The notes: generated by a model not told the origin, from the sequence alone. DNA of 64,000 nucleotides from a virus (IMGVR_UViG_3300025617_000015:7197-71196), one strand, 5' to 3'. Counted from the first letter of the stretch, positions 1 through 64,000 are shown. A program made the numbers and translations.

Positions 1-668
1 TCGCAGAGTTCCACGCTGATAAGAAAGATCTTGCCGAAACTAAGGTTAAACTTGTTAGAGATAGCAAAGCCAAATTTGAAGCAATCAAAAAAGAATTTAT
101 TTCAAAATCAGCAACAGCAATTCAAGAAACAGTCTCGAAAGGACTGCGTAATGAAATTGGACAATTGAAAGAAGACATTGAGCAAGCTCGTCAGAATGAT
201 TTCGGACGCAGATTGTTTGAAAGCTTCGCTAGCGAATATGCTACTAGCTACCTTAATGAAAAAAGCGAAACATCAAAATTATTAAAAGTTGTTAAGCAAA
301 AACAAGCTGAATTAGAAGAAGCGGCAAATATTGTTGCAGAAACTAAGGAAGAGGTTAGTAGAAAAGATCAAGAAATTTCTGTAGTTAAAGAAAGCGCAAC
401 TCGTGCAATGAAGATGGCTGAATTGTTATCACCATTGTCGGGAGATAAGCGCGAAGTAATGACAGAACTTTTAGAATCTGTAAAAACAGAAAAACTAGAT
501 GCCGCATTCGACAAATACTTACCATCTGTAATGGATGGTGGAAAACCGGCGAAGAAGGCGTTAACTGAAGGCAAAGAAATAACAGGCAATAAACAATCAA
601 AGGCAATCGCCAGCGGTGAAAACAAAACCGCTGAGATATTTGACATCCGCAGGCTTGCGGGACTTTAA
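1..668 (+). CDS. prohead core scaffold protein (T4 gp22-like), 5'-truncated by the window edge
   Basis: The frame of ORF 165..668 is open back to position 3. The product is Glu/Lys-rich and coiled-coil-like, lies directly upstream of the major capsid gene, and ends IFDIRRLAGL. Confidence 0.8.
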   Translation, partial: AEFHADKKDLAETKVKLVRDSKAKFEAIKKEFISKSATAIQETVSKGLRNEIGQLKEDIEQARQNDFGRRLFESFASEYATSYLNEKSETSKLLKVVKQKQAELEEAANIVAETKEEVSRKDQEISVVKESATRAMKMAELLSPLSGDKREVMTELLESVKTEKLDAAFDKYLPSVMDGGKPAKKALTEGKEITGNKQSKAIASGENKTAEIFDIRRLAGL

Positions 669-681
669 TAGGAGAACTATA

Positions 682-1854
682 ATGTCACAATTACTCGAGT
701 CACGCTGGTCGGAAACGAAAGACGCTCTTTTAGAAGGGCTTCAGGGTAACAAACGCTCAGTTATGGACGTAACTCTAGAAAATACCCGCAAGTATTTGTC
801 AGAGAGCGCCACAGCAGGAGCAACTTCCGCCGGTAACGTAGCAACTTTAAATCGCGTCATCCTTCCAGTGATCAGACGTGTTATGCCAACAGTCATTGCA
901 AATGAACTTGTTGGTGTACAACCAATGTCAGGCCCAGTTGGGCAGATTCACACATTGCGTGTGCGTTATGCTGACGATTTCAGTTCCTCTTCGGGAACTG
1001 GTGCAACAGCTGGTGAAGAAGCACTTTCACCATTCAAGATTGCTGAAGGATATTCTGGCAACGACGACATCAAGGCAGCTTCAACAGCCGCACTTGAAGG
1101 CGCCGCTGGTAACAGAATGTCAATTCAAATCTTGAAGCAAACAGTCGAAGCGAAAACCAGAAAGCTATCAGCTCGCTGGACATTCGAAGCGGCTCAAGAT
1201 GCTCAAGCACAACAAGGCATTGACATTGAGGCAGAAATTATGGCTGCTCTTGCACAAGAGATTACAGCTGAAATTGACCAAGAAGTACTTACATCGTTAA
1301 GCACACTTGCTGGTACTGCCGCATTAACATACGACCAAGCCGCTGTATCAGGTACAGCTACCTTCGTTGGTGACGAACACGCCGCATTGGCAGTTCAGAT
1401 CAACAGAGTTAGCAACTTGATTGCTCAGCGTACACGTCGTGGCGCAGGTAACTACGCTGTTGTTTCGCCAACTGTATTAACACTTTTACAGTCTGCTACA
1501 ACTAGCGCATTTGCTCGCACTACAGAAGGTACTTTTGAAGCACCAACAAACACTAAGTTTGTAGGTACTCTTAACAGTGCTATGCGTGTATATGTAAACG
1601 GTTATGCTACATCTGATGATGTACTGATTGGTTACAAAGGTTCAAGTGAATCAGACGCACCTGCGTTCTATTGCCCATACATCCCGTTGATGTCAAGTGG
1701 CGTAGTACTTGATCCAAGCACATTCGAGCCAGTAGTTAGCTTCATGACACGTTATGGTTATGTTGAGTTAACAAACACTGCTTCGTCGCTTGGTAACGCG
1801 GCTGACTACTTAGGTAAAGTAGCTGTAACAAGCTCTAACCTACGTTTCGCGTAA
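682..1854 (+). CDS. gp23: major capsid protein (T4 gp23-like)
   Basis: gp23 motifs IRRVMPTVIANELVGVQPMSGPVGQIHTLR, VEAKTRKLSARWTFEAAQD, EITAEIDQE and FYCPYIPL..FMTRYG. Start moved to ATG 682 because of the AGGAG RBS at 670-674. Confidence 0.96.
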   Translation: MSQLLESRWSETKDALLEGLQGNKRSVMDVTLENTRKYLSESATAGATSAGNVATLNRVILPVIRRVMPTVIANELVGVQPMSGPVGQIHTLRVRYADDFSSSSGTGATAGEEALSPFKIAEGYSGNDDIKAASTAALEGAAGNRMSIQILKQTVEAKTRKLSARWTFEAAQDAQAQQGIDIEAEIMAALAQEITAEIDQEVLTSLSTLAGTAALTYDQAAVSGTATFVGDEHAALAVQINRVSNLIAQRTRRGAGNYAVVSPTVLTLLQSATTSAFARTTEGTFEAPTNTKFVGTLNSAMRVYVNGYATSDDVLIGYKGSSESDAPAFYCPYIPLMSSGVVLDPSTFEPVVSFMTRYGYVELTNTASSLGNAADYLGKVAVTSSNLRFA

Positions 1855-1872
1855 ACCAGTTACAACGTAACG

Positions 1873-1901
1873 AAAACAGGACCTTCGGGTCCTGTTTTTT
1901 T
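1873..1901 (+). terminator. rho-independent terminator with C(UUCG)G tetraloop after the capsid gene
   Basis: aaaacaggac-cttcgg-gtcctgttttttt: perfect stem, UUCG loop and U tract. Confidence 0.92.
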
Positions 1902-2000
1902 ATGACTAAATTTTAATGATTTTACGTATGACTTTTAGACACAACTATGTTTAAATAGTAATGTAGTAAATTTTTATTAACTTAATTTTAGGAGTACACT

Positions 2001-2072
2001 ATGTGGACAACACCGACAGCAACAGAGATGAGATTCGGATTCGAAGTAACACTTTATGTGATGAACCGATAG
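2001..2072 (+). CDS. pqqA: pyrroloquinoline quinone precursor peptide PqqA (not in the ORF track)
   Basis: Translates to MWTTPTATEMRFGFEVTLYVMNR* (23 aa), with the PqqA W..P...RFGFE-x3-Y signature. AGGAG RBS at 1990-1994, and a terminator on each side. Confidence 0.95.
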   Translation: MWTTPTATEMRFGFEVTLYVMNR

Positions 2073-2124
2073 TACCAGAAGTAGATATGAGCAAACTAAT
2101 AGAAACACTAGATTGCGAATAAAC

Positions 2125-2151
2125 AAAGCCCGTCACTGCGCGGGCTTTTTT
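2125..2151 (+). terminator. rho-independent terminator after pqqA
   Basis: aaagcccg-tcactgcg-cgggctttttt. Confidence 0.85.
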
Positions 2152-2158
2152 CTTATTT

Positions 2159-2166
2159 GATAAATA
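2159..2166 (+). promoter_or_regulatory. T4-type late promoter-like box (gaTAAATA)
   Basis: Resembles the T4 late -10 element TATAAATA and recurs upstream of many structural genes in this window. Confidence 0.7.
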
Positions 2167-2170
2167 CATA

Positions 2171-2253
2171 TGTCAGAAATCGTGCCGTGTACTACGGACT
2201 TATGCAGAATTGACCCACTGCGTATTACTTAGAACGTAACTTAGGAGAAACAA
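2171..2253 (+). ncRNA. candidate structured cis-regulatory leader (hairpins plus possible pseudoknot)
   Basis: Stems ccgtg/tacgg, tatgcag/ctgcgta and ttac/gtaa. Loop ttgac (2210-2214) is complementary to gtcag (2172-2176). Lies between the late promoter box and the RBS. Confidence 0.45.
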
Positions 2254-2691
2254 ATGGGACGTCCAGTTCAAAAAAGAAAAATTGGTGCAGGCGAAGCTCG
2301 CATCGAAGTAACAGCCGCTAGATTTAGCACAGGTGGTGTTGTTACCGGAAGTGATAGTGATAAACTATACATCGAAAGACAGCGTGGATCTAACAGATTC
2401 AAAATTAAACAATTAAACACAGATGCAGAAGAAGTATTAACACTAGTTGGTAAAGCTACACCTGCCGCTGGCGAGTTTTGTATTGTAGTACAAATTGATG
2501 ATACTACTGATGGAAACTTAGACGACTCTGCATTGTATTATGTTACAAAACTTCATAATAGAACAGTATCGTGTCAACCAGACGATGACGCTTCAAACAT
2601 GATCCACTTGCCTTATCAGTTAAACACTGAAGAAACAGATGAAGGCTTAGTAGGCGATGGATTTACTATTGCTAACATCGATGTACAGTAA
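2254..2691 (+). CDS. hypothetical virion-associated protein
   Basis: 145 aa, AGGAG RBS, first gene after a late promoter box in the structural region. Confidence 0.6.
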   Translation: MGRPVQKRKIGAGEARIEVTAARFSTGGVVTGSDSDKLYIERQRGSNRFKIKQLNTDAEEVLTLVGKATPAAGEFCIVVQIDDTTDGNLDDSALYYVTKLHNRTVSCQPDDDASNMIHLPYQLNTEETDEGLVGDGFTIANIDVQ

Positions 2692-2708
2692 TTAAAAGGT
2701 AGATAATC

Positions 2709-3677
2709 GTGAGTCAGTTTTTACAAGTAAACGGAGACTATGGTGTTAAAACGTCAGAAAGTGGTAAGATACTTTTTGATACAGGACCGGGTGTCGGTGA
2801 AGTAAGAGTAACAGGCAACTTAGTTGTTGAAGGTGATACTCTTACAGTTTCAGCTGAAAACTTAGATGTAAACGATAACGTTATTGTCCTTAACGCAGGA
2901 GAGACAGGGGCTGGTGTATCTTTGAGATATTCTGGTTTACAGATTGATAGGGGTTCATTAACCCCTGTCACTTTTGTGTTTGACGAAAGCACAGATGCTT
3001 TTCAAATTGCTGTAGGTTCACCTGAAGGAACGTTTAACTTTGCATCTAGTGCGCTAAAGTTAAGATCAATTTTAACTAATGCTGACACTGATGATGGAGA
3101 TTTAACTCTTATTGGGAGTGGAACTGGTGTTGTTAAGGTTTCAGGAACTCTTGCATACGAAAATCAAGTCACTGACGATGATGATGTTCCAAATAAAAAA
3201 TATGTTGATACTGCAATTAGAGACAATCCGACCTTCCAAATTCTAGATGATAATACTCGTGTTATTGTAACTGATAAAGATGTAGCTGGAAGTACAGATT
3301 ACATCTTTAATAATACCGGGTTTACAACCTTTGGACAAAGTGCTGTAAGTATTATTGTCGAAGGATCTTTAAATACTCAATTTTATTCGAACAGAGTTGA
3401 GATACAAGATTTAGAAATTGCCGGCAATCAAATTACCAACAATGATACGAATTCTAATGTTTTTATTAGAACACAAGGTACGGGACGACTACAAACTAAC
3501 TATGCGTTAGAACTAGAAGAAATTGCAGTAACACCAGCATTTGTAAGCGGTTCAACTATTTTACACGCTTGCACGCCGGGTATTGGTGGTTCGGGATTAG
3601 TGTTCGTAGGTTCTACAAACACCAATGACGAATTAGTAAGTAAAAACAAAGCAATACTTTTTAGTATGATATTTTAA
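2709..3677 (+). CDS. tail/baseplate structural protein with fibre-like beta repeats
   Basis: VTGNLVVEG..NLDVNDNVIVLN, GLQIDRG and PNKKYVD are motifs typical of fibre/baseplate proteins. Hydrophobic C-terminus. Confidence 0.65.
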   Translation: MSQFLQVNGDYGVKTSESGKILFDTGPGVGEVRVTGNLVVEGDTLTVSAENLDVNDNVIVLNAGETGAGVSLRYSGLQIDRGSLTPVTFVFDESTDAFQIAVGSPEGTFNFASSALKLRSILTNADTDDGDLTLIGSGTGVVKVSGTLAYENQVTDDDDVPNKKYVDTAIRDNPTFQILDDNTRVIVTDKDVAGSTDYIFNNTGFTTFGQSAVSIIVEGSLNTQFYSNRVEIQDLEIAGNQITNNDTNSNVFIRTQGTGRLQTNYALELEEIAVTPAFVSGSTILHACTPGIGGSGLVFVGSTNTNDELVSKNKAILFSMIF

Positions 3678-3687
3678 AGAGAAAGAC

Positions 3688-4068
3688 ATGATTAAAAGTA
3701 CACAATTAAACACAACATCAGCAGTTAATGTTCCGGAAAGAGTTTTTACAGCATCAACAAATGGAGATCCGATCGGCGGAGTAATTGTCGGTGTACAACA
3801 AGCAATAACAACTATGATTATTTGTAATACATCGGCTGTTGTTGTAACAGACGAAACATCTGGCGAAGCAGTTATTAATGTATACCTAGTTAAGTCAGGC
3901 GACACAGCTGATGCAAATAATCTTATTATCAGTAACTTAACCATACCTGCAGGTGAAACTGTATTCTTTAGCGATGAAAAAATTATTCTTGCTGAAGGTG
4001 ATCAAGTATGGATAGGTTGCGATGTTACCGGAGTTATTACTGCAACAGTAAGCAGTTTACCGGTTTAA
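3688..4068 (+). CDS. small virion beta-sandwich protein (paralog of 8353 and 22482)
   Basis: ITTMIICN...IPAGET..EKIILAEGDQV pattern shared with 8353..8685 and 22482..22802. Confidence 0.55.
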   Translation: MIKSTQLNTTSAVNVPERVFTASTNGDPIGGVIVGVQQAITTMIICNTSAVVVTDETSGEAVINVYLVKSGDTADANNLIISNLTIPAGETVFFSDEKIILAEGDQVWIGCDVTGVITATVSSLPV

Positions 4069-4077
4069 GGAGATAAC

Positions 4078-4773
4078 ATGAAGTTTCTAAAAGGACAAAA
4101 CTTATCAAAGTACAGTCCGGCAGATAATGCTCTTGCAATTAATCCGTACGGTAGAGCAGTTATGGATATTAACGGCGGACTATTGATTCCTAAAGGAACA
4201 ACTGCACAGCGTCCTTATATTACTGCTGACGTTAGACACGGCGCCGCCGGAGAAGTTGATACTAGCAAAATTGCAAACGGATATATGCGATTTAATACTG
4301 ATACTGAAGAGTTTGAAGGATACATTAACGGAAGATGGGAAACTATCCGAGCACCAGGTGCTTCGGCAGTAAGCATCGAAACATTTGGAGATAGTGACGG
4401 TACAGAAACTATTTTTGGACCGTTAGCAAATGTTCCAGCACATCAAAACAACTTGCTAGTATTTGTCGAAAACGTTTTTCAGATAGCTGGCGAAAACTTT
4501 GAAATGGTACAAAATCCAAGTTCGACAGACACTGGAGAAGAAGTACTAACTACAAACTTTATTGCTACGACAGAATATATTATAACTAATGTCGGAGACA
4601 CAGATTTTACAGCAATTGGAGCAAGCGCAAATACAGTAGGAACTGTGTTTACAGCAACAGGTGCCGGAGGCGGCACTACTGGTAGGGCAAGACCTACAGG
4701 ATATTATCTAGAGTTTTATACTTCAGTTCCATTTAGTAAATTTGTAACTGTATTATTTGGGTTTGCTAACTAA
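4078..4773 (+). CDS. tail/baseplate structural protein
   Basis: IPKGTTAQRP..GYMRFNTDTEEFEGY fibre motif and LLVFVENVFQ Ig-like baseplate motif. Confidence 0.65.
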   Translation: MKFLKGQNLSKYSPADNALAINPYGRAVMDINGGLLIPKGTTAQRPYITADVRHGAAGEVDTSKIANGYMRFNTDTEEFEGYINGRWETIRAPGASAVSIETFGDSDGTETIFGPLANVPAHQNNLLVFVENVFQIAGENFEMVQNPSSTDTGEEVLTTNFIATTEYIITNVGDTDFTAIGASANTVGTVFTATGAGGGTTGRARPTGYYLEFYTSVPFSKFVTVLFGFAN

Positions 4774-7163
4774 TGGCACAAGTAGGGCGCATCGGTGGAC
4801 ACTTATTAAAAGATCAACTTGTAAGAGATGGTATTGATCTTTCATTTAAGAATGAAATATATGATTCAACACCTATATTGTTTCTTGATGTAAGTGAAAA
4901 TAAAATTGGTATTAAAACCGATGCACCACTTTATGATTTAGATATTAGAACAGATATTAAATCTACAAATATTGAAGCAACTAGTATTGCTGAAATTGAT
5001 AATATCAGAATGATCGCTCCAAATACAATATCAACTAAAATTGGTCCGTTGTATCTTACGCCAGAACAAAATGGCGCATACTTCTTTATGAATAGAATGC
5101 AGAGCGATGACTTAGACTTTAATGATAATACAATATCTGGACTATCAAGTAATCAAAACATAGAATTTAGACCAGCCGGGACTGGAACAACTGAGCTTCA
5201 AAGTAATGTTAATGTATATGGTACACTAGGTGTCACTTCGGATATAACGCTTGACGGAAATGTTACACTTAAAGGAAACATTACATTAGGTGATGAGACA
5301 ACTGTAGATACTATTACAATTAAACCCCAGTTTGCTCAAAATTTAAATCCTGGCACTGATAATACATTAGATATAGGTTCACCGACAAATCGTTGGACTA
5401 CAGTATTCACTCCGGATCTAACACAAGTTGACAATGTTAATCCTGGAGCTGTTAAAGTGAGTGATCAAACATGGATTGATGGTATCGGAATGAAAATTCA
5501 GGGACTACAATCGGATGATGATATTATCTTAACAACAGTTGAAGTATTTGACGAAATTTCTAATCCTCAGGGTGCAGACAACGAAGACGAATTTGGATTA
5601 AAATCAACAGACAGTAATTCATTTATTGCAATTGCCGCACCGTCAGAAGATTCTACACTTAGTAATCAAGGTGTTGTATATCTTTATAATCATGATAATA
5701 ATTTGCAAAGAGCAATATCTCATCCTTCACCAGCAACTGGTGACAGGTTTGGTTCAGCTATTGGATTAGCTTCTGATGATTCTTACCTTGCAGTCGGTGC
5801 ATGGAATCAAGGGTTAGATGAAGGAGTTGTTTATATCTTTGACCCAGCAGATGGATCTTTGCAACATACTATTAGCAATCCAGACACTGATCCAACAACT
5901 CCTACTGATAATTTCGGTAACGAAGTAGTTGCTAAAACAGATTATCTTTATATTTCATCTCCTAGTGCCGACAATACTGTTACATATCCGCAAGCTGGTG
6001 CAGTATATGTTTATAATCCATCAACTGGATCTCAAGTACAATATATTTTAAATCCAGTTAGCTCTTTAGATTCTACATTCTTTGGTAGAGGAATTACTGC
6101 AAACAGTACACATTTGTTTATTGGTGCAAATTATAGAGTAGGTACAGATAAAGGAAGAATCTATGCTTACAACAAATCTACATGGACTGTAGATTACGAA
6201 ATTGCCGATCCAGTATCTGATAGTACTGGGCTTTTTAGTTTTAATAACTCTGCAAACGATACATATTTAATATCTCAACACGATACTGCTGATAGTATCT
6301 ACGTGTTTGATGCTAGCAACGGAAGCCTTTTAAGGACTATTACTGTAACTGGACAAGTATTATCAAACGGTGTTGGTGCAAAACTTGCTGGCAATGACTT
6401 TATTGTTGTTCCGACAACTAGCGATATTCAAATTTATAGAGCATCGACTGGTGTGTTAGTATCTACATATGATAGTACACAGGGAATTAACGGCGCCGAT
6501 TCAGTAACACCGATTGAAAGTGGTAGACGATTTATTAGATACAAATCTAATTTATACAATTTAGTAATTCTTAAAACTACTAAATTTACATTAGATATTG
6601 AAGACATTAATATCCGTGAAAATTATTTTGAAAATCAATTAAACACTCCAGTACAACTTAGAAATACAGGAATTGGCTACGTCAAATTTGAAGGAACGAA
6701 TGCAATAATAATTCCATACGGTCCAGATGCTGACAGGCCACCTAATCCAGAATTGGGTGATACAAGATGGAATAGTGATGAATCATATTTAGAATCATTT
6801 GCTGGAGAAGTTAATAACGTTTCATTAACATCGGCCACATTAACTGGAATTCCTGATCAAATTACATTTGTTACGGCAGCAACAAACAATCGAGGAACTG
6901 GAGTAGAATTACAAATTAATATTATTTCAGAAAGTATTGTATCAACAACAATTACTGAAGTTGGTGCCGGCTATCAACAAGGCGACACCTTAACAATATC
7001 AGGAAATCAGTTGTCAGGCGGGTCAACTCCAACTAATGATATTACTTTCACAGTAGGTGCGCAAGATAAAGACGGATATGTAATTGCCACTGGTGGCGGC
7101 GAAGAAGTAACTCAAGATATCATGGATGATTTAGGAGTTATTTACAGCCTTATACTTGCCTAA
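4773..7163 (+). CDS. tail fibre/structural protein with an inserted FG-GAP-like beta-propeller
   Basis: N-terminus paralogous to 7278. Central repeats FGxx..AIAAP..GVVYLY, FGSAI..AVGAW..GVVYIFD and FGNEV..GAVYVYN. IPYGPDADRP..GDTRWN motif near the C-terminus. Confidence 0.7.
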   Translation: MAQVGRIGGHLLKDQLVRDGIDLSFKNEIYDSTPILFLDVSENKIGIKTDAPLYDLDIRTDIKSTNIEATSIAEIDNIRMIAPNTISTKIGPLYLTPEQNGAYFFMNRMQSDDLDFNDNTISGLSSNQNIEFRPAGTGTTELQSNVNVYGTLGVTSDITLDGNVTLKGNITLGDETTVDTITIKPQFAQNLNPGTDNTLDIGSPTNRWTTVFTPDLTQVDNVNPGAVKVSDQTWIDGIGMKIQGLQSDDDIILTTVEVFDEISNPQGADNEDEFGLKSTDSNSFIAIAAPSEDSTLSNQGVVYLYNHDNNLQRAISHPSPATGDRFGSAIGLASDDSYLAVGAWNQGLDEGVVYIFDPADGSLQHTISNPDTDPTTPTDNFGNEVVAKTDYLYISSPSADNTVTYPQAGAVYVYNPSTGSQVQYILNPVSSLDSTFFGRGITANSTHLFIGANYRVGTDKGRIYAYNKSTWTVDYEIADPVSDSTGLFSFNNSANDTYLISQHDTADSIYVFDASNGSLLRTITVTGQVLSNGVGAKLAGNDFIVVPTTSDIQIYRASTGVLVSTYDSTQGINGADSVTPIESGRRFIRYKSNLYNLVILKTTKFTLDIEDINIRENYFENQLNTPVQLRNTGIGYVKFEGTNAIIIPYGPDADRPPNPELGDTRWNSDESYLESFAGEVNNVSLTSATLTGIPDQITFVTAATNNRGTGVELQINIISESIVSTTITEVGAGYQQGDTLTISGNQLSGGSTPTNDITFTVGAQDKDGYVIATGGGEEVTQDIMDDLGVIYSLILA

Positions 7164-7176
7164 ATCTTCTCTTTGG

Positions 7177-7183
7177 ATAAATA
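7177..7183 (+). promoter_or_regulatory. late promoter-like box ATAAATA
   Basis: ggATAAATAc in the intergenic gap upstream of 7278. Confidence 0.7.
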
Positions 7184-7189
7184 CATGTG

Positions 7190-7277
7190 TTAAGGAAGCC
7201 ATCCTTAATCTATTACTGTGGTCAACCCGCAACGTAAGGTGGTTGGAGGGACAGGATCCCCGGTTTAAGGAGAGCAC
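7190..7277 (+). ncRNA. candidate structured cis-regulatory leader (H-type pseudoknot-capable)
   Basis: Hairpin ttaagga/tccttaa. Stem ttac-tgtgg/ccgca-ac-gtaa whose loop tcaac is complementary to gttgg 7242-7246. Hairpin ggga/tccc before the RBS. GC-rich in an AT-rich context. Confidence 0.5.
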
Positions 7278-8348
7278 ATGGCACAGCTAGGACGAATATC
7301 CGGCCAGCTCTTAAAGGCAAATTTGGTACGTGACAACGTTCCATTATCCTTTAGGAACGAAGCTTCGGACCCAGATTTACTCTATTTAGATGTTTCTAAT
7401 GCTCGTATTGGTGTCAACAATTCATCTCCAACAACCGACCTAGATGTTACCGGAACAACAAGAACAACTACAGCAGTAGTAGATAATATACTAACTGTTG
7501 GTGATTTACATTTTACCGGAAACACGATTTCAGCAGATACACCGGAAATTAGATTTGCACCAAGTGGTTCAGATCCGGTTGTATACAATTCAAGATTACA
7601 AATAGACGATTTAGAAATTACCGGAAATGTAATTTCTACTCATGTTAGTAACTCTAACTTAGAGATTCGCCCAAGCGGCACTGGCGCTTTAGAAGTATTT
7701 TCAGATACTAATATTAACGGAAATTTATATGTTACGGGTAATATTAATGCAGACGGAAACTTAACATTAGGCGGCAACATCATTATCGGTGACGACAGTA
7801 CTGATACAATTGATTTGCAAGCTAGCATTGTTAGTAATCTTCTTCCAGAAGAAGATAATACATATTCGATAGGTACAGCAGAGTTACGCTGGTCAACAAT
7901 TCACGTAAACAATTTATATGCAGATACATTGAATCTTCCAACATTGAACATTGGAGATATAAGTGTATCTGATAATACTATTACAGCCGGAGCAGGATTA
8001 GATTTAGTAATTGATGGTTCCGGCGCAGGCGGCGTTCAGCTAGCAAACTTTAAATTTGTAGATAATACAATTACAAACGTAGTTAATAACGCCATTACAA
8101 TCATACAGCAAACAGGAACTGGTTATTTCAAGATTGATACTTCTAACGGGTTTGTTCCTCCAAGAGGTCCAGATGCTGATAGACCAACTGCGTATGCAGT
8201 TCCTGGTATGACACGTTATAACACTACTTCAAAAGCAATAGAAGTATGGGATGGCGCATCTTGGGCTTCACCGGCAGGTGCTTCAGGTGCTGTATCGGAA
8301 ATTACAGCAAATGATATTGCCGCAAGTTTCGCACTAACTTTAGGATAA
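7278..8348 (+). CDS. tail fibre/structural protein (paralog of 4773)
   Basis: MAQLGRISGQLLKANLVRD, LYLDVSNARIGVNNSSP and PPRGPDADRP..GMTRYN. AAGGAG RBS. Confidence 0.7.
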   Translation: MAQLGRISGQLLKANLVRDNVPLSFRNEASDPDLLYLDVSNARIGVNNSSPTTDLDVTGTTRTTTAVVDNILTVGDLHFTGNTISADTPEIRFAPSGSDPVVYNSRLQIDDLEITGNVISTHVSNSNLEIRPSGTGALEVFSDTNINGNLYVTGNINADGNLTLGGNIIIGDDSTDTIDLQASIVSNLLPEEDNTYSIGTAELRWSTIHVNNLYADTLNLPTLNIGDISVSDNTITAGAGLDLVIDGSGAGGVQLANFKFVDNTITNVVNNAITIIQQTGTGYFKIDTSNGFVPPRGPDADRPTAYAVPGMTRYNTTSKAIEVWDGASWASPAGASGAVSEITANDIAASFALTLG

Positions 8349-8352
8349 AAAA

Positions 8353-8685
8353 ATGCCAACAGTATTTAGACAAGCAGTAGTAACAGACATAGGAACAGAA
8401 CCAGTAGACGTGGTGCAAATTCAACCAGGCGTTAGAGCAACAGTAGTAGGTGTAAATCTTGCTAACAACTCTGATTACGATACTGTGCTTGCTGATATGT
8501 TTGTAATTGATCAAAATTCAACACAGGGAAATTATGTTAGACAACTTGCAATTCCTCCAGGAACAAGTGCTAAAGTAGTTACCAACGGTGAAAAACTAAT
8601 TTTACCAGAAACTGCTGGTATACGAATAGCGTCAGATACTGAAAACAGTATTGATGCCACAATTAGCTACGTAGAGATATCTTAA
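8353..8685 (+). CDS. small virion beta-sandwich protein (paralog of 3688 and 22482)
   Basis: TVVGVNLAN...IPPGTS..GEKLIL pattern. Confidence 0.55.
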   Translation: MPTVFRQAVVTDIGTEPVDVVQIQPGVRATVVGVNLANNSDYDTVLADMFVIDQNSTQGNYVRQLAIPPGTSAKVVTNGEKLILPETAGIRIASDTENSIDATISYVEIS

Positions 8686-8697
8686 GGAGTATATAAG

Positions 8698-9060
8698 ATG
8701 AGTAATTATTATATAGGACAAAATCCAGAAAATTCCTTAGGAGATAGTCCACGTTATTTTTATGCAATACGCAGAGGCGACAATGGACAAATGTATCTTA
8801 GAAGAGTTGATAACTTAAAAGATAAAGACAGTGTCGATGTCAACCTTCCAGGTGATCCGGCAGAAACATTTGAAGATTTCGAGCCAGGCATTGATTACTT
8901 TGAAGGAATTAACGCAGATCACGAGCAAGTATATGCTAACATGTTTTACCCACAATATAAATGGGATAATAGAAGCATTTTATACTATATTGACGATGAA
9001 GGAATGTTAGTACAAAGAATTAATCAAAATTATGATTATCCAACTGGGATATCTGAATAG
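8698..9060 (+). CDS. hypothetical structural-region protein
   Basis: 120 aa, AAGGAG RBS, in an operon with tail genes. Confidence 0.6.
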   Translation: MSNYYIGQNPENSLGDSPRYFYAIRRGDNGQMYLRRVDNLKDKDSVDVNLPGDPAETFEDFEPGIDYFEGINADHEQVYANMFYPQYKWDNRSILYYIDDEGMLVQRINQNYDYPTGISE

Positions 9061-9068
9061 GATAGAAA

Positions 9069-12000
9069 ATGGCAGAATTTAAGATAAGCACACTTAGGTA
9101 TACGTGGAAAGGCAACTGGGAAACAAGTACCGATTATATTAAAGACGATGTTGTAAGGTATGGCGGATCAAGTTGGATCTGTATTAGAAAACATACTTCT
9201 TCAGCATTTAATGAAGATTATACATATGTTCCACCTGGTGAAGATATTTCACAACCTGCATGGGAGAAGATGACAAATGGCTATGCATGGAAAGGCGAGT
9301 GGACGACTGCTACGTTGTTTGAGCCGGGCGATATTGTCGCACAAGGCGGAAATTTATATCTCTGTGTAGGATCTCATACTTCTGATACATTCTTTGATAC
9401 TGATATTGCAGAATGGATTGTTTACGCTTCTGCTAGTGAATGGACTTATAACTGGCAAAGTTCTACAAGATACGGTGTTGGTGATCTAGTTAAATGGGGA
9501 AGTAACATTTATCGTTGTGTCCAAGGTCATACTTCAAACGATACTGCTCTTGAAGCCGACATTGCTAATTGGTCTACATATCTTTTAGTAAAAGATTACG
9601 CAGGCGAGTGGGCAACTGGTGCTGTTTACAAAGTAAATGATATTGTTAAGTATAGTGGTACACTTTTAACTTGTATAACTGGACATAGTGCAGGATTGTA
9701 TATTAATATTGATAACTTTGCAGTCGAAATTCCTGGTAATAAAGTAAGAGGTGACTGGGTACATGAAGACACGTATTATGCAGTAGGTGACGTTGTCCAA
9801 CATGGCGGATACATTTATCAAGCAACACGAAATTCTATTAGTGCAAACCCGAGCGATTCGATTTATCAACCTACTGATCCTGCCTGGGCAATTGTACACA
9901 AAGGTACTAAATTAATCGGACAATGGTCACCGGACGGATCGTATAAAACTGGCGATGTAGTACAACGTGGTGGCTACACATATGTAGCACTGTTAGATAC
10001 TACCGATGACGGCAGTTCATTAGATTACTTAGATGCTACTAACTGGGAAATTCTTGTACCAACACAGTCTTGGAAATCAAACTGGACTGTTGGCGTTAGG
10101 TATTCATTAGGCGATGTTGTAACTTACAGAGGCACAGCATATAAATGTATTATTGAACACATTGCAATAGAAGAAAGTTTTCCTGGAGATAACGGCAACG
10201 GCTTTGATTACTTCGAAGTTTTACTAGAAGGTACTGATAAGTCGGGATTAGTTGGACCGGGTGATTTATTAACATTTGGACTTTCTAGATCGTTTGCAGG
10301 AGACGGGTCAACATTCGGAGAAACAAATATACCGATCGGAACCGAAGAAACTTTACTACAAGTAGATGCTGGAGATACATTTAAATATTCTACATACGGC
10401 GCATCAGCAAGATTTATCTATGTAAATTCCAATAGTGGAGTTGACAGTGCTGTTGACAACAGAGGCATAGATCCGTTTAAACCATACAAGTCGATTAGAT
10501 TTGCATGCGATCAAGTAGAAAATGACGGATTTGAAGGTAACACTACAATACAAGTAGCAACAGGTGTATACGAAGAAATTTTACCAATACGTATTCCGGC
10601 TAATGTTGCAGTTCAAGGTGACGAATTAAGAAGCACAACAATTAAACCAAGGCCTGCAATAACCGCACTAGAAGGTGATATTCAATATCGACCAACAGCA
10701 TTGAGTTATTTGCGTACAGTTATTAACAAAGTTATTTTAAACCAAGCGCACACTAGACTTGAAGGAAACACTCAACCACAAGTATTTCTCGTTGATGAAG
10801 TTATTACTGGTCAAGATCCATTTGGAAATGATGTTATTGAAAATATTCCAGTATTTGGCGATCAGACTGGAGTAGATATTGTAAATGACGCACTTGCCGA
10901 TTATACACAATACATTAACTTCTATGTAGGAGGGTCTGGGCTAGCACCGACAGTATCTGGAACTAATAATTCTTCAACTGACGAGTTCATTGTTGGAGCA
11001 GGAAGAGCAATTATAGCAAATAAAGATTTTCTAGCAGAAGAATATGTTGCATATATTAGACTAAACTATCCTGATTACGAACTAGATGTTGAGATTGCAA
11101 AAGATCATATTGTTAGATTGACAGGTGCATTAGACTATGATTTAAAGAGAACTGGCAATTATCAAACTCTTAGAGAAGCAGAATTTTATACCAACTCAGT
11201 TAACGGCAGTTCTTTAAAAGATATGTTCTATTTAAGAAATTCAACAGGTTTAAGAAACTGTACATTAACAGGCTTAACTGGAACATTAAACCCGTCGAAC
11301 GTTTTTGAAGAATATCAAAGACCGACCGGCGGCGCATATTGTTCACTTGATCCGGGCTGGGGCCCAGACGATCAGCGAACATGGATTCTTACACGATCAC
11401 CTTATATTCAAAACGTATCTACGTTTGGTGAGAATTGTGTTGGACAAAAAATTGATGGATCGTTACACGCAGGCGGCAACAAATCATTCACATCAAACGA
11501 CTTTACACAATTGATTAGTGATGGCATTGGTGCATGGGTATTAAATAACGGTAGAGCTGAACTTGTATCAGTGTTTACATATTATGCTCAGGTTGGCTAC
11601 CTTGCTGAAAGCGGAGGAATCATCCGAGGAGCAAACGGAAACTGCTCATACGGATTTATCGGCGCACTAGCAGACGGAACAGATCCATCTGAAACTCCGA
11701 TCACTGCAACAGTTAATACAAGATTAGAACAAGCTAGTATAGACAATGCATTTGCTGGTGAAGTAAATGACGAAATCCTAGCACTTGAATTTAAAAATGC
11801 TGGTCAAGATTATACTTCAGCGAACTACACATTTATTGGTTCAGGAACACAAGTAGATGTTGTACAAGAAGATTTTCGATATGACGCAATTTTTGATCCT
11901 AGAATTGTTACTGGCGCAGGCTCGCAAACTGCTGGCGGTGGCGGGTACACATTAATCGGAAACCAAGCACAAACAGGGGATACAACAAGTATCACACTTG

Positions 12001-14615
12001 CGGCAAACGATGAAAACGCAGAATCAAACTTATTAGGTTTAAGAATCTTTATTACATCAGGTGAAGGCACTGGACAGTACGGTTATGTGACTGCATATAA
12101 TCCAACAACAAAAGTACTAGATGTTGCTAAAGAATCAGACGATACACCAGGTTGGGATCATGTTATTCCTGGATACGAAATTAGAGGGTTATTAACAACA
12201 TCCTCAACTTATAGATTTGAACCAAGAGTAATTGTTTCAGATCCGCCTTATGATGCTTTTGACACAAATTTAGACGCCGGAACAGTTTATACTGATATTA
12301 CATTCGGCGAAACATCAGGACAGTTTAATAATATTACAGGCTCTGAAGGTTCTGGAGATGTTGTTCGAGATGATGGCCTAGTACCAGTTGCCGCTACTTG
12401 GGATATTACTAAAGACGGTAGCATATATGCAGTTTCAATAAGAAACCCAGGAGCAGGATATAACGTCGGTGACGAAGTTGTAATTAGTGGTGAAGATCTT
12501 GGAGGAGAAACTCCGGCTAATGATCTAACAATTACTGTTACTGAAACATCAGACGATAGTACTGATATTATTACAGCATTTACATCAAGCGGAAATGCAG
12601 GTTCAGGAAGATATGTAGCAGTATCGAATATTGGGACTACTGTTAATTACTCACCCGATGGGATAACATGGTCAACTGGAGCATTACCGAGCAGTGATGA
12701 TTGGATTGCTGTAACTGCCGGTAGAGGTGAAGGATCAGACGAACATCGATTTGTTACAGTTAAAGCAAATAGTAATATTGTTGCATGGTCTAGAAACGGT
12801 AATGATTGGTTTCAAAGAACTGTGCCGGTGAGTGCAAATTGGTCAAGCATAACATTTGGCAAAGGCATTTATGTTGCTGTTGCTAAAGACGGAAATTATG
12901 CTATGATTAGTGATAATGGAATTAATTGGACTATGCAAAACATTCCAGATAGTCCGTTTGATGATTCAACTGTTAACGTCTGGGAAGATGTTACTTTTGG
13001 TAAAGATAAATTTGTAGCAGTCTCGTCAAGCAATAACTTGGCAGCCGTCGGCGAATACGTAGGTGGTACACTAACATGGACTACATTTATTATGGATGCC
13101 ACAAGTGATTCGTCACTGAAAGACTGGAACAGTGTAGCATACGCTAATAATAGATTTGTTGCAATTGAACCAACAGGCAGAATTGCATATAGTTATGACG
13201 GCGAAGGATGGTTCGGAGCTGATTTACCATCACCGGACGGCAGTTCATTCCTTAACTGGAATAGAATCAGATCAGGCAATGGATTATTCCTAGCAACAGC
13301 TGATGCAGGAGATTTGCCAGCAATTGGAGCTGATCCTATTGTTGACAGTGCAATCAATTATGTTTATCAGTCACAAGATGGTATCAAATGGGTACAGAAA
13401 ATAGTACCTACTGAATCAAAATACGATGCATTAGTATGCGGGTTCCCTGCATTAGACAGTAACGATCCTGATAATAAAACCGGACAATGGATTGTGCTTT
13501 CACAGAATATTACAACAGTAGCCCAAAGAATTCTAACTGGTGCAACTGCATTTATGAGAGCAAAGATCGGAGCAGGACAAATATCACAATTGAATATTTT
13601 CGATCCTGGAAGTGGTTACAGAACAAATCCAACTTACACTATTGTTGATCCGAATAATACAGGCGATGCAGTGTTTGATACAAGCAGAATTGCTGATAGA
13701 GTTTTAGGTCAGCCAAGCTGGCTTAACAGAGGTGTTGGTTATAAAACATCAACAACTAGCGTATCAATTCTAGGAGACGGTTTTGCCGATGTTGTTCCGG
13801 TAGGTAAATTCTTAAACGTGTCAAACATGCCACAGTTAATTGGTCCGGGCGCACAGCTAAGACTAGCTAATAATGATACACTGTATACTGTAGTTGTTGT
13901 TGAAAGAGAAAGTACTGAAAACGATGGTTCGTTTACGTTTAACTTCCGTGTATCGCCTGAATTAGAAATTGAAGACGATGTGTTCAACGGACAAGTCGTT
14001 ACAATCAACACTCGATACAGTCAGGTACGTATCTCAGGACATGACTTCCTAGATATCGGAACAGGCGGATTTAGAGATACTAACTATCCTAACTTGTATA
14101 CAGGGAATTATTTAAGATATCCAGAAAACGAAGTTATTGAAAAAAATGGCGGGCGAGTGTTCTACACAAGTACTGACCAATCTGGTAACTTCCGATGCGG
14201 AGAACTGTTCAGTGTTGAACAGGCAACAGGAATTGTGACTATTAGTGCTGACTTCTTTGACTTGGGTGGTTTGACAGAACTTGCCCTTGGAGGTATTAGA
14301 GTAGGCGGCACAGGAACGGTTATTAGAGAATTTTCAACAGACCCTCTGTTTATTGAAGATTCAAATAATATTATTCCAACACAACGTGCTATTAGAAATT
14401 ATCTGAGTAACAGATTAAACATTGGTGGCGCTGACTTGCTTACAGCAAGTTTTATTGCTGGTACGGTTAAAGTAGGACCGAATCAGATTGCTAACACAGC
14501 AGGGTTAGGGGTTAACTTTGCTAAAGTTGCTGACTTTAAAGGACCACTGGCAGGGGTTAAAGGTGCTATGCTAGCACAAAATTACTTCTTCAGATCTTTT
14601 AGAGACAGGGATTGA
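9069..14615 (+). CDS. giant virion structural/fibre protein with CBM5/12-like W/Y repeats, a beta-helix region and Asp-box propeller
   Basis: About 7 N-terminal repeats W-x4-Y-x2-(G)DVV-x-YGG-x2-Y-x-C. Asp-box motifs SPDGITW, SRNGNDW, SDNGINW, SYDGEGW and SQDGIKW. C-terminal RYSQVRISGHDFLDIGTG shared with 14658. Confidence 0.75.
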   Translation: MAEFKISTLRYTWKGNWETSTDYIKDDVVRYGGSSWICIRKHTSSAFNEDYTYVPPGEDISQPAWEKMTNGYAWKGEWTTATLFEPGDIVAQGGNLYLCVGSHTSDTFFDTDIAEWIVYASASEWTYNWQSSTRYGVGDLVKWGSNIYRCVQGHTSNDTALEADIANWSTYLLVKDYAGEWATGAVYKVNDIVKYSGTLLTCITGHSAGLYINIDNFAVEIPGNKVRGDWVHEDTYYAVGDVVQHGGYIYQATRNSISANPSDSIYQPTDPAWAIVHKGTKLIGQWSPDGSYKTGDVVQRGGYTYVALLDTTDDGSSLDYLDATNWEILVPTQSWKSNWTVGVRYSLGDVVTYRGTAYKCIIEHIAIEESFPGDNGNGFDYFEVLLEGTDKSGLVGPGDLLTFGLSRSFAGDGSTFGETNIPIGTEETLLQVDAGDTFKYSTYGASARFIYVNSNSGVDSAVDNRGIDPFKPYKSIRFACDQVENDGFEGNTTIQVATGVYEEILPIRIPANVAVQGDELRSTTIKPRPAITALEGDIQYRPTALSYLRTVINKVILNQAHTRLEGNTQPQVFLVDEVITGQDPFGNDVIENIPVFGDQTGVDIVNDALADYTQYINFYVGGSGLAPTVSGTNNSSTDEFIVGAGRAIIANKDFLAEEYVAYIRLNYPDYELDVEIAKDHIVRLTGALDYDLKRTGNYQTLREAEFYTNSVNGSSLKDMFYLRNSTGLRNCTLTGLTGTLNPSNVFEEYQRPTGGAYCSLDPGWGPDDQRTWILTRSPYIQNVSTFGENCVGQKIDGSLHAGGNKSFTSNDFTQLISDGIGAWVLNNGRAELVSVFTYYAQVGYLAESGGIIRGANGNCSYGFIGALADGTDPSETPITATVNTRLEQASIDNAFAGEVNDEILALEFKNAGQDYTSANYTFIGSGTQVDVVQEDFRYDAIFDPRIVTGAGSQTAGGGGYTLIGNQAQTGDTTSITLAANDENAESNLLGLRIFITSGEGTGQYGYVTAYNPTTKVLDVAKESDDTPGWDHVIPGYEIRGLLTTSSTYRFEPRVIVSDPPYDAFDTNLDAGTVYTDITFGETSGQFNNITGSEGSGDVVRDDGLVPVAATWDITKDGSIYAVSIRNPGAGYNVGDEVVISGEDLGGETPANDLTITVTETSDDSTDIITAFTSSGNAGSGRYVAVSNIGTTVNYSPDGITWSTGALPSSDDWIAVTAGRGEGSDEHRFVTVKANSNIVAWSRNGNDWFQRTVPVSANWSSITFGKGIYVAVAKDGNYAMISDNGINWTMQNIPDSPFDDSTVNVWEDVTFGKDKFVAVSSSNNLAAVGEYVGGTLTWTTFIMDATSDSSLKDWNSVAYANNRFVAIEPTGRIAYSYDGEGWFGADLPSPDGSSFLNWNRIRSGNGLFLATADAGDLPAIGADPIVDSAINYVYQSQDGIKWVQKIVPTESKYDALVCGFPALDSNDPDNKTGQWIVLSQNITTVAQRILTGATAFMRAKIGAGQISQLNIFDPGSGYRTNPTYTIVDPNNTGDAVFDTSRIADRVLGQPSWLNRGVGYKTSTTSVSILGDGFADVVPVGKFLNVSNMPQLIGPGAQLRLANNDTLYTVVVVERESTENDGSFTFNFRVSPELEIEDDVFNGQVVTINTRYSQVRISGHDFLDIGTGGFRDTNYPNLYTGNYLRYPENEVIEKNGGRVFYTSTDQSGNFRCGELFSVEQATGIVTISADFFDLGGLTELALGGIRVGGTGTVIREFSTDPLFIEDSNNIIPTQRAIRNYLSNRLNIGGADLLTASFIAGTVKVGPNQIANTAGLGVNFAKVADFKGPLAGVKGAMLAQNYFFRSFRDRD

Positions 14616-14624
14616 AAATTAAAA

Positions 14625-14630
14625 TAAATA
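14625..14630 (+). promoter_or_regulatory. late promoter-like box TAAATA
   Basis: aaTAAATAc upstream of the GGAG RBS of 14658. Confidence 0.6.
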
Positions 14631-14657
14631 CATTATATTGCTAGCTTGGAGTAGAGA

Positions 14658-17600
14658 ATGGCAGAGTTTAAACTAGGTAGAATCAAATTTGTGTGGAAGG
14701 GTAATTGGACCCAATCCACTACATACTATAAAGATGACGTTGTGCAATTTGGAGGTAAAACTTTTATTTGTGCTGTAGGACATACAGCTGATACAAGTTT
14801 TTATACAGACCTCGATATTGTTCCTTCTAAATGGAATCAAATGACCGATGGTCAGGCGTGGGAAGGCAATTGGACAATTTCAACACTTTATAAAGTGAAT
14901 GACGTTGTTAAATATGGCGGCACACTTTATATTTGTAACGAGTCACATACATCAGCTGGTACAACCACATTAGGACTTGAAGATGATCAAGGCAAATGGG
15001 ATACCTATGTAGAAGGATTTGACTGGAAAAGTAACTGGACAATTGCAACACGTTATAAAGTGAATGACGTTGTTAAGTATGGTGGACAAACATATGTTGC
15101 AAACACCGGACACACATCAGCTGGCACAACTGCTGATGGACTAGAACTTGATCAAGCCAAATGGGACTACTTAAATAAAGGCACTGAATATAAAGGTGCA
15201 TGGGCAACTGCAACACGTTATAAAGTAAACGATGTTATTAAGTATGGTCCAAACCTTTATGTTTCAAACACTGCACATACTTCAGATGCTACAGATTTTG
15301 CTACTGATATTGCTAACTGGGATCAGTTTGTTGAAGGCTTTGCTTATGAAAATACATGGAGCAACGCAACAACTTATCAACCAGGCGATGTTGTTAAGTA
15401 TGGTGGTAATCATTATGTCTCAACCTCAATTCATGCAGGTACTACTCCTACCGCAGTTGGGCAAAGTGATTGGTCTCTATTTTCTAGAAACTTTGATTAT
15501 ATCGGCAACTGGGCAATTGACACAGGTTATAAAATTGGCGAAGTTGTTACTGTTGGATCATATACATATGTTGCAACTGCCGATTCACCAACTACAGCAA
15601 TTACTGTTACAGCATCAGACAACGGTTCATCTCAAATAACCGCCGCAGATACTACTGGAATGGTTGCCGGAATGGCAATTCAATTTAGTGGAACATCTTT
15701 TGGTAATATTAATGTAGGTTATACATACTTTGTTAAAACTGTTGATAGTTCAACTACATTTACTATTAGTACAACACAAGGAGGATCAACGTTTAGCGTA
15801 GATACTGATACAGGATCTATGACAGCAGATGTCTCAGCTCATCCTACAAACACTAATTACTTTAGCACTTTAAACGAAGGCTTTAGAAATAGAGGTGACT
15901 GGAACGATGATGTTGAGTATGAAATTGGTGACGTTGTAAAATTTGGCGACAACACATATGTATCAATTGCTAAACACCGTTCGGAAGGCGACGACGGATC
16001 TACAGTAGGCGAACTAGGCGGCGGTGGCGACAACAGTCGTCCAGATCAAGATGCTTCAGGTGCTTATTGGAATCAGTTAATGACTGGCAGCGAAACCAGT
16101 ATTTTAACTACATCTGGAGATTTAGTTTATTACGGCGGTGCAGGACCAACAAGACTTCCGATTGGAGTTGAAGGCCAAGTATTGATGGCGGGTCAAAACT
16201 ATCCTGAGTGGACATCACTCGGAGGCAGCGATCATGTTTATTATGTAGCGCCACACGGTAGAGACGAAGCGTTTCCAGTATTTGGTAAAACAGTTGATAA
16301 GCCATTTAAAACAATTAGATATGCATGTGAAGCAGTTTTAAAAGGACCATTAAATCCAAATGCAAATAAACTTTTAGAATTAAACCGTGCGTTTATCCAG
16401 AGAGAAACAACTGAATGGATCGATTATCAAGTAGCTAATGCTGGCGGCTCTGGCATTTGGGATAGTTTTGATTACGATGAAAGTAAATGCGAAAGAGATA
16501 CAGGATTTATTGTTGACGCACTGATACATGACATTGGACACGGCGGAAACGTTAGATCCCGAGGCGCGGCTAACACCTATGTTGGAGGCTTGTTTGAAGA
16601 TGAACAAGAATCATATGGACGTTTAGCACAAGAGTCTGCACAGTCAGTTGAGGCTTTTGCTTATACATTGAGTGTTATACAAAATGTCTTAAATCAAACA
16701 GACCCGAGTGTTAACTATCAGGTAACAAACGGCGATAACTCAACTGCAATTGTTACTCAATACAAAGATGCAACAATTAATGCTGAAAGCGGAACATACG
16801 ATAAATGTGCTGACTTGATGACAATCATTAGTAATGCAGTTGAAGATGGAGATACAACACGTATTCCAGCTAGAGTACAACCGAATAACTTGATTATTAT
16901 CAAAACTGGTGCGTATGAAGAAGTACTTCCGATTATTGTACCAGAAAATACTTGTGTAATTGGCGACGAAGTACGCTCAACTAAAGTAAATGCCGCTGGA
17001 TCTAAAACAGATAAAACAGATGCTAAGTTTAGTATTGATACTTTTGCTCACTTAGAAGATGTAATTTCAGATGTTATTGCTGGAGCTACAGTTACACCTA
17101 GTGCTAGTAATGCTGAAACGCAAGACATAGCTGTTCCGTTTGCTGATACTGTTGAACAAACAGATATTACACGACTCATCCGAGGCTTAACCCATGATAT
17201 GGACTTTAGATTAGGAACAAAACATAAAGGTAATATTCCTGATCCGACTGGCTATAATACATCTTACTTAGTAGGTTATGGCGATGCAAGAAAGCTAGTT
17301 AAAGAAAACAAAGATTTCTTTATTAAAGAAACAACAGCGTATATTACTGCAAATTATCCAAATCTCAAGTACAGCAAAACTAAATGCGAGCAAGATGTTG
17401 GTTACATTGTAGATGCACTAATTTACGATCTAACATACGGCGGAAAAGACCAAACTATTAAAGCAGGACTTGCATACTTTGACGGACGCAACGGTGCAAA
17501 TTCAATTAGTGCCGCAGAATTAGTTGCAACTACAGATGCATATACTAATTTAAAGAGTATGATTTCAACAGTTGCTCAAGCAAATGCATGGACGGCATTA

Positions 17601-20600
17601 CAATCAGCGGTAACAGTGTTTACTGATACGGCTGGCTCAGCGGCGTCAATAACACATTTAGACGAATGTTTGGATATTATTATTGCTACAGTACAGGATG
17701 CAAATGATACTCCAAATGCAATTGTATCTGATATTGCATCTAATGTTGCTACTACAACAGTCGCACACGGAATGGCAGTTGGTGATAAATTTGTTCCGAG
17801 ATCAACAGCTAATGGCTTTGTTCTTAACAGAATATACTATGTTAAAACTGTTCCAAATCCAGATGAGTTTACAGTTTCTGAAACTTTTGACGGCTCAACA
17901 GTAACACTTACAAACGGTACTGGCTTAACAATTACAGGCGATATTGAATATCGTCCGGATTATTCATGGGCGTCAGCAAGTCAAATTACAGCATGGACTA
18001 CACTTAGTGCGGCGACTGAAACTATTATACAAGGTGTTGTAAATGAATTAGCTACGACTAATTGGCACACTGATTTTGTAGTTAGACCTGACAACATTAC
18101 ATCAACAGCATTTGAAATTTATGTTGGTACAACTGATCTTGTGCATACATATGTAAATGGCGGCACAGTAACAAAAGCTGATGGTACAGAACTTGATATC
18201 ACAAACTTTGTCTACAACGAATCTACAGGAATTGCAACAGTTACTACTGCAACTCACGGATTATTAGGCGGCGAGGTTGTTGATGTTGAAAATATTGTTG
18301 TAAGTTGTTTATCATCAGGCGGAACTCCGCAACAGTTTACATTCCCAAGTTCAACTAACACAGACGGTTCTGTAACAAAAGTAAAATATATTCAATCGAA
18401 ATGTTTGAGAGATACTAGAATTATTCTTAATTCAGTAGGATACGACATGATGTTTGCAGGAAACTACAACACATTAGTCTCAGCGTTATCGTATTTGAGA
18501 GCAACTGCAAAAGATGTATATGATAAAAATCAAAAAGAAACTACACTAAGTGCGTTTGCTTATGTTAAAACACAAGCAAAAGCTAATGTAGGTGGCAACG
18601 CAACTGCTCAGGCAAAGATTGAAGAAGTAATGACATTGCTTGACGATGTTGTTTATATTGGTTCAAACGAAGGTAGTAAAGCATCGTGTGCAACAGATGC
18701 AAGAAATGCGCATCATGCGGCACTACAGTTAGAACGAAACAGAGACTTTATTATTGCAGAAGCAACTGCTTATATTGCAGATACATTCTCAGACACAGTA
18801 ACAGCTACTAGTGCTACAGGCGACATTGTTACAATTAGCGATACTAGTTGGATGACTAGAGGAATGGCAATTGAGTTTGAAGGAACTATTGTTGGTGAAC
18901 CGAGCGGTCCGGCAAGTAATGACGGTATTGAAGCAGACACAGTTTACTATGTACAAAATATTGTAAGTTCAACAACATTTACAATTTCTGATACACGATA
19001 CGGTGCTGTTAGAACACTAACTACAGACACTGGATCAGCAACAGTTAAAATGAGTTATAACTCGGCACTTTGCGAACGTGACACAGGCACTGTTATTGAT
19101 GCATTGAAATTTGATATTAAATATCCTGGAAACTATAAAACACGTTATGCTTCAAGATATTATGCTAACGCTGTTATTGGATCACACGAAGAAGATATGT
19201 ATTACTTGCGCAACGGTACTGGTGTAAGAAATCAAACAGTTGATGGCTTGCGAGGAGACTTGTTACCAGAAAACGCATATGGAACTTCTAGAGTTTCAGC
19301 AGGCGCATATTGTTCACTTGATCCAGGTTGGGGTCCAGATGATTACTCTGCATGGATTACAGAACGTTCTCCATACGTACAGAACGTAGCAACGTTTGGT
19401 TATGCGGCAGTTGGACAAAAAATCGACGGTGCATTGCATGCAGGCGGTAATGATTCGATTGTATCAAACGACTTCACACAGTTGATCAGTGATGGTATTG
19501 GCGCATGGGTTACAAATAATGCTAGAGCAGAACTTGTTTCGGTGTTCTCATACTACTCACACATTGGTTACCTAGCAGAAAACGGCGGAAGAATCCGCGG
19601 TACTAACGGTAACAACTCATACGGTGATTGGGGATCGGTTGCAGAAGGTTTTGATGATACAGAAACTACTAATACTGCTATTGTTGATAACAAATTCCAG
19701 TTTGAAGCAACTGTAGAACAAGTATTTACAGATGCTGCCGAAGAAGTGTACGCATTTGAATTTGGTAATGCTGGACAAGATTACACAGAAGCAACATTCT
19801 TAGTATCAGGTGCAGGCACAGGTGCATCTGTAGAAGTAGATGACTTCCGTGATGGTGCAGTTAGCTATGTGTGGTTAGAAGACAACGTAGACGATAGTAC
19901 ATCTGCTCCTGAAGCGGCAGGAAACTTTGGAGGATTTGGTTATATTTCAAATTCAAACACTGCGCAGGCAGGTGATGCAACAAGTATTACACTGGCGGCA
20001 ACCGACGGTGAAACAAGTACTGCATACATTGGTATGAAAGTATACATTGACGGCGGTGCTGGCGTAGGACAATTTGGTATTATTGATACTTATAATGCAG
20101 GAACTAAGCGAGCAACAGTTACTAAAGAATCAACTGGGGCAGCTGGTTGGGATCATGTGCTTCCAGGTACTGCAATCGCAACACCAGATGCTTCTTCAAC
20201 ATACGCTGTAGAACCTAGAATTTCGTTTGCGTCACCTGGGTTTGATGCAGGTGTTACTGATACTATTAATACAACAGGCAACTGGAATAAAGTTAAGTTT
20301 GCATATACAAGTGCAACATACTTACCTTCGAGTTTTACATATGCTGGTAACGGTAGCGGAGCAAGTTTCCAAGTTATTAAAAACGGCGGCGCATACATTG
20401 CAAGCATTTTAACTGGTGGCGAAACTTACGAAAGACTGCAAACAATTACTATTGACGGTGCAGACTTAGGTGGTGCAACAACTACTAACGATTTAACTAT
20501 TACAATTACATCTGTTGATACTGATGGTGAAATTTTAGAATTTGATACCGAAGGTGATGCACTTGAAGGTAAATGGGTTGCTGTAAAAGATGCAAGTAAT

Positions 20601-22466
20601 GTGTCTGCATATAGCTCCGACGGCTTAACTTGGGCAAGCGGAACGCTTCCAACAAGTGCTGATTGGAAAGATGTAGCATCTGCAATGATCGATGATGGAT
20701 CTTCAGTTGCAAAACAGAGTAGAGTAGTTGCAATTGCTTCCGGAACTGCACAAGCGGCATGGAGTAACAATGGAACTACTTGGAATTCAGCTACAATGCC
20801 AGTTAGTGCTAATTGGAGCTCAGTAACATACGGCGAAGGAAAATTTGTTGCTGTTGCTGACGACACTACAACTGTTGCTGTATCGCTCGACGGTGTTGAA
20901 TGGGATATTACTGGAACCTTACCAGGAACAGGATACGATCATGTAGCATACGGACAAGGCATGTTCATTGCAATCGAATCAGGAAGTACTAATAGTGCTT
21001 ATTCAACTGACGGTGAAAGTTGGAGTGCTGGCGGTGCATTACCTGCATCAAGTACTTGGAGCGGTTTAGCATACGGTAGAAATATCTTTATTGCAGTCGC
21101 AGACGGTAGTGGAAATGGTGCTTACAGTATTGACAAAGGACTTAACTGGACTGCAATGACTGTAGGTAATGCATTTGGTACTCTTCAAGGTGTACAATAC
21201 GGTCAAGGTATGTTTGTTGCAACTGTACGGGATAGCGGCGGCGGCCTAGATACTAACTATGTAATGTCATCACAAGATGGTATTCATTGGAATACGCAGA
21301 CTTGTGCAAATACTGGAACTGACGATGGATTTAGTACTGCCGGATTTGGTGTTAAAGACAACATGGGATACTGGATCGGTATCGACGGTGCGGCATCGAC
21401 TAATAAAGTCGTAAGATTTAAGGATGGTGCAACAGCTAAAGGTAGATGTTCAGTAGCAGATAATAAGATTTTTGAAATTAGGATTACAGATCCTGGTTCA
21501 GGATACTCGACTGCACCTGTATTAACAGTAACTGATCCTAGTGAAATTTATGCAGTACCCACTGAAGTTAGAATTACTAACGGTGCTATTGCAAACCCAT
21601 CCTTTACAAACAGAGGTACAGGTTACGAATCATCCAGTGCTGATCTAGTTGACGGAGACGGTTATGCATTCTTCTACCAAGCAGGATCATTTATTGCAAT
21701 AAGACAACTTACTGAGTTCCCCGTAACAGGCTCAAACGTAGTGTTTGGACATTTACCAGATCAAACATTTAAACTAGTTAACATTTTAACACTGCGTGGT
21801 ACAAACGATGGATCATACACATGCTTCTTCCAAGTATCACCTGATATGAAGGTGTTTAATGTGCCAGATGATGGAGTTAGTGTTGAAACTAGAATACGTT
21901 ACTCGCAAGTACGTCTAACAGGACATGACTTCCTAGATATTGGTACAGGTAACTTTACTGAAACTAACTATCCAGGACTTCCACTGCAAGAACCAGTACA
22001 GGCACAAGAGACTAAAGAAAGCAATGGCGGTAGGGTATTCTTTACAACTACTGACCAAGATGGTAACTTTAGAGTTGGTAACTTGTTCGCAGTTGAGCAG
22101 TCAACAGGGGTTGCAACACTTAACGCTGATGCATTTAACATTGCTGGTCTACAAGAACTGTCACTGGGTGAAGTTACACTAGGCGGCGGCTCAGCAAGTA
22201 TTGATGAGTTTAGTACAGACCCATTCTTTACACAAGATTCGGATAGTGTTGTACCGACACAAAGAGCTATTAAAGCATTTATTAGTTCACAAATTGGTGG
22301 CGGTGGCGCATCACTTAACGTAAATAGTGTTACTGCTGGTTTTGTTAAAATTAGCGGTACAACAATTACTTCAGATACTGGAGCATCAATTCAAGTTAAT
22401 GCAACACTTGACTTCAAAGCAGGAGTTAGAGGTTACCCATTAGCATGGAACTACTTTTTAACATAA
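14658..22466 (+). CDS. giant virion structural/fibre protein (paralog of 9069)
   Basis: 2602 aa with the same architecture: W/Y repeats, CSLDPGWGPDD..SPYVQNV..GQKIDG block, Asp-box repeats and the GHDFLDIGTG C-terminal domain. Has extra helical repeats KCERDTGFIVDAL, KCEQDVGYIVDAL and LCERDTGTVIDAL. Confidence 0.75.
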   Translation: MAEFKLGRIKFVWKGNWTQSTTYYKDDVVQFGGKTFICAVGHTADTSFYTDLDIVPSKWNQMTDGQAWEGNWTISTLYKVNDVVKYGGTLYICNESHTSAGTTTLGLEDDQGKWDTYVEGFDWKSNWTIATRYKVNDVVKYGGQTYVANTGHTSAGTTADGLELDQAKWDYLNKGTEYKGAWATATRYKVNDVIKYGPNLYVSNTAHTSDATDFATDIANWDQFVEGFAYENTWSNATTYQPGDVVKYGGNHYVSTSIHAGTTPTAVGQSDWSLFSRNFDYIGNWAIDTGYKIGEVVTVGSYTYVATADSPTTAITVTASDNGSSQITAADTTGMVAGMAIQFSGTSFGNINVGYTYFVKTVDSSTTFTISTTQGGSTFSVDTDTGSMTADVSAHPTNTNYFSTLNEGFRNRGDWNDDVEYEIGDVVKFGDNTYVSIAKHRSEGDDGSTVGELGGGGDNSRPDQDASGAYWNQLMTGSETSILTTSGDLVYYGGAGPTRLPIGVEGQVLMAGQNYPEWTSLGGSDHVYYVAPHGRDEAFPVFGKTVDKPFKTIRYACEAVLKGPLNPNANKLLELNRAFIQRETTEWIDYQVANAGGSGIWDSFDYDESKCERDTGFIVDALIHDIGHGGNVRSRGAANTYVGGLFEDEQESYGRLAQESAQSVEAFAYTLSVIQNVLNQTDPSVNYQVTNGDNSTAIVTQYKDATINAESGTYDKCADLMTIISNAVEDGDTTRIPARVQPNNLIIIKTGAYEEVLPIIVPENTCVIGDEVRSTKVNAAGSKTDKTDAKFSIDTFAHLEDVISDVIAGATVTPSASNAETQDIAVPFADTVEQTDITRLIRGLTHDMDFRLGTKHKGNIPDPTGYNTSYLVGYGDARKLVKENKDFFIKETTAYITANYPNLKYSKTKCEQDVGYIVDALIYDLTYGGKDQTIKAGLAYFDGRNGANSISAAELVATTDAYTNLKSMISTVAQANAWTALQSAVTVFTDTAGSAASITHLDECLDIIIATVQDANDTPNAIVSDIASNVATTTVAHGMAVGDKFVPRSTANGFVLNRIYYVKTVPNPDEFTVSETFDGSTVTLTNGTGLTITGDIEYRPDYSWASASQITAWTTLSAATETIIQGVVNELATTNWHTDFVVRPDNITSTAFEIYVGTTDLVHTYVNGGTVTKADGTELDITNFVYNESTGIATVTTATHGLLGGEVVDVENIVVSCLSSGGTPQQFTFPSSTNTDGSVTKVKYIQSKCLRDTRIILNSVGYDMMFAGNYNTLVSALSYLRATAKDVYDKNQKETTLSAFAYVKTQAKANVGGNATAQAKIEEVMTLLDDVVYIGSNEGSKASCATDARNAHHAALQLERNRDFIIAEATAYIADTFSDTVTATSATGDIVTISDTSWMTRGMAIEFEGTIVGEPSGPASNDGIEADTVYYVQNIVSSTTFTISDTRYGAVRTLTTDTGSATVKMSYNSALCERDTGTVIDALKFDIKYPGNYKTRYASRYYANAVIGSHEEDMYYLRNGTGVRNQTVDGLRGDLLPENAYGTSRVSAGAYCSLDPGWGPDDYSAWITERSPYVQNVATFGYAAVGQKIDGALHAGGNDSIVSNDFTQLISDGIGAWVTNNARAELVSVFSYYSHIGYLAENGGRIRGTNGNNSYGDWGSVAEGFDDTETTNTAIVDNKFQFEATVEQVFTDAAEEVYAFEFGNAGQDYTEATFLVSGAGTGASVEVDDFRDGAVSYVWLEDNVDDSTSAPEAAGNFGGFGYISNSNTAQAGDATSITLAATDGETSTAYIGMKVYIDGGAGVGQFGIIDTYNAGTKRATVTKESTGAAGWDHVLPGTAIATPDASSTYAVEPRISFASPGFDAGVTDTINTTGNWNKVKFAYTSATYLPSSFTYAGNGSGASFQVIKNGGAYIASILTGGETYERLQTITIDGADLGGATTTNDLTITITSVDTDGEILEFDTEGDALEGKWVAVKDASNVSAYSSDGLTWASGTLPTSADWKDVASAMIDDGSSVAKQSRVVAIASGTAQAAWSNNGTTWNSATMPVSANWSSVTYGEGKFVAVADDTTTVAVSLDGVEWDITGTLPGTGYDHVAYGQGMFIAIESGSTNSAYSTDGESWSAGGALPASSTWSGLAYGRNIFIAVADGSGNGAYSIDKGLNWTAMTVGNAFGTLQGVQYGQGMFVATVRDSGGGLDTNYVMSSQDGIHWNTQTCANTGTDDGFSTAGFGVKDNMGYWIGIDGAASTNKVVRFKDGATAKGRCSVADNKIFEIRITDPGSGYSTAPVLTVTDPSEIYAVPTEVRITNGAIANPSFTNRGTGYESSSADLVDGDGYAFFYQAGSFIAIRQLTEFPVTGSNVVFGHLPDQTFKLVNILTLRGTNDGSYTCFFQVSPDMKVFNVPDDGVSVETRIRYSQVRLTGHDFLDIGTGNFTETNYPGLPLQEPVQAQETKESNGGRVFFTTTDQDGNFRVGNLFAVEQSTGVATLNADAFNIAGLQELSLGEVTLGGGSASIDEFSTDPFFTQDSDSVVPTQRAIKAFISSQIGGGGASLNVNSVTAGFVKISGTTITSDTGASIQVNATLDFKAGVRGYPLAWNYFLT

Positions 22467-22481
22467 TGGAGAAAAATTAAA

Positions 22482-22802
22482 ATGGCAACAGGTAGATTAG
22501 GAACATCAGATTTAGCGGCAGCAACAGACACACTGTTGTACACTTGCCCGGCAGATACATTTTCAGTAACAACGTTATCGTTGTGTAATAGAAATGGATC
22601 ATCTGTAAGAATCAGAGTAGCAGTAGGTACTAGTGCATCACCGGCTGACGCAGAATTCATTGAATACGATTCAGAATTAACAGGCAACTCAGTTATTGAA
22701 CGTACAGGTATTGTTTTAAGTGCAGGACAAACTATTATTGTAAGATCTAATACCGTTAATGTAAGTGCAGTACTAGTTGGTATTGAAACAACAACGGCAT
22801 AA
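22482..22802 (+). CDS. small virion beta-sandwich protein (paralog of 3688 and 8353)
   Basis: LLYTCP..VTTLSLCNR..ERTGIVLSAGQTI pattern. Confidence 0.55.
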   Translation: MATGRLGTSDLAAATDTLLYTCPADTFSVTTLSLCNRNGSSVRIRVAVGTSASPADAEFIEYDSELTGNSVIERTGIVLSAGQTIIVRSNTVNVSAVLVGIETTTA

Positions 22803-22823
22803 ATACATTAGGAGATATAAATT

Positions 22824-23165
22824 ATGGGACGTTCAGTCAAAGCTAATCCAAGAGGAGTTGTTCCGCCAACACTCTTTACACAAGAAACATTAGATGCAGA
22901 TGCATCGGTCACTGCAAATAAAATTTTCTTTGTTGATACATCCGGTGGAACTGTTCAAGTAACTTTACCGCCTGAACCGTTTCCAGGAGATATCATTAAG
23001 ATTTTTGATCATACTGGCAGTTTTAGTACAAATGCATGTACTGTAAACCCAAATAGTCATAAGATTATGGGTGTTGCAGACAACATGACAGTTAGTACTA
23101 CTAGAGCATCTTTTACTCTTGTTTATTCAGGGACTGCTAACGGATGGTTAGTAGAAGCAATTTAA
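22824..23165 (+). CDS. small baseplate/fibre-attachment domain protein (gp9/gp10-like domain)
   Basis: FFVDTSGGTVQVTLP..P..GDIIKIFD..GSF..N..TV..KIMG..LVY....GW motif. TAAATA at 22800-22805 and an AGGAG RBS upstream. Confidence 0.55.
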   Translation: MGRSVKANPRGVVPPTLFTQETLDADASVTANKIFFVDTSGGTVQVTLPPEPFPGDIIKIFDHTGSFSTNACTVNPNSHKIMGVADNMTVSTTRASFTLVYSGTANGWLVEAI

Positions 23166-23180
23166 TAGGAAAAGGATAAC

Positions 23181-24098
23181 ATGGCCTTTAGTTACGAAAG
23201 TTTACAAAAAATTACAAGTGCAGGACTTGTGGACGTTTCGATTAGTTCGCAAGATATTGCGAACAGCGCAATTACAGAAGATAAAATTGCTGATGGAAGC
23301 ATCACCGGCGCAAAAATTGCCGCTGGGCAAGTTGGATCAAGCGAGTTGGCAGCAAACTCAGTAACGTCAGGAAAAATTGCCGATGGAAACGTTAGTTTAA
23401 CCGGAGGTGAAGTTACTGGAGTATTGCCAGTAAGTAAAGGCGGCACAGGGTTATCATCTGTTACTAATGACAGAACACTTGTTGTTAATAATGCAGGAAC
23501 CGCACTAGAACACGGTTTTATGGGAATACAAAGTTGCCAAGTGTTTACATCAAACGGCACATGGAATAGACCATCCGGCGTATCGAAAATTAAAGTACAA
23601 GTAGTCGGCGGAGGAGGTGGCGGAACAGGCCACGGAGAGTCTGGCGGATCTGGCGGATTTGCTGAAGAAATTATCAACGTTACAAGCATTAGCTCTGTAT
23701 CAATTAACATTGGTGGCGGCGGTGGCGGTGTAAATTACCATAACAGTGCCGGTAATGGAGGAACTACTTCGTTTGGTCCTTATCTATCAGCAGGTGGTGG
23801 CGAAGGTGCTAGACGAGTAGGCGGACACAGTGGTGGACGTCCTGGAACAGGATCAGGCGGAAACTTTAACCAATATGGCGGCGGTGGCAATGGTCACAAT
23901 CACTTAGGTGGCGGACTTGGAGGCGAGAGCTTCTTTGGAGGAGCATGTTTAGCAGTTCACCAGTCGGGTGTTGGTAACGTTAGTAGCTACGAAGGTAGAG
24001 CCGCACCGGGAACCGGTGGAACAGGCGCACCTAGAGGTAGACGTAGAGGCGGTACTGGCAGAGGCGGTATGGTAGTTGTGTGGAATTTGAGAGGATAA
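23181..24098 (+). CDS. short tail fibre/adhesin with Gly-rich C-terminal domain, copy 1
   Basis: 10-residue repeats (IANSAITEDK, IADGSITGAK), GVLPVSKGGTG fibre motif, and FTSNGTW..VQVVGGGGGG..GGMVVVW Gly-rich domain. Confidence 0.75.
   Translation: MAFSYESLQKITSAGLVDVSISSQDIANSAITEDKIADGSITGAKIAAGQVGSSELAANSVTSGKIADGNVSLTGGEVTGVLPVSKGGTGLSSVTNDRTLVVNNAGTALEHGFMGIQSCQVFTSNGTWNRPSGVSKIKVQVVGGGGGGTGHGESGGSGGFAEEIINVTSISSVSINIGGGGGGVNYHNSAGNGGTTSFGPYLSAGGGEGARRVGGHSGGRPGTGSGGNFNQYGGGGNGHNHLGGGLGGESFFGGACLAVHQSGVGNVSSYEGRAAPGTGGTGAPRGRRRGGTGRGGMVVVWNLRG
23736..23790 (+). repeat. 55-nt exact direct repeat shared by fibre copies 1 and 2 (second copy at 24658-24712)
   Basis: taccataacagtgccggtaatggaggaactacttcgtttggtccttatctatcag is identical at both loci. 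A separate 44-nt exact repeat links 23595-23638 with 25432-25475. Confidence 0.9.
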
Positions 24099-24099
24099 C

Positions 24100-25014
24100 A
24101 TGGCATTTGATTATAAAACACTAAGAAAGATTACAAGTGCAGGAATTGTCGATGGATCTATTGCAGCCGCTGACTTGGCAGCGTCAACAGTTACATCTAC
24201 AGACATTGCAAATGATGCAATTACAGCAGATAAAATCGGCACAGGAGAAATTAGCTCGGGTGATATCGCAGCCAACGCTGTTGGGTCAACAGAAATTGCC
24301 GACAGCGCAATTAGTTTAACTGGATCAAAGTTAAATAGCGATTTAGCACCGGTTTCAAAAGGCGGCTTAAATAGAAATTATTCTTCCGGAAGTGCTTCTC
24401 AAGCAATAAAAACTAGTGGCGGAGGATATAATACAGACTATGCCGGACTCCATGCAGTTAGAGCGTGGACTTCAAACGGCACATGGAATAGACCTGCAGG
24501 AGTAACTCGTATTAGAGTTCAATTGGTTGGTGGCGGCGGTGGCGGAACAGGCCACGGAGAAGCTGGCGGCGCAGGTGGGTATTCGGAAGAGTATATTGAT
24601 GTGACTGGTATCAGCTCTGTGTCAATTACCATTGGTGGTGGTGGTGGCGGAAATAACTACCATAACAGTGCCGGTAATGGAGGAACTACTTCGTTTGGTC
24701 CTTATCTATCAGGCGGGGGCGGCGAAGGCGCAAGACGTGTGGGCGGCCATAGTGGTGGACGCCCAGGGATTGGATCAGGCGGCAATCTAAATCTTTACGG
24801 CGGTGGCGGCTCAGCTCACACACAACACGGCGGCGGCATGGGCGGCAAGAGTTATTTTGGAGGTTCGTGTATTGGTGTACACGACAGCAGTCCTCAAGTA
24901 TCAAACCAAGAAGGCAGAGCCGCATATGGTTCGGGAGGCACAGGCGGACCCCGAGCTTTACGTAGAGGTGGTACTGGTCGTGGTGGAATTGTAATTGTGT
25001 GGGAGTACAAATAA
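24100..25014 (+). CDS. short tail fibre/adhesin with Gly-rich C-terminal domain, copy 2
   Basis: Collinear paralog of 23181 and 25015. Confidence 0.75.
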   Translation: MAFDYKTLRKITSAGIVDGSIAAADLAASTVTSTDIANDAITADKIGTGEISSGDIAANAVGSTEIADSAISLTGSKLNSDLAPVSKGGLNRNYSSGSASQAIKTSGGGYNTDYAGLHAVRAWTSNGTWNRPAGVTRIRVQLVGGGGGGTGHGEAGGAGGYSEEYIDVTGISSVSITIGGGGGGNNYHNSAGNGGTTSFGPYLSGGGGEGARRVGGHSGGRPGIGSGGNLNLYGGGGSAHTQHGGGMGGKSYFGGSCIGVHDSSPQVSNQEGRAAYGSGGTGGPRALRRGGTGRGGIVIVWEYK

Positions 25015-25929
25015 ATGGCTTTTTCTTATCAAAGTTTAAAGAAAATTACCGGCGAAGGCATTATTGACGGACAATTAGTAGCTGATGACTTTGCTACTGG
25101 CGCTGTTACTACTGCTAAAATCGGTGATAACGAAGTTACATCTGCAAAATTAGCGGCAGATTCAGTTACTGACACACAGTTAGCTACAAATGCAGTGACG
25201 CAGGTTAAGTTTGCATCAAACGCAATTAACTTAACCGGAAGTAAAGTTACTGGCACGCTAGGAACAAATAAAGGCGGCACTGGGTTAACATCATTAGGTT
25301 CTGCGAATAAAGCATTAAAAGTTAACGACTCGGGCGACGGATATACATATGGCGACACAGATTTAGTATCGTGTAGAGTTTTTACATCAAACGGCACATG
25401 GAATAGACCAACAGGAGTTACACGAATACATGTACAAGTAGTCGGCGGAGGAGGTGGCGGAACAGGCCACGGAGAAGCTGGCGGCGCAGGCGGTTACGCA
25501 GAAGAAGTTCTTAATGTTACAAGCATCAGCTCTGTATCAATTAACATCGGAGGCGGTGGCGGCGGAAATAACTATCACCGTACAGCAGGTAATGGGGGAA
25601 CTACTTCGTTTGGTCCTTATCTATCAGCAGGTGGTGGCGAAGGTGCAAGACGTGTAGGCGGACACAGTGGTGGACGCCCCGGAACAGGATCAGGCGGTAA
25701 TGTTAATATGTATGGCGGCGGAGGCGCAGGCCATACTAACCATGGTGGCGGTGAAGGCGGCATGAGTTACTTTGGAGGATCATGTATTGGTGTCCACGAC
25801 AGCGGTCCTCAAGTATCAGACCAAGAAGGTAGAGCCGCATATGGATCAGGTGGACAAGGTGGGCCAAGAGCCCTTAGAAGAGGCGGCTCAGCCCGCGCTG
25901 GTTTAGTAATAGTATGGGAGTACAAATAA
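25015..25929 (+). CDS. short tail fibre/adhesin with Gly-rich C-terminal domain, copy 3
   Basis: Collinear paralog of 23181 and 24100. Confidence 0.75.
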   Translation: MAFSYQSLKKITGEGIIDGQLVADDFATGAVTTAKIGDNEVTSAKLAADSVTDTQLATNAVTQVKFASNAINLTGSKVTGTLGTNKGGTGLTSLGSANKALKVNDSGDGYTYGDTDLVSCRVFTSNGTWNRPTGVTRIHVQVVGGGGGGTGHGEAGGAGGYAEEVLNVTSISSVSINIGGGGGGNNYHRTAGNGGTTSFGPYLSAGGGEGARRVGGHSGGRPGTGSGGNVNMYGGGGAGHTNHGGGEGGMSYFGGSCIGVHDSGPQVSDQEGRAAYGSGGQGGPRALRRGGSARAGLVIVWEYK

Positions 25930-26391
25930 ATGGCTAAAAGTGTATTAGTAGATTTCCAGGGTAACGTACAAGATATTTGTAATCCTGGTGACGAATTTGA
26001 AATTTATGAAGGACCAAACGCAACAGTACGTTGGGTAGTTTGTCCATCGGACAATATTAATGATAGTTGGGTATTACAGCAAGGAACATGGGAACAGGAT
26101 GTGCAAGCACCTCCTAGCTATAGTGTTCTTAGACAGCATGCTTACGGAGATATTGGCGAACAGCTAGATATGTTATATAAAGACATGAAAGCAGGCACAA
26201 CTAACTGGGTTGATCACATCGATACTGTTAAAGATACTGTGCCTGGACCAAACAGCGAAGAAGCAAAAGCAGTACAAGCAATGCGTAGACCAATTAATTG
26301 GGGTCAGGAAGAGTCGCCGTCGTGGACAGACGAGGTGAACAGACCAGTTCCTGGTTTGCTTATTACTGTCGGAAAAAAATACAGCGACTAA
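25930..26391 (+). CDS. putative tail-fibre assembly/chaperone-like protein
   Basis: Follows the fibre genes directly. Motif LRQHAYGDIGEQLDMLYKD..W..HI..VK..P is typical of fibre-associated proteins. Confidence 0.5.
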   Translation: MAKSVLVDFQGNVQDICNPGDEFEIYEGPNATVRWVVCPSDNINDSWVLQQGTWEQDVQAPPSYSVLRQHAYGDIGEQLDMLYKDMKAGTTNWVDHIDTVKDTVPGPNSEEAKAVQAMRRPINWGQEESPSWTDEVNRPVPGLLITVGKKYSD

Positions 26392-26430
26392 TTTTTTTAT
26401 TCGACAATAGCGAATCATATAAGTACATGT

Positions 26431-27048
26431 ATGATGTACAATATGTTTCCAACAGGTGTATACAAACAGCAAGCAAATTTAACCGATCATCATAAAAATG
26501 AGATGAGAGATTATTTGCTTGCTGAATTTTCTCAGTTACCTAAAAGTAACCATTCTTTAGAAGATGGCGGGAAAACTTTATTTGCAAGTAATGCTGGACT
26601 TCATCTATCTCCAATATTTAAGCCTTTAGTTAGTGAAATTATATTTCACATAGAAGAGTATTGGGACACTATGCTTTTTACTGAAGCAACAGATCCAAAG
26701 ATACTAGATATGTGGGCAAACTTGCACGATAAAGATGATAGCACAACACTACACTCTCATTCAAATATTATAACTGTAGGGTGTTATTATTTAAATTTTC
26801 CAATTAATTCAGGAAATTTAATATTTAAAAACCCTAACGAATACACATATCACTACTACCCTTTTGATTACGAAGGAAAGGAAAAATATATGTGGAATGA
26901 AATTGATATTGTTGAAAACGATATTGTATTATTTCCGGGTCATTTAAAACATAAAACTGGTCCAAATATGTCTAATGATACTAGGATCAGTATTAATTTT
27001 AATGTTGTTATGGTTGATCGACAGCCTGAAATATACTTCGAACAGTAG
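26431..27048 (+). CDS. 2OG-Fe(II) oxygenase (TIGR02466-like)
   Basis: WAN..HSH..GCYYL..LFPGHLKH..N..RISINFN. Confidence 0.85.
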   Translation: MMYNMFPTGVYKQQANLTDHHKNEMRDYLLAEFSQLPKSNHSLEDGGKTLFASNAGLHLSPIFKPLVSEIIFHIEEYWDTMLFTEATDPKILDMWANLHDKDDSTTLHSHSNIITVGCYYLNFPINSGNLIFKNPNEYTYHYYPFDYEGKEKYMWNEIDIVENDIVLFPGHLKHKTGPNMSNDTRISINFNVVMVDRQPEIYFEQ

Positions 27049-27060
27049 GTAAGAAAAAAA

Positions 27061-28521
27061 ATGTATACCAAAAATATTTGTGTATTAGGTGGAGGAACTG
27101 CTGGTTTAATTACTGCGTTAGTATTAAACGAAAGTTATCCAAATATTAATATTAAATTAATAAAATCTGACAAAATTGACATTGTAGGTGTTGGAGAAGG
27201 AAGCACTGAACACTGGCGATCATTTATGGATTATGTTGGAATTGATTTTGACGAATTAATTGTTGAAACAGGAGCAACATTTAAAAACGGTATTTTCTTT
27301 GAAAACTGGAACGGTGACAATCGAAATTATTATCATACTGTAAACGGACAGTTTATGGCAGAAACATTTACAGGTTATCCGTATCTATATCATAAACTTG
27401 CAGCCGAATCGAACTCACAACTTGACTTAGTTGATCCTTACGACATCGAAAGTAAATGTTTTTATCCTTTAGAAAGTGCTACTAATCAATTTCACTTCGA
27501 TACATTTAAACTCAATCAATTTTTAAATAATAAATGTCTTGAATACGGAGTCGAAATTGTTACTGATACAGTCCGAGAAGTTGAGCAGGACATCTCAGGT
27601 ATTACTAAATTAGTAGGCGAAAAGCACGAGTACACAGCCGATTTATATGTTGATGCTACTGGATTTGGAAGATTTTTAATTAAACAAGTAGAAGATAGTT
27701 GGAAGGATTGTACAGAATATCTCCCAATGAATAGTGCTATTACATTTCCGACACCCCAGACACCTAATCAAGATATTAATAGTTATACCAGAGCTATTAG
27801 TATGAATGCTGGATGGCTTTGGAATATTCCTACGCAGACTAGATTTGGAAACGGGTATGTGTACTGTGACAAGTACATTACTGAAGAACAAGCACACGCA
27901 GAAGTAGAAAAATTTTACGGTACTAATATAGAAATTGTTCGCTCATTTAAATTCGGTGCAGGTTATCTTACAAAACCTTGGGTAAAAAATTGCGTAGCTG
28001 TTGGACTTAGTAGTAGTTTTATTGAACCTTTAGAAGCAACAAATATTGGAACAGCAATACAGCAGAGCTTTGCGTTATCTGCTCATTTACCAAATTGGGA
28101 TCCTAAAATTCCTATAACTGTAGCTAAGTTTAACAACCAAATAGTCGATGTGTTTGAAAATACTGTAGACTTTGTACAATTACATTATATTACAAAAAGA
28201 CGAGATACAGAGTTCTGGCGTTCAACTGAAAACTTAAAGTTGACTAAGTTTAATGAAAAAACTCTTCCAATTTTTAAAAAGACGCTACCTAATTGGACAT
28301 ACTTCGATAAAAGATATATTATGTTTAATCATCATAATTGGTTAATGGTGTTAATGGGTTTAGAAATAATCGACAAACAGTCGATTGTTGATAGTTGGAA
28401 AGAAGTAGATAACGAATTGCGTCAAACTGCTAATATTAAATTACAAATTTACTTTAGCAGAGATGTTAAACCTATAAAACATAGAGATGCTATTAATATT
28501 ATTATTGAGGATTATAAATGA
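27061..28521 (+). CDS. flavin-dependent halogenase, tryptophan-halogenase family, copy 1
   Basis: GGGTAG, VGVGEGS, ATFK (catalytic Lys position), VDATGF, GWLWNIP, FIEPLEAT. Confidence 0.92.
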   Translation: MYTKNICVLGGGTAGLITALVLNESYPNINIKLIKSDKIDIVGVGEGSTEHWRSFMDYVGIDFDELIVETGATFKNGIFFENWNGDNRNYYHTVNGQFMAETFTGYPYLYHKLAAESNSQLDLVDPYDIESKCFYPLESATNQFHFDTFKLNQFLNNKCLEYGVEIVTDTVREVEQDISGITKLVGEKHEYTADLYVDATGFGRFLIKQVEDSWKDCTEYLPMNSAITFPTPQTPNQDINSYTRAISMNAGWLWNIPTQTRFGNGYVYCDKYITEEQAHAEVEKFYGTNIEIVRSFKFGAGYLTKPWVKNCVAVGLSSSFIEPLEATNIGTAIQQSFALSAHLPNWDPKIPITVAKFNNQIVDVFENTVDFVQLHYITKRRDTEFWRSTENLKLTKFNEKTLPIFKKTLPNWTYFDKRYIMFNHHNWLMVLMGLEIIDKQSIVDSWKEVDNELRQTANIKLQIYFSRDVKPIKHRDAINIIIEDYK

Positions 28522-30104
28522 GAAACATAAAAAATATTTTAATTGTTGGCGGCGGCAGCGCAGGCTGGATGAGTGCGGCATATCTTGCAAAGTGTGTTCC
28601 CAATATCAATATTACACTAGTTGAATCACCTAAAGTAGGAACTGTCGGAGTTGGAGAAAGTACACTAGGACATATCAATAAATTCTTAGACAGTTTAGAA
28701 TTAAAAGATGAAGACTGGATGGAATTTTGTAATGCAACTTATAAAACTAGCATTAAATTTACTGATTTTAGAAAGCCCGGCACACATTTCCATTATCCGT
28801 TTGGCGATTATGAGTTATCTCAGACAGTTAACGAATTAAGAGACTGGTCGTATTATGAAGCATACTTTAATAAAAACGAAATTGAAAGTACCTCATTTGC
28901 TAATATCAATATGCCGCATGTCTTAATGACAGAAAAAAATAAATTATCTAGAAACGAAGATAATTTGTTTAGTTCATTTAATTTCCACTTTGACACAGCT
29001 TACCACATGGATGCAGAAAAGTTTGGACAGTATCTTAAAGATAATATTGCTATTCCGAATGGCGTTGAACATATACAAGCAACTATTACTAATATCGAAA
29101 CAAACAGTGACGGAATTAGTTCGATCGACACAGAAGAAGGTGTAACATTATCGGGCTATGATCTATACATCGATTGTACAGGATTTAAAAAACTTCTTAT
29201 ACAAGAAACATTAGGTGTTCCGTTTGAGCCGTTTGATGATGTGTTAATGAATGATAGAGCATTAGCAGTCCGAATACCGTATGTAGATAGAGAAAACGAG
29301 ATGGAGTCTGTTACAAATTGTACTGCTATAGAGAACGGCTGGGTTTGGAATATTCCGTTGTGGAATAGAATTGGAACAGGGTATGTCCATTCAAGTAAAT
29401 TTGTAGACTGGGAACAAGCAGAAGAAGAATTTAGAAATCACTTATCAAAAAGAGAAGGGTTCGATGCTAGTGAATTAACATTCAATAGAATACATATTAA
29501 GCACGGGATACAAAAAGAACCTTGGTTTAAAAACGTTTGTTCTATTGGTCTTGCTTTGGGATTCATCGAACCTTTAGAATCAACCGGACTGCTAACGACT
29601 CATGAAAACATTATTAGGTTAGGCGAAGCATTATCTAGGAGACACGGAAAAGTGACACAAATTGATGTCGACTCGTGGAACTTTGCCGCAAAAATGGAAA
29701 TTGAAAACTTTAAACAGTTTGTGTCTCTTCATTACGGTCTTAGCGAAAGAGATGATACACCGTATTGGCATCATGTAACTTCGAATGTAAATTATAAACG
29801 AAATCATTTAGATCTACAACCAGAACTTGTATATAGTGTGCAGGACACAATGTCTGTTCTTACTTCTAAGTATGAACTAGATGCGACATATACTGATGGA
29901 AAAAATTGTATTATTGCAGGCATGGGCATTAATCCTATAAGCATCCAGCTTGCAGAACGCGAAGCATACCGTTTCCCTAGTGTTGTAGAGTACTGGGAAA
30001 ATGTACGTAAAGCTCAAAATGACAGGAATGCACATATGTTAGAACAAATCGAAAAAATGCCAACGCATTACGAGTTTTTAAGAGATAATATTTATGGAAA
30101 ATAA
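28518..30104 (+). CDS. flavin-dependent halogenase, tryptophan-halogenase family, copy 2
   Basis: GGGSAGW, VGVGEST, NATYK, AYHMDA, IDCTGF, GWVWNIP, FIEPLESTG. Confidence 0.93.
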   Translation: MRNIKNILIVGGGSAGWMSAAYLAKCVPNINITLVESPKVGTVGVGESTLGHINKFLDSLELKDEDWMEFCNATYKTSIKFTDFRKPGTHFHYPFGDYELSQTVNELRDWSYYEAYFNKNEIESTSFANINMPHVLMTEKNKLSRNEDNLFSSFNFHFDTAYHMDAEKFGQYLKDNIAIPNGVEHIQATITNIETNSDGISSIDTEEGVTLSGYDLYIDCTGFKKLLIQETLGVPFEPFDDVLMNDRALAVRIPYVDRENEMESVTNCTAIENGWVWNIPLWNRIGTGYVHSSKFVDWEQAEEEFRNHLSKREGFDASELTFNRIHIKHGIQKEPWFKNVCSIGLALGFIEPLESTGLLTTHENIIRLGEALSRRHGKVTQIDVDSWNFAAKMEIENFKQFVSLHYGLSERDDTPYWHHVTSNVNYKRNHLDLQPELVYSVQDTMSVLTSKYELDATYTDGKNCIIAGMGINPISIQLAEREAYRFPSVVEYWENVRKAQNDRNAHMLEQIEKMPTHYEFLRDNIYGK

Positions 30105-31581
30105 TATTATTGTCTTAGGAGGCGGCACAGCCGGTTGGCTAACGGCAATGACATTAAGGAAATTATGGCCAGATACTGTTGTTACAGTTATTGAAGATCC
30201 TTCAAAACCTCCAATTATTGCAGGCGAGTCAGGAGGAATGGCAATTGCAAATATCTTTAACCTTTTAGATATTGATATAGTTGAATGGGAGAATGCTGTT
30301 AACGCAACACCAAAGTTGGGAGGAATATTTTACAATTGGAATGGTGAGGGTAGTGTATTCCATCATGCTCTTGTTCACAATTATACAGATAGTTGGAGTA
30401 AAAACTTTGATTCGCTCGAAGAACAGATGTTCTATCTTAGAACATTAATTAAAAATAATGTAGACTTGTGTGATGCATTCACAGCCGGCGACTTTATTAA
30501 GAATAACAAAGTACCATTTGACAATAATTTAAAACCGTTGCATCCTTCAATGCATCACTTTGACAGCAGAGCTACTGCCGCATATCTTAAAAAAATTGGT
30601 TTAAGCCGAGGTATAACATTAGTCGAAGCATCGTTTACACATTGCGATAAAGACGAAAACGGTAACTTAACAACAATGCATTTCAATAATCATCCGTCCT
30701 TATCGGCAGACTGGTTTTTTGATTGTAGCGGATTTGCTCGATTACTACTAGAAAAAGAATGCAATATAAGTAACACCGACTATTCAGAAATTTTCCCTGC
30801 TAGGGCAGTAGTAGCATGGTGGGACGATAGTGATCTATATTCGAGTACAATTGCAACAGCAATGGATGCGGGCTGGAGTTGGAAAATAGGATTAATGCAT
30901 CGTTCTGGTCAAGGATACTTGTACGATCCTGATATCTTAACTGAAGACCAGGCGCTTGCAGAAGTACATAAGAAGTTTGGAAATCACATCGAGCCAGTAG
31001 CAAAACTTAAATTTACTCCTAGTATTTTAGATGAGTTTTGGTATAAAAATGTAATCGGTATTGGATTGAGCACTGGGTTTTTAGAACCTTTAGAAGCAAA
31101 TGGTACCGGCGTTATTGTAGATAGTTTATTAGCATTGCAAGCATATTTCAATCCGCATAGCAGAAACTTTAATAATAGATCACAGTTCAACAATGCAGTA
31201 CATCGATCTTATCAGACAATTAAAGACTTCTTAAGTTTGCATTATAGAGGCAAAGGCCTAAACACTGAATTTTGGAAAGAACAGCAAAGTAATCCGAATA
31301 GAATACCCGACTCGTTGAGATCTAGATTACACGATTTTGAATATTTTTACAGGACCAATAATATCGAATATATACAGTATATGTATCAGTACGGGATCGA
31401 AAGCTGGTTAACTGTTATTCAAGCACTTGATATTATTGATCCTTCAATAATTGATATTAAAGATGATGTAGATTCGTTGGTATTAAAACATTTTGAAAAA
31501 GAAAAACAAATACAACGTAAGATACAAAACAAAAGTATAAGGATAGAAGAATGGAAAGAACTTATAAAGAACAAATCGTAA
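30094..31581 (+). CDS. flavin-dependent halogenase family, copy 3
   Basis: GGGTAGW, AGESG, NATPK, HHFD, FDCSGF, GWSWKIG, FLEPLEAN. Confidence 0.88.
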   Translation: MENNIIVLGGGTAGWLTAMTLRKLWPDTVVTVIEDPSKPPIIAGESGGMAIANIFNLLDIDIVEWENAVNATPKLGGIFYNWNGEGSVFHHALVHNYTDSWSKNFDSLEEQMFYLRTLIKNNVDLCDAFTAGDFIKNNKVPFDNNLKPLHPSMHHFDSRATAAYLKKIGLSRGITLVEASFTHCDKDENGNLTTMHFNNHPSLSADWFFDCSGFARLLLEKECNISNTDYSEIFPARAVVAWWDDSDLYSSTIATAMDAGWSWKIGLMHRSGQGYLYDPDILTEDQALAEVHKKFGNHIEPVAKLKFTPSILDEFWYKNVIGIGLSTGFLEPLEANGTGVIVDSLLALQAYFNPHSRNFNNRSQFNNAVHRSYQTIKDFLSLHYRGKGLNTEFWKEQQSNPNRIPDSLRSRLHDFEYFYRTNNIEYIQYMYQYGIESWLTVIQALDIIDPSIIDIKDDVDSLVLKHFEKEKQIQRKIQNKSIRIEEWKELIKNKS

Positions 31582-32144
31582 CTACTAGTACTGGAAGAAA
31601 AATTTGGATTTACGATGATGTATTTACGTATCAAGAACGCACCGGATTTTATGAACAAGCACAACATTCTTTTTTTCGTATTCGTGGCAGTGATAATGAT
31701 ATTTTAGAATATAAAGAGCATGTTAGTGTTGTTAGTATGTATCATGTTAACGATGTTCAGCAAATGGGAATTTACGATTTAATCCCTGAGGAAATTAGAA
31801 AAAAACATCATATGACGTATGAAAATATTGATGACACAATGATTAATATGGTTACTCCGTCGGATAGATTTCATGTACATGTTGATAATGATAGCGAACA
31901 CGGCAGAACATTTGTATATTATATGAACGTAAACTGGGATGTTGAATGGGGCGGCGATACCTTGTTTTTAGACGAGGAAGGAAAAAACATTGAGTTTTGC
32001 AGCCAGTTTAAACCGGGACGTTTTATATTATTTGATCCAAAAATTCCGCATATGATTCGTCCAAGCACTGTACTGGCTCCTCATTTTAGATTTAGTCTAG
32101 CTAGTAAATTTATCCCACATCTATTGGAAAAGCCTAAATGGTAA
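31551..32144 (+). CDS. 2OG-Fe(II) oxygenase (prolyl-4-hydroxylase-like)
   Basis: HVD..YYMN..W...WGGDT..KPGR..LFD..IPH..RFS. Confidence 0.85.
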   Translation: MERTYKEQIVTTSTGRKIWIYDDVFTYQERTGFYEQAQHSFFRIRGSDNDILEYKEHVSVVSMYHVNDVQQMGIYDLIPEEIRKKHHMTYENIDDTMINMVTPSDRFHVHVDNDSEHGRTFVYYMNVNWDVEWGGDTLFLDEEGKNIEFCSQFKPGRFILFDPKIPHMIRPSTVLAPHFRFSLASKFIPHLLEKPKW

Positions 32145-33313
32145 TTGGTGTTGTCGGAATCGGTACAGCTGGTTTACAGAGTATTGTTCATTTATTAGGA
32201 CATACTCCAGACGATATTAAAGTGGTTAGTATCTATGATCCTTCGATTGATATTTTAGGAATAGGGGAAAGCACAACTACATTTCTCCCATATGTATTAG
32301 GATCGGTATTAGACTTTTCGATGGTAGAAGATGCCGAACTATTAGATGCTACAACTAAACACGGAGTTAAATATTCTAATTGGGGTGATAATGATTTCTT
32401 TACAAGCATTTATCCTCCGTATCATGGAATGCATTTTAATAATTTTAAATTAAGAAAGTTCGTGTTAGATAGGTGCAACGAGAAATTTGCAGATAGGTTT
32501 TCTGAAATACAAGGAAAAATAACAAACATTTCTCAAGATGAAAATTGTGTTGAAGTTACAATCAATAACGAAATATCACAGTTCGATTATCTTGTAGATT
32601 GTACCGGCTATCCGAAAGACTATAGTGATTATACTGTTGATGAAAACATGCCAGTTAATCATTGCTTAGTTAATATGATTGAAACTCCAGGAGATTGGAA
32701 TTACACACATCATTACGCAACTGAACACGGCTGGATGTTTGGAATACCTTTGCAAACCCGTCAGGGTTGGGGCTACTTGTTTAATGATAATATTACTTCT
32801 GTTGAAGAGGCAACAAAAGATATTGCTTCAATATTTAACACTAAAGTAGAAGAATTAAACTTACGAGAGTTTAAATTTAAAAATTATCATGCTAACACAT
32901 TTATTAACAATCGTATAGCAGTTAACGGTAACAAAGCATTATTCTATGAACCTTTAGAAGCACTTAGTGGGACATTTTATGAAGGAATAATTGTAGAGTT
33001 TATAGATGTTATTTTAGATGGTAAAGATAGCGAACATGCTAACAAAAAGTTAATTAACTCTGCAAGCAGATACAAAGACTTTATACACTTTGTATATGCC
33101 GGCGGGAGTAAATATGACAGTCTTTTTTGGAAAACTACAAAGAAAAAGGTTGACAACTACCTAGAAAATAGTGTAACATTTAAAGAACTACAACGAACAA
33201 GAGCGTTTTTGTCTACACTTGTAGACGACAGAATTGTACAATTTCCTGTAAGTATCGATTTATGGAATCTTATAGATGAAAAAATGAAGTTAGAGTATTT
33301 GAATGATAGATGA
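32138..33313 (+). CDS. flavin-dependent halogenase family, short divergent copy 4
   Basis: GIGTAG, LGIGEST, ATTK, HFN, VDCTGY, GWMFGIP, FYEPLEA. Only 391 aa. Confidence 0.82.
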   Translation: MVIGVVGIGTAGLQSIVHLLGHTPDDIKVVSIYDPSIDILGIGESTTTFLPYVLGSVLDFSMVEDAELLDATTKHGVKYSNWGDNDFFTSIYPPYHGMHFNNFKLRKFVLDRCNEKFADRFSEIQGKITNISQDENCVEVTINNEISQFDYLVDCTGYPKDYSDYTVDENMPVNHCLVNMIETPGDWNYTHHYATEHGWMFGIPLQTRQGWGYLFNDNITSVEEATKDIASIFNTKVEELNLREFKFKNYHANTFINNRIAVNGNKALFYEPLEALSGTFYEGIIVEFIDVILDGKDSEHANKKLINSASRYKDFIHFVYAGGSKYDSLFWKTTKKKVDNYLENSVTFKELQRTRAFLSTLVDDRIVQFPVSIDLWNLIDEKMKLEYLNDR

Positions 33314-33899
33314 TATTATTGTAGTCGACGATGTAATACCAACATCTTATCAAGATGAAATATATGATATGATGTTTAATCAGGGAAACTTTCCTTGGTA
33401 CTATGTACATGATGTAACTTTTGTACAGGAAAAAATTGAAAAAGCACAACTTAAAAAGAGTAACCCGGCATTATGTCATGTATTTTACAGTTACGAAATG
33501 GATCATACAAGTCCGTATCTGAACTTTATTAAGCCGTTAGCATACTTAGCATGTGCTAAAATTAATCAAAACGTACAAGAGATTATAACTGCACGTAGCT
33601 TTTTACAACTGCCTAGTGGAGTTGACATACAAACACCTAATCATCCGCATGTTGATTTAGACTTTGCACATCTTGTGTGTTTGTATTATGTTAATGATAA
33701 CGAAGCACCGACTAATATTTACAAACAAAATAGTAATGACATCAAACTACGCGATATTCCTAATACAGACTTTGAAATCGATCAAGTAGTTTACCCTAAA
33801 AAAGGAAGATGTGTGTTTTTTAACGGTAACAGGTACCACTCAAGCTCTAGTCCGAATATGTCATCTAGATGTATAATTAATTTTGATATAGGAACTTAA
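33303..33899 (+). CDS. 2OG-Fe(II) oxygenase
   Basis: FPW..PHVD..LYYVND..PKKGR..FNG..YHSS..R.IINF. Confidence 0.85.
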   Translation: MIDDIIVVDDVIPTSYQDEIYDMMFNQGNFPWYYVHDVTFVQEKIEKAQLKKSNPALCHVFYSYEMDHTSPYLNFIKPLAYLACAKINQNVQEIITARSFLQLPSGVDIQTPNHPHVDLDFAHLVCLYYVNDNEAPTNIYKQNSNDIKLRDIPNTDFEIDQVVYPKKGRCVFFNGNRYHSSSSPNMSSRCIINFDIGT

Positions 33900-33900
33900 C

Positions 33901-34497
33901 ATGCAATACATTGATACGCCCTTTGGAATACCACTTAAAGTGGTAGATCCAACACTGGATGTTAGAGAACAGTTGATTACAGAAACTAAAGTAGCCGCTG
34001 AAAATAATAGAGAAAACACCATTAATCCGTGGGCGGGAAAAATGGATGCTACTTTTAGATTTGACCAACATGTAAACATTGTAGAAGAAGAATGTCCGTT
34101 ATTAAAAGAATATCTATACGGATTAATTAACGACTTCTTGTACGAATTAGATTTAAATTATCCATACAGTTTTGTAAAGATGGACGAGTCTTGGATAAAC
34201 TATAGTAGAAAAGGATCGTACCAAGAATTTCATATGCACCCGGAATCAGATATCTCAGGAATATTCTATGTAACCGCCCCGCCAAATAGCGGAGACTTGA
34301 TGTTTAATTCTCCTGCAAGTGCATACAATTATCATAAACTTACTCATAGATCAAACAGAATGCATGCTTCGGTAACTTATAAACCATACGAAGGTAGAAC
34401 AATTTTATTTCCGTCATATCTAGAACATATGGTAGGTTTAAACGATACTGACGAAGAGCGCATCAGTATTGCATTTAATGTAAAGTTGGTAGAATAA
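33901..34497 (+). CDS. 2OG-Fe(II) oxygenase (TIGR02466-like)
   Basis: SWIN..HMHP..SGIFY..LFPSYLEH..N..RISIAFN. Confidence 0.87.
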   Translation: MQYIDTPFGIPLKVVDPTLDVREQLITETKVAAENNRENTINPWAGKMDATFRFDQHVNIVEEECPLLKEYLYGLINDFLYELDLNYPYSFVKMDESWINYSRKGSYQEFHMHPESDISGIFYVTAPPNSGDLMFNSPASAYNYHKLTHRSNRMHASVTYKPYEGRTILFPSYLEHMVGLNDTDEERISIAFNVKLVE

Positions 34498-35150
34498 TGA
34501 ACGATCATAACGAAGTAGTCGGTATATTTCCAACACCGGTATACTTTGCACTACCAGAAAATATAGAGAACTTACAAGATAGTATTAATTTTCTACATAA
34601 TCTTCCTTTAAGTATTGACACCGAAGCAGATACTGAATTGAGATATGGCGGCGTTTCGGCCGATAGTTATATTTTAAACAGGCCCGAATGTGGATTATTA
34701 AAAGAGTGGATTTTAAAACATGTTAATATATACTGTAAAGAAGTATTAGCATGGGATTACAATAAAATTAGTATCACACAGAGCTGGGTTAGTACTAAAT
34801 GTAAGGGACAAAAGCATGTTATGCACCGCCACCCTAACAGCTTAGTTAGTGGAGTGTTTTATTGGCAAGATGATATTGAGGATATTTCTTTTTTAAAACC
34901 AGAGCCGAGAACAAACTTTAGTATAAAACGAAATACAGAAATTGATAGTGTGTATGCATGGGACTATCATAAATTTTCTCCCAAGAAGAATACATTAGTA
35001 TTATTTCCAAGCGAACAGAAACATGGTGTTGCTGAAAACTTTAACGATACTCCTCGAAAAAGTTTAGCATTCAACACCATGATTTTTGAGAAAATTGGAA
35101 TGCAGGAAGAACTAAGTGAATTAGATCTAAGTCGGATTAACGATCGTTAA
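34497..35150 (+). CDS. 2OG-Fe(II) oxygenase (TIGR02466-like)
   Basis: IFPTP..SW..HRHPNS..SGVFY..LFPSEQKH..RKSLAFN. Confidence 0.87.
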   Translation: MNDHNEVVGIFPTPVYFALPENIENLQDSINFLHNLPLSIDTEADTELRYGGVSADSYILNRPECGLLKEWILKHVNIYCKEVLAWDYNKISITQSWVSTKCKGQKHVMHRHPNSLVSGVFYWQDDIEDISFLKPEPRTNFSIKRNTEIDSVYAWDYHKFSPKKNTLVLFPSEQKHGVAENFNDTPRKSLAFNTMIFEKIGMQEELSELDLSRINDR

Positions 35151-35316
35151 AATAATCATTTCCTTCAACCTCTTCAGTTTCAGGTCCTAGTTTTACGCCT
35201 TTACTGGCGCCTGCTTTTTTGATTTCTACAATACGCTCTTCAGTATTTTTGATGAACATTGCATAATCAAATGCTTTATAGTAAGCGTCAAATTCTTTAT
35301 TATCAACTGTCCACAT
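35137..35316 (-). CDS. 59-aa hypothetical protein (not in the ORF track)
   Basis: MWTVDNKEFDAYYKAFDYAMFIKNTEERIVEIKKAGASKGVKLGPETEEVEGNDYFNDR*. AGGAG RBS and an exact TATAAATA upstream on the minus strand. Confidence 0.7.
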   Translation of the reverse strand: MWTVDNKEFDAYYKAFDYAMFIKNTEERIVEIKKAGASKGVKLGPETEEVEGNDYFNDR

Positions 35317-35340
35317 CGGGTAACTCCTATTTTATAACAG

Positions 35341-35348
35341 TATTTATA
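35341..35348 (-). promoter_or_regulatory. exact T4 late promoter consensus TATAAATA
   Basis: tatttata on the plus strand, upstream of the 35137..35316 gene. Confidence 0.75.
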
Positions 35349-35355
35349 CTTTTAG

Positions 35356-35961
35356 CTATAAAGATAGCCAATTGAAATGATTTTCCTTGCCTAATACTGT
35401 TGGCATAAAATTCATACTAACAGTAAGTCTTTTTGTCGGCATAGTATTTATCTGGCTTGTATGATTTATGTATGACGGAAAAAGTAATAAAGTATCCTGT
35501 ATTGCTGGCATCAAAAATTCACCAACAGTATACGGAGTGGTGTTACTAATCTCTGTTTGTATCATAGTTTCTAGAGGATTTTTAGTTGATTTAAAAACTG
35601 TGCCTCCCGAATATTCAGTGACGTCTAAGTAATATACAGCACTAATCATACTATTACTATGATAATGCCAATTAATTTGACCACCATCAGACATGTTGTT
35701 GACCCATGCTTGACAGCAAATTAAATCATCACACTTCCATCCAATACCGTTCCAAAATTCTATTGCCTGATCCTTGCACCAATCGATAAGGTGCGCCCAA
35801 TCTTCATCTTCATGTAAGTTAGTTTGACTTTGATCAAACGATCCTAAACCGTTTTCGTCGTTCTTCCAAACTAATTTATTTTTTAAGATTTCTAAATCGT
35901 ATGCAACTGATGTATTATTAACCCTTGCAATTGCATCAGGAAAGACTGCGCTAATTTCCAT
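35356..35961 (-). CDS. 2OG-Fe(II) oxygenase (TIGR02466-like)
   Basis: AWVN..HYHSNS..SAVYY..LFPSYINH..RLTVSMN. Confidence 0.85.
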   Translation of the reverse strand: MEISAVFPDAIARVNNTSVAYDLEILKNKLVWKNDENGLGSFDQSQTNLHEDEDWAHLIDWCKDQAIEFWNGIGWKCDDLICCQAWVNNMSDGGQINWHYHSNSMISAVYYLDVTEYSGGTVFKSTKNPLETMIQTEISNTTPYTVGEFLMPAIQDTLLLFPSYINHTSQINTMPTKRLTVSMNFMPTVLGKENHFNWLSL

Positions 35962-36206
35962 TATTCAACTTCGGCGATTTGACTCATTTGATCATAGTTA
36001 ACAACAAAACGTTGATGTGATGATAAATCAATTACTTCGCATAAACGATTTTCTGGATCTCTTTGAAGTACTTGCCCAATGCCATTAATTAAAGTTAACG
36101 GAATATCCTTGGCTTGACTTGCTAACAATGGAACACTATCAGCACTAACTTGAGCTTCGTAGTGACAAAAATAATTTTTTCCTACGTCCATTTCTTCTGG
36201 TTTCAT
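35961..36206 (-). CDS. hypothetical protein
   Basis: 81 aa, abuts or overlaps both neighbours, AGGAG RBS. Confidence 0.6.
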   Translation of the reverse strand: MKPEEMDVGKNYFCHYEAQVSADSVPLLASQAKDIPLTLINGIGQVLQRDPENRLCEVIDLSSHQRFVVNYDQMSQIAEVE

Positions 36207-36941
36207 TTATTTCTCCTTTGAAATTTTTCTTTGTAAATTTTTATACCCACCGGCAAATACATCGGCCCATCTCCTATAACCTACTTCAGTAACTTTACGA
36301 AGCTCGTCAGTCATCGGGCCTACGTTGTACTTAACCGAATCTCTCTTGAACGGAACAAAAAGACAGAGAGGAGTTCCTCGCTCGATTTTTGTAACACCGT
36401 AATTATATAACGCTAAATGTTGACTTATATCATAATGTATATCGGACCATATAACGCCTGGCAGTGCAGTAAAGTCTTTATTATAATTATAAAACAAAGG
36501 CAACTGCATAATAGCCCAGCCCGGCGGAGTACGAACTCTCCACGGACATATAGCTTTAAAAATCATGCTATATGGATCGTTCGGAATATGATCTTTAAAC
36601 TGCGCATTGCCTTGATTAGTAAATTGCCAAAACTTGTTGTTAGGTGTATTCCAATAATATTGACCATCTTTGTGTACATCGACTTCAACATCAGTCCACA
36701 TTTTTAAAACATATCCCTGTTTAAAATAATCAATAAATGCCGGACATGCTTTTGCTGTTTCGGGCCGACCGCCTGCGCCTACATGCTCTCTAGGCAAATC
36801 ACGAAACCACTCAGGCATCTCTTTAATAGCCGGAACAGGCGGTTCAATGTTTTCCATTCCCGGAACTATTGACCAGAAATCTACTTGGCATTCTGCTTCG
36901 GTTTCTTTTTTATCTCTTACGAGCTTATTCCACCAACCCAT
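36207..36941 (-). CDS. conserved phage protein of unknown function (DUF6065/dUTPase-fold-like), copy 1
   Basis: PEWF..TAKACPAFID..GY..PWR..TPPG..LPGV..D..GTPL..PFKR. Paralog of 36941. Confidence 0.55.
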   Translation of the reverse strand: MGWWNKLVRDKKETEAECQVDFWSIVPGMENIEPPVPAIKEMPEWFRDLPREHVGAGGRPETAKACPAFIDYFKQGYVLKMWTDVEVDVHKDGQYYWNTPNNKFWQFTNQGNAQFKDHIPNDPYSMIFKAICPWRVRTPPGWAIMQLPLFYNYNKDFTALPGVIWSDIHYDISQHLALYNYGVTKIERGTPLCLFVPFKRDSVKYNVGPMTDELRKVTEVGYRRWADVFAGGYKNLQRKISKEK

Positions 36942-37657
36942 TATTGATCCTTTTTAATCTTTTGAATATGTTCTCGGTATCCGTCTTTAAACTTACTAGC
37001 CCAGTGATAGTATGCAATGTTAGTTTTATATCTCAACTGTTCTGTTAATTCGGATATTGTAAATTTCCATTTTTCTCGTTTGATAGGTATGTATACTGCC
37101 AATGGAGTTCCTCTAGGAATAAAAGTCCTGCCGGTATTATGGATAGCAATTTGTTGATTTACTTCGTAATGCACATCAGTCCAAATAGTTCCTGGAAGAA
37201 CTGTAAAGTCTTTATTAAAATCATAAAACATTGGAAGTTGTAAAACTGAATATCCTTTTGGAGTCATTATTCTCCACGGCGAGACTGCTTTTAAAATCAT
37301 TTCATAATTTGAATTTTTAGGAATGTGATCAATAAATTGATTGTCTAAGTGAGTATCAAATCTAAAATTATCTTCGGGTGTACGCACACTAAAATTATTA
37401 TCTTTGTCTGTAATAACTTCTAAATCACACCATAGAGGAATGACCCATCCATTCTCCCAAAAATCCATAAATGCTGGACATCTTTTAGCAGTACCGGGAT
37501 GTAAAGGCTGATTACTGTCTATTGAATTAGGCATATTCTTAAACCATTTAGGAATATACTCACGCATAGGTACAGGAGGACATACTTGTTCTAAGCCCTC
37601 TATTTCAGACCAAAATGTTATTTCGGGTTTTTGTTTTTTAAAAAAGTTAAACATCAT
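36941..37657 (-). CDS. conserved phage protein of unknown function (DUF6065/dUTPase-fold-like), copy 2
   Basis: PKWF..TAKRCPAFMD..GW..PWR..TPKG..LPGT..D..GTPL..PIKR. Confidence 0.55.
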   Translation of the reverse strand: MMFNFFKKQKPEITFWSEIEGLEQVCPPVPMREYIPKWFKNMPNSIDSNQPLHPGTAKRCPAFMDFWENGWVIPLWCDLEVITDKDNNFSVRTPEDNFRFDTHLDNQFIDHIPKNSNYEMILKAVSPWRIMTPKGYSVLQLPMFYDFNKDFTVLPGTIWTDVHYEVNQQIAIHNTGRTFIPRGTPLAVYIPIKREKWKFTISELTEQLRYKTNIAYYHWASKFKDGYREHIQKIKKDQ

Positions 37658-38235
37658 TTCACTGTAAAATTAAAAGTTATAACTGCTCTGCCTGAACAAT
37701 TTTTAGGTCTAGAACTCTGATGGTAATGACTTCCGTTAAAGATAAAAATTTTTCCTTTTTTAGGAGAACTTCTAGTTAGCTCTGTATATTCCGATGATTG
37801 TGTTGTTTCGTTATAAACAACAGTGTCACCGTCAGCATCATTAGCATAATATAGTCCTGTATAGTGCGGTATCCTAAAATCGATATGGGCATCATCGCCC
37901 GGATTAACATCATACCCTGGAAGCCCATTAGGTGTTAAATTAGTAGGCATCAACATGCCGGCTCGTACTCGTAAGATCTTATCAACTTCTTTATTAAGCA
38001 TTTCGCCCATAACATATGTGATAGGTGCAAAATTTGTAAAGAATGGTGTTGCTGTTGTTCCTTTCTTATTGTTAGGACCATCATCAATTAAGTAATGACT
38101 AAATGCAGTATTAAACTGAGTATCATTAAATCTTTCATTCACTACAAACCAAGGAAACTCTCTAGAAAACAACAAGTCTTCTAGGTCATTTTGATATGCA
38201 ATTGGAATTGCGTTTTCCTTACTAATATACTTCAT
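37654..38235 (-). CDS. 2OG-Fe(II) oxygenase (paralog of 33303)
   Basis: FPW..AHID..LYYANDADGDT..PKKG..FNG..YH.S..R.VITFN. Confidence 0.85.
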   Translation of the reverse strand: MKYISKENAIPIAYQNDLEDLLFSREFPWFVVNERFNDTQFNTAFSHYLIDDGPNNKKGTTATPFFTNFAPITYVMGEMLNKEVDKILRVRAGMLMPTNLTPNGLPGYDVNPGDDAHIDFRIPHYTGLYYANDADGDTVVYNETTQSSEYTELTRSSPKKGKIFIFNGSHYHQSSRPKNCSGRAVITFNFTVK

Positions 38236-38241
38236 CAATGA

Positions 38242-38263
38242 TATTTATTGAACAAGATAAATA
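38242..38263. promoter_or_regulatory. back-to-back late promoter boxes
   Basis: tattta at 38242-38247 (minus) and taaata at 38258-38263 (plus), between divergent genes. Confidence 0.65.
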
Positions 38264-38290
38264 CTATATAACAGATTGGGTTGAGAATAC

Positions 38291-39352
38291 ATGGCTAATT
38301 TTCCGATTATCAATAATTTAAGAATTGTACCTAGAGACACTGACTATTTGGATAGAAAGGTTGGATCTCGCGGTGAAATTTATTTTGATATCAATGCAAA
38401 CACTTTAAGACTTTATACAGGAAGTAATGAAAATACTGGAGGATTGCCTCTTGCTAGAGCTGACTTATCTAATATTTCCGATGCAGACTTTTTAACAAAA
38501 GCAACAGCCGCAGGAGTTGGCGGAGGCGGTGGTGGTGGCGGAAGCGCAGAATTTAGCTTCTCGGCAGATGATTCTACAATACAGACAGTGCCAGCCGGCA
38601 ACTCGGTTAAATTCTTAGGCGGCAACGGAATTAGCACTAATAGTAATGCTGATGAGTTATCTATTACTAACGATGCTAATGTCTTTAGTACGATTAGTGT
38701 TGCAGGGCAAAATGATGTTGTTGCAGATAGTCTAACTGACACTTTAACTTTAGTAGCAGGTACAAACGTAACCATTACAACAGATGATACTACAGACACA
38801 ATTACAATATCAGCTTCTCCGGGCGGTGGTGGAGGACTGTCTGCATTAGTAGAAGATACTGATCCTACATTGTCAGCTGACTTAGATGCAGGCGGATTTA
38901 AAATTACTCAACTTGCAACACCGACTGCTGATGCCGATGCTACTACAAAAGCCTATGTTGATAGCCAGTTAGATGTAGCTAATAATTATCTACCAGCAAT
39001 GACTAAATTAGTAGTCGACAATGTAGGCGCAACTGCTTATACATTTGATCAGTATTCCGGCGATAACCCTACAATTTTTGTGATAAACGGTACTACTGTT
39101 GCATTTGATTTATCAGCAATTGAAGGTCATCCGTTTGAAATACAGACTCCAGCAGGACTACCTTATAATACTGGTCTTGTTCATGTAGCACCCGACGGCA
39201 CAGTAAGTTCTGGAGCGGCAGCACAAGGTAAAACTAGCGGAGTGTTGTATTGGAAAATACCTACTGATATATCCGGCGGTTATAGATACCAATGCCAGAA
39301 TCATGCAGGGATGGTTGGTTCGTTAACTATTAAAGATATCTCGCTTATTTAA
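38291..39352 (+). CDS. fibre-like virion protein with a C-terminal cupredoxin-like domain
   Basis: GEIYFD..LRLY N-terminus, poly-Gly linkers, VAGQNDVVADSLTDTLTLVAG and DATTKAYVD fibre motifs. The C-terminus GHPF...YQCQNHAGMVG has type-1 Cu-like ligands. Confidence 0.65.
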   Translation: MANFPIINNLRIVPRDTDYLDRKVGSRGEIYFDINANTLRLYTGSNENTGGLPLARADLSNISDADFLTKATAAGVGGGGGGGGSAEFSFSADDSTIQTVPAGNSVKFLGGNGISTNSNADELSITNDANVFSTISVAGQNDVVADSLTDTLTLVAGTNVTITTDDTTDTITISASPGGGGGLSALVEDTDPTLSADLDAGGFKITQLATPTADADATTKAYVDSQLDVANNYLPAMTKLVVDNVGATAYTFDQYSGDNPTIFVINGTTVAFDLSAIEGHPFEIQTPAGLPYNTGLVHVAPDGTVSSGAAAQGKTSGVLYWKIPTDISGGYRYQCQNHAGMVGSLTIKDISLI

Positions 39353-39629
39353 TATCCATACTAGGATTTTTACGCTGAAACTCTTTTACTAACTTATCTA
39401 GTTTTTTTCGAATATCCTGTATCTTTAATTTAGATTCGTCATTTCTAATTGGCAAAGTACGTTGCGTAGATAACTCTACATGACCTTTGTCAATTTCTTT
39501 CATTGTAGATTCTAGATCTACCAATAATCCTTTTACCTTAGTAGCTAAAGGATCGTTAGCATGACGAATAATATAATTATAAATTTCTTTTTCTTTTCTA
39601 AATTGTGGTGTATCAAATAATGATAGCAT
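39345..39629 (-). CDS. hypothetical helical protein
   Basis: Start moved to ATG 39629, which has GGAG upstream. Coiled-coil-like. Confidence 0.55.
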   Translation of the reverse strand: MLSLFDTPQFRKEKEIYNYIIRHANDPLATKVKGLLVDLESTMKEIDKGHVELSTQRTLPIRNDESKLKIQDIRKKLDKLVKEFQRKNPSMDIK

Positions 39630-39999
39630 TGTGCAACTCCAAAATTGTATCAAGTTTTGTTCTTACTAAATTATCTGTTAGAGTTGTTCTCAACCCTACG
39701 TGTAAGTTTTTAGGCAAATCCATAAAGTCTGCCCAACAGTATGTATTTACAGGAACATGGGTAAATTCTTTTTCAACTAAGCATACAAATGTTCCATATT
39801 CAAATCCACTATCTTTTGATGTGTATAACTCAATAGGTAAAATTTTACCAGTAGAGTATTCTAACTGGGTAGATTGCGAATCATCAACTACATTGTTTGT
39901 GACAGAAAATGTAGGAATGGTCCATTTTTGATTCTTTAAAATCAATAATAGTTTACGCGACTCGGTCGAAAGATAAAGCAGTCCTACATGTTTATGCAT
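39613..39999 (-). CDS. degenerate Nudix-fold-like protein
   Basis: GLLYLS..KLLLIL..W..FEYGTFVCLVEKEF..YCW..LPKNLH.GL resembles a Nudix scaffold, but the Nudix box is not intact. Confidence 0.45.
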   Translation of the reverse strand: MHKHVGLLYLSTESRKLLLILKNQKWTIPTFSVTNNVVDDSQSTQLEYSTGKILPIELYTSKDSGFEYGTFVCLVEKEFTHVPVNTYCWADFMDLPKNLHVGLRTTLTDNLVRTKLDTILELHNAIII

Positions 40000-40007
40000 G
40001 TAATTAC

Positions 40008-41510
40008 TTAGTCTGGGTCTAAGTCAAATCTCCAGTAACCTGGCGAATATTCACCTTCAAAAGATTTAAGCCAATATTCACCATTCCAGGTATATTGTAT
40101 TCCTGTTTTGAGATTTGTAATATAAGTAGGATTATCTAAAGTATTTTGAGTTTTTATCATTTCCCATGAAGAACCATCCCACTCGACAATACTGTTTTCT
40201 TCAATTACAAAAGATCCATTATTAGTAGATCCGTCTGAACCTTTCCAGCCGTCTGCACCATCTTCGTTATCTGCATGTCCAATAGATTCTAACATTAAGA
40301 AGCGTGTTCCGACTGGTATATTATTTGCTCCTCCGAATTTCTCAACAGGATTATAATTAAATGGATCAACTATTGCATCAATAGTTCCTCTAGTTCCACC
40401 GACTACACTCGTAATAAGTGTGTTAGACGGAATACCTTCGGGATCCAAAGTTATAAGCAATACATTAGGTTCAGTTGGATGTACTGCCATTGTTCCTCTT
40501 AACTCAAATCCAGTAGGTTGTTTAAAGTAAACCATACTTCCTGCAGGCTTTCCGCCCATTTGATCAAAAATAGCATCCCAACTGAGAACTTTTCCGTTTG
40601 AATATTCTTTAGATTCTAATCCTAGTTTCCTAATGGCACTAGCAGGATCGACTACTGTTAGGGTGTAATCGTAACGCTGTCCATTGTTAGCAGAGAAAAG
40701 AATTACCGGATATAATCCATTAGTCGATACTAATGCATTTGCACTACCAGCACCGCCTGTAACGTTACTAACATATCCTGTAGAGTTTTGACTATTATAT
40801 ATTAAACTACTGATATCAACAACATCACCAGATTCGCTAAACACGTTTGCAACGATTCCTCTTACAATACCAAGTTTTTTAACTTTAGTAGGCGGTGAAA
40901 TATATATCGGAATTGTAAAATCTAAACTACAAACATCGATGTCTTCTGCCGCTCCGGCTGGTATTGTTCTAGAACTAAAATTTGTTGACTCTAAGTAAAC
41001 GGTTGTTAAGCTAGTCCAGTCTACGTAGTTATCCGAACTTTGAATTTCTAAACTCGGATTAAACAATACCAGCATTTGCTCAAGCAATTGTAGTTTTTGA
41101 TCAGTATTACTAGTCCATAAATCTGCTTTAACAGACAAAGTAAATGGTGTTGGCATTAAACGTTCAACTGTAAAGTTTCCGCCTTGCTCACCTGTATAAG
41201 TAGGATCTGCACCAGCTGAATCATAATTGTAATCACGTCCTCGTATGTTAAGTTTACTTACAAATGACGGATCAGAAAGACGACTAGTGTCCATATCTAA
41301 TCCAGTAATGTAACAAGCAACCCTAGGAACACTAGGAAGTTTGTTTTCGGAGTTCTCTCTGATAATACTTGCAACCTGTTTATTTAGATCTCCATACATA
41401 ACTGGAACAGTGGACTGAGTACCATCACCGGCCTCGTACTTAAAGCCTATAAAGATCCTCATAAATTGTGTCAGGTATCTGCGTATTTGACCGTCATAAA
41501 AATAGTCCAT
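40008..41510 (-). CDS. tail completion/sheath stabiliser (T4 gp15-like)
   Basis: YFYDGQIRRYL..F..VPVMYG..PR..MPTPF..L..QLLEQML..FNP is a gp15-type N-terminal domain. Confidence 0.75.
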   Translation of the reverse strand: MDYFYDGQIRRYLTQFMRIFIGFKYEAGDGTQSTVPVMYGDLNKQVASIIRENSENKLPSVPRVACYITGLDMDTSRLSDPSFVSKLNIRGRDYNYDSAGADPTYTGEQGGNFTVERLMPTPFTLSVKADLWTSNTDQKLQLLEQMLVLFNPSLEIQSSDNYVDWTSLTTVYLESTNFSSRTIPAGAAEDIDVCSLDFTIPIYISPPTKVKKLGIVRGIVANVFSESGDVVDISSLIYNSQNSTGYVSNVTGGAGSANALVSTNGLYPVILFSANNGQRYDYTLTVVDPASAIRKLGLESKEYSNGKVLSWDAIFDQMGGKPAGSMVYFKQPTGFELRGTMAVHPTEPNVLLITLDPEGIPSNTLITSVVGGTRGTIDAIVDPFNYNPVEKFGGANNIPVGTRFLMLESIGHADNEDGADGWKGSDGSTNNGSFVIEENSIVEWDGSSWEMIKTQNTLDNPTYITNLKTGIQYTWNGEYWLKSFEGEYSPGYWRFDLDPD

Positions 41511-42235
41511 TAGTTTTTACCTTTTTTCTTCTGTCTTCCGCTCTTCATATTGGCGCACCACCTGTACATCTTAGCCTTCTCACCACTTGCGTTCTTAGCA
41601 CGTTTGCGTAGTGCTGTTACTGATCCATTACAACTAGCACCTGAACGCTTTACACGCCCTGGTCTGCTTTTACCTTTTTTCTTACCGTCAGCGAAGTTTT
41701 CGTTATATGCTGTATCAGTAGCAGACTTTGCACTTGCACCTTGTGGATGATTAGGATTAATACCAACTACTTCGCCGTTCATAAGATCACTAATGTTAGC
41801 ACTCTTGCCTACTTTGTCTAGTAGTTTATGCAGTTTATCACTAGGATCGTACTCGGTTTCGTAGTTAGGTTTGCCACGTACTTCTGTTCGGTTGCCTGTC
41901 TTAGTATCAGTAATGTTTAGTACCAACATTTCTTTATCACGTTCTAACCGTAGTTTATAACCTTCAGAAAAGTTTTCGTCTGTGTTATAGTCTTGTAACA
42001 TTTTTCTTAGATAACGTACTGCTCTTAAATAAATTTGTCTAGCACGATCGATACCTGTGCCAATTTCGTTACCAATTTGTTTAAATGTCATGTTATGTGT
42101 ATGACGCATAACAAAGACATCTTTCAACCTATCGCCGTTAACTGCTATTTCAGCCATGCGATCTAATGAGTTTTCTAAATCAATTTTTGATACATTATCA
42201 AACTCAAAGTTTTCAGTAATCTCGCAAATTCTCAT
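41510..42235 (-). CDS. modular protein: sigma-70 region-4-like HTH, unknown domain and basic C-terminal domain
   Basis: VFVMRH..MTFKQIGNEIG...RARQI..RAVRYLR resembles sigma region 4. Three ENF motifs delimit the modules. Confidence 0.6.
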   Translation of the reverse strand: MRICEITENFEFDNVSKIDLENSLDRMAEIAVNGDRLKDVFVMRHTHNMTFKQIGNEIGTGIDRARQIYLRAVRYLRKMLQDYNTDENFSEGYKLRLERDKEMLVLNITDTKTGNRTEVRGKPNYETEYDPSDKLHKLLDKVGKSANISDLMNGEVVGINPNHPQGASAKSATDTAYNENFADGKKKGKSRPGRVKRSGASCNGSVTALRKRAKNASGEKAKMYRWCANMKSGRQKKKGKN

Positions 42236-43608
42236 TAGTCGTCTGCCTTTGGTCTAAGAGCTTTATGCAGTCCTTGCTTCTCTTTAATAGACTTTCCGTC
42301 GATTGTATTAACTGTTGGGTTGTTAATAAATCCAGATTTCTGAGTTTTCTTTTCATCTTTCCCTGCAAAGTCTCCGCCTGCGGCAGTATCCGATGGACCT
42401 AAATTGCTCATAGTCATTCTTACATCATCCTCTACTTTAGACCATCTTCCGCTTGAGTACCTAAACAATCTATTCGGTAGATAATCAGTACGCAAATGCA
42501 TTTGTCCATCCATTGGGTTAATTGGAAATGCTATTCCTTGTGAGAATGGAGCACCGTTGCCCGGAATACCGTCACCGGTTAAGTAACCCTTATATCCTTC
42601 TCCGCTTGGACTTTCAAAAACAGTATCGGCAGTAACTGCCATATAAATTTCTTCGCCGTTTTCATCGTACAAGGTATTGCCGTCTTTGTCTGTTGATGGA
42701 ATTAACAATTGATCACTATCAGTTGTAACCAATTGAGCATTGCCTTCAACATCTCTCTCTAATGTATAAAATTTAGTAGTATCATATCCGCTCTGAGGTA
42801 CATCTTCTTCGGCTTGATTAAGTACCGCTTGTGTTATCTGCATTTCTTTTTCGTAAGTACTCATAATATCTCTTAGTGTATCTGAAATCTTATAATACTC
42901 GACGTTCGGCGGAGTTATACCAGTTACTTCTTTTAGTACTGTATATGTTTTATCGTTATATTCAAAAGTATCGTTAGGATAGTATGTTGAGCTAGCATTA
43001 AACTCACCTTTGAAATCTGTCTCATCGGCAACACCATCTAATATATCTTTAAACTCTTGACTATCGACCAGCGGCGAACATTTTGCTCTGTACAAATGGG
43101 GATACCAAGTTACACTGAACCCTTCTGCGGCACGGTTAACTTCTTCAATTACATAAAATCTTTTTAATGCATATGTTAAATCATTGAGCGCATATTCGTC
43201 TTTTAAGTGCGGCAGTTCAACAACGTCTCCGGCCATTAATTTTCTGCCTAAACTTTCAACAGTATTATTAATATGAAACGTTATAAACACAGTATCGTTT
43301 TGTAAGAACAATCCGAATTGACTTAGGTTAAAGTCGATATCCTGTACATTATAAACACCTCTAAGAGTAAACACATCCGGATCGTATTTTCTATCTCTAT
43401 TTTCTAAAAACAAAAGATCCTGAATGTTTAATTCGCTAGTAGTATCGTATGAAGGCGTTGCCGCGGTTTCATCTTGTGAATCACCTGGGCCGATATATTT
43501 GTGTAGATTAACATCTACTCCGCCAACCTGGAACATTTCATAAACAGTCTTGTCTATGAATTTGTAGTCGTTCCCTTTTTCGGGTCTGTATAAACTTAGT
43601 CTTGGCAT
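42235..43608 (-). CDS. neck/head-closure protein (T4 gp14-like)
   Basis: E..Q..G.D....LSQFGLF..D.VFITF..GDVVELP..FYVIEEV. Sits between the gp13-like and gp15-like genes. Confidence 0.65.
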   Translation of the reverse strand: MPRLSLYRPEKGNDYKFIDKTVYEMFQVGGVDVNLHKYIGPGDSQDETAATPSYDTTSELNIQDLLFLENRDRKYDPDVFTLRGVYNVQDIDFNLSQFGLFLQNDTVFITFHINNTVESLGRKLMAGDVVELPHLKDEYALNDLTYALKRFYVIEEVNRAAEGFSVTWYPHLYRAKCSPLVDSQEFKDILDGVADETDFKGEFNASSTYYPNDTFEYNDKTYTVLKEVTGITPPNVEYYKISDTLRDIMSTYEKEMQITQAVLNQAEEDVPQSGYDTTKFYTLERDVEGNAQLVTTDSDQLLIPSTDKDGNTLYDENGEEIYMAVTADTVFESPSGEGYKGYLTGDGIPGNGAPFSQGIAFPINPMDGQMHLRTDYLPNRLFRYSSGRWSKVEDDVRMTMSNLGPSDTAAGGDFAGKDEKKTQKSGFINNPTVNTIDGKSIKEKQGLHKALRPKADD

Positions 43609-43616
43609 AGTATATG

Positions 43617-43638
43617 TATTTACCGCAAACGATAAATA
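43617..43638. promoter_or_regulatory. back-to-back late promoter boxes between the neck genes
   Basis: tattta at 43617-43622 (minus) and taaata at 43633-43638 (plus). Confidence 0.7.
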
Positions 43639-43643
43639 CTTAT

Positions 43644-44402
43644 ATGAACCAGATTGATAAATCCAAGCAAGAAGTCTTTAATTACTGCCGTTTAAATTTA
43701 GGCGACGGTATGATTGATGTTGAATTAGATCCAGAGCACTACGAAGTTGCATTATCTAAAGCGTTAGGTGTGTTTAGACAGCGTAGTGAAAACTCAGTAG
43801 AAGAAAGTTTTGCATTTTTGACTTTAGAAAAAGACAAAAACGAATATATACTTCCAACTGAGATCCAAACAGTACGACAGATATTCCGTAGAAGTGTAGG
43901 ATCACGTACAGGCAATGGATCTGGCGGTACAGTGTTTGAACCTTTTAATCTAGCATATACAAATACATATTTGTTAAGTTCAACTAACATGGGAGGACTT
44001 GCTACATACGAATTGTTTTCTGGATATCAAGAATTAGTAGGTAAAATGTTTGGTTCGTTTATCAACTTTACTTGGCATCCGCAAAGTCATAAGATCATTA
44101 TTCAACAACGCCCACGAGGCGGTGAAGAAGTTATGCTACATGTATATAACACAAAACCTGATCATGTAATTATCGAGGATGTTTACTCCGGGCAGTGGAT
44201 TAAAGATTATACATTAGCACATGCTAAAATGATACTTGGTAATGCACGAGAAAAGTTTGCAAGTATTGCTGGCCCGCAAGGCGGCACAGCACTTAACGGC
44301 GCAAGTTTAAAAGCCGAAGCCCAAACTGAGATAGAACGTCTTACTATTGAACTAACTACACAAGTGTCCGGTGGTTCGGGCTATGGATGGTTAATAGGAT
44401 GA
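43644..44402 (+). CDS. neck protein (T4 gp13-like)
   Basis: YC.L.LG..MIDVEL..and WIKDYTLA..K..LG..R.KF..GPQGG..LNG..LK.EA..E are gp13 hallmarks. Start moved to ATG 43644. Confidence 0.85.
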   Translation: MNQIDKSKQEVFNYCRLNLGDGMIDVELDPEHYEVALSKALGVFRQRSENSVEESFAFLTLEKDKNEYILPTEIQTVRQIFRRSVGSRTGNGSGGTVFEPFNLAYTNTYLLSSTNMGGLATYELFSGYQELVGKMFGSFINFTWHPQSHKIIIQQRPRGGEEVMLHVYNTKPDHVIIEDVYSGQWIKDYTLAHAKMILGNAREKFASIAGPQGGTALNGASLKAEAQTEIERLTIELTTQVSGGSGYGWLIG

Positions 44403-44737
44403 AGTTTACAGAGATTGATCCGTTTGATGACGAAGAACTGTACGAAGCAGAGCTCGTATGGGGTAGGAAAAAAGCAACAGCAAGAGGCGGCGGCACAACA
44501 CTAAAGTTTCGTTGTACTTCTGGACCTAGAAAAAGTCGCCAAGTAAGTCATCCTTCGAAATGTTACGATCATCCCAATGTTGGCAAAGCTCAACAAATGA
44601 AACGCACTCGTGCTAGAACAGCACCTACACAAGCAAGACATCAAAAGCGCACAAAGTCTATTAATACAGCAAGCGCACTTGTAAGAAAACTTAATAATCC
44701 TGGGAAACGCACTGGGAAAGTTAAGCCTTGGTATTAA
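44399..44737 (+). CDS. basic hypothetical protein, candidate internal head protein
   Basis: ATGA overlap with the gp13-like stop. Acidic leader MKFTEI..LYE is followed by a very basic body. Confidence 0.6.
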   Translation: MKFTEIDPFDDEELYEAELVWGRKKATARGGGTTLKFRCTSGPRKSRQVSHPSKCYDHPNVGKAQQMKRTRARTAPTQARHQKRTKSINTASALVRKLNNPGKRTGKVKPWY

Positions 44738-44744
44738 AAATCAC

Positions 44745-44773
44745 TTGACAAAACCTAAGTAATCCTATATAAT
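44745..44773 (+). promoter_or_regulatory. sigma-70 consensus (early) promoter
   Basis: TTGACA at 44745-44750, 17-nt spacer, TATAAT at 44768-44773. Confidence 0.9.
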
Positions 44774-44798
44774 ATAAAACATATTACAGGAGATCTTA

Positions 44799-45446
44799 AT
44801 GATAATTGGTTTATGCGGTTTCATCGGCAGCGGTAAGGATACAGTAGCTGACTTTTTAGTTAATAATAATTTTCAAAAAGAGAGTTTTGCAGATACACTA
44901 AAAGATACTGTATCATCTATTTTTAGCTGGGACAGAGAATTATTGGAAGGGCATTCATTAGAAGCTCGTGAATGGCGCGAACAAATTGATACATGGTGGG
45001 CTGATAGATTAGATATGCCAACTCTAACCCCAAGATGGGTTCTTCAATATGTCGGAACTGATGTTTTTAGAAATAATTTTCATAATGATATCTGGGTTGC
45101 TAGTCTCGAAAAGAAACTTTTTGATAATCAAGATAAAAATATTGTAATTTCAGATTGTAGATTTCCGAATGAAGTGTCTGCTATACAAAAAGCCGGCGGC
45201 AAAGTAGCTTGGGTTAAACGTGGCGAGCTTCCGGATTGGACTGACATTGCTATTGATGCCTGTAACGGACATTCGTTTGCTATCGAAGAAATGCACAATC
45301 TAGGAGTTCACCCATCTGAATGGGCTTGGTTGACTAGCGATTTTGATTCTGAGCTATTTAATGAATCTACATTAGAAAATCTGTACAAGCAAGTTACAGC
45401 TAAGATGATTAGTGATCAGGAATTAGATCTCCACGTCTCCATTTAA
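44799..45446 (+). CDS. deoxynucleoside monophosphate kinase (T4 gp1-like)
   Basis: IIGLCGFIGSGKDT P-loop, FADTLK, TPRWVLQYVGT, ISDCRFPNE, HPSE. Confidence 0.92.
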   Translation: MIIGLCGFIGSGKDTVADFLVNNNFQKESFADTLKDTVSSIFSWDRELLEGHSLEAREWREQIDTWWADRLDMPTLTPRWVLQYVGTDVFRNNFHNDIWVASLEKKLFDNQDKNIVISDCRFPNEVSAIQKAGGKVAWVKRGELPDWTDIAIDACNGHSFAIEEMHNLGVHPSEWAWLTSDFDSELFNESTLENLYKQVTAKMISDQELDLHVSI

Positions 45447-45744
45447 TACCTTGTTTAGATAGTACTTTACTACAATTGTGACAAATAGTTTTTAAATTAG
45501 TTGCTCTACAGTTGTTAAGATTTTCATCTACATGATATACTAGAAATACTTCAGAGTGGGGACTTTTATGTCCACAGTGTTCGCATTGTGACTTTGGTAC
45601 ATATCCGGCACGTTTCCATCGAGGGATACCGTGCCCTTCGCCTTTAGACATACATATTTCACAAAGACTTCGATAATATGTTTTACCGTTCTTTTTGTAG
45701 TTTACTGCGGCAGGGCGCTGTCCGCACTTGCATAATGGTCTCAT
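45409..45744 (-). CDS. small HNH-like endonuclease/zinc-finger protein
   Basis: CKC, CEIC and CEHC pairs, plus HVDENLNN..NL..ICHNC (HNH-like). Confidence 0.7.
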   Translation of the reverse strand: MRPLCKCGQRPAAVNYKKNGKTYYRSLCEICMSKGEGHGIPRWKRAGYVPKSQCEHCGHKSPHSEVFLVYHVDENLNNCRATNLKTICHNCSKVLSKQGIKWRRGDLIPDH

Positions 45745-45858
45745 ACATATATTTACACCTTTTCTCCCCCTTTATCTAAGTGTATTACAGCGGTTTTTTT
45801 CAATCATTCGCTAAATACATATACAACAAACTTACAACTTGTAACCAGGAGATTAAGA

Positions 45859-48800
45859 ATGGCATTACAATCACCAGGCGTAGAAGTTACTGTAATTGAT
45901 GAGAGTTTTTACACACCTGCTGAACCAGGGACTACTCCGCTAATTGTCGTAGCATCGGGCCAAGATAAGAGCAACGCGGCAGGCACCGGGATAGCCCAGG
46001 GCACTACAGCGTCAAACGTTGGTACTGTATATAAAGTTACCAGCCAAAAAGAATTAGTAGATTTGTTTGGTGTTCCGTTCTTCGAAAAGACGGCAAGCAA
46101 CACACCAATACACGGATCAGAAAGAAACGAATATGGTTTACTATCTGCTTACAGCTTACTAGGAGTATCCAACGCGGCATTTATTGTACGTGCGGATGTA
46201 GATTTAAACGAACTTGAAGGAACAGCAGATGCTCCGGGAGCGAACCCAGATGACGGGCAGTGGTGGTTAGATACTGCTAACACTAGCTTTGGAATTCAAG
46301 AGTGGAACGGCGCGGCAGTTAGTACAACAGGCGGACAGAAGTTTGCAGTTAAAACACCGATTGTACTAACAGACGCAGACGAAGCCAAAGTTGACAATGG
46401 TGCACCGAAAGCATCAGTAGGAAGCATTGGCGATTATGCCGTTGTAGCACAAACTGTTGACGGAACTGGTACATTTAGTGCTTCTAGAGAAAACATTAAG
46501 ATGTATTATAAGTCTGCAGGAAACACACAAGCAGGCGTTGCCGCAGGACAATGGGTATTAGTAGGAAGTCAAGACTGGACTGCTAGTCATCCAACTATCG
46601 TCGGCGATACAGTTACAGCATCTACACTAACTGCTGGTAACTTTACGATTAACGGTACTACTATTACTGTTAACGTAGACGACACATTAGATGACCTTAT
46701 TGCAACAATTAATGGTGCAAGTATTACTGGTGTAACTGCAAAGAACGTAACTAGTAAAATGTATCTTTACACAAACGGTTACAACGCTGATAGTTGGCAA
46801 GATGATTCTTCTAAAAACAATGCAATCGAAATTGTTGCAGGAACAGCTGACTTTGATGAAATTGGAATCAGCGCAGGAACATTTTACGGTCCTGAATTGC
46901 AACAAACACCACACACAAATGTTCCACAATGGAAAACAGGCGATACAACAACTCGTCCAACAGGAAGTGTATGGGTTAAAACAACCGAGCCAGGTAACGG
47001 CGCACGTTGGAGAGCTAAAAAGTGGAGTTCAGCTTTAGGAAGCTGGCAAAGTGTTGAAGCACCGATTTATGCATCAACTACTGCGGCACTGTACTTCTTA
47101 GATAGAGCAGGCGGTGGTGATAATCTTCCAGCTGATACTGTATTTGTACAGAAAAATGCTAACGAAGATACACTAAATGACGCATCACCTGAAACTGCAC
47201 AGTTTAGAATGTGGTATAGATCATCTACTGGTGATACAACTATTAAATCAGCTGAAATTGATAGCACTTCGTTTACAGCAGGTACTAATGATTTTACTAT
47301 TAGTGAAAGCATTAAGACAAGCGATACTGTATCCGCAGGTGTTCAAATTACATTTACAGCCGCTGGTGCTGCCGCTGATGCTGTGTTACTAGCAGGTGCA
47401 ATTAACGCATCGACTGATTTAACAAACATCGAAGCAAGCGTAACAGATGCTAATGAAGTTGAAATTAAACACTTAACAGGTGGAGATTTCCGCATTACTG
47501 ACGGTACTAATACTCCAATTGCATCAGTGTTTACTCCTTATAGTATTAATACTAACTTAGGAACAGACAACTTTTATACATTACCATCAGGTGCAACAGA
47601 GGATTATGTAGCTTCTAACTTTAAACCTTTATCGTCCTTGGACTTTGAAGCAGATAGAAGTGCTCCTGAAAATGAGCCAAGTGATGGTCAACTATGGTAT
47701 AATTCAGAATTTAGTGATGTTGACATTATGATACATGATGGTACTACATGGGTAGGCTATCATAACTTTAATGTAGCCTACGCTAACTGTTCACCAGCAG
47801 GTCCAATTGTATCAGCAAGTGCTCCTGCAAAAGTAGGCGGACAGTCAGATGGTACTGATATTGTTGACGGTGATCTTTGGATTAGCACAGCAGATTTAGA
47901 AAACTTCCCAACTGTATATCGTTGGAACGGTACATTGCAAGAATGGATCGAACTTGATAAAACAGATCAAGTAAGCGAAGAAGGTATCTTGTTTGCAGAC
48001 GCACGTTATGGTTCAAGTGGTGCAACTGGCGATACAGCGGCATCAATTAAAGACTTGCTAACTAGCGATTATTTAGACCCAGATGCTCCAGATCCAGCAC
48101 TATATCCAAAAGGTATGTTGCTATGGAACTTGCGTAGAAGCGGTGGCAATGTTAAGAAGTATAACAACAATTACATTGATATAAATGCAGACAACGCACG
48201 TTTAAATGATGAGTCAATGGCAGGTTATGCTACAGACAGATGGACTACTGAATCAGGCAACCAAGAAGACGGCAGCGGATCGTTTGGTAGAAAAGCACAG
48301 CGTATGGTTGTTACACAAGCACTTAAGAGTGTAATTGATACAACAGATGCACTTCGTGATACTGAAAGACGTAACTTTAACGTTATTACATGTCCGGGTT
48401 ATACAGAAGCAATGAGCAATCTTGTTAATCTAAACATTGATAGAGGATTAACAGCATTTGTAATTGGTGACACACCATTGAGATTGCCTGCAGATGCTAC
48501 ATCGTTAAACAACTACGGTTCAAATGCTAACTTAGTAGTTGACAACAACGATGACGGCATTGTTACTTACGACGAGTACCTAGCAACTTATTATCCAAAT
48601 GGTTTCACAACTGATTTGGGTGGCGCTAACGCTGTTGTTCCAGCATCGCATATGATGCTTAGAACTATTGCGCTAAGTGATCAAGTTAGCTATCCATGGT
48701 TTGCACCAGCAGGTACAAGACGTGGTGGCATTACTAACGCTACAGCAGTAGGTTACATTGATTCGCTAACAGGCGAGTTCCAAACTATTGCACTAAACGA

Positions 48801-49221
48801 AGGACAGCGCGATACATTGTATAATCTTAAGATTAATCCAATTGCGTTCTTTAATGGTGTTGGTCTTGTTGCAAATGGACAAAAAACACGAGGCAGAAAT
48901 GCTTCGGCATTGGACAGAATCAATGTATCACGTTTAGTGGTATACTTGCGTAGTCAGCTTGATAAACTAGCTCGCCCGTATATCTTTGAACCGAATGACA
49001 AAATTACACGTGACGAAGTGAAGCAAGCGGTTGAAAGTTTACTTTTAGAGCTTGTAGGCTTACGTGCAATATATGACTTTGCTGTTGTTTGTGATGAAAC
49101 TAATAACACCCCGGCAAGAGTTGATCGTAACGAACTATATGTAGACATTGCGATTGAACCGGTCAAGGCTGTTGAATTCATCTACATTCCATTGCGTGTC
49201 AAGAACACAGGAGAAATTTAA
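45859..49221 (+). CDS. gp18: contractile tail sheath protein (gp18-like) with large insertion domains
   Basis: LQSPGVEVTVIDES N-terminus. C-terminal PWFAPAG..RG, LY..KINPI, GQKT..SALDRINV.RL, VVCDETNNT and IEPVKAVEFIYI. Confidence 0.93.
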   Translation: MALQSPGVEVTVIDESFYTPAEPGTTPLIVVASGQDKSNAAGTGIAQGTTASNVGTVYKVTSQKELVDLFGVPFFEKTASNTPIHGSERNEYGLLSAYSLLGVSNAAFIVRADVDLNELEGTADAPGANPDDGQWWLDTANTSFGIQEWNGAAVSTTGGQKFAVKTPIVLTDADEAKVDNGAPKASVGSIGDYAVVAQTVDGTGTFSASRENIKMYYKSAGNTQAGVAAGQWVLVGSQDWTASHPTIVGDTVTASTLTAGNFTINGTTITVNVDDTLDDLIATINGASITGVTAKNVTSKMYLYTNGYNADSWQDDSSKNNAIEIVAGTADFDEIGISAGTFYGPELQQTPHTNVPQWKTGDTTTRPTGSVWVKTTEPGNGARWRAKKWSSALGSWQSVEAPIYASTTAALYFLDRAGGGDNLPADTVFVQKNANEDTLNDASPETAQFRMWYRSSTGDTTIKSAEIDSTSFTAGTNDFTISESIKTSDTVSAGVQITFTAAGAAADAVLLAGAINASTDLTNIEASVTDANEVEIKHLTGGDFRITDGTNTPIASVFTPYSINTNLGTDNFYTLPSGATEDYVASNFKPLSSLDFEADRSAPENEPSDGQLWYNSEFSDVDIMIHDGTTWVGYHNFNVAYANCSPAGPIVSASAPAKVGGQSDGTDIVDGDLWISTADLENFPTVYRWNGTLQEWIELDKTDQVSEEGILFADARYGSSGATGDTAASIKDLLTSDYLDPDAPDPALYPKGMLLWNLRRSGGNVKKYNNNYIDINADNARLNDESMAGYATDRWTTESGNQEDGSGSFGRKAQRMVVTQALKSVIDTTDALRDTERRNFNVITCPGYTEAMSNLVNLNIDRGLTAFVIGDTPLRLPADATSLNNYGSNANLVVDNNDDGIVTYDEYLATYYPNGFTTDLGGANAVVPASHMMLRTIALSDQVSYPWFAPAGTRRGGITNATAVGYIDSLTGEFQTIALNEGQRDTLYNLKINPIAFFNGVGLVANGQKTRGRNASALDRINVSRLVVYLRSQLDKLARPYIFEPNDKITRDEVKQAVESLLLELVGLRAIYDFAVVCDETNNTPARVDRNELYVDIAIEPVKAVEFIYIPLRVKNTGEI

Positions 49222-49223
49222 TT

Positions 49224-49859
49224 ATGCCTATTACATCACTTAACAACATCGGGGTACCAACAGATAGCGGCAACCAAGTTTTGTTGATGCCCAAACTAAA
49301 ATATCGTTTTAGGGTAACACTCTTAGGCTTTGGAGTTTCGGCAGCAACTGAACTAACAAAGCAAGTAGTTGATGTAACCCGTCCAAACGTTGGTTTTGAA
49401 GAAATCGAATTACCGATCTACAACTCTAAAGTATTTGTTGCAGGTAAGTATACACTGGAAACAGTTAGTCTTAACTTGCGTGACGATGCTACTGGACAGG
49501 TGCAAAAGCTAGTTGGTCAACAAATTCAGAAGCAATTCGACTTTGTTGAGCAAAGCTCTGCAAGATCAGGTATTGACTATAAGTTTACTACTAAGATTGA
49601 AATCTTAGATGGTGGTAACGGTGCTAACGAAGTAAACGTACTTGAAACATTTAACTTGTACGGTTGCTTCTTAACTGCCGCAGACTACGGCGATTTGAAC
49701 TATGGTACAAACGAAGCTGTGCAGGTTGCACTAACTATACGCTTTGATAACTTAGAGCAGTATGGTGCAGGCGAAACTGACGTAGGTACAGGTATTGGCG
49801 CATCAGTAGTTAGATCACTTGGTGAGGCAACAACTGGCGCAAGTGCCGCTCAGGGTTAA
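49224..49859 (+). CDS. gp19: tail tube protein (gp19-like)
   Basis: Follows the sheath gene. PKLKYRFRV..RP..AGK..LRDD..LYGCF...YGDLNY..LTIRFD. Confidence 0.85.
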   Translation: MPITSLNNIGVPTDSGNQVLLMPKLKYRFRVTLLGFGVSAATELTKQVVDVTRPNVGFEEIELPIYNSKVFVAGKYTLETVSLNLRDDATGQVQKLVGQQIQKQFDFVEQSSARSGIDYKFTTKIEILDGGNGANEVNVLETFNLYGCFLTAADYGDLNYGTNEAVQVALTIRFDNLEQYGAGETDVGTGIGASVVRSLGEATTGASAAQG

Positions 49860-49878
49860 TACCTTTAACACAAAAAAT

Positions 49879-49908
49879 AAAAAGCTCGGATTTATCCGGG
49901 CTTTTTTT
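49879..49908 (+). terminator. rho-independent terminator after the tail tube gene
   Basis: aaagctcgga-ttta-tccgggcttttttt. Confidence 0.85.
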
Positions 49909-49925
49909 ATGACATAAATAGTAGT

Positions 49926-51017
49926 ATGGCAAATAAATTTACAAGATTCTTATCAGATGTCGGACGTGGGATTTTAAGTCCTAGAGGAATAATGGGTAAC
50001 CAGCAACACGCTACTCGTTTATTCATCGATGACAGTTTACGTCTAGCACCAAAAACAAAATTTAACTATTATGTTAGATTCGATATTAATAAAGCGGCAT
50101 TAAAAGCGCCGAGTTTTTCACAACGACACATTGAAGAAGTCGGATTGCTATGTAAGAATTTAGATTTACCTAAATTTAAATTTGATACCGAAACACTAAA
50201 TCAGTACAACAGAAAAAAACTAATCTATAAAATGATTAATTATGATGCAGTTAGCTTAACATTCCATGATGATAATCAAGGAGTTATTAACGCACTATGG
50301 GCTTTATATTACGGATACTATATTGCAGACAGACAAAATCCATCGGCAGCATATTCTAATACTGCATATATCGGTACCGCCGATCCTAGAAATAAATTTA
50401 GATACGGCTTAGATAATAATAAATCTCCTGGCCAGGACATGATTAAATCAATTAGTATATACACTATGGGCAGAAAGAGATTCGTTGGATATACACTAGT
50501 AAATCCTAGGATCACATCATGGCAACACGGAACTATGGACTACGCCGAAGGATCAACTCCAGCAGAAAGTTCAATGTCAATTGAATATGAAGCAGTACAA
50601 TACAGTTCAGGAATTGTAAGCCAAGGAAATCCAAAAGGATTTGCAACATTGCACTATGACAATGTTCCGAGCCCTTTAAGTGTTCAAGGTGGCGGCGTAA
50701 GTAATCTTTTTGGAACTGGTGGGATATTAGATGGATTAGAATCAGTATTCGGAGCAATCGGCGACGGTACTGCGTTTAGTTCGGGACAAAACTTTTTGTC
50801 AACTGCTATTGGTGCGTTTAACACATATAATAATATTAAAAATTATGATAAATCACAATTTAAAAGCGAGGCAGTTAATATCTTAACTAATCCAAATGTT
50901 ATTGCAAATGCAACAAACACTGTGTCGGGACTAGTAGGTAGTTTCTTTCCAAAAAATAATTCAACAGCAACAACTACTGCTACGCAAAGACGAGTAGCAC
51001 CACCAGGGATACAATAA
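49926..51017 (+). CDS. tube-fold baseplate/tail initiator protein (gp48/gp54-like)
   Basis: LDLPKF..ETLNQYNRK..YDAVSLTFHDD..LVNP.I.SW..MDY..MSIEYE tube-like domain, next to the tube gene. Confidence 0.65.
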   Translation: MANKFTRFLSDVGRGILSPRGIMGNQQHATRLFIDDSLRLAPKTKFNYYVRFDINKAALKAPSFSQRHIEEVGLLCKNLDLPKFKFDTETLNQYNRKKLIYKMINYDAVSLTFHDDNQGVINALWALYYGYYIADRQNPSAAYSNTAYIGTADPRNKFRYGLDNNKSPGQDMIKSISIYTMGRKRFVGYTLVNPRITSWQHGTMDYAEGSTPAESSMSIEYEAVQYSSGIVSQGNPKGFATLHYDNVPSPLSVQGGGVSNLFGTGGILDGLESVFGAIGDGTAFSSGQNFLSTAIGAFNTYNNIKNYDKSQFKSEAVNILTNPNVIANATNTVSGLVGSFFPKNNSTATTTATQRRVAPPGIQ

Positions 51018-51386
51018 ATGGCTTCGAGTAATTTACCACCAAAAATTCTAGATGATAGTGCCGCTGGTACTAGACTCTTTTTTGACCAATACGGAACTGA
51101 ACCTCTACAATTTACCGCTACTGATGTTGATGCGGCACAATCATTCTTTGTACGCAGAGGATATGATGACGATGCATCAGTACTATTAAGCACTATTGTG
51201 TTGAAACAAGCAAAACTTGAAAATGTTCCAATTATGCAAATATTACAAACTCTTGAAAGTTTAGATTCGCAACAAGCAAACAATATAATCATTGAAATCT
51301 TAAATAACAATAGAACTCCGATTAGCACATTAGGTTTTAAACAACGACTAGACTCCGATAATAAAAAACGAGGTGTACGTGCCTAA
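51018..51386 (+). CDS. hypothetical protein
   Basis: 122 aa, directly abuts the upstream gene. Confidence 0.6.
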   Translation: MASSNLPPKILDDSAAGTRLFFDQYGTEPLQFTATDVDAAQSFFVRRGYDDDASVLLSTIVLKQAKLENVPIMQILQTLESLDSQQANNIIIEILNNNRTPISTLGFKQRLDSDNKKRGVRA

Positions 51387-51819
51387 GTTTGCACAAGGCA
51401 GATTTGAAATGAAAAATCCCGGTAAGTACGTCGGGATTAAAACGCCTATGGCACGAAGTAGTTGGGAGTTTGTTTTTATGAGAATGCTAGACGAGCATCC
51501 GGGTGTTGAAAATTGGGCAAGTGAAAGTGTTCAAATTCCTTATAGAGATCCGCTCACAGGAAAACCAACAATATATGTTCCTGACTTCTTTATTCAATAT
51601 TCTGATAAAAGAGGTAAGAAGCATGCAGAGCTAATCGAAGTTAAACCAAAAAATCAAACCATGCGTGAAAATGTTGGTAAAAGTCGATTCAATCAAGAAC
51701 AGTATGTTAAAAATTTAGCAAAATGGGAAGCCGCAACTGCATGGTGCAAACAGAAAAAAATTAAATTTCGAGTAGTAACAGAAGATGATATCTTTCATCA
51801 AGGAAAAGCAAGAAAATAA
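51379..51819 (+). CDS. head completion nuclease (T4 gp4-like, TnsA-type)
   Basis: GRF..KNP.KY.G..RSSWE..FM..D..WASE..IPY..YVPDF..IEVKP..KWEAA..F.V.TE. Confidence 0.88.
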   Translation: MPKFAQGRFEMKNPGKYVGIKTPMARSSWEFVFMRMLDEHPGVENWASESVQIPYRDPLTGKPTIYVPDFFIQYSDKRGKKHAELIEVKPKNQTMRENVGKSRFNQEQYVKNLAKWEAATAWCKQKKIKFRVVTEDDIFHQGKARK

Positions 51820-52424
51820 TGGCAACTATAATACGAGATCCTTATCATTGTACATTTATCCATATACCTAAAACGGGCGGCAACACTATTACTAATTGGA
51901 TGCGTGATAATTTTGAGATTGAAGTTTCAAAAAGAAAGCAACACGCCGATGTTGAACAAGCACAAAATAGATTTGGAAATTTAGGATGGACATTTTGTGT
52001 TGTTCGCAATCCTTGGGATTATATGGTAAGTTGGTACACATTTAAAATATATTTGTGTAATGCATATATAAAAAATATAACTGAAACTCCAGAAAAAATT
52101 GTTCCAGAAAAAGAAAAATGGAATCTAGAATTACAGCAATCTAAATTAAAAAAACTAGAACAAGGATTTGATTCTTGGCTCGAGCAAACTAGACTTCCAG
52201 AGCAATACAGGTGGGCTACTAACTGTAACTATGTAATGAAACTTGAAAATTTAAATGAAGACTTTAAAGAAGTTCAAGAACGATTAGATTGTTTTGCTCC
52301 TTTGGGCTATGCAAATAAAACTCCGGATAGAACAAAATATCAAGATTACTATAACGATAAAACAAAAGATTTAGTTTATAAAAAATATAAAAACGATATT
52401 GAAGCATACCAGTACGAGTTTTAA
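51819..52424 (+). CDS. sulfotransferase family protein (Sulfotransfer_2-like)
   Basis: 5'-PSB motif FIHIPKTGGNTI, 3'-PB motif VVRNPWDYMVSWY, and C-terminal Y..DI..Y.Y. Confidence 0.85.
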   Translation: MATIIRDPYHCTFIHIPKTGGNTITNWMRDNFEIEVSKRKQHADVEQAQNRFGNLGWTFCVVRNPWDYMVSWYTFKIYLCNAYIKNITETPEKIVPEKEKWNLELQQSKLKKLEQGFDSWLEQTRLPEQYRWATNCNYVMKLENLNEDFKEVQERLDCFAPLGYANKTPDRTKYQDYYNDKTKDLVYKKYKNDIEAYQYEF

Positions 52425-52426
52425 TA

Positions 52427-53026
52427 ATGAAGCTACTGTTTGTGCATATCCCAAAAGCCGCAGGCACAAGTTTTGTATCTTGGATTGAACAACAGCAATC
52501 TAAACTAGGATTTGATTTCGAAAATATCGGGCATCAAACAATTCAAGAAGCTCATATATCTAGAAACATTGTATCTTACGACTATGCAATGTGTATTACA
52601 AGAAACACATATGCTCGCATGTCAAGTTTGTATCATTGGGCACCAAAGAAAATACACAAAAGTTTAAAACGTGTTAGTAGAGATGACAATTATAATATGG
52701 CCGCTCGATGGCAACTTAATCAAGACAAAAGTGCATGGAACAAAGGTATTGCATATTTTATAGATTATCTAAGAGATCGAAATGATTCCGCTACAAAATC
52801 ACAACTTGAGTACATAAAAGAATGTAATTTAGTAGCAAGACAAGAAAATTTAGCAGAAGATCTAATACCCTTGCATAAAATGTTTGATACTAGAGGCGCC
52901 CCTGGTTTTACAAAGCATGTTATAAACAAACCTGTATCAGATGTTTGGAGCAAAGAATTTAAACGTGTAATCAAATATCATTTTGCAGACGAGTTGGATC
53001 ATTTTAAATACTTGCCGCCCTTGTAA
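52427..53026 (+). CDS. sulfotransferase family protein, second copy
   Basis: FVHIPKAAGTSF, ITRNTYARMSSLY, and F..EL..F.Y C-terminus. Confidence 0.8.
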   Translation: MKLLFVHIPKAAGTSFVSWIEQQQSKLGFDFENIGHQTIQEAHISRNIVSYDYAMCITRNTYARMSSLYHWAPKKIHKSLKRVSRDDNYNMAARWQLNQDKSAWNKGIAYFIDYLRDRNDSATKSQLEYIKECNLVARQENLAEDLIPLHKMFDTRGAPGFTKHVINKPVSDVWSKEFKRVIKYHFADELDHFKYLPPL

Positions 53027-53063
53027 TAAACGATAAATAATACTATATATTTGGTGCATTAGA

Positions 53064-53558
53064 ATGACTAAGAAATTAGAAGAATTATTTGACTTAGAAG
53101 AACAAGAAAAGCAATCTGCTGAAAATGTTGAAGTAGAAGAGGTTGTAGAGCTAGCTCCACATCAACAGATCAAAAGTGTTGACGATTCTTATCAAGCAAT
53201 AAATCAAATCGCTGGCGATTTACCTCAAATTAATGAGTTGGATAATTTAGAAGATAGAGACTTAGACAAGCTAGCATCTAAAGCTGAACAAGCATATGAT
53301 GATTTAATGGATCTAGGTATGAATGTAGAAGTACGTTACAGTGGTAGAATTTTTGAAGTTGCCGGTAGTATGCTTAAAAATGCTATAGATGCTAAAACTG
53401 CAAAAGTTGATAAAAAACTTAAAGCAGTCGATTTGCAATTGAAAAAATTAAAAATAGACAGAGATGCAAATGTTGATCCAAACGAATTAATCGACGGAAC
53501 AGGGTATGTAACGCTTGATCGTAACGAACTAATGAAGAAATTAGGCGCAAAGGAATAA
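53064..53558 (+). CDS. putative terminase small subunit (gp16-like)
   Basis: Helical, with DLMDLG..E.R...RIFEVA..MLKNAIDA..K and RNELMK.L at the C-terminus. Lies upstream of the large terminase. Confidence 0.6.
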   Translation: MTKKLEELFDLEEQEKQSAENVEVEEVVELAPHQQIKSVDDSYQAINQIAGDLPQINELDNLEDRDLDKLASKAEQAYDDLMDLGMNVEVRYSGRIFEVAGSMLKNAIDAKTAKVDKKLKAVDLQLKKLKIDRDANVDPNELIDGTGYVTLDRNELMKKLGAKE

Positions 53559-53566
53559 ATATACAT

Positions 53567-54139
53567 ATGAAGAGTTTAAAAGAATACCTCGCTGAGAGTA
53601 AAAAAGTTTATAGCTTTAAGGTAAAAATTGCCGGCGACTGCCCGGAAAACTTTGCCAACGACTTAAAGTCTCGACTACAGGACAAGGAAGTTGTTACATT
53701 TGAAAGTATGCAAAAAGTTCCTGTTCGTAAAGTTCCAATGGATTTTCCACAACTAGCTGATATGGATGTACATGTGTTCGACGTAGTTACAGAGTATCCA
53801 GTAACACCTGAGGAAATTAAAACGCAGATTGACCAAATGGCATGTTGTGAACATTTTGTTGTAAAATACAGCTCGGACCCAAGCGAAGAAGACCAAATTA
53901 ATATGTTTTCAGATAATAAACAAGGTTCGAGATTAGAGGATGTAAACTACAGCGACTCTGCTAAAATTAAACATAAAGATTATTTCGGTGACGATTTTAA
54001 TGCAGGATTTTTAAAAGACTTACAGAAAGCCGCCAAAGAACATGCTAAGGATCAATCCAAAAGAGACAAAGCGTTTGAAAAGGTAGGTCAAGCAAAAACA
54101 GATAAAGCAGGCGTAGCTAGTCCTGTAGGGAGTAAATAA
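53567..54139 (+). CDS. hypothetical protein with a T4-like capsid targeting sequence
   Basis: N-terminus MKSLKEYLAE resembles the T4 internal-protein signal MKTYQEFIAE. TAAATA lies 5 nt upstream. Confidence 0.6.
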   Translation: MKSLKEYLAESKKVYSFKVKIAGDCPENFANDLKSRLQDKEVVTFESMQKVPVRKVPMDFPQLADMDVHVFDVVTEYPVTPEEIKTQIDQMACCEHFVVKYSSDPSEEDQINMFSDNKQGSRLEDVNYSDSAKIKHKDYFGDDFNAGFLKDLQKAAKEHAKDQSKRDKAFEKVGQAKTDKAGVASPVGSK

Positions 54140-54975
54140 TGGATTTTAACCAGTTACTATCTAAAATGCAGGAACTTGATACTCCTGCTACTGAATCAGT
54201 TACAGACGAGTGCGGCATGGCAGAAATGCCTAGCATGGCACCACCGCCTGCACCGATGCCAGAAAAAGATAAAGCAAGAATGAATATCAATATTAGTGCA
54301 GAAGGCGATGCAATCGATGATGTACTAAAACTAATGACAAAAGTTAATCCAGATATGATTAACCAAAAAGATACACCGTTAACACCACCATCTAGTCCAG
54401 CTGATGTAATCGGTATGGATGATCCAATGGGTATTATGGCTCCGGGTATGGCCGGGCCGATGGACGGACCAGATGAACTTCCGATGCCTAAGCCTATTAA
54501 TAAAATTTTACCAGATTTTGACGCAGACAATGACGATATGCCAGGTGGCGAAAAAGACATGGATATCATGAAAATGTTGGGCGACAAAGATGACGACAAA
54601 GGCGATGATAATGATTATGATGATGACGGTAAATTAGACCGCCATGAAAAAGATCATGATGATGAAGAAAAATTACATAAGACTGTTGACAGAGATAATG
54701 ATGGCGATCACGATATGGATGATCACGATGCTGAGAAAAAAGAAGCGTATGCTAACGAACCAGATGAAGATTACGACGATATTGAATATCTAGTTAATAA
54801 ATTATCCGGCGGCATGAACCGTCAAAAAAGAACACATCCTAAAGTGTCGGACGGTGACAATCCAATGCAAGCAACAGAGTCTGTAGTCGACGAGCCTAGC
54901 ACTGAGTCAACTTTAAGAGATCAAATTCGTACAGAGCTATTAGCTAGATTAGCAGAAGCTAAAGGAGAAAAATAA
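54139..54975 (+). CDS. highly acidic Asp/Met/Pro-rich protein, candidate prohead core/internal protein
   Basis: Low-complexity acidic sequence with DxDxDG-like motifs and EAYANEP. Confidence 0.6.
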   Translation: MDFNQLLSKMQELDTPATESVTDECGMAEMPSMAPPPAPMPEKDKARMNINISAEGDAIDDVLKLMTKVNPDMINQKDTPLTPPSSPADVIGMDDPMGIMAPGMAGPMDGPDELPMPKPINKILPDFDADNDDMPGGEKDMDIMKMLGDKDDDKGDDNDYDDDGKLDRHEKDHDDEEKLHKTVDRDNDGDHDMDDHDAEKKEAYANEPDEDYDDIEYLVNKLSGGMNRQKRTHPKVSDGDNPMQATESVVDEPSTESTLRDQIRTELLARLAEAKGEK

Positions 54976-55433
54976 TGGCAGATTTAACCACAGCAACTAT
55001 CGGTGGCGGCAGTTCAGAACTTATTAAAAGAAACCCACAATATCATGTAAGTGGTACTGGACCTGCATCATTAGATTTGTCAATTCCGTTATACAATGGT
55101 AATAAACCTTTAACATTTTTTGAATTGGATTTTGGAACAGCAGTAAACACGCAGTTAGATCCAGAAGAAGCAATTAATGTTTGTATTGAAATTGTGCAAA
55201 AATATGCAACAATTGTAATCCGAGGTGACTTACATAGTACAAATCAAGTTATGACATTTGCTGTAGAAGCACCAAATGATTCGTTAGATTATGACGGAAA
55301 CGGTGCAGAAACACTAGTTGAACAAATTGAAGATGAAATTATTGCATTAGGTGATTTATCTGCAGGAACGCCGAATCAAATTGATTATGCAGATGTAACT
55401 TGCACTGTTAAAACATCACTAAATCTTGCTTAA
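54975..55433 (+). CDS. hypothetical virion protein
   Basis: 152 aa, AAGGAG RBS, followed by a UUCG terminator like the one after the capsid gene. Confidence 0.6.
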   Translation: MADLTTATIGGGSSELIKRNPQYHVSGTGPASLDLSIPLYNGNKPLTFFELDFGTAVNTQLDPEEAINVCIEIVQKYATIVIRGDLHSTNQVMTFAVEAPNDSLDYDGNGAETLVEQIEDEIIALGDLSAGTPNQIDYADVTCTVKTSLNLA

Positions 55434-55459
55434 TAATAAGAGCATAGTACGTTAAACTC

Positions 55460-55486
55460 AATAGGACCTTCGGGTCCTATTTTTTT
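55460..55486 (+). terminator. rho-independent terminator with C(UUCG)G tetraloop
   Basis: aataggac-cttcgg-gtcctattttttt. The core aggaccttcgggtcct is identical to the capsid terminator. Confidence 0.92.
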
Positions 55487-55499
55487 GGTAAATATTTAC

Positions 55500-57092
55500 A
55501 TGGCAAAATCATTAGACGGTGTACAGATTAAAAAGGCCCATGCGCCACAAAAGTACACATTAGAACAAGTAAAACAACTAGAAGCATGTATGGATCCGAT
55601 CACCGGACCTATGTTTTTTGCTAAGACTTTTTTAAGCATACAACACCCAGTTAGAGGAAGCATACCATTTCAACCTTACGGGTTTCAAGAAGGATTAATC
55701 CAAGCATACGCTGAGAACAAGCAATGTATTGCGATGTTGCCTAGACAGATGGGCAAGACAACATGTGCAGTTGCTTACTTGTTATGGTACACAATGTTTG
55801 TACCAGACTGTCAAGTGCTAATCGCCGCCCATAAATATGATGGTGCAAAAGATATTATGGATAGATATCGATTTGCTTATGAAAATCTTCCAGACTTTAT
55901 TCGTGCAGGAATTTATACATATAACAGAAATACTATTGAATATGATAATGGTGCAAGAATACAAGCAACTACTACAACAGAAAATACCGGACGTGGTAAA
56001 TCATTATCGTTAATATATTGTGACGAGTTTGCATTTGTTCAACCGCCTGAAAAAGCCAAAGAATTCTGGACTGCACTATCACCTACGCTGGCAACAGGCG
56101 GTAAGTGTATTATTACATCAACACCAAACAGTGACGAAGATCAGTTTGCTCTTATATGGACCGAAGCTAATAAACGATTCGACGATCACGGTAACGAGTC
56201 GGCAGTTGGATTAAACGGTTTTGCTCCATACTTTGCACATTGGAGCGAGCATCCAGATAGAGATGACGAATGGGCAAGAGTAGAACAAGCAAAGATTGGC
56301 GAACAACGTTTCCGTCGTGAGTTTGAATGTGAGTTCTTGATCTTTGATGAGACTCTTATTAATAGTGTTAAACTTGCAGAACTTGAAGGCAGAGAGCCTA
56401 AATTTAATATGGGGCAAACACGTTGGTATAAGGATATTAATCCAAAGTCTACATACCTTATATCATTAGATCCGTCATTGGGTACAGGCGGAGATTATGC
56501 CGCAATACAAGTGTTTGAAATGCCGTCTATGGAACAGGTAGCCGAATGGCGCCACAACACAACACCAGTACAACAGCAAGTAAGACATCTAAGAGATATC
56601 ATAAAATATATACACGAGCAATGTGCCGAAAAAGGCAACAGCTCAGGAAATAATATTTACTATAGTGTAGAAAATAATACACTAGGCGAAGCCGCCTTAG
56701 TAGTAATAAACGATATCGGCGAAGATAACTTCCACGGTTTATTCTTAAGCGAGCCAATTAGACGGGGTCATGTAAGAAAGTTCCGCAAAGGTTTCAATAC
56801 AACTCATAAATCAAAAATTACAGTATGTTCAAAATTTAAAAATTTATTAGAAACAAATAAAATGAAACTTAACAGTAAGCCGTTAATATCAGAACTAAAA
56901 ACATTTATTGCAACTGGAGTAAGTTTTAACGCAAAATCTGGCGAACATGATGACTTAGTATCTGCAACATTGCTAGCGGTTAGGATGGCAGATGTTTTAG
57001 CAGACTGGGATCCTAAGATTTATGACAAGATGACTGAAAAAGTATCGGAAGAAGAACTTCCATTACCGGTATTCATTAGTACAGGATTTTGA
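55500..57092 (+). CDS. gp17: terminase large subunit (T4 gp17-like)
   Basis: Walker A PRQMGKTT, GRG, Walker B IYCDEFAFV, ITSTPN, FRREFECEF, nuclease LDPSLGTGGDY and HDDLV. Start moved to ATG 55500. Confidence 0.95.
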   Translation: MAKSLDGVQIKKAHAPQKYTLEQVKQLEACMDPITGPMFFAKTFLSIQHPVRGSIPFQPYGFQEGLIQAYAENKQCIAMLPRQMGKTTCAVAYLLWYTMFVPDCQVLIAAHKYDGAKDIMDRYRFAYENLPDFIRAGIYTYNRNTIEYDNGARIQATTTTENTGRGKSLSLIYCDEFAFVQPPEKAKEFWTALSPTLATGGKCIITSTPNSDEDQFALIWTEANKRFDDHGNESAVGLNGFAPYFAHWSEHPDRDDEWARVEQAKIGEQRFRREFECEFLIFDETLINSVKLAELEGREPKFNMGQTRWYKDINPKSTYLISLDPSLGTGGDYAAIQVFEMPSMEQVAEWRHNTTPVQQQVRHLRDIIKYIHEQCAEKGNSSGNNIYYSVENNTLGEAALVVINDIGEDNFHGLFLSEPIRRGHVRKFRKGFNTTHKSKITVCSKFKNLLETNKMKLNSKPLISELKTFIATGVSFNAKSGEHDDLVSATLLAVRMADVLADWDPKIYDKMTEKVSEEELPLPVFISTGF

Positions 57093-57103
57093 TAAATATT
57101 ATT

Positions 57104-59302
57104 ATGGACGCAACAAGCAATATAGCCACAGATTTATTTTATAAGATTAGAAGCCGTTTCACTAATTTAAAGTTAGGCGAAAATACTGGCGAAATCACCA
57201 TTAATCCAGAGGATGCAAGATTCTTTGATTTTGATTATACAGAAAACGATAAAATTATTGGACATGTTAGTATTAGTTTAGCTGAATCGAGCAGTTTAAA
57301 GATTTACTTCTCGACAGGAATTACTGAAGGCATGGATGACGGACAGAAAGATGGCTGGTATAGTTTTCTAAGAGAAATGCGCTTGTTTGCAAAACGCAGA
57401 CTTATGAGTTTTGATACACGTGATGTTGCAAAAGATATGTTAGATCAAAGAGACTACGCTTTTTTAAGTCAGCACTCTACACCAAAACCAGTTTCAAATG
57501 ATACAATTACAAAGCCTGTCGGAGAAGGAATGATGAACGAAAGTAACATGTATGGTACAAAAAAACAGAGTTATCAGAACCTGTTAGATACCAGATTAAT
57601 TATTAAGCATAATAAAACGCTAGAAGATGATAGTGTGCCTGGCGCAAGATCGAGAAATATTGGCGCATTATTTGTTGAAAACGAACAAGGCGAAAGATTC
57701 AAGTATCCATTTATTCATCTATCAGGTGCAAAGGCAATGCAACGACATGTTGCCAATGGTGGACTTCCATACGATGATATTGGTAAAAGTCTTATTAAAA
57801 TGAGCGAAGATATTGCACAATTGAAGAATTTTAGTAACTATGTAGTGCGTAATGACTTAATGAATTCCGACAATAATTCTGTTGTAGAACGCAGTACGAT
57901 GCAGTTAGAAAATTTAAAGAAACAAATTAAACAGCTTTCTAAGCAAGCACACTATGAGGCATATGTTGAAAACTTTATGGTATCTGATGCTGTTGAAGTA
58001 CCCGACGAAGTACTAGAGCAATATACCGAACAATTTACAGTAAAGAATTTCAAAGAAGATATTAAAGATGTATTTCCTATCTTGTATCGTTTAACTCAAG
58101 AGCAAAGGTCCGAAGACGTTGTAGGCTACGACGACATAGTCGAAATGACCGATAGGCAGGAAGAAGATATTGCTAACGAGGGAGAAAGCCCGGAAGTAAC
58201 AGATTTTATGACTAACATTGCTAACAGCGATGACGGTTACGAATTAATGGATCAAGGCCTAGACGGACAGCACGGCCCTGAAATCCAAAAAGAATTACAA
58301 AGAATGTATGATGACGTTGCAGTGGATCATGGATATCACGGAGACGACGACTTTGAAAAAATTCATGATCGTATGATAGACAATATCACAGACGATTACG
58401 GCACTAACGAAGGCAACGAAGAGTTAGGAATGTTTAGTAAGTTTGAAAACTGGGCAATGAACCTAGGTGAAGAATCACCTTTGACACTAGCAGACGAAGG
58501 CGAAAAAGAAGACTTAATTAATAAATTAAATAAACTTGTAGGTGATCATTTTCCAGCTGGAATTGATGGCAAAAATGCAATCAACAGCTTGCAGGGTATT
58601 ATTGAAGATCCTAGATTAGAAACTGAGATTAAAAAGCAAGCAGAAAAAGATCCTGACGGGTGTGTTAGAGGTTTAGTTAAATCATGGATCGAAGAAAATG
58701 ATCCAGACACTTTACCAAAGTTAGACTTTGGCGATTTTGTCGACGAGCCAGCAGTTGAAGAAGGAATGGATCCTGCTAAAGAGCAAGAAGTTATGAAACT
58801 GTTTAAAGATTTTGACGAACAAGCAAACGAGATCGGCGCATACGGAGATCCAGATGTCAAGAAAGCGATGGCGCTAGTACAAGCTGGAAAAATTGAAGAT
58901 GCTTCTGAAGAAATTGCTAATGCTTATGCAGACCAAGACGGCGGCGAAGTTAATGATATAGAAGGCATGTACACTGATCTAGTTCAGGACTTATTGTATG
59001 TAACTGGAGCATCTGGTACAACTGAAGGCAATATTGAAAGTCAAAACAAACAAATGAATGTTAAAGAAGTAGCTGAATTTATTTTTAGTTTTTATGATAA
59101 AGCATCTGAAACATTTCCAAAAGGACCGGAAGGCGTATGCACAATGGTAGGTAAGAAGTTTGGCGAACAGGCAGAACAAGTTGCTCGCAAGTTAGTTGAG
59201 CGTATGGCACCAGAACAAGAAGCAGGAGCAGAAGCAGTAGAGGCATCTGCTCAAGAAGAACACGACGAGTTAGATAGAATTAAATCTTTATCAGGCATGT
59301 AA
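57104..59302 (+). CDS. large acidic protein of unknown function, candidate internal head protein
   Basis: Start ATG 57104 lies 5 nt after TAAATA. Acidic modules are punctuated by xxE-G/S sites. The C-terminus LDRIKSLSGM resembles the scaffold C-terminus. Confidence 0.6.
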   Translation: MDATSNIATDLFYKIRSRFTNLKLGENTGEITINPEDARFFDFDYTENDKIIGHVSISLAESSSLKIYFSTGITEGMDDGQKDGWYSFLREMRLFAKRRLMSFDTRDVAKDMLDQRDYAFLSQHSTPKPVSNDTITKPVGEGMMNESNMYGTKKQSYQNLLDTRLIIKHNKTLEDDSVPGARSRNIGALFVENEQGERFKYPFIHLSGAKAMQRHVANGGLPYDDIGKSLIKMSEDIAQLKNFSNYVVRNDLMNSDNNSVVERSTMQLENLKKQIKQLSKQAHYEAYVENFMVSDAVEVPDEVLEQYTEQFTVKNFKEDIKDVFPILYRLTQEQRSEDVVGYDDIVEMTDRQEEDIANEGESPEVTDFMTNIANSDDGYELMDQGLDGQHGPEIQKELQRMYDDVAVDHGYHGDDDFEKIHDRMIDNITDDYGTNEGNEELGMFSKFENWAMNLGEESPLTLADEGEKEDLINKLNKLVGDHFPAGIDGKNAINSLQGIIEDPRLETEIKKQAEKDPDGCVRGLVKSWIEENDPDTLPKLDFGDFVDEPAVEEGMDPAKEQEVMKLFKDFDEQANEIGAYGDPDVKKAMALVQAGKIEDASEEIANAYADQDGGEVNDIEGMYTDLVQDLLYVTGASGTTEGNIESQNKQMNVKEVAEFIFSFYDKASETFPKGPEGVCTMVGKKFGEQAEQVARKLVERMAPEQEAGAEAVEASAQEEHDELDRIKSLSGM

Positions 59303-59310
59303 CATCAGAT

Positions 59311-59338
59311 TAGAAAGGACAATAATTTGTCCTTTCTA
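59311..59338 (+). terminator. strong hairpin, probable terminator
   Basis: tagaaaggacaa-taat-ttgtcctttcta (12-bp stem) followed by T-rich sequence. Confidence 0.7.
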
Positions 59339-59370
59339 TAAGTTTTTATGTTTTTTCTTTAAAAAAAGAC

Positions 59371-59399
59371 TTGACTTTGTGAGTAGTTGGTAGTATTAT
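59371..59399 (+). promoter_or_regulatory. sigma-70-like promoter for the gp32-uvsX-uvsY operon
   Basis: TTGACT, 17-nt spacer, TATTAT, with an A/T-rich UP-like element upstream. Confidence 0.75.
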
Positions 59400-59483
59400 A
59401 TATACTGTGCTACAAACAAATAAGGCACAAACGTAGCAATGTAGCTACATAGCATATAGGCATTATATAGGAGAAAAGGCACT

Positions 59484-60491
59484 ATGGCATCATTAGCAGA
59501 AATCCGCGCAAAACTTCAAGAAGCGCAAAACAACACAGGCGGAAATCGTCAATCAGGTGGCGATAACGCAATTTACCCACATTGGAATATTCAAGAAGGA
59601 CAAGAGTCCGTAGTTCGTTTCCTACCCGATGGTGATACGAATAATACTTTCTTTTGGGTAGAACGTGCAATGATTAAACTACCATTTGCAGGTATCAAAG
59701 GTGAAACCGACAGTCGAAATGTACAGGTACAAGTACCGTGTGTGGAGATGTATAACGATGGTACAACATGTCCAATTTTGACAGAAGTACGTCCGTGGTT
59801 TAAAGATAAGTCACTCGAAGATATGGGTCGCAAGTACTGGAAAAAGCGTTCATACATTTTCCAAGGGTTTGTAGCAGACGATCCGTTGAATGAGGAAACA
59901 CCTTCGAATCCGATTCGTAGATTTATTATTGGTCCGCAAATTTTCCAAATTATTAAAGGTGCATTAATGGACCCCGAATTGGAAGAATTGCCAACTGATT
60001 ACCTACGTGGTGTAGACTTTAGAATTAAGAAAACATCAAAAGGCGGGTATGCAGACTATTCAACTTCAACATGGAGCCGACGTGAGCGTTCATTGACTGA
60101 CGTAGAACAAGCGGCTGTTGAAACAAATGGCTTGTACAACTTGTCAGACTTCCTACCTAAGAAGCCAACGGATGTTGAGCTTAAAGTCATCCATGAAATG
60201 TTTGAAGCGTCAGTAGACGGTGAAGCATATGATCCAGATCGTTGGGGACAATACTATCGTCCTGCAGGAATGGCTCAGCGTACAGGTGATCCAAATACGC
60301 AGAATAACAATGTAGCATCTGCGGCTCCTACGCCAACGCCTACACCAGCAGAAGCACCTGCTCCGGTAGTAGAGGCATCACCGGCACCGGAAGCAACTCC
60401 AGCACCAGCGGCTGAAGCGGCTCCATCCGAAGGTGGCGAAAGCCGAGCACAGGACATTTTAAAAATGATCCGTGAGCGCAAAGGCGAATAA
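59484..60491 (+). CDS. gp32: single-stranded DNA-binding protein (T4 gp32-like)
   Basis: VRFLPD..FW..PC...CPI..KY..KRSY..G.DF.IKK..GGYADYSTS, Pro/Ala linker, adjacent to uvsX. Confidence 0.88.
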   Translation: MASLAEIRAKLQEAQNNTGGNRQSGGDNAIYPHWNIQEGQESVVRFLPDGDTNNTFFWVERAMIKLPFAGIKGETDSRNVQVQVPCVEMYNDGTTCPILTEVRPWFKDKSLEDMGRKYWKKRSYIFQGFVADDPLNEETPSNPIRRFIIGPQIFQIIKGALMDPELEELPTDYLRGVDFRIKKTSKGGYADYSTSTWSRRERSLTDVEQAAVETNGLYNLSDFLPKKPTDVELKVIHEMFEASVDGEAYDPDRWGQYYRPAGMAQRTGDPNTQNNNVASAAPTPTPTPAEAPAPVVEASPAPEATPAPAAEAAPSEGGESRAQDILKMIRERKGE

Positions 60492-60498
60492 TACTAAA

Positions 60499-60525
60499 AG
60501 GGTTGCATTTAGTAGATGCAACCCT
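60499..60525 (+). other. 12-bp intergenic hairpin without a U tract
   Basis: agggttgcattt-agt-agatgcaaccct, between gp32 and uvsX. Confidence 0.6.
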
Positions 60526-60561
60526 ATTCAGTTGCCCAGCTTTTTAGATTAGGAGATTAAC

Positions 60562-61662
60562 ATGGCTAAAGCATTCGACGTATCAAAATTTAGAAAAGAC
60601 ATTACTAAAAGCATTACAGGCATGAGTGCCGGCTTTAACGATCCTACTGATTGGATCTCAACAGGCTCATATGCATTAAACTATCTTATTAGTGGAGACT
60701 TCCACCGAGGAGTGCCACTAGGTAAGGTAACAGTGTTTGCCGGTGAATCAGGCGCAGGCAAATCATATTTCTGTGCAGGTAACATTGTAAAACACGCACA
60801 GGATCAAGGCATCTTTGTAGTACTAATTGACTCAGAGAACGCACTTGACGAAAGCTGGCTACAAGCTCTCGATGTTGACACAGGAGAAGATAAACTTCTT
60901 AAACTTAACATGTCAATGATTGATGATGTAGCAAAAACTATTTCAACATTCATGGCAGACTATAAAGCTATGGACGAAGAAGATCGTCCTAAGGTACTGT
61001 TTGTAGTTGATAGTTTGGGTATGTTGCTAACACCTACAGATGTTGATCAGTTTAACAAAGGTGATATGAAAGGTGATATGGGTCGTAAGCCTAAAGCACT
61101 AACATCGCTTGTACGTAATACAGTTAACATGATCGGCAGTTATAATGTAGGATTAGTATGTACTAACCACACTTATGCATCGCAGGATATGTTTGATCCA
61201 GATGACAAGATTAGTGGCGGACAGGGTTTTATCTACGCATCAAGTATCGTAGTTGCAATGAAGAAGATGAAACTTAAAGAAGACGAGGCAGGTAACAAGA
61301 TCAGTGAAGTGCGTGGTATCCGTGCTGGCTGTAAAGTTATGAAAACACGTTATGCAAAACCGTTCGAAGGTGTGCAGGTTAAGATTCCTTACGAAACTGG
61401 TATGAATCCTTATAGCGGTCTTATTGAACTATTTGAGAAAAAAGAGTTGTTGGTTAAACAAGGAAACAGACTCAAGTATGTTGATTTAAAAGGCGAAGAA
61501 CATATTGAATATCGTAAGGCATGGATGGCTCCTGAAAAAATGGATCTAATTATGTCGGAATATGAAGAAAAAACTAAACCTGCGGTAAATACCGATGATA
61601 TAACATTAGACGATGAACCCATCGAAGAAAATGAAGTTGATATCGTTACTACCGGAGAATAA
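60562..61662 (+). CDS. uvsX: RecA-like recombinase UvsX
   Basis: ISTGSYALN, Walker A GESGAGKS, IDSENALD, VVDSLG, NHTY, SGG.G..YASS, KTRY.KPF. Confidence 0.93.
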   Translation: MAKAFDVSKFRKDITKSITGMSAGFNDPTDWISTGSYALNYLISGDFHRGVPLGKVTVFAGESGAGKSYFCAGNIVKHAQDQGIFVVLIDSENALDESWLQALDVDTGEDKLLKLNMSMIDDVAKTISTFMADYKAMDEEDRPKVLFVVDSLGMLLTPTDVDQFNKGDMKGDMGRKPKALTSLVRNTVNMIGSYNVGLVCTNHTYASQDMFDPDDKISGGQGFIYASSIVVAMKKMKLKEDEAGNKISEVRGIRAGCKVMKTRYAKPFEGVQVKIPYETGMNPYSGLIELFEKKELLVKQGNRLKYVDLKGEEHIEYRKAWMAPEKMDLIMSEYEEKTKPAVNTDDITLDDEPIEENEVDIVTTGE

Positions 61663-61664
61663 AA

Positions 61665-61910
61665 ATGAAAGCAGATCTCATTGCAGATTTATGGAGTGTT
61701 ACTAGTGAACACTTACCAGAAAAAGTAAAAACTACTGTAGCACAAGAATTTGTAACCGTGCTACTTGATTATGGAGTTAGTGATTCGGATATTGAAGGAT
61801 TGCTTGGCATTGATGTACATTTAGATGGTGCTGTAGAATATGCAATTGATGATAGTGAAACTCATGCATCGTATGATGATGACGATGATGACGAAGAAGA
61901 ATGGGATTAA
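61665..61910 (+). CDS. hypothetical acidic protein
   Basis: 81 aa, GGAG RBS, poly-Asp tail. Confidence 0.65.
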   Translation: MKADLIADLWSVTSEHLPEKVKTTVAQEFVTVLLDYGVSDSDIEGLLGIDVHLDGAVEYAIDDSETHASYDDDDDDEEEWD

Positions 61911-61916
61911 ATTTTG

Positions 61917-62372
61917 ATGAATTGGTATGACGAAGTTTCAAAAGATATTAGCTGTATTCCACAAGCAGTTGATTTCTTTAATACTGAACTTAATGAAGCC
62001 AAAAAAGATACAAAACTATATGGCAATATTGAACGTGCTAGTGCAAATATGCCAGGTATTGTTGAACATCGTTTTAATCAACTTCAAGAAATTGAAGCCA
62101 TTCTAGAATATCTAAACATTGAGCTTCGCCGTTTACGTAGTCAAAATTTTCGCAAATACTTAGAAAACTATCAACGTTCTTTAAGCAGTAGAGATTGTGA
62201 AAAATTTGTAGACGGCGAAGCTGATGTTGTCGACTTTGAAAAGATTATTAATGATTTTGCACTAATTAGAAATAAGTGGTTAGGCATTATCAAAGCGTTA
62301 GATATTAAACAGTGGCAGTTATCAAACATTGTTAAACTGCGTACTGCTGGACTAGATGACGCTAGTCTTTAA
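61917..62372 (+). CDS. uvsY: recombination mediator UvsY-like
   Basis: Helical, KYLENY.R.L..FVDGEADVV..IIKALDIKQWQLSNIVKLR.AG. Lies downstream of uvsX. Confidence 0.75.
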   Translation: MNWYDEVSKDISCIPQAVDFFNTELNEAKKDTKLYGNIERASANMPGIVEHRFNQLQEIEAILEYLNIELRRLRSQNFRKYLENYQRSLSSRDCEKFVDGEADVVDFEKIINDFALIRNKWLGIIKALDIKQWQLSNIVKLRTAGLDDASL

Positions 62373-62544
62373 TCTTTTTCCAATGCATATAATGCTCGTC
62401 AGGCGAAGAACCTAAATACTCTTCGCCTGTTTCGAGATCTATAAGTTTCCACTTGTTCGGACATTTTGTTCGTACATTGAGTACAACAGCTTCTTTTAAT
62501 TCTAAAACTTTTACGCCGTCTTGCAATTCTCTAAAGTTTGCCAT
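62362..62544 (-). CDS. hypothetical protein
   Basis: 60 aa with TKCPNKWKLIDLETGEEY.G. Overlaps the end of the 62531 gene. Confidence 0.6.
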   Translation of the reverse strand: MANFRELQDGVKVLELKEAVVLNVRTKCPNKWKLIDLETGEEYLGSSPDEHYMHWKKIKD

Positions 62545-62941
62545 CTTCTCTCATTTGCTTTCGTATTTTAGTTGCACTGATATCATGTATTTCAGAACCT
62601 AAGTCATGTTCTGTAAAGGTATAACCTACACCTCTCCCATAACTAATATCTACAATATTCGGCACTTCCATAATAATATACTGATCACCATACTCGTAAC
62701 CTGCTTCTAATAATCCAACACGAATGTTTTTCTTTACTACGTTTACATCAAACGGATTATCATCTTGTGTAGCAGTGCGTCCACCACCTGCATCTTCGCC
62801 AACAATGCCGCCAACATTTCGGATCATAATACATACTTGTCCTGTTTCTGCGAGAGCTTTTTTGAATAGTGCTGTGTGACCGTCGTGCCACGGTTGCCAT
62901 CTACCTAACATTTGTGTAGTGGGCTTCTTTGAATCAAACAT
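62531..62941 (-). CDS. HxGH nucleotidyltransferase (cytidyltransferase-like superfamily)
   Basis: GRWQPWHDGH (HIGH-type motif), DNPF, ISATKIR (KMSK-equivalent). Confidence 0.8.
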   Translation of the reverse strand: MFDSKKPTTQMLGRWQPWHDGHTALFKKALAETGQVCIMIRNVGGIVGEDAGGGRTATQDDNPFDVNVVKKNIRVGLLEAGYEYGDQYIIMEVPNIVDISYGRGVGYTFTEHDLGSEIHDISATKIRKQMREDGKL

Positions 62942-63152
62942 CTTTTAAACCATACCTTACGTTGTTGTACCAAATTCGTTCGTGTATATAATACAATACA
63001 AATTTAATAACTAAATCTGCTACAAAAACAGCACCTACTGCTTTTGGAGGCAAACCGAACGAATATGCAATTATTGCTGTCGTTATGCTTGCTATAATCC
63101 GCCAAGTAACTGCTTTTGCTAAATGGCGTTTAGGCGATACTTTATTTTCCAT
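62934..63152 (-). CDS. DUF2061-like small membrane protein
   Basis: RHLAKAVTWRIIAS..K.VLYYIHERIW with two hydrophobic segments. Confidence 0.8.
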   Translation of the reverse strand: MENKVSPKRHLAKAVTWRIIASITTAIIAYSFGLPPKAVGAVFVADLVIKFVLYYIHERIWYNNVRYGLKDV

Positions 63153-63570
63153 CTTCTAAGTACTTAGACACTACTTGCATCAATTGAACATGAGTATCTT
63201 CAAACCACTCAGAAACATGGTAGTCATATTGGGTTTTTTCTAAAGGCACATACATTGCGTTTGTGTCTTCGAATCTTCCTTCCTTGATTGTATCCATCCA
63301 TACTACATAATCTGCACCAAACTCGTCACGTGCTTGTGGTGTAGGAGCAACAAAATCAGCAACAGCAACTCTACCGGCTTTAACTACTCCATCTGCTAAA
63401 TGACGCATACGTTGAGCTTGCCTAATACGACCCTCGGAACTAAAGTCCCAGTCGTTGTACTCTGTTCTTACTTCATCTGCATTAAGATGAACCGCCCCGA
63501 TTAGTTTAGCAAGCGGTTTTGCTAATGTGGTTTTACCACTTCCGGGTAGTCCACAGATTAAAATTTTCAT
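63142..63570 (-). CDS. cysC: adenylylsulfate (APS) kinase-like protein
   Basis: GLPGSGKTTLA P-loop, LNADEVR, DFS.EGRIRQ..R, ADFVAP..R. Shorter than typical cellular CysC. Confidence 0.78.
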   Translation of the reverse strand: MKILICGLPGSGKTTLAKPLAKLIGAVHLNADEVRTEYNDWDFSSEGRIRQAQRMRHLADGVVKAGRVAVADFVAPTPQARDEFGADYVVWMDTIKEGRFEDTNAMYVPLEKTQYDYHVSEWFEDTHVQLMQVVSKYLEDGK

Positions 63571-63597
63571 GATATACCTCTGTTCGGTTGTTAGAAA

Positions 63598-63628
63598 TAT
63601 TTATCAGAATTAACTGCGTACATAAATA
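63598..63628. promoter_or_regulatory. back-to-back late promoter boxes
   Basis: tattta at 63598-63603 (minus) and taaata at 63623-63628 (plus). Confidence 0.65.
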
Positions 63629-63633
63629 TCTAT

Positions 63634-64000
63634 ATGAAAGTAGTTTTAGTAACAGGCGGGTTTGATCCCTTACACTCAGGGCATCTAGCCTATTTCAAAG
63701 AAGCAAAGAAACTCGGCGACAAACTTATTGTTGGCGTGAATAGTGATGCATGGCTTACACGTAAAAAAGGTAGACCTTTTATGCCTTTTAACGAGCGTGT
63801 TGCACTTATAGAGGAAATGGAAATTGTCGACCAAGTAACATATGTTATGAACGACGATAGGAATGACGATGCAGGTGGAGCAATTTTCCATACACTAGCA
63901 ACTCATGGCAATATCGAAATCATCTTTGCAAACGGCGGAGATCGTAAAGAAGGTAATGTCCCAGAAGAAGAACAATGGGGCGAAGATCCTCGTGTAACGT
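63634..64000 (+). CDS. cytidylyltransferase (TagD/RfaE domain II-like), 3'-truncated (not in the ORF track)
   Basis: MKVVLVTGGFDPLHSGHLAYFKEAKKLGDKLIVGVNSD..KKGRPFMPFNER..FANGGDR. Runs off the window end. Confidence 0.88.
   Translation, partial: MKVVLVTGGFDPLHSGHLAYFKEAKKLGDKLIVGVNSDAWLTRKKGRPFMPFNERVALIEEMEIVDQVTYVMNDDRNDDAGGAIFHTLATHGNIEIIFANGGDRKEGNVPEEEQWGEDPRVT

Follow-up and report, generated by a model that had tools for sequence, protein, structure and literature searches.

Why a large phage should carry, immediately behind its major capsid gene, a free-standing gene of 23 codons for PqqA, the peptide from which the cofactor PQQ is made, is the question raised by the stretch of DNA analysed here (64,000 nucleotides, hereafter the window; positions 7197-71196 in a linear IMG/VR record that is 71,196 bases long and has 38.3% G+C). 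We read it as a phage-borne auxiliary gene that would supply PqqA to the PQQ pathway of the host, and place the probability of this reading at roughly 0.7. The locus comprised the following features.

616..1854 (+), Gp23-type major capsid protein gene (PF07068, E 2.9e-100)
1866..1904 (+), terminator hairpin of the capsid gene, with a GC stem, a TTCG loop and a T-run (-20.8 kcal/mol, z -5.3)
1913..1929 (+), upstream box TTAATGATTTTACGTAT, one half of a palindrome found 5' of host pqqA copies
1950..1966 (+), conserved box TTTAAATAGTAATGTAG, about 40 nt before the ATG, a putative promoter -10 region
1990-1994 (+), Shine-Dalgarno sequence AGGAG, read directly, 6 bases 5' of the ATG
2001..2072 (+), pqqA, 23 codons, with Glu16 and Tyr20 as the residues that become PQQ
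2003..2122 (+), 39-codon frame overlapping pqqA, its 3' end being the micro-ORF
2087..2122 (+), micro-ORF of 11 codons, MSKLIETLDCE and a stop, which is also the 3' end of the overlapping frame
2125..2148 (+), intrinsic terminator closing the cassette, 9 pairs (5 GC) and a T-run, from the consensus scan
2160..2167 (+), ATAAATAC, T4-late-promoter-like box of the next gene
2183..2256 (+), freshwater-2-like RNA leader (RF02980) of the next gene, outside the cassette
2254..2691 (+), next gene, 145 aa, no family

The encoded peptide (MWTTPTATEMRFGFEVTLYVMNR) matched Pfam PF08042 over the whole profile (1-19 of 19) with 36.4 bits (cut-off 21.1, E 5e-9) and NCBIfam TIGR02107, an equivalog model, with 36.0 bits (cut-off 20). 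The first-pass annotation had named this 23-aa ORF PqqA and had proposed a profile check, and both curated models bore the name out. The PqqA model gave a single match, of 33.6 bits, in a six-frame search of the 71,196-base record. PqqA is usually recognised by E-x3-Y in a peptide of about 20-40 residues; here the motif was E16-V-T-L-Y20 in a peptide of 23 residues. The gene is an intact pqqA in a viral genome, and its product is, by sequence, a genuine PqqA of the Methylophilaceae type. Residue 18 was Leu in the window and Met in 130/130 host copies among the matches listed, and the last residue was Arg, unlike in the Methylophilaceae chromosomal copies. The ribosome-binding site that had been claimed for the ORF corresponds to the AGGAG at 1990-1994, and AGGAG or AAGGAG stood at the equivalent site in the alignment of related pqqA cassettes. 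The gene had also been said to escape the ORF track, and length-based ORF calling indeed chose a 56-codon antisense ORF (1999..2169, minus strand) over pqqA. GenBank shows the same pattern: the entries of Melnitz and MW202481 have a short hypothetical CDS on the opposite strand over pqqA.

The gene directly upstream of the cassette, at 616..1854, is that of the major capsid protein, as had been claimed. The closest phage relatives of this capsid protein were those of jumbo myoviruses with genomes of 285-469 kb, at 64-70% identity, namely Vibrio phage 2.275.O, Sinorhizobium phage Phosso, the PA5oct group, XaC1, and the GAP32/CBB group; the hosts of the 17 best named-host relatives were Vibrio, Pseudomonas, Sinorhizobium, Xanthomonas, Erwinia, Serratia, Cronobacter, and Pectobacterium. 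The record encoded a T4-type portal, prohead protease, capsid, sheath, tube, and terminase, as well as very long tail fibres with CBM5/12 modules and gp32-like, UvsX-like, and UvsY-like proteins. The set by which jumbo myoviruses are recognised (Gp23 capsid, Gp20 portal, T4-type terminase, sheath, and tube) was found complete. From this gene content, the record is a fragment of a T4-like jumbo myovirus with a genome estimated at more than 200 kb, and CheckV gave a completeness of 20% for the 71-kb record. Megablast of window positions 1-8000 against the phage records returned no match. Related capsids were abundant in IMG/VR, with at least 599 stretches, the best 80 at 79-93% identity, on contigs of up to 210 kb at 60% estimated completeness. 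The five sequencing runs that held at least half of the sampled words of the stretch were marine or seawater metagenomes; two of these were RNA libraries, and a third RNA library held a quarter of the words. No integrase family was matched by 63 window ORFs searched against PHROGs or by 69 ORFs searched against Pfam, and the tRNA search found no gene.

The cassette that follows the capsid gene spans about 250 bp and is complete in itself, consisting of an upstream box, leader, ribosome site, pqqA, micro-ORF, and terminator. A terminator on either side had been claimed, and hairpins were found at 1866-1904 and within 2116-2159, the fold of the latter having -17.1 kcal/mol (z -4.0). A hairpin with a T-run occupied the same position as the upstream one in four relatives (L257, L262, L267, and L266), and GC hairpins also stood 3' of the micro-ORF in L035, L093, and L339. 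The consensus terminator scan found the downstream hairpin only, possibly because the A-run flanking the hairpin at 1866-1904 pairs with its T-run.

Host pqqA copies were preceded by a 17-base palindrome, CTAATGAWWWTCATTAG. The window box was the best match to it in the upstream region, with five mismatches to the 17-base consensus and the left half intact. This half also stood before pqqA in P19250A, MEP301, MEP402, Melnitz, L266, and L298, and the right half was retained in Venkman and in a spring podovirus. Among the matches listed, the palindrome (≤4 mismatches) occurred upstream in 70/124 host and 42/117 viral regions, compared with 2/124 and 0/117 in downstream controls and 1/124 and 6/117 in shuffled controls. 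In three host genomes, five of the 11 sites with ≤1 mismatch stood before pqqA copies, and the other five such sites in the two small host genomes lay within ORFs. We take the palindrome to resemble a Fur box; this candidate was dropped because nothing linked the palindrome to iron genes. The second box, TTTAAATAGTAATGTAG, was aligned in the window, L035, L266, L112, L093, and L031, and similarity to Methylophilaceae genome DNA began at 1954-1962. A scan for sigma-70 promoters over 1500-2800 gave 0 sites against 3.6 expected. The flanks of the cassette are of host type, and they also occur in unrelated viral contigs.

The micro-ORF was examined together with the frame that overlaps pqqA. A motif of the MSKLIETLDCE type was found 3' of pqqA in 4/120 viral loci listed (L035, L093, L063, and L117) and in a 132-kb relative (L339), compared with 0/126 host loci among those listed. 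A hand count between L117 and L063 gave five synonymous changes and no non-synonymous change in the micro-ORF, and its frame was open back through the entire pqqA in the window, L035, L063, and L117. The recurrence of the motif, the synonymous-only changes, and the open frame therefore make a small second product in this sub-lineage a likely prediction. An overlapping frame as a general feature of pqqA was rejected: the +2 frame was open across pqqA in 5/116 viral and 5/118 host loci. Behind the capsid gene in L257, L262, and L267 lies a ~93-codon ORF, whose C-terminal part (EEIDKINHLISTLD) was similar to the tail after pqqA at 2078-2122 (EVDMSKLIETLD). A remnant of that ORF was considered for 2078-2122 and discarded, and the segment was counted in the cassette, because pqqA has the same tail in other contigs and in the 132-kb relative, where it sits at another location.

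The slot behind the capsid gene was variable, and the location of pqqA differed among related phages. Five of 80 related capsid contigs carried pqqA: it lay 3' of the capsid gene on the same strand in L266 and on the opposite strand in L298 and L299, and about 60 kb from the capsid gene in the contigs of L257 and L268. In L257, L262, and L267, the slot was occupied by the ORF of about 93 codons, and L266 had, 3' of pqqA, both a glutamine riboswitch and a manA RNA. The interval from the capsid terminator to the leader of the next gene is therefore a hotspot for small inserts. With the present contig included, 6/81 clade contigs carried pqqA; most of the contigs were short fragments, and this fraction therefore does not settle how frequent pqqA is in the clade. 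The nearest viral copy, in L117, shared 65/69 bases with the window. Coordinates of the RNA elements were 4487-4536 in L266 for the riboswitch (58 bits, gathering score 35), and 4816-5020 in L266 and 4461-4661 in L298 for the manA RNA (58.6 and 49.8 bits, gathering score 55.2).

Beyond the slot, the box ATAAATAC before the next gene, which we take to resemble the T4 late promoter consensus, was kept in relatives. Six of its eight copies in the window stood directly upstream of same-strand gene starts, and the total of eight was not above chance (5.9 expected). The match to freshwater-2 (RF02980) in the window reached 46.5 bits and so fell short of the gathering score (49.9); the aligned element exceeded that score in three relatives (L297, 71.3; L257, 64.8; L267, 51.7 bits), and compensatory changes were found at 6/10 predicted pairs. 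We read the window leader as a diverged member of freshwater-2. This orphan Rfam motif is thereby placed in the 5' leader of a jumbo-phage gene beside the capsid gene; a literature search on the motif found no paper. Homologues of the 145-aa gene followed the capsid gene in 13/80 related loci. Contigs from the RNA libraries matched exactly 1012-1866 (capsid) and 2182-2955 (next gene); none spanned 1867-2181, where the DNA run also breaks. The contig starts at 2182 and 2192 would fit, if weakly, a transcript start at this point. The DNA run had no cover at 1871-1937 or 2072-2138 and low depth over pqqA.

Relatives of the peptide were sought in phages and bacteria. Tblastn against 50,697 phage records returned 12 records, nine of them from Methylophilales or Methylophilaceae phages (P19250A, Venkman, MEP301, MEP401/402, and four Melnitz isolates). 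Identity was 87% for P19250A, 83% for Venkman, MEP301, and an uncultured spring podovirus, 74% for MEP401 and MEP402, and 73% for the Melnitz isolates. Two contigs labelled Acinetobacter phage MD-2021a matched at 55% (E 0.7); the one opened was read as bacterial because it carries ppk and pqqB-E. In all six phage loci opened (P19250A, L003; Venkman, L004; MEP301, L005; MEP402, L006; Melnitz, L007; the spring podovirus MW202481, L008), an intact pqqA of 23-24 codons was present, and in none was it annotated on its strand.

A degenerate DNA pattern for M-R-F-G-F-E-V-T-x-Y matched at least 120 viral stretches and at least 126 stretches in species genomes. Among the 130 genome matches listed, 82 had at least 19/23 residues identical to the window peptide, and their names were Methylophilaceae in 70, uninformative in 10, and those of one MAG titled Acidovorax in two. 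The 13 listed at 17-18/23 comprised six Methylophilaceae-named and seven uninformative entries, and the 35 at ≤16/23 comprised 16 Methylophaga-named, six Methylococcales-named, one Rhodocyclaceae, and 12 uninformative ones; all Methylophaga- and Methylococcales-named copies among the matches listed were thus at ≤16/23. Because this genome sample had been selected by the motif, the question was repeated without it on 401 genomes evenly drawn from the class. A match was present in 73, the best in Methylopumilus at 87%, the second at 77%, and the others at ≤70%; four of the matching genomes other than the best (G381, G393, G226, and G124) are unpublished. The nearest-homologue search that had been suggested for finding the host thus led to Methylophilaceae as the closest named copies, both among the listed matches and in the 401-genome sample.

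The remainder of the PQQ pathway was sought in the phage and in its presumed hosts. In the Pfam search, the 69 ORFs of the 71-kb record gave no match to the PqqB-E, radical-SAM, or PQQ-repeat families, and the pqqE and pqqC models gave no match in the 71-kb record or the 132-kb relative. The same two models exceeded their cut-offs in a Methylopumilus genome, a 1.2-Mb MAG of the same family (titled Nitrosomonadales), and a Methylobacillus genome. No PQQ_2 domain indicative of methanol dehydrogenase was found in five large relatives (742 kb in total). The proposal that the phage supplies only the substrate of PQQ synthesis, with its call to look for pqqB-E and xoxF, agreed with these results, as neither pqqB-E nor methanol dehydrogenase was found in the 71-kb record, which represents about 20% of the genome; the other ~80% could encode further pqq functions or, like the Lake Baikal viruses, a dehydrogenase. 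In the 71-kb record pqqA does not share an operon with pqqBCDE; such linkage is not a strict criterion, and all three pqqA copies of the Methylopumilus genome lay more than 100 kb from pqqC/E. The host genomes had 3, 3, 7, and 9 dispersed copies. For Methylophilaceae, a published study gives 3-12 pqqA copies per genome and a single pqqBCDE (PMC4109929).

In 104 distinct viral pqqA sequences among those listed, the 12 codons left free by the pattern had a pN/pS of 0.26 (pS 0.50, pN 0.13), and all codons together 0.14, the ratio being biased downwards since the sample was selected by the motif. Read from these codon changes, the viral copies are under purifying selection. As expected of an auxiliary metabolic gene, the window pqqA is a homologue of a host gene (87% to the Methylopumilus peptide) flanked by capsid and tail genes.

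An established route, in which the two residues are cross-linked, leads from Glu and Tyr of PqqA via PqqE and PqqD to PQQ (refs 50 and 51 as cited in PMC7678222). The phage pqqA would be translated during infection and its peptide handed to PqqD, PqqE, PqqB, and PqqC of the host, whose enzymes would cross-link Glu16 and Tyr20 and excise both as PQQ, so that one peptide would be spent for each cofactor molecule. The phage would in this way make the sole consumed part of the pathway and leave the remainder to the single-copy enzymes of the host. The additional precursor would keep up or raise PQQ for the periplasmic methanol dehydrogenase (XoxF/MxaF), and sustained activity of this enzyme would yield energy for phage production. 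We infer the translation, the processing by host enzymes, the timing, the benefit to the phage, and the host from the DNA and its relatives. PQQ is a cofactor that catalysis does not use up, so this scheme assumes that a short infection creates a demand for more.

The host is probably a marine member of Methylophilaceae, an assignment made from pqqA. The earlier guess of a Methylophilaceae host, for example OM43, gained from the nearest homologues and the marine origin of the samples while still being conjectural. Matches to the first 20 kb of the window were present in 282/361 Methylophilaceae genomes; the best 150 of 520 such matches all fell at 1954-2075, with up to 85% identity, and the other 370 were weaker. 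Among the best 150, the only host-like DNA in the first 20 kb was therefore pqqA with its leader, and none of them was spacer-like. A host link independent of pqqA was found neither by the tRNA search nor by comparing the first 20 kb with the 361 genomes. OM43-type Methylophilaceae are among the smallest free-living cells, and in our judgement a phage of about 350 kb in such cells would be unusual. A literature search on jumbo phages of OM43 returned only unrelated work, and one on pqqA in OM43 returned work on bacteria only.

We hold only tentatively, and with some doubt, a more extended reading in which OM43-type Methylophilaceae are the hosts of a clade of marine jumbo phages with genomes of about 350 kb and pqqA is a travelling module with the host half-site and the micro-ORF. 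Such a module would combine the half-site of a host control box, a leader, pqqA, a phage-only micro-ORF of 11-12 codons (or an overlapping second frame), and a terminator, and would be shared among unrelated methylotroph phages. If this is true, phage pqqA would stand under host-type regulation and be accompanied by a second, undescribed small product.

The auxiliary role could also hold in a different host, another PQQ-making marine bacterium to whose phage the cassette came by exchange between phages. This seems unlikely to us, although several observations favour it: the nearest capsid relatives with a named host come from phages of Vibrio, Pseudomonas, Sinorhizobium, Xanthomonas, and enterobacteria; the halogenase and 2OG-oxygenase genes of the phage are closest to those of cyanophages and pelagiphages, not Melnitz; the best 150 of 520 matches in the first 20 kb contain no Methylophilaceae-like DNA besides pqqA; and the cassette flanks are common to unrelated viral contigs. 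The peptide and leader are nevertheless of the Methylophilaceae type, the upstream box is the one that precedes host copies, and the clade shows at least three placements of pqqA, all of that type. PqqD recognises the leader of the PqqA peptide, so a foreign peptide should serve less well in such a host.

Two further explanations deny that the peptide feeds the pathway. The phage peptide might act as a decoy that occupies PqqD/PqqE of the host or comes to a dead end and so lowers PQQ synthesis, which we consider very improbable. Nothing specific speaks for it beyond Leu18, set against Met in all 130 host copies listed, and the phage-only micro-ORF and overlapping frame that accompany pqqA, whereas all positions weighted by the PqqA models are retained, including Glu16 and Tyr20, and most viral copies among the matches listed are identical or nearly identical to host peptides. 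Hosts multiply pqqA themselves (3-9 copies; compare the pqqA part of PMC4109929), and to starve a host of energy brings the phage no obvious gain. That the gene is a neutral passenger or recombination scar, either chance host DNA not yet lost or homology kept for integration, is scarcely credible. A slot that is a hotspot holding the ~93-codon ORF, the glutamine riboswitch, or the manA RNA in relatives, and the presence of pqqA in just 6/81 clade contigs, would suit such a passenger. Against this stand the purifying selection with its many synonymous changes outside the pattern, a best identity of the window pqqA to any sampled host gene of 55/69 bases, which is far from an attachment core, and the lack of an integrase family among the ORFs searched. 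Moreover, pqqA was present in 9/9 returned records of Methylophilales/Methylophilaceae phages, which differ in size and in the neighbourhood of the gene. Provision of PqqA to the host pathway is the reading that we carry forward.

That pqqA had been noted in phages before was remarked in the first-pass annotation, and viral pqqA was indeed published in 2020: the passages on this gene in Coutinho et al. (2020; PMC7678222) report PqqA in a Lake Baikal T4-like virus, population VP_266, with a predicted Methylophilaceae host. As in VP_266, pqqA in the window belongs to an uncultured T4-like virus of about 35-38% G+C, is read as an auxiliary gene for methanol oxidation, and has its host deduced from homology to Methylophilaceae. 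According to the same passages, the Baikal viruses are from freshwater and carry methanol dehydrogenase, whereas the window phage is marine, has no such gene in its 71 kb, and has a capsid that is closest, among phages, to those of jumbo phages of 285-469 kb. The passages also describe P19250A as being without these genes; it holds an intact, unannotated pqqA.

Compared with the dispersed ("orphan") pqqA copies of Methylophilaceae, the window gene agrees in 19-20/23 residues, in standing apart from pqqBCDE, in a similar leader, and in the same upstream box; it differs in having the left half-palindrome only, Leu18, a C-terminal Arg, the micro-ORF, and a viral context. With the pqqA of cultured OM43/LD28 phages (Venkman, MEP301, MEP401/402, Melnitz, and P19250A) it shares an intact frame (23-24 codons there), 73-87% identity, a ribosome site of its own, and the TTAATGATT box or its mirror half. 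These phages have genomes of 35-142 kb with pqqA among replication, recombination, and other non-capsid genes, whereas the window copy lies behind a jumbo-phage capsid gene. In the main texts of the papers on Melnitz and MEP401/402, pqqA goes unmentioned. Because viral pqqA is published and common, the present instance adds detail and not a new principle; the details are the variable slot, the retained host box, the phage-only micro-ORF, the marine jumbo-phage context, and the adjacent freshwater-2 leader.

Phage pqqA would point to the supply of PQQ precursor as a bottleneck in the energy metabolism of methylotrophs, on which hosts, with their multiple pqqA copies, and their phages act alike. 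The gene was unannotated in every opened record of a cultured OM43/LD28 phage. Since gene callers and annotations miss pqqA, it could be used as a simple marker to link uncultured phages, giants included, with marine methanol-oxidising hosts.

Several other parts of the window are worth recording. Two giant tail-fibre proteins of 1848 and 2602 aa, with several CBM5/12 (chitin-binding type) modules, are encoded at 9069-22466 (+) and are followed by three paralogous glycine-rich fibre proteins of 304-305 aa. Four tryptophan-halogenase-like genes, one of them truncated, and about eight 2OG-Fe(II)-oxygenase-like genes lie at 26431-38238, between the tail-fibre and baseplate genes; their closest phage homologues were in marine cyanophages and pelagiphage HTVC008M. 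The ATAAATAC box precedes many structural genes. Among the tail and neck genes, 41513-42235 (-) encodes a 241-aa protein with a sigma-70 region 4 domain, which may be a late sigma-like factor of the phage. An APS-kinase-like P-loop protein at 62534-63570 (-) is split into two ORFs (142 and 136 aa) that flank the gene of a DUF2061 membrane protein, and a sulfotransferase-family gene lies at 51819-52421 (+), which together hint at sulfation chemistry. The 148-aa protein encoded at 51373-51816 (+) matched both a TnsA-like endonuclease N-terminal domain and a PHROG annotated as 'head closure'.
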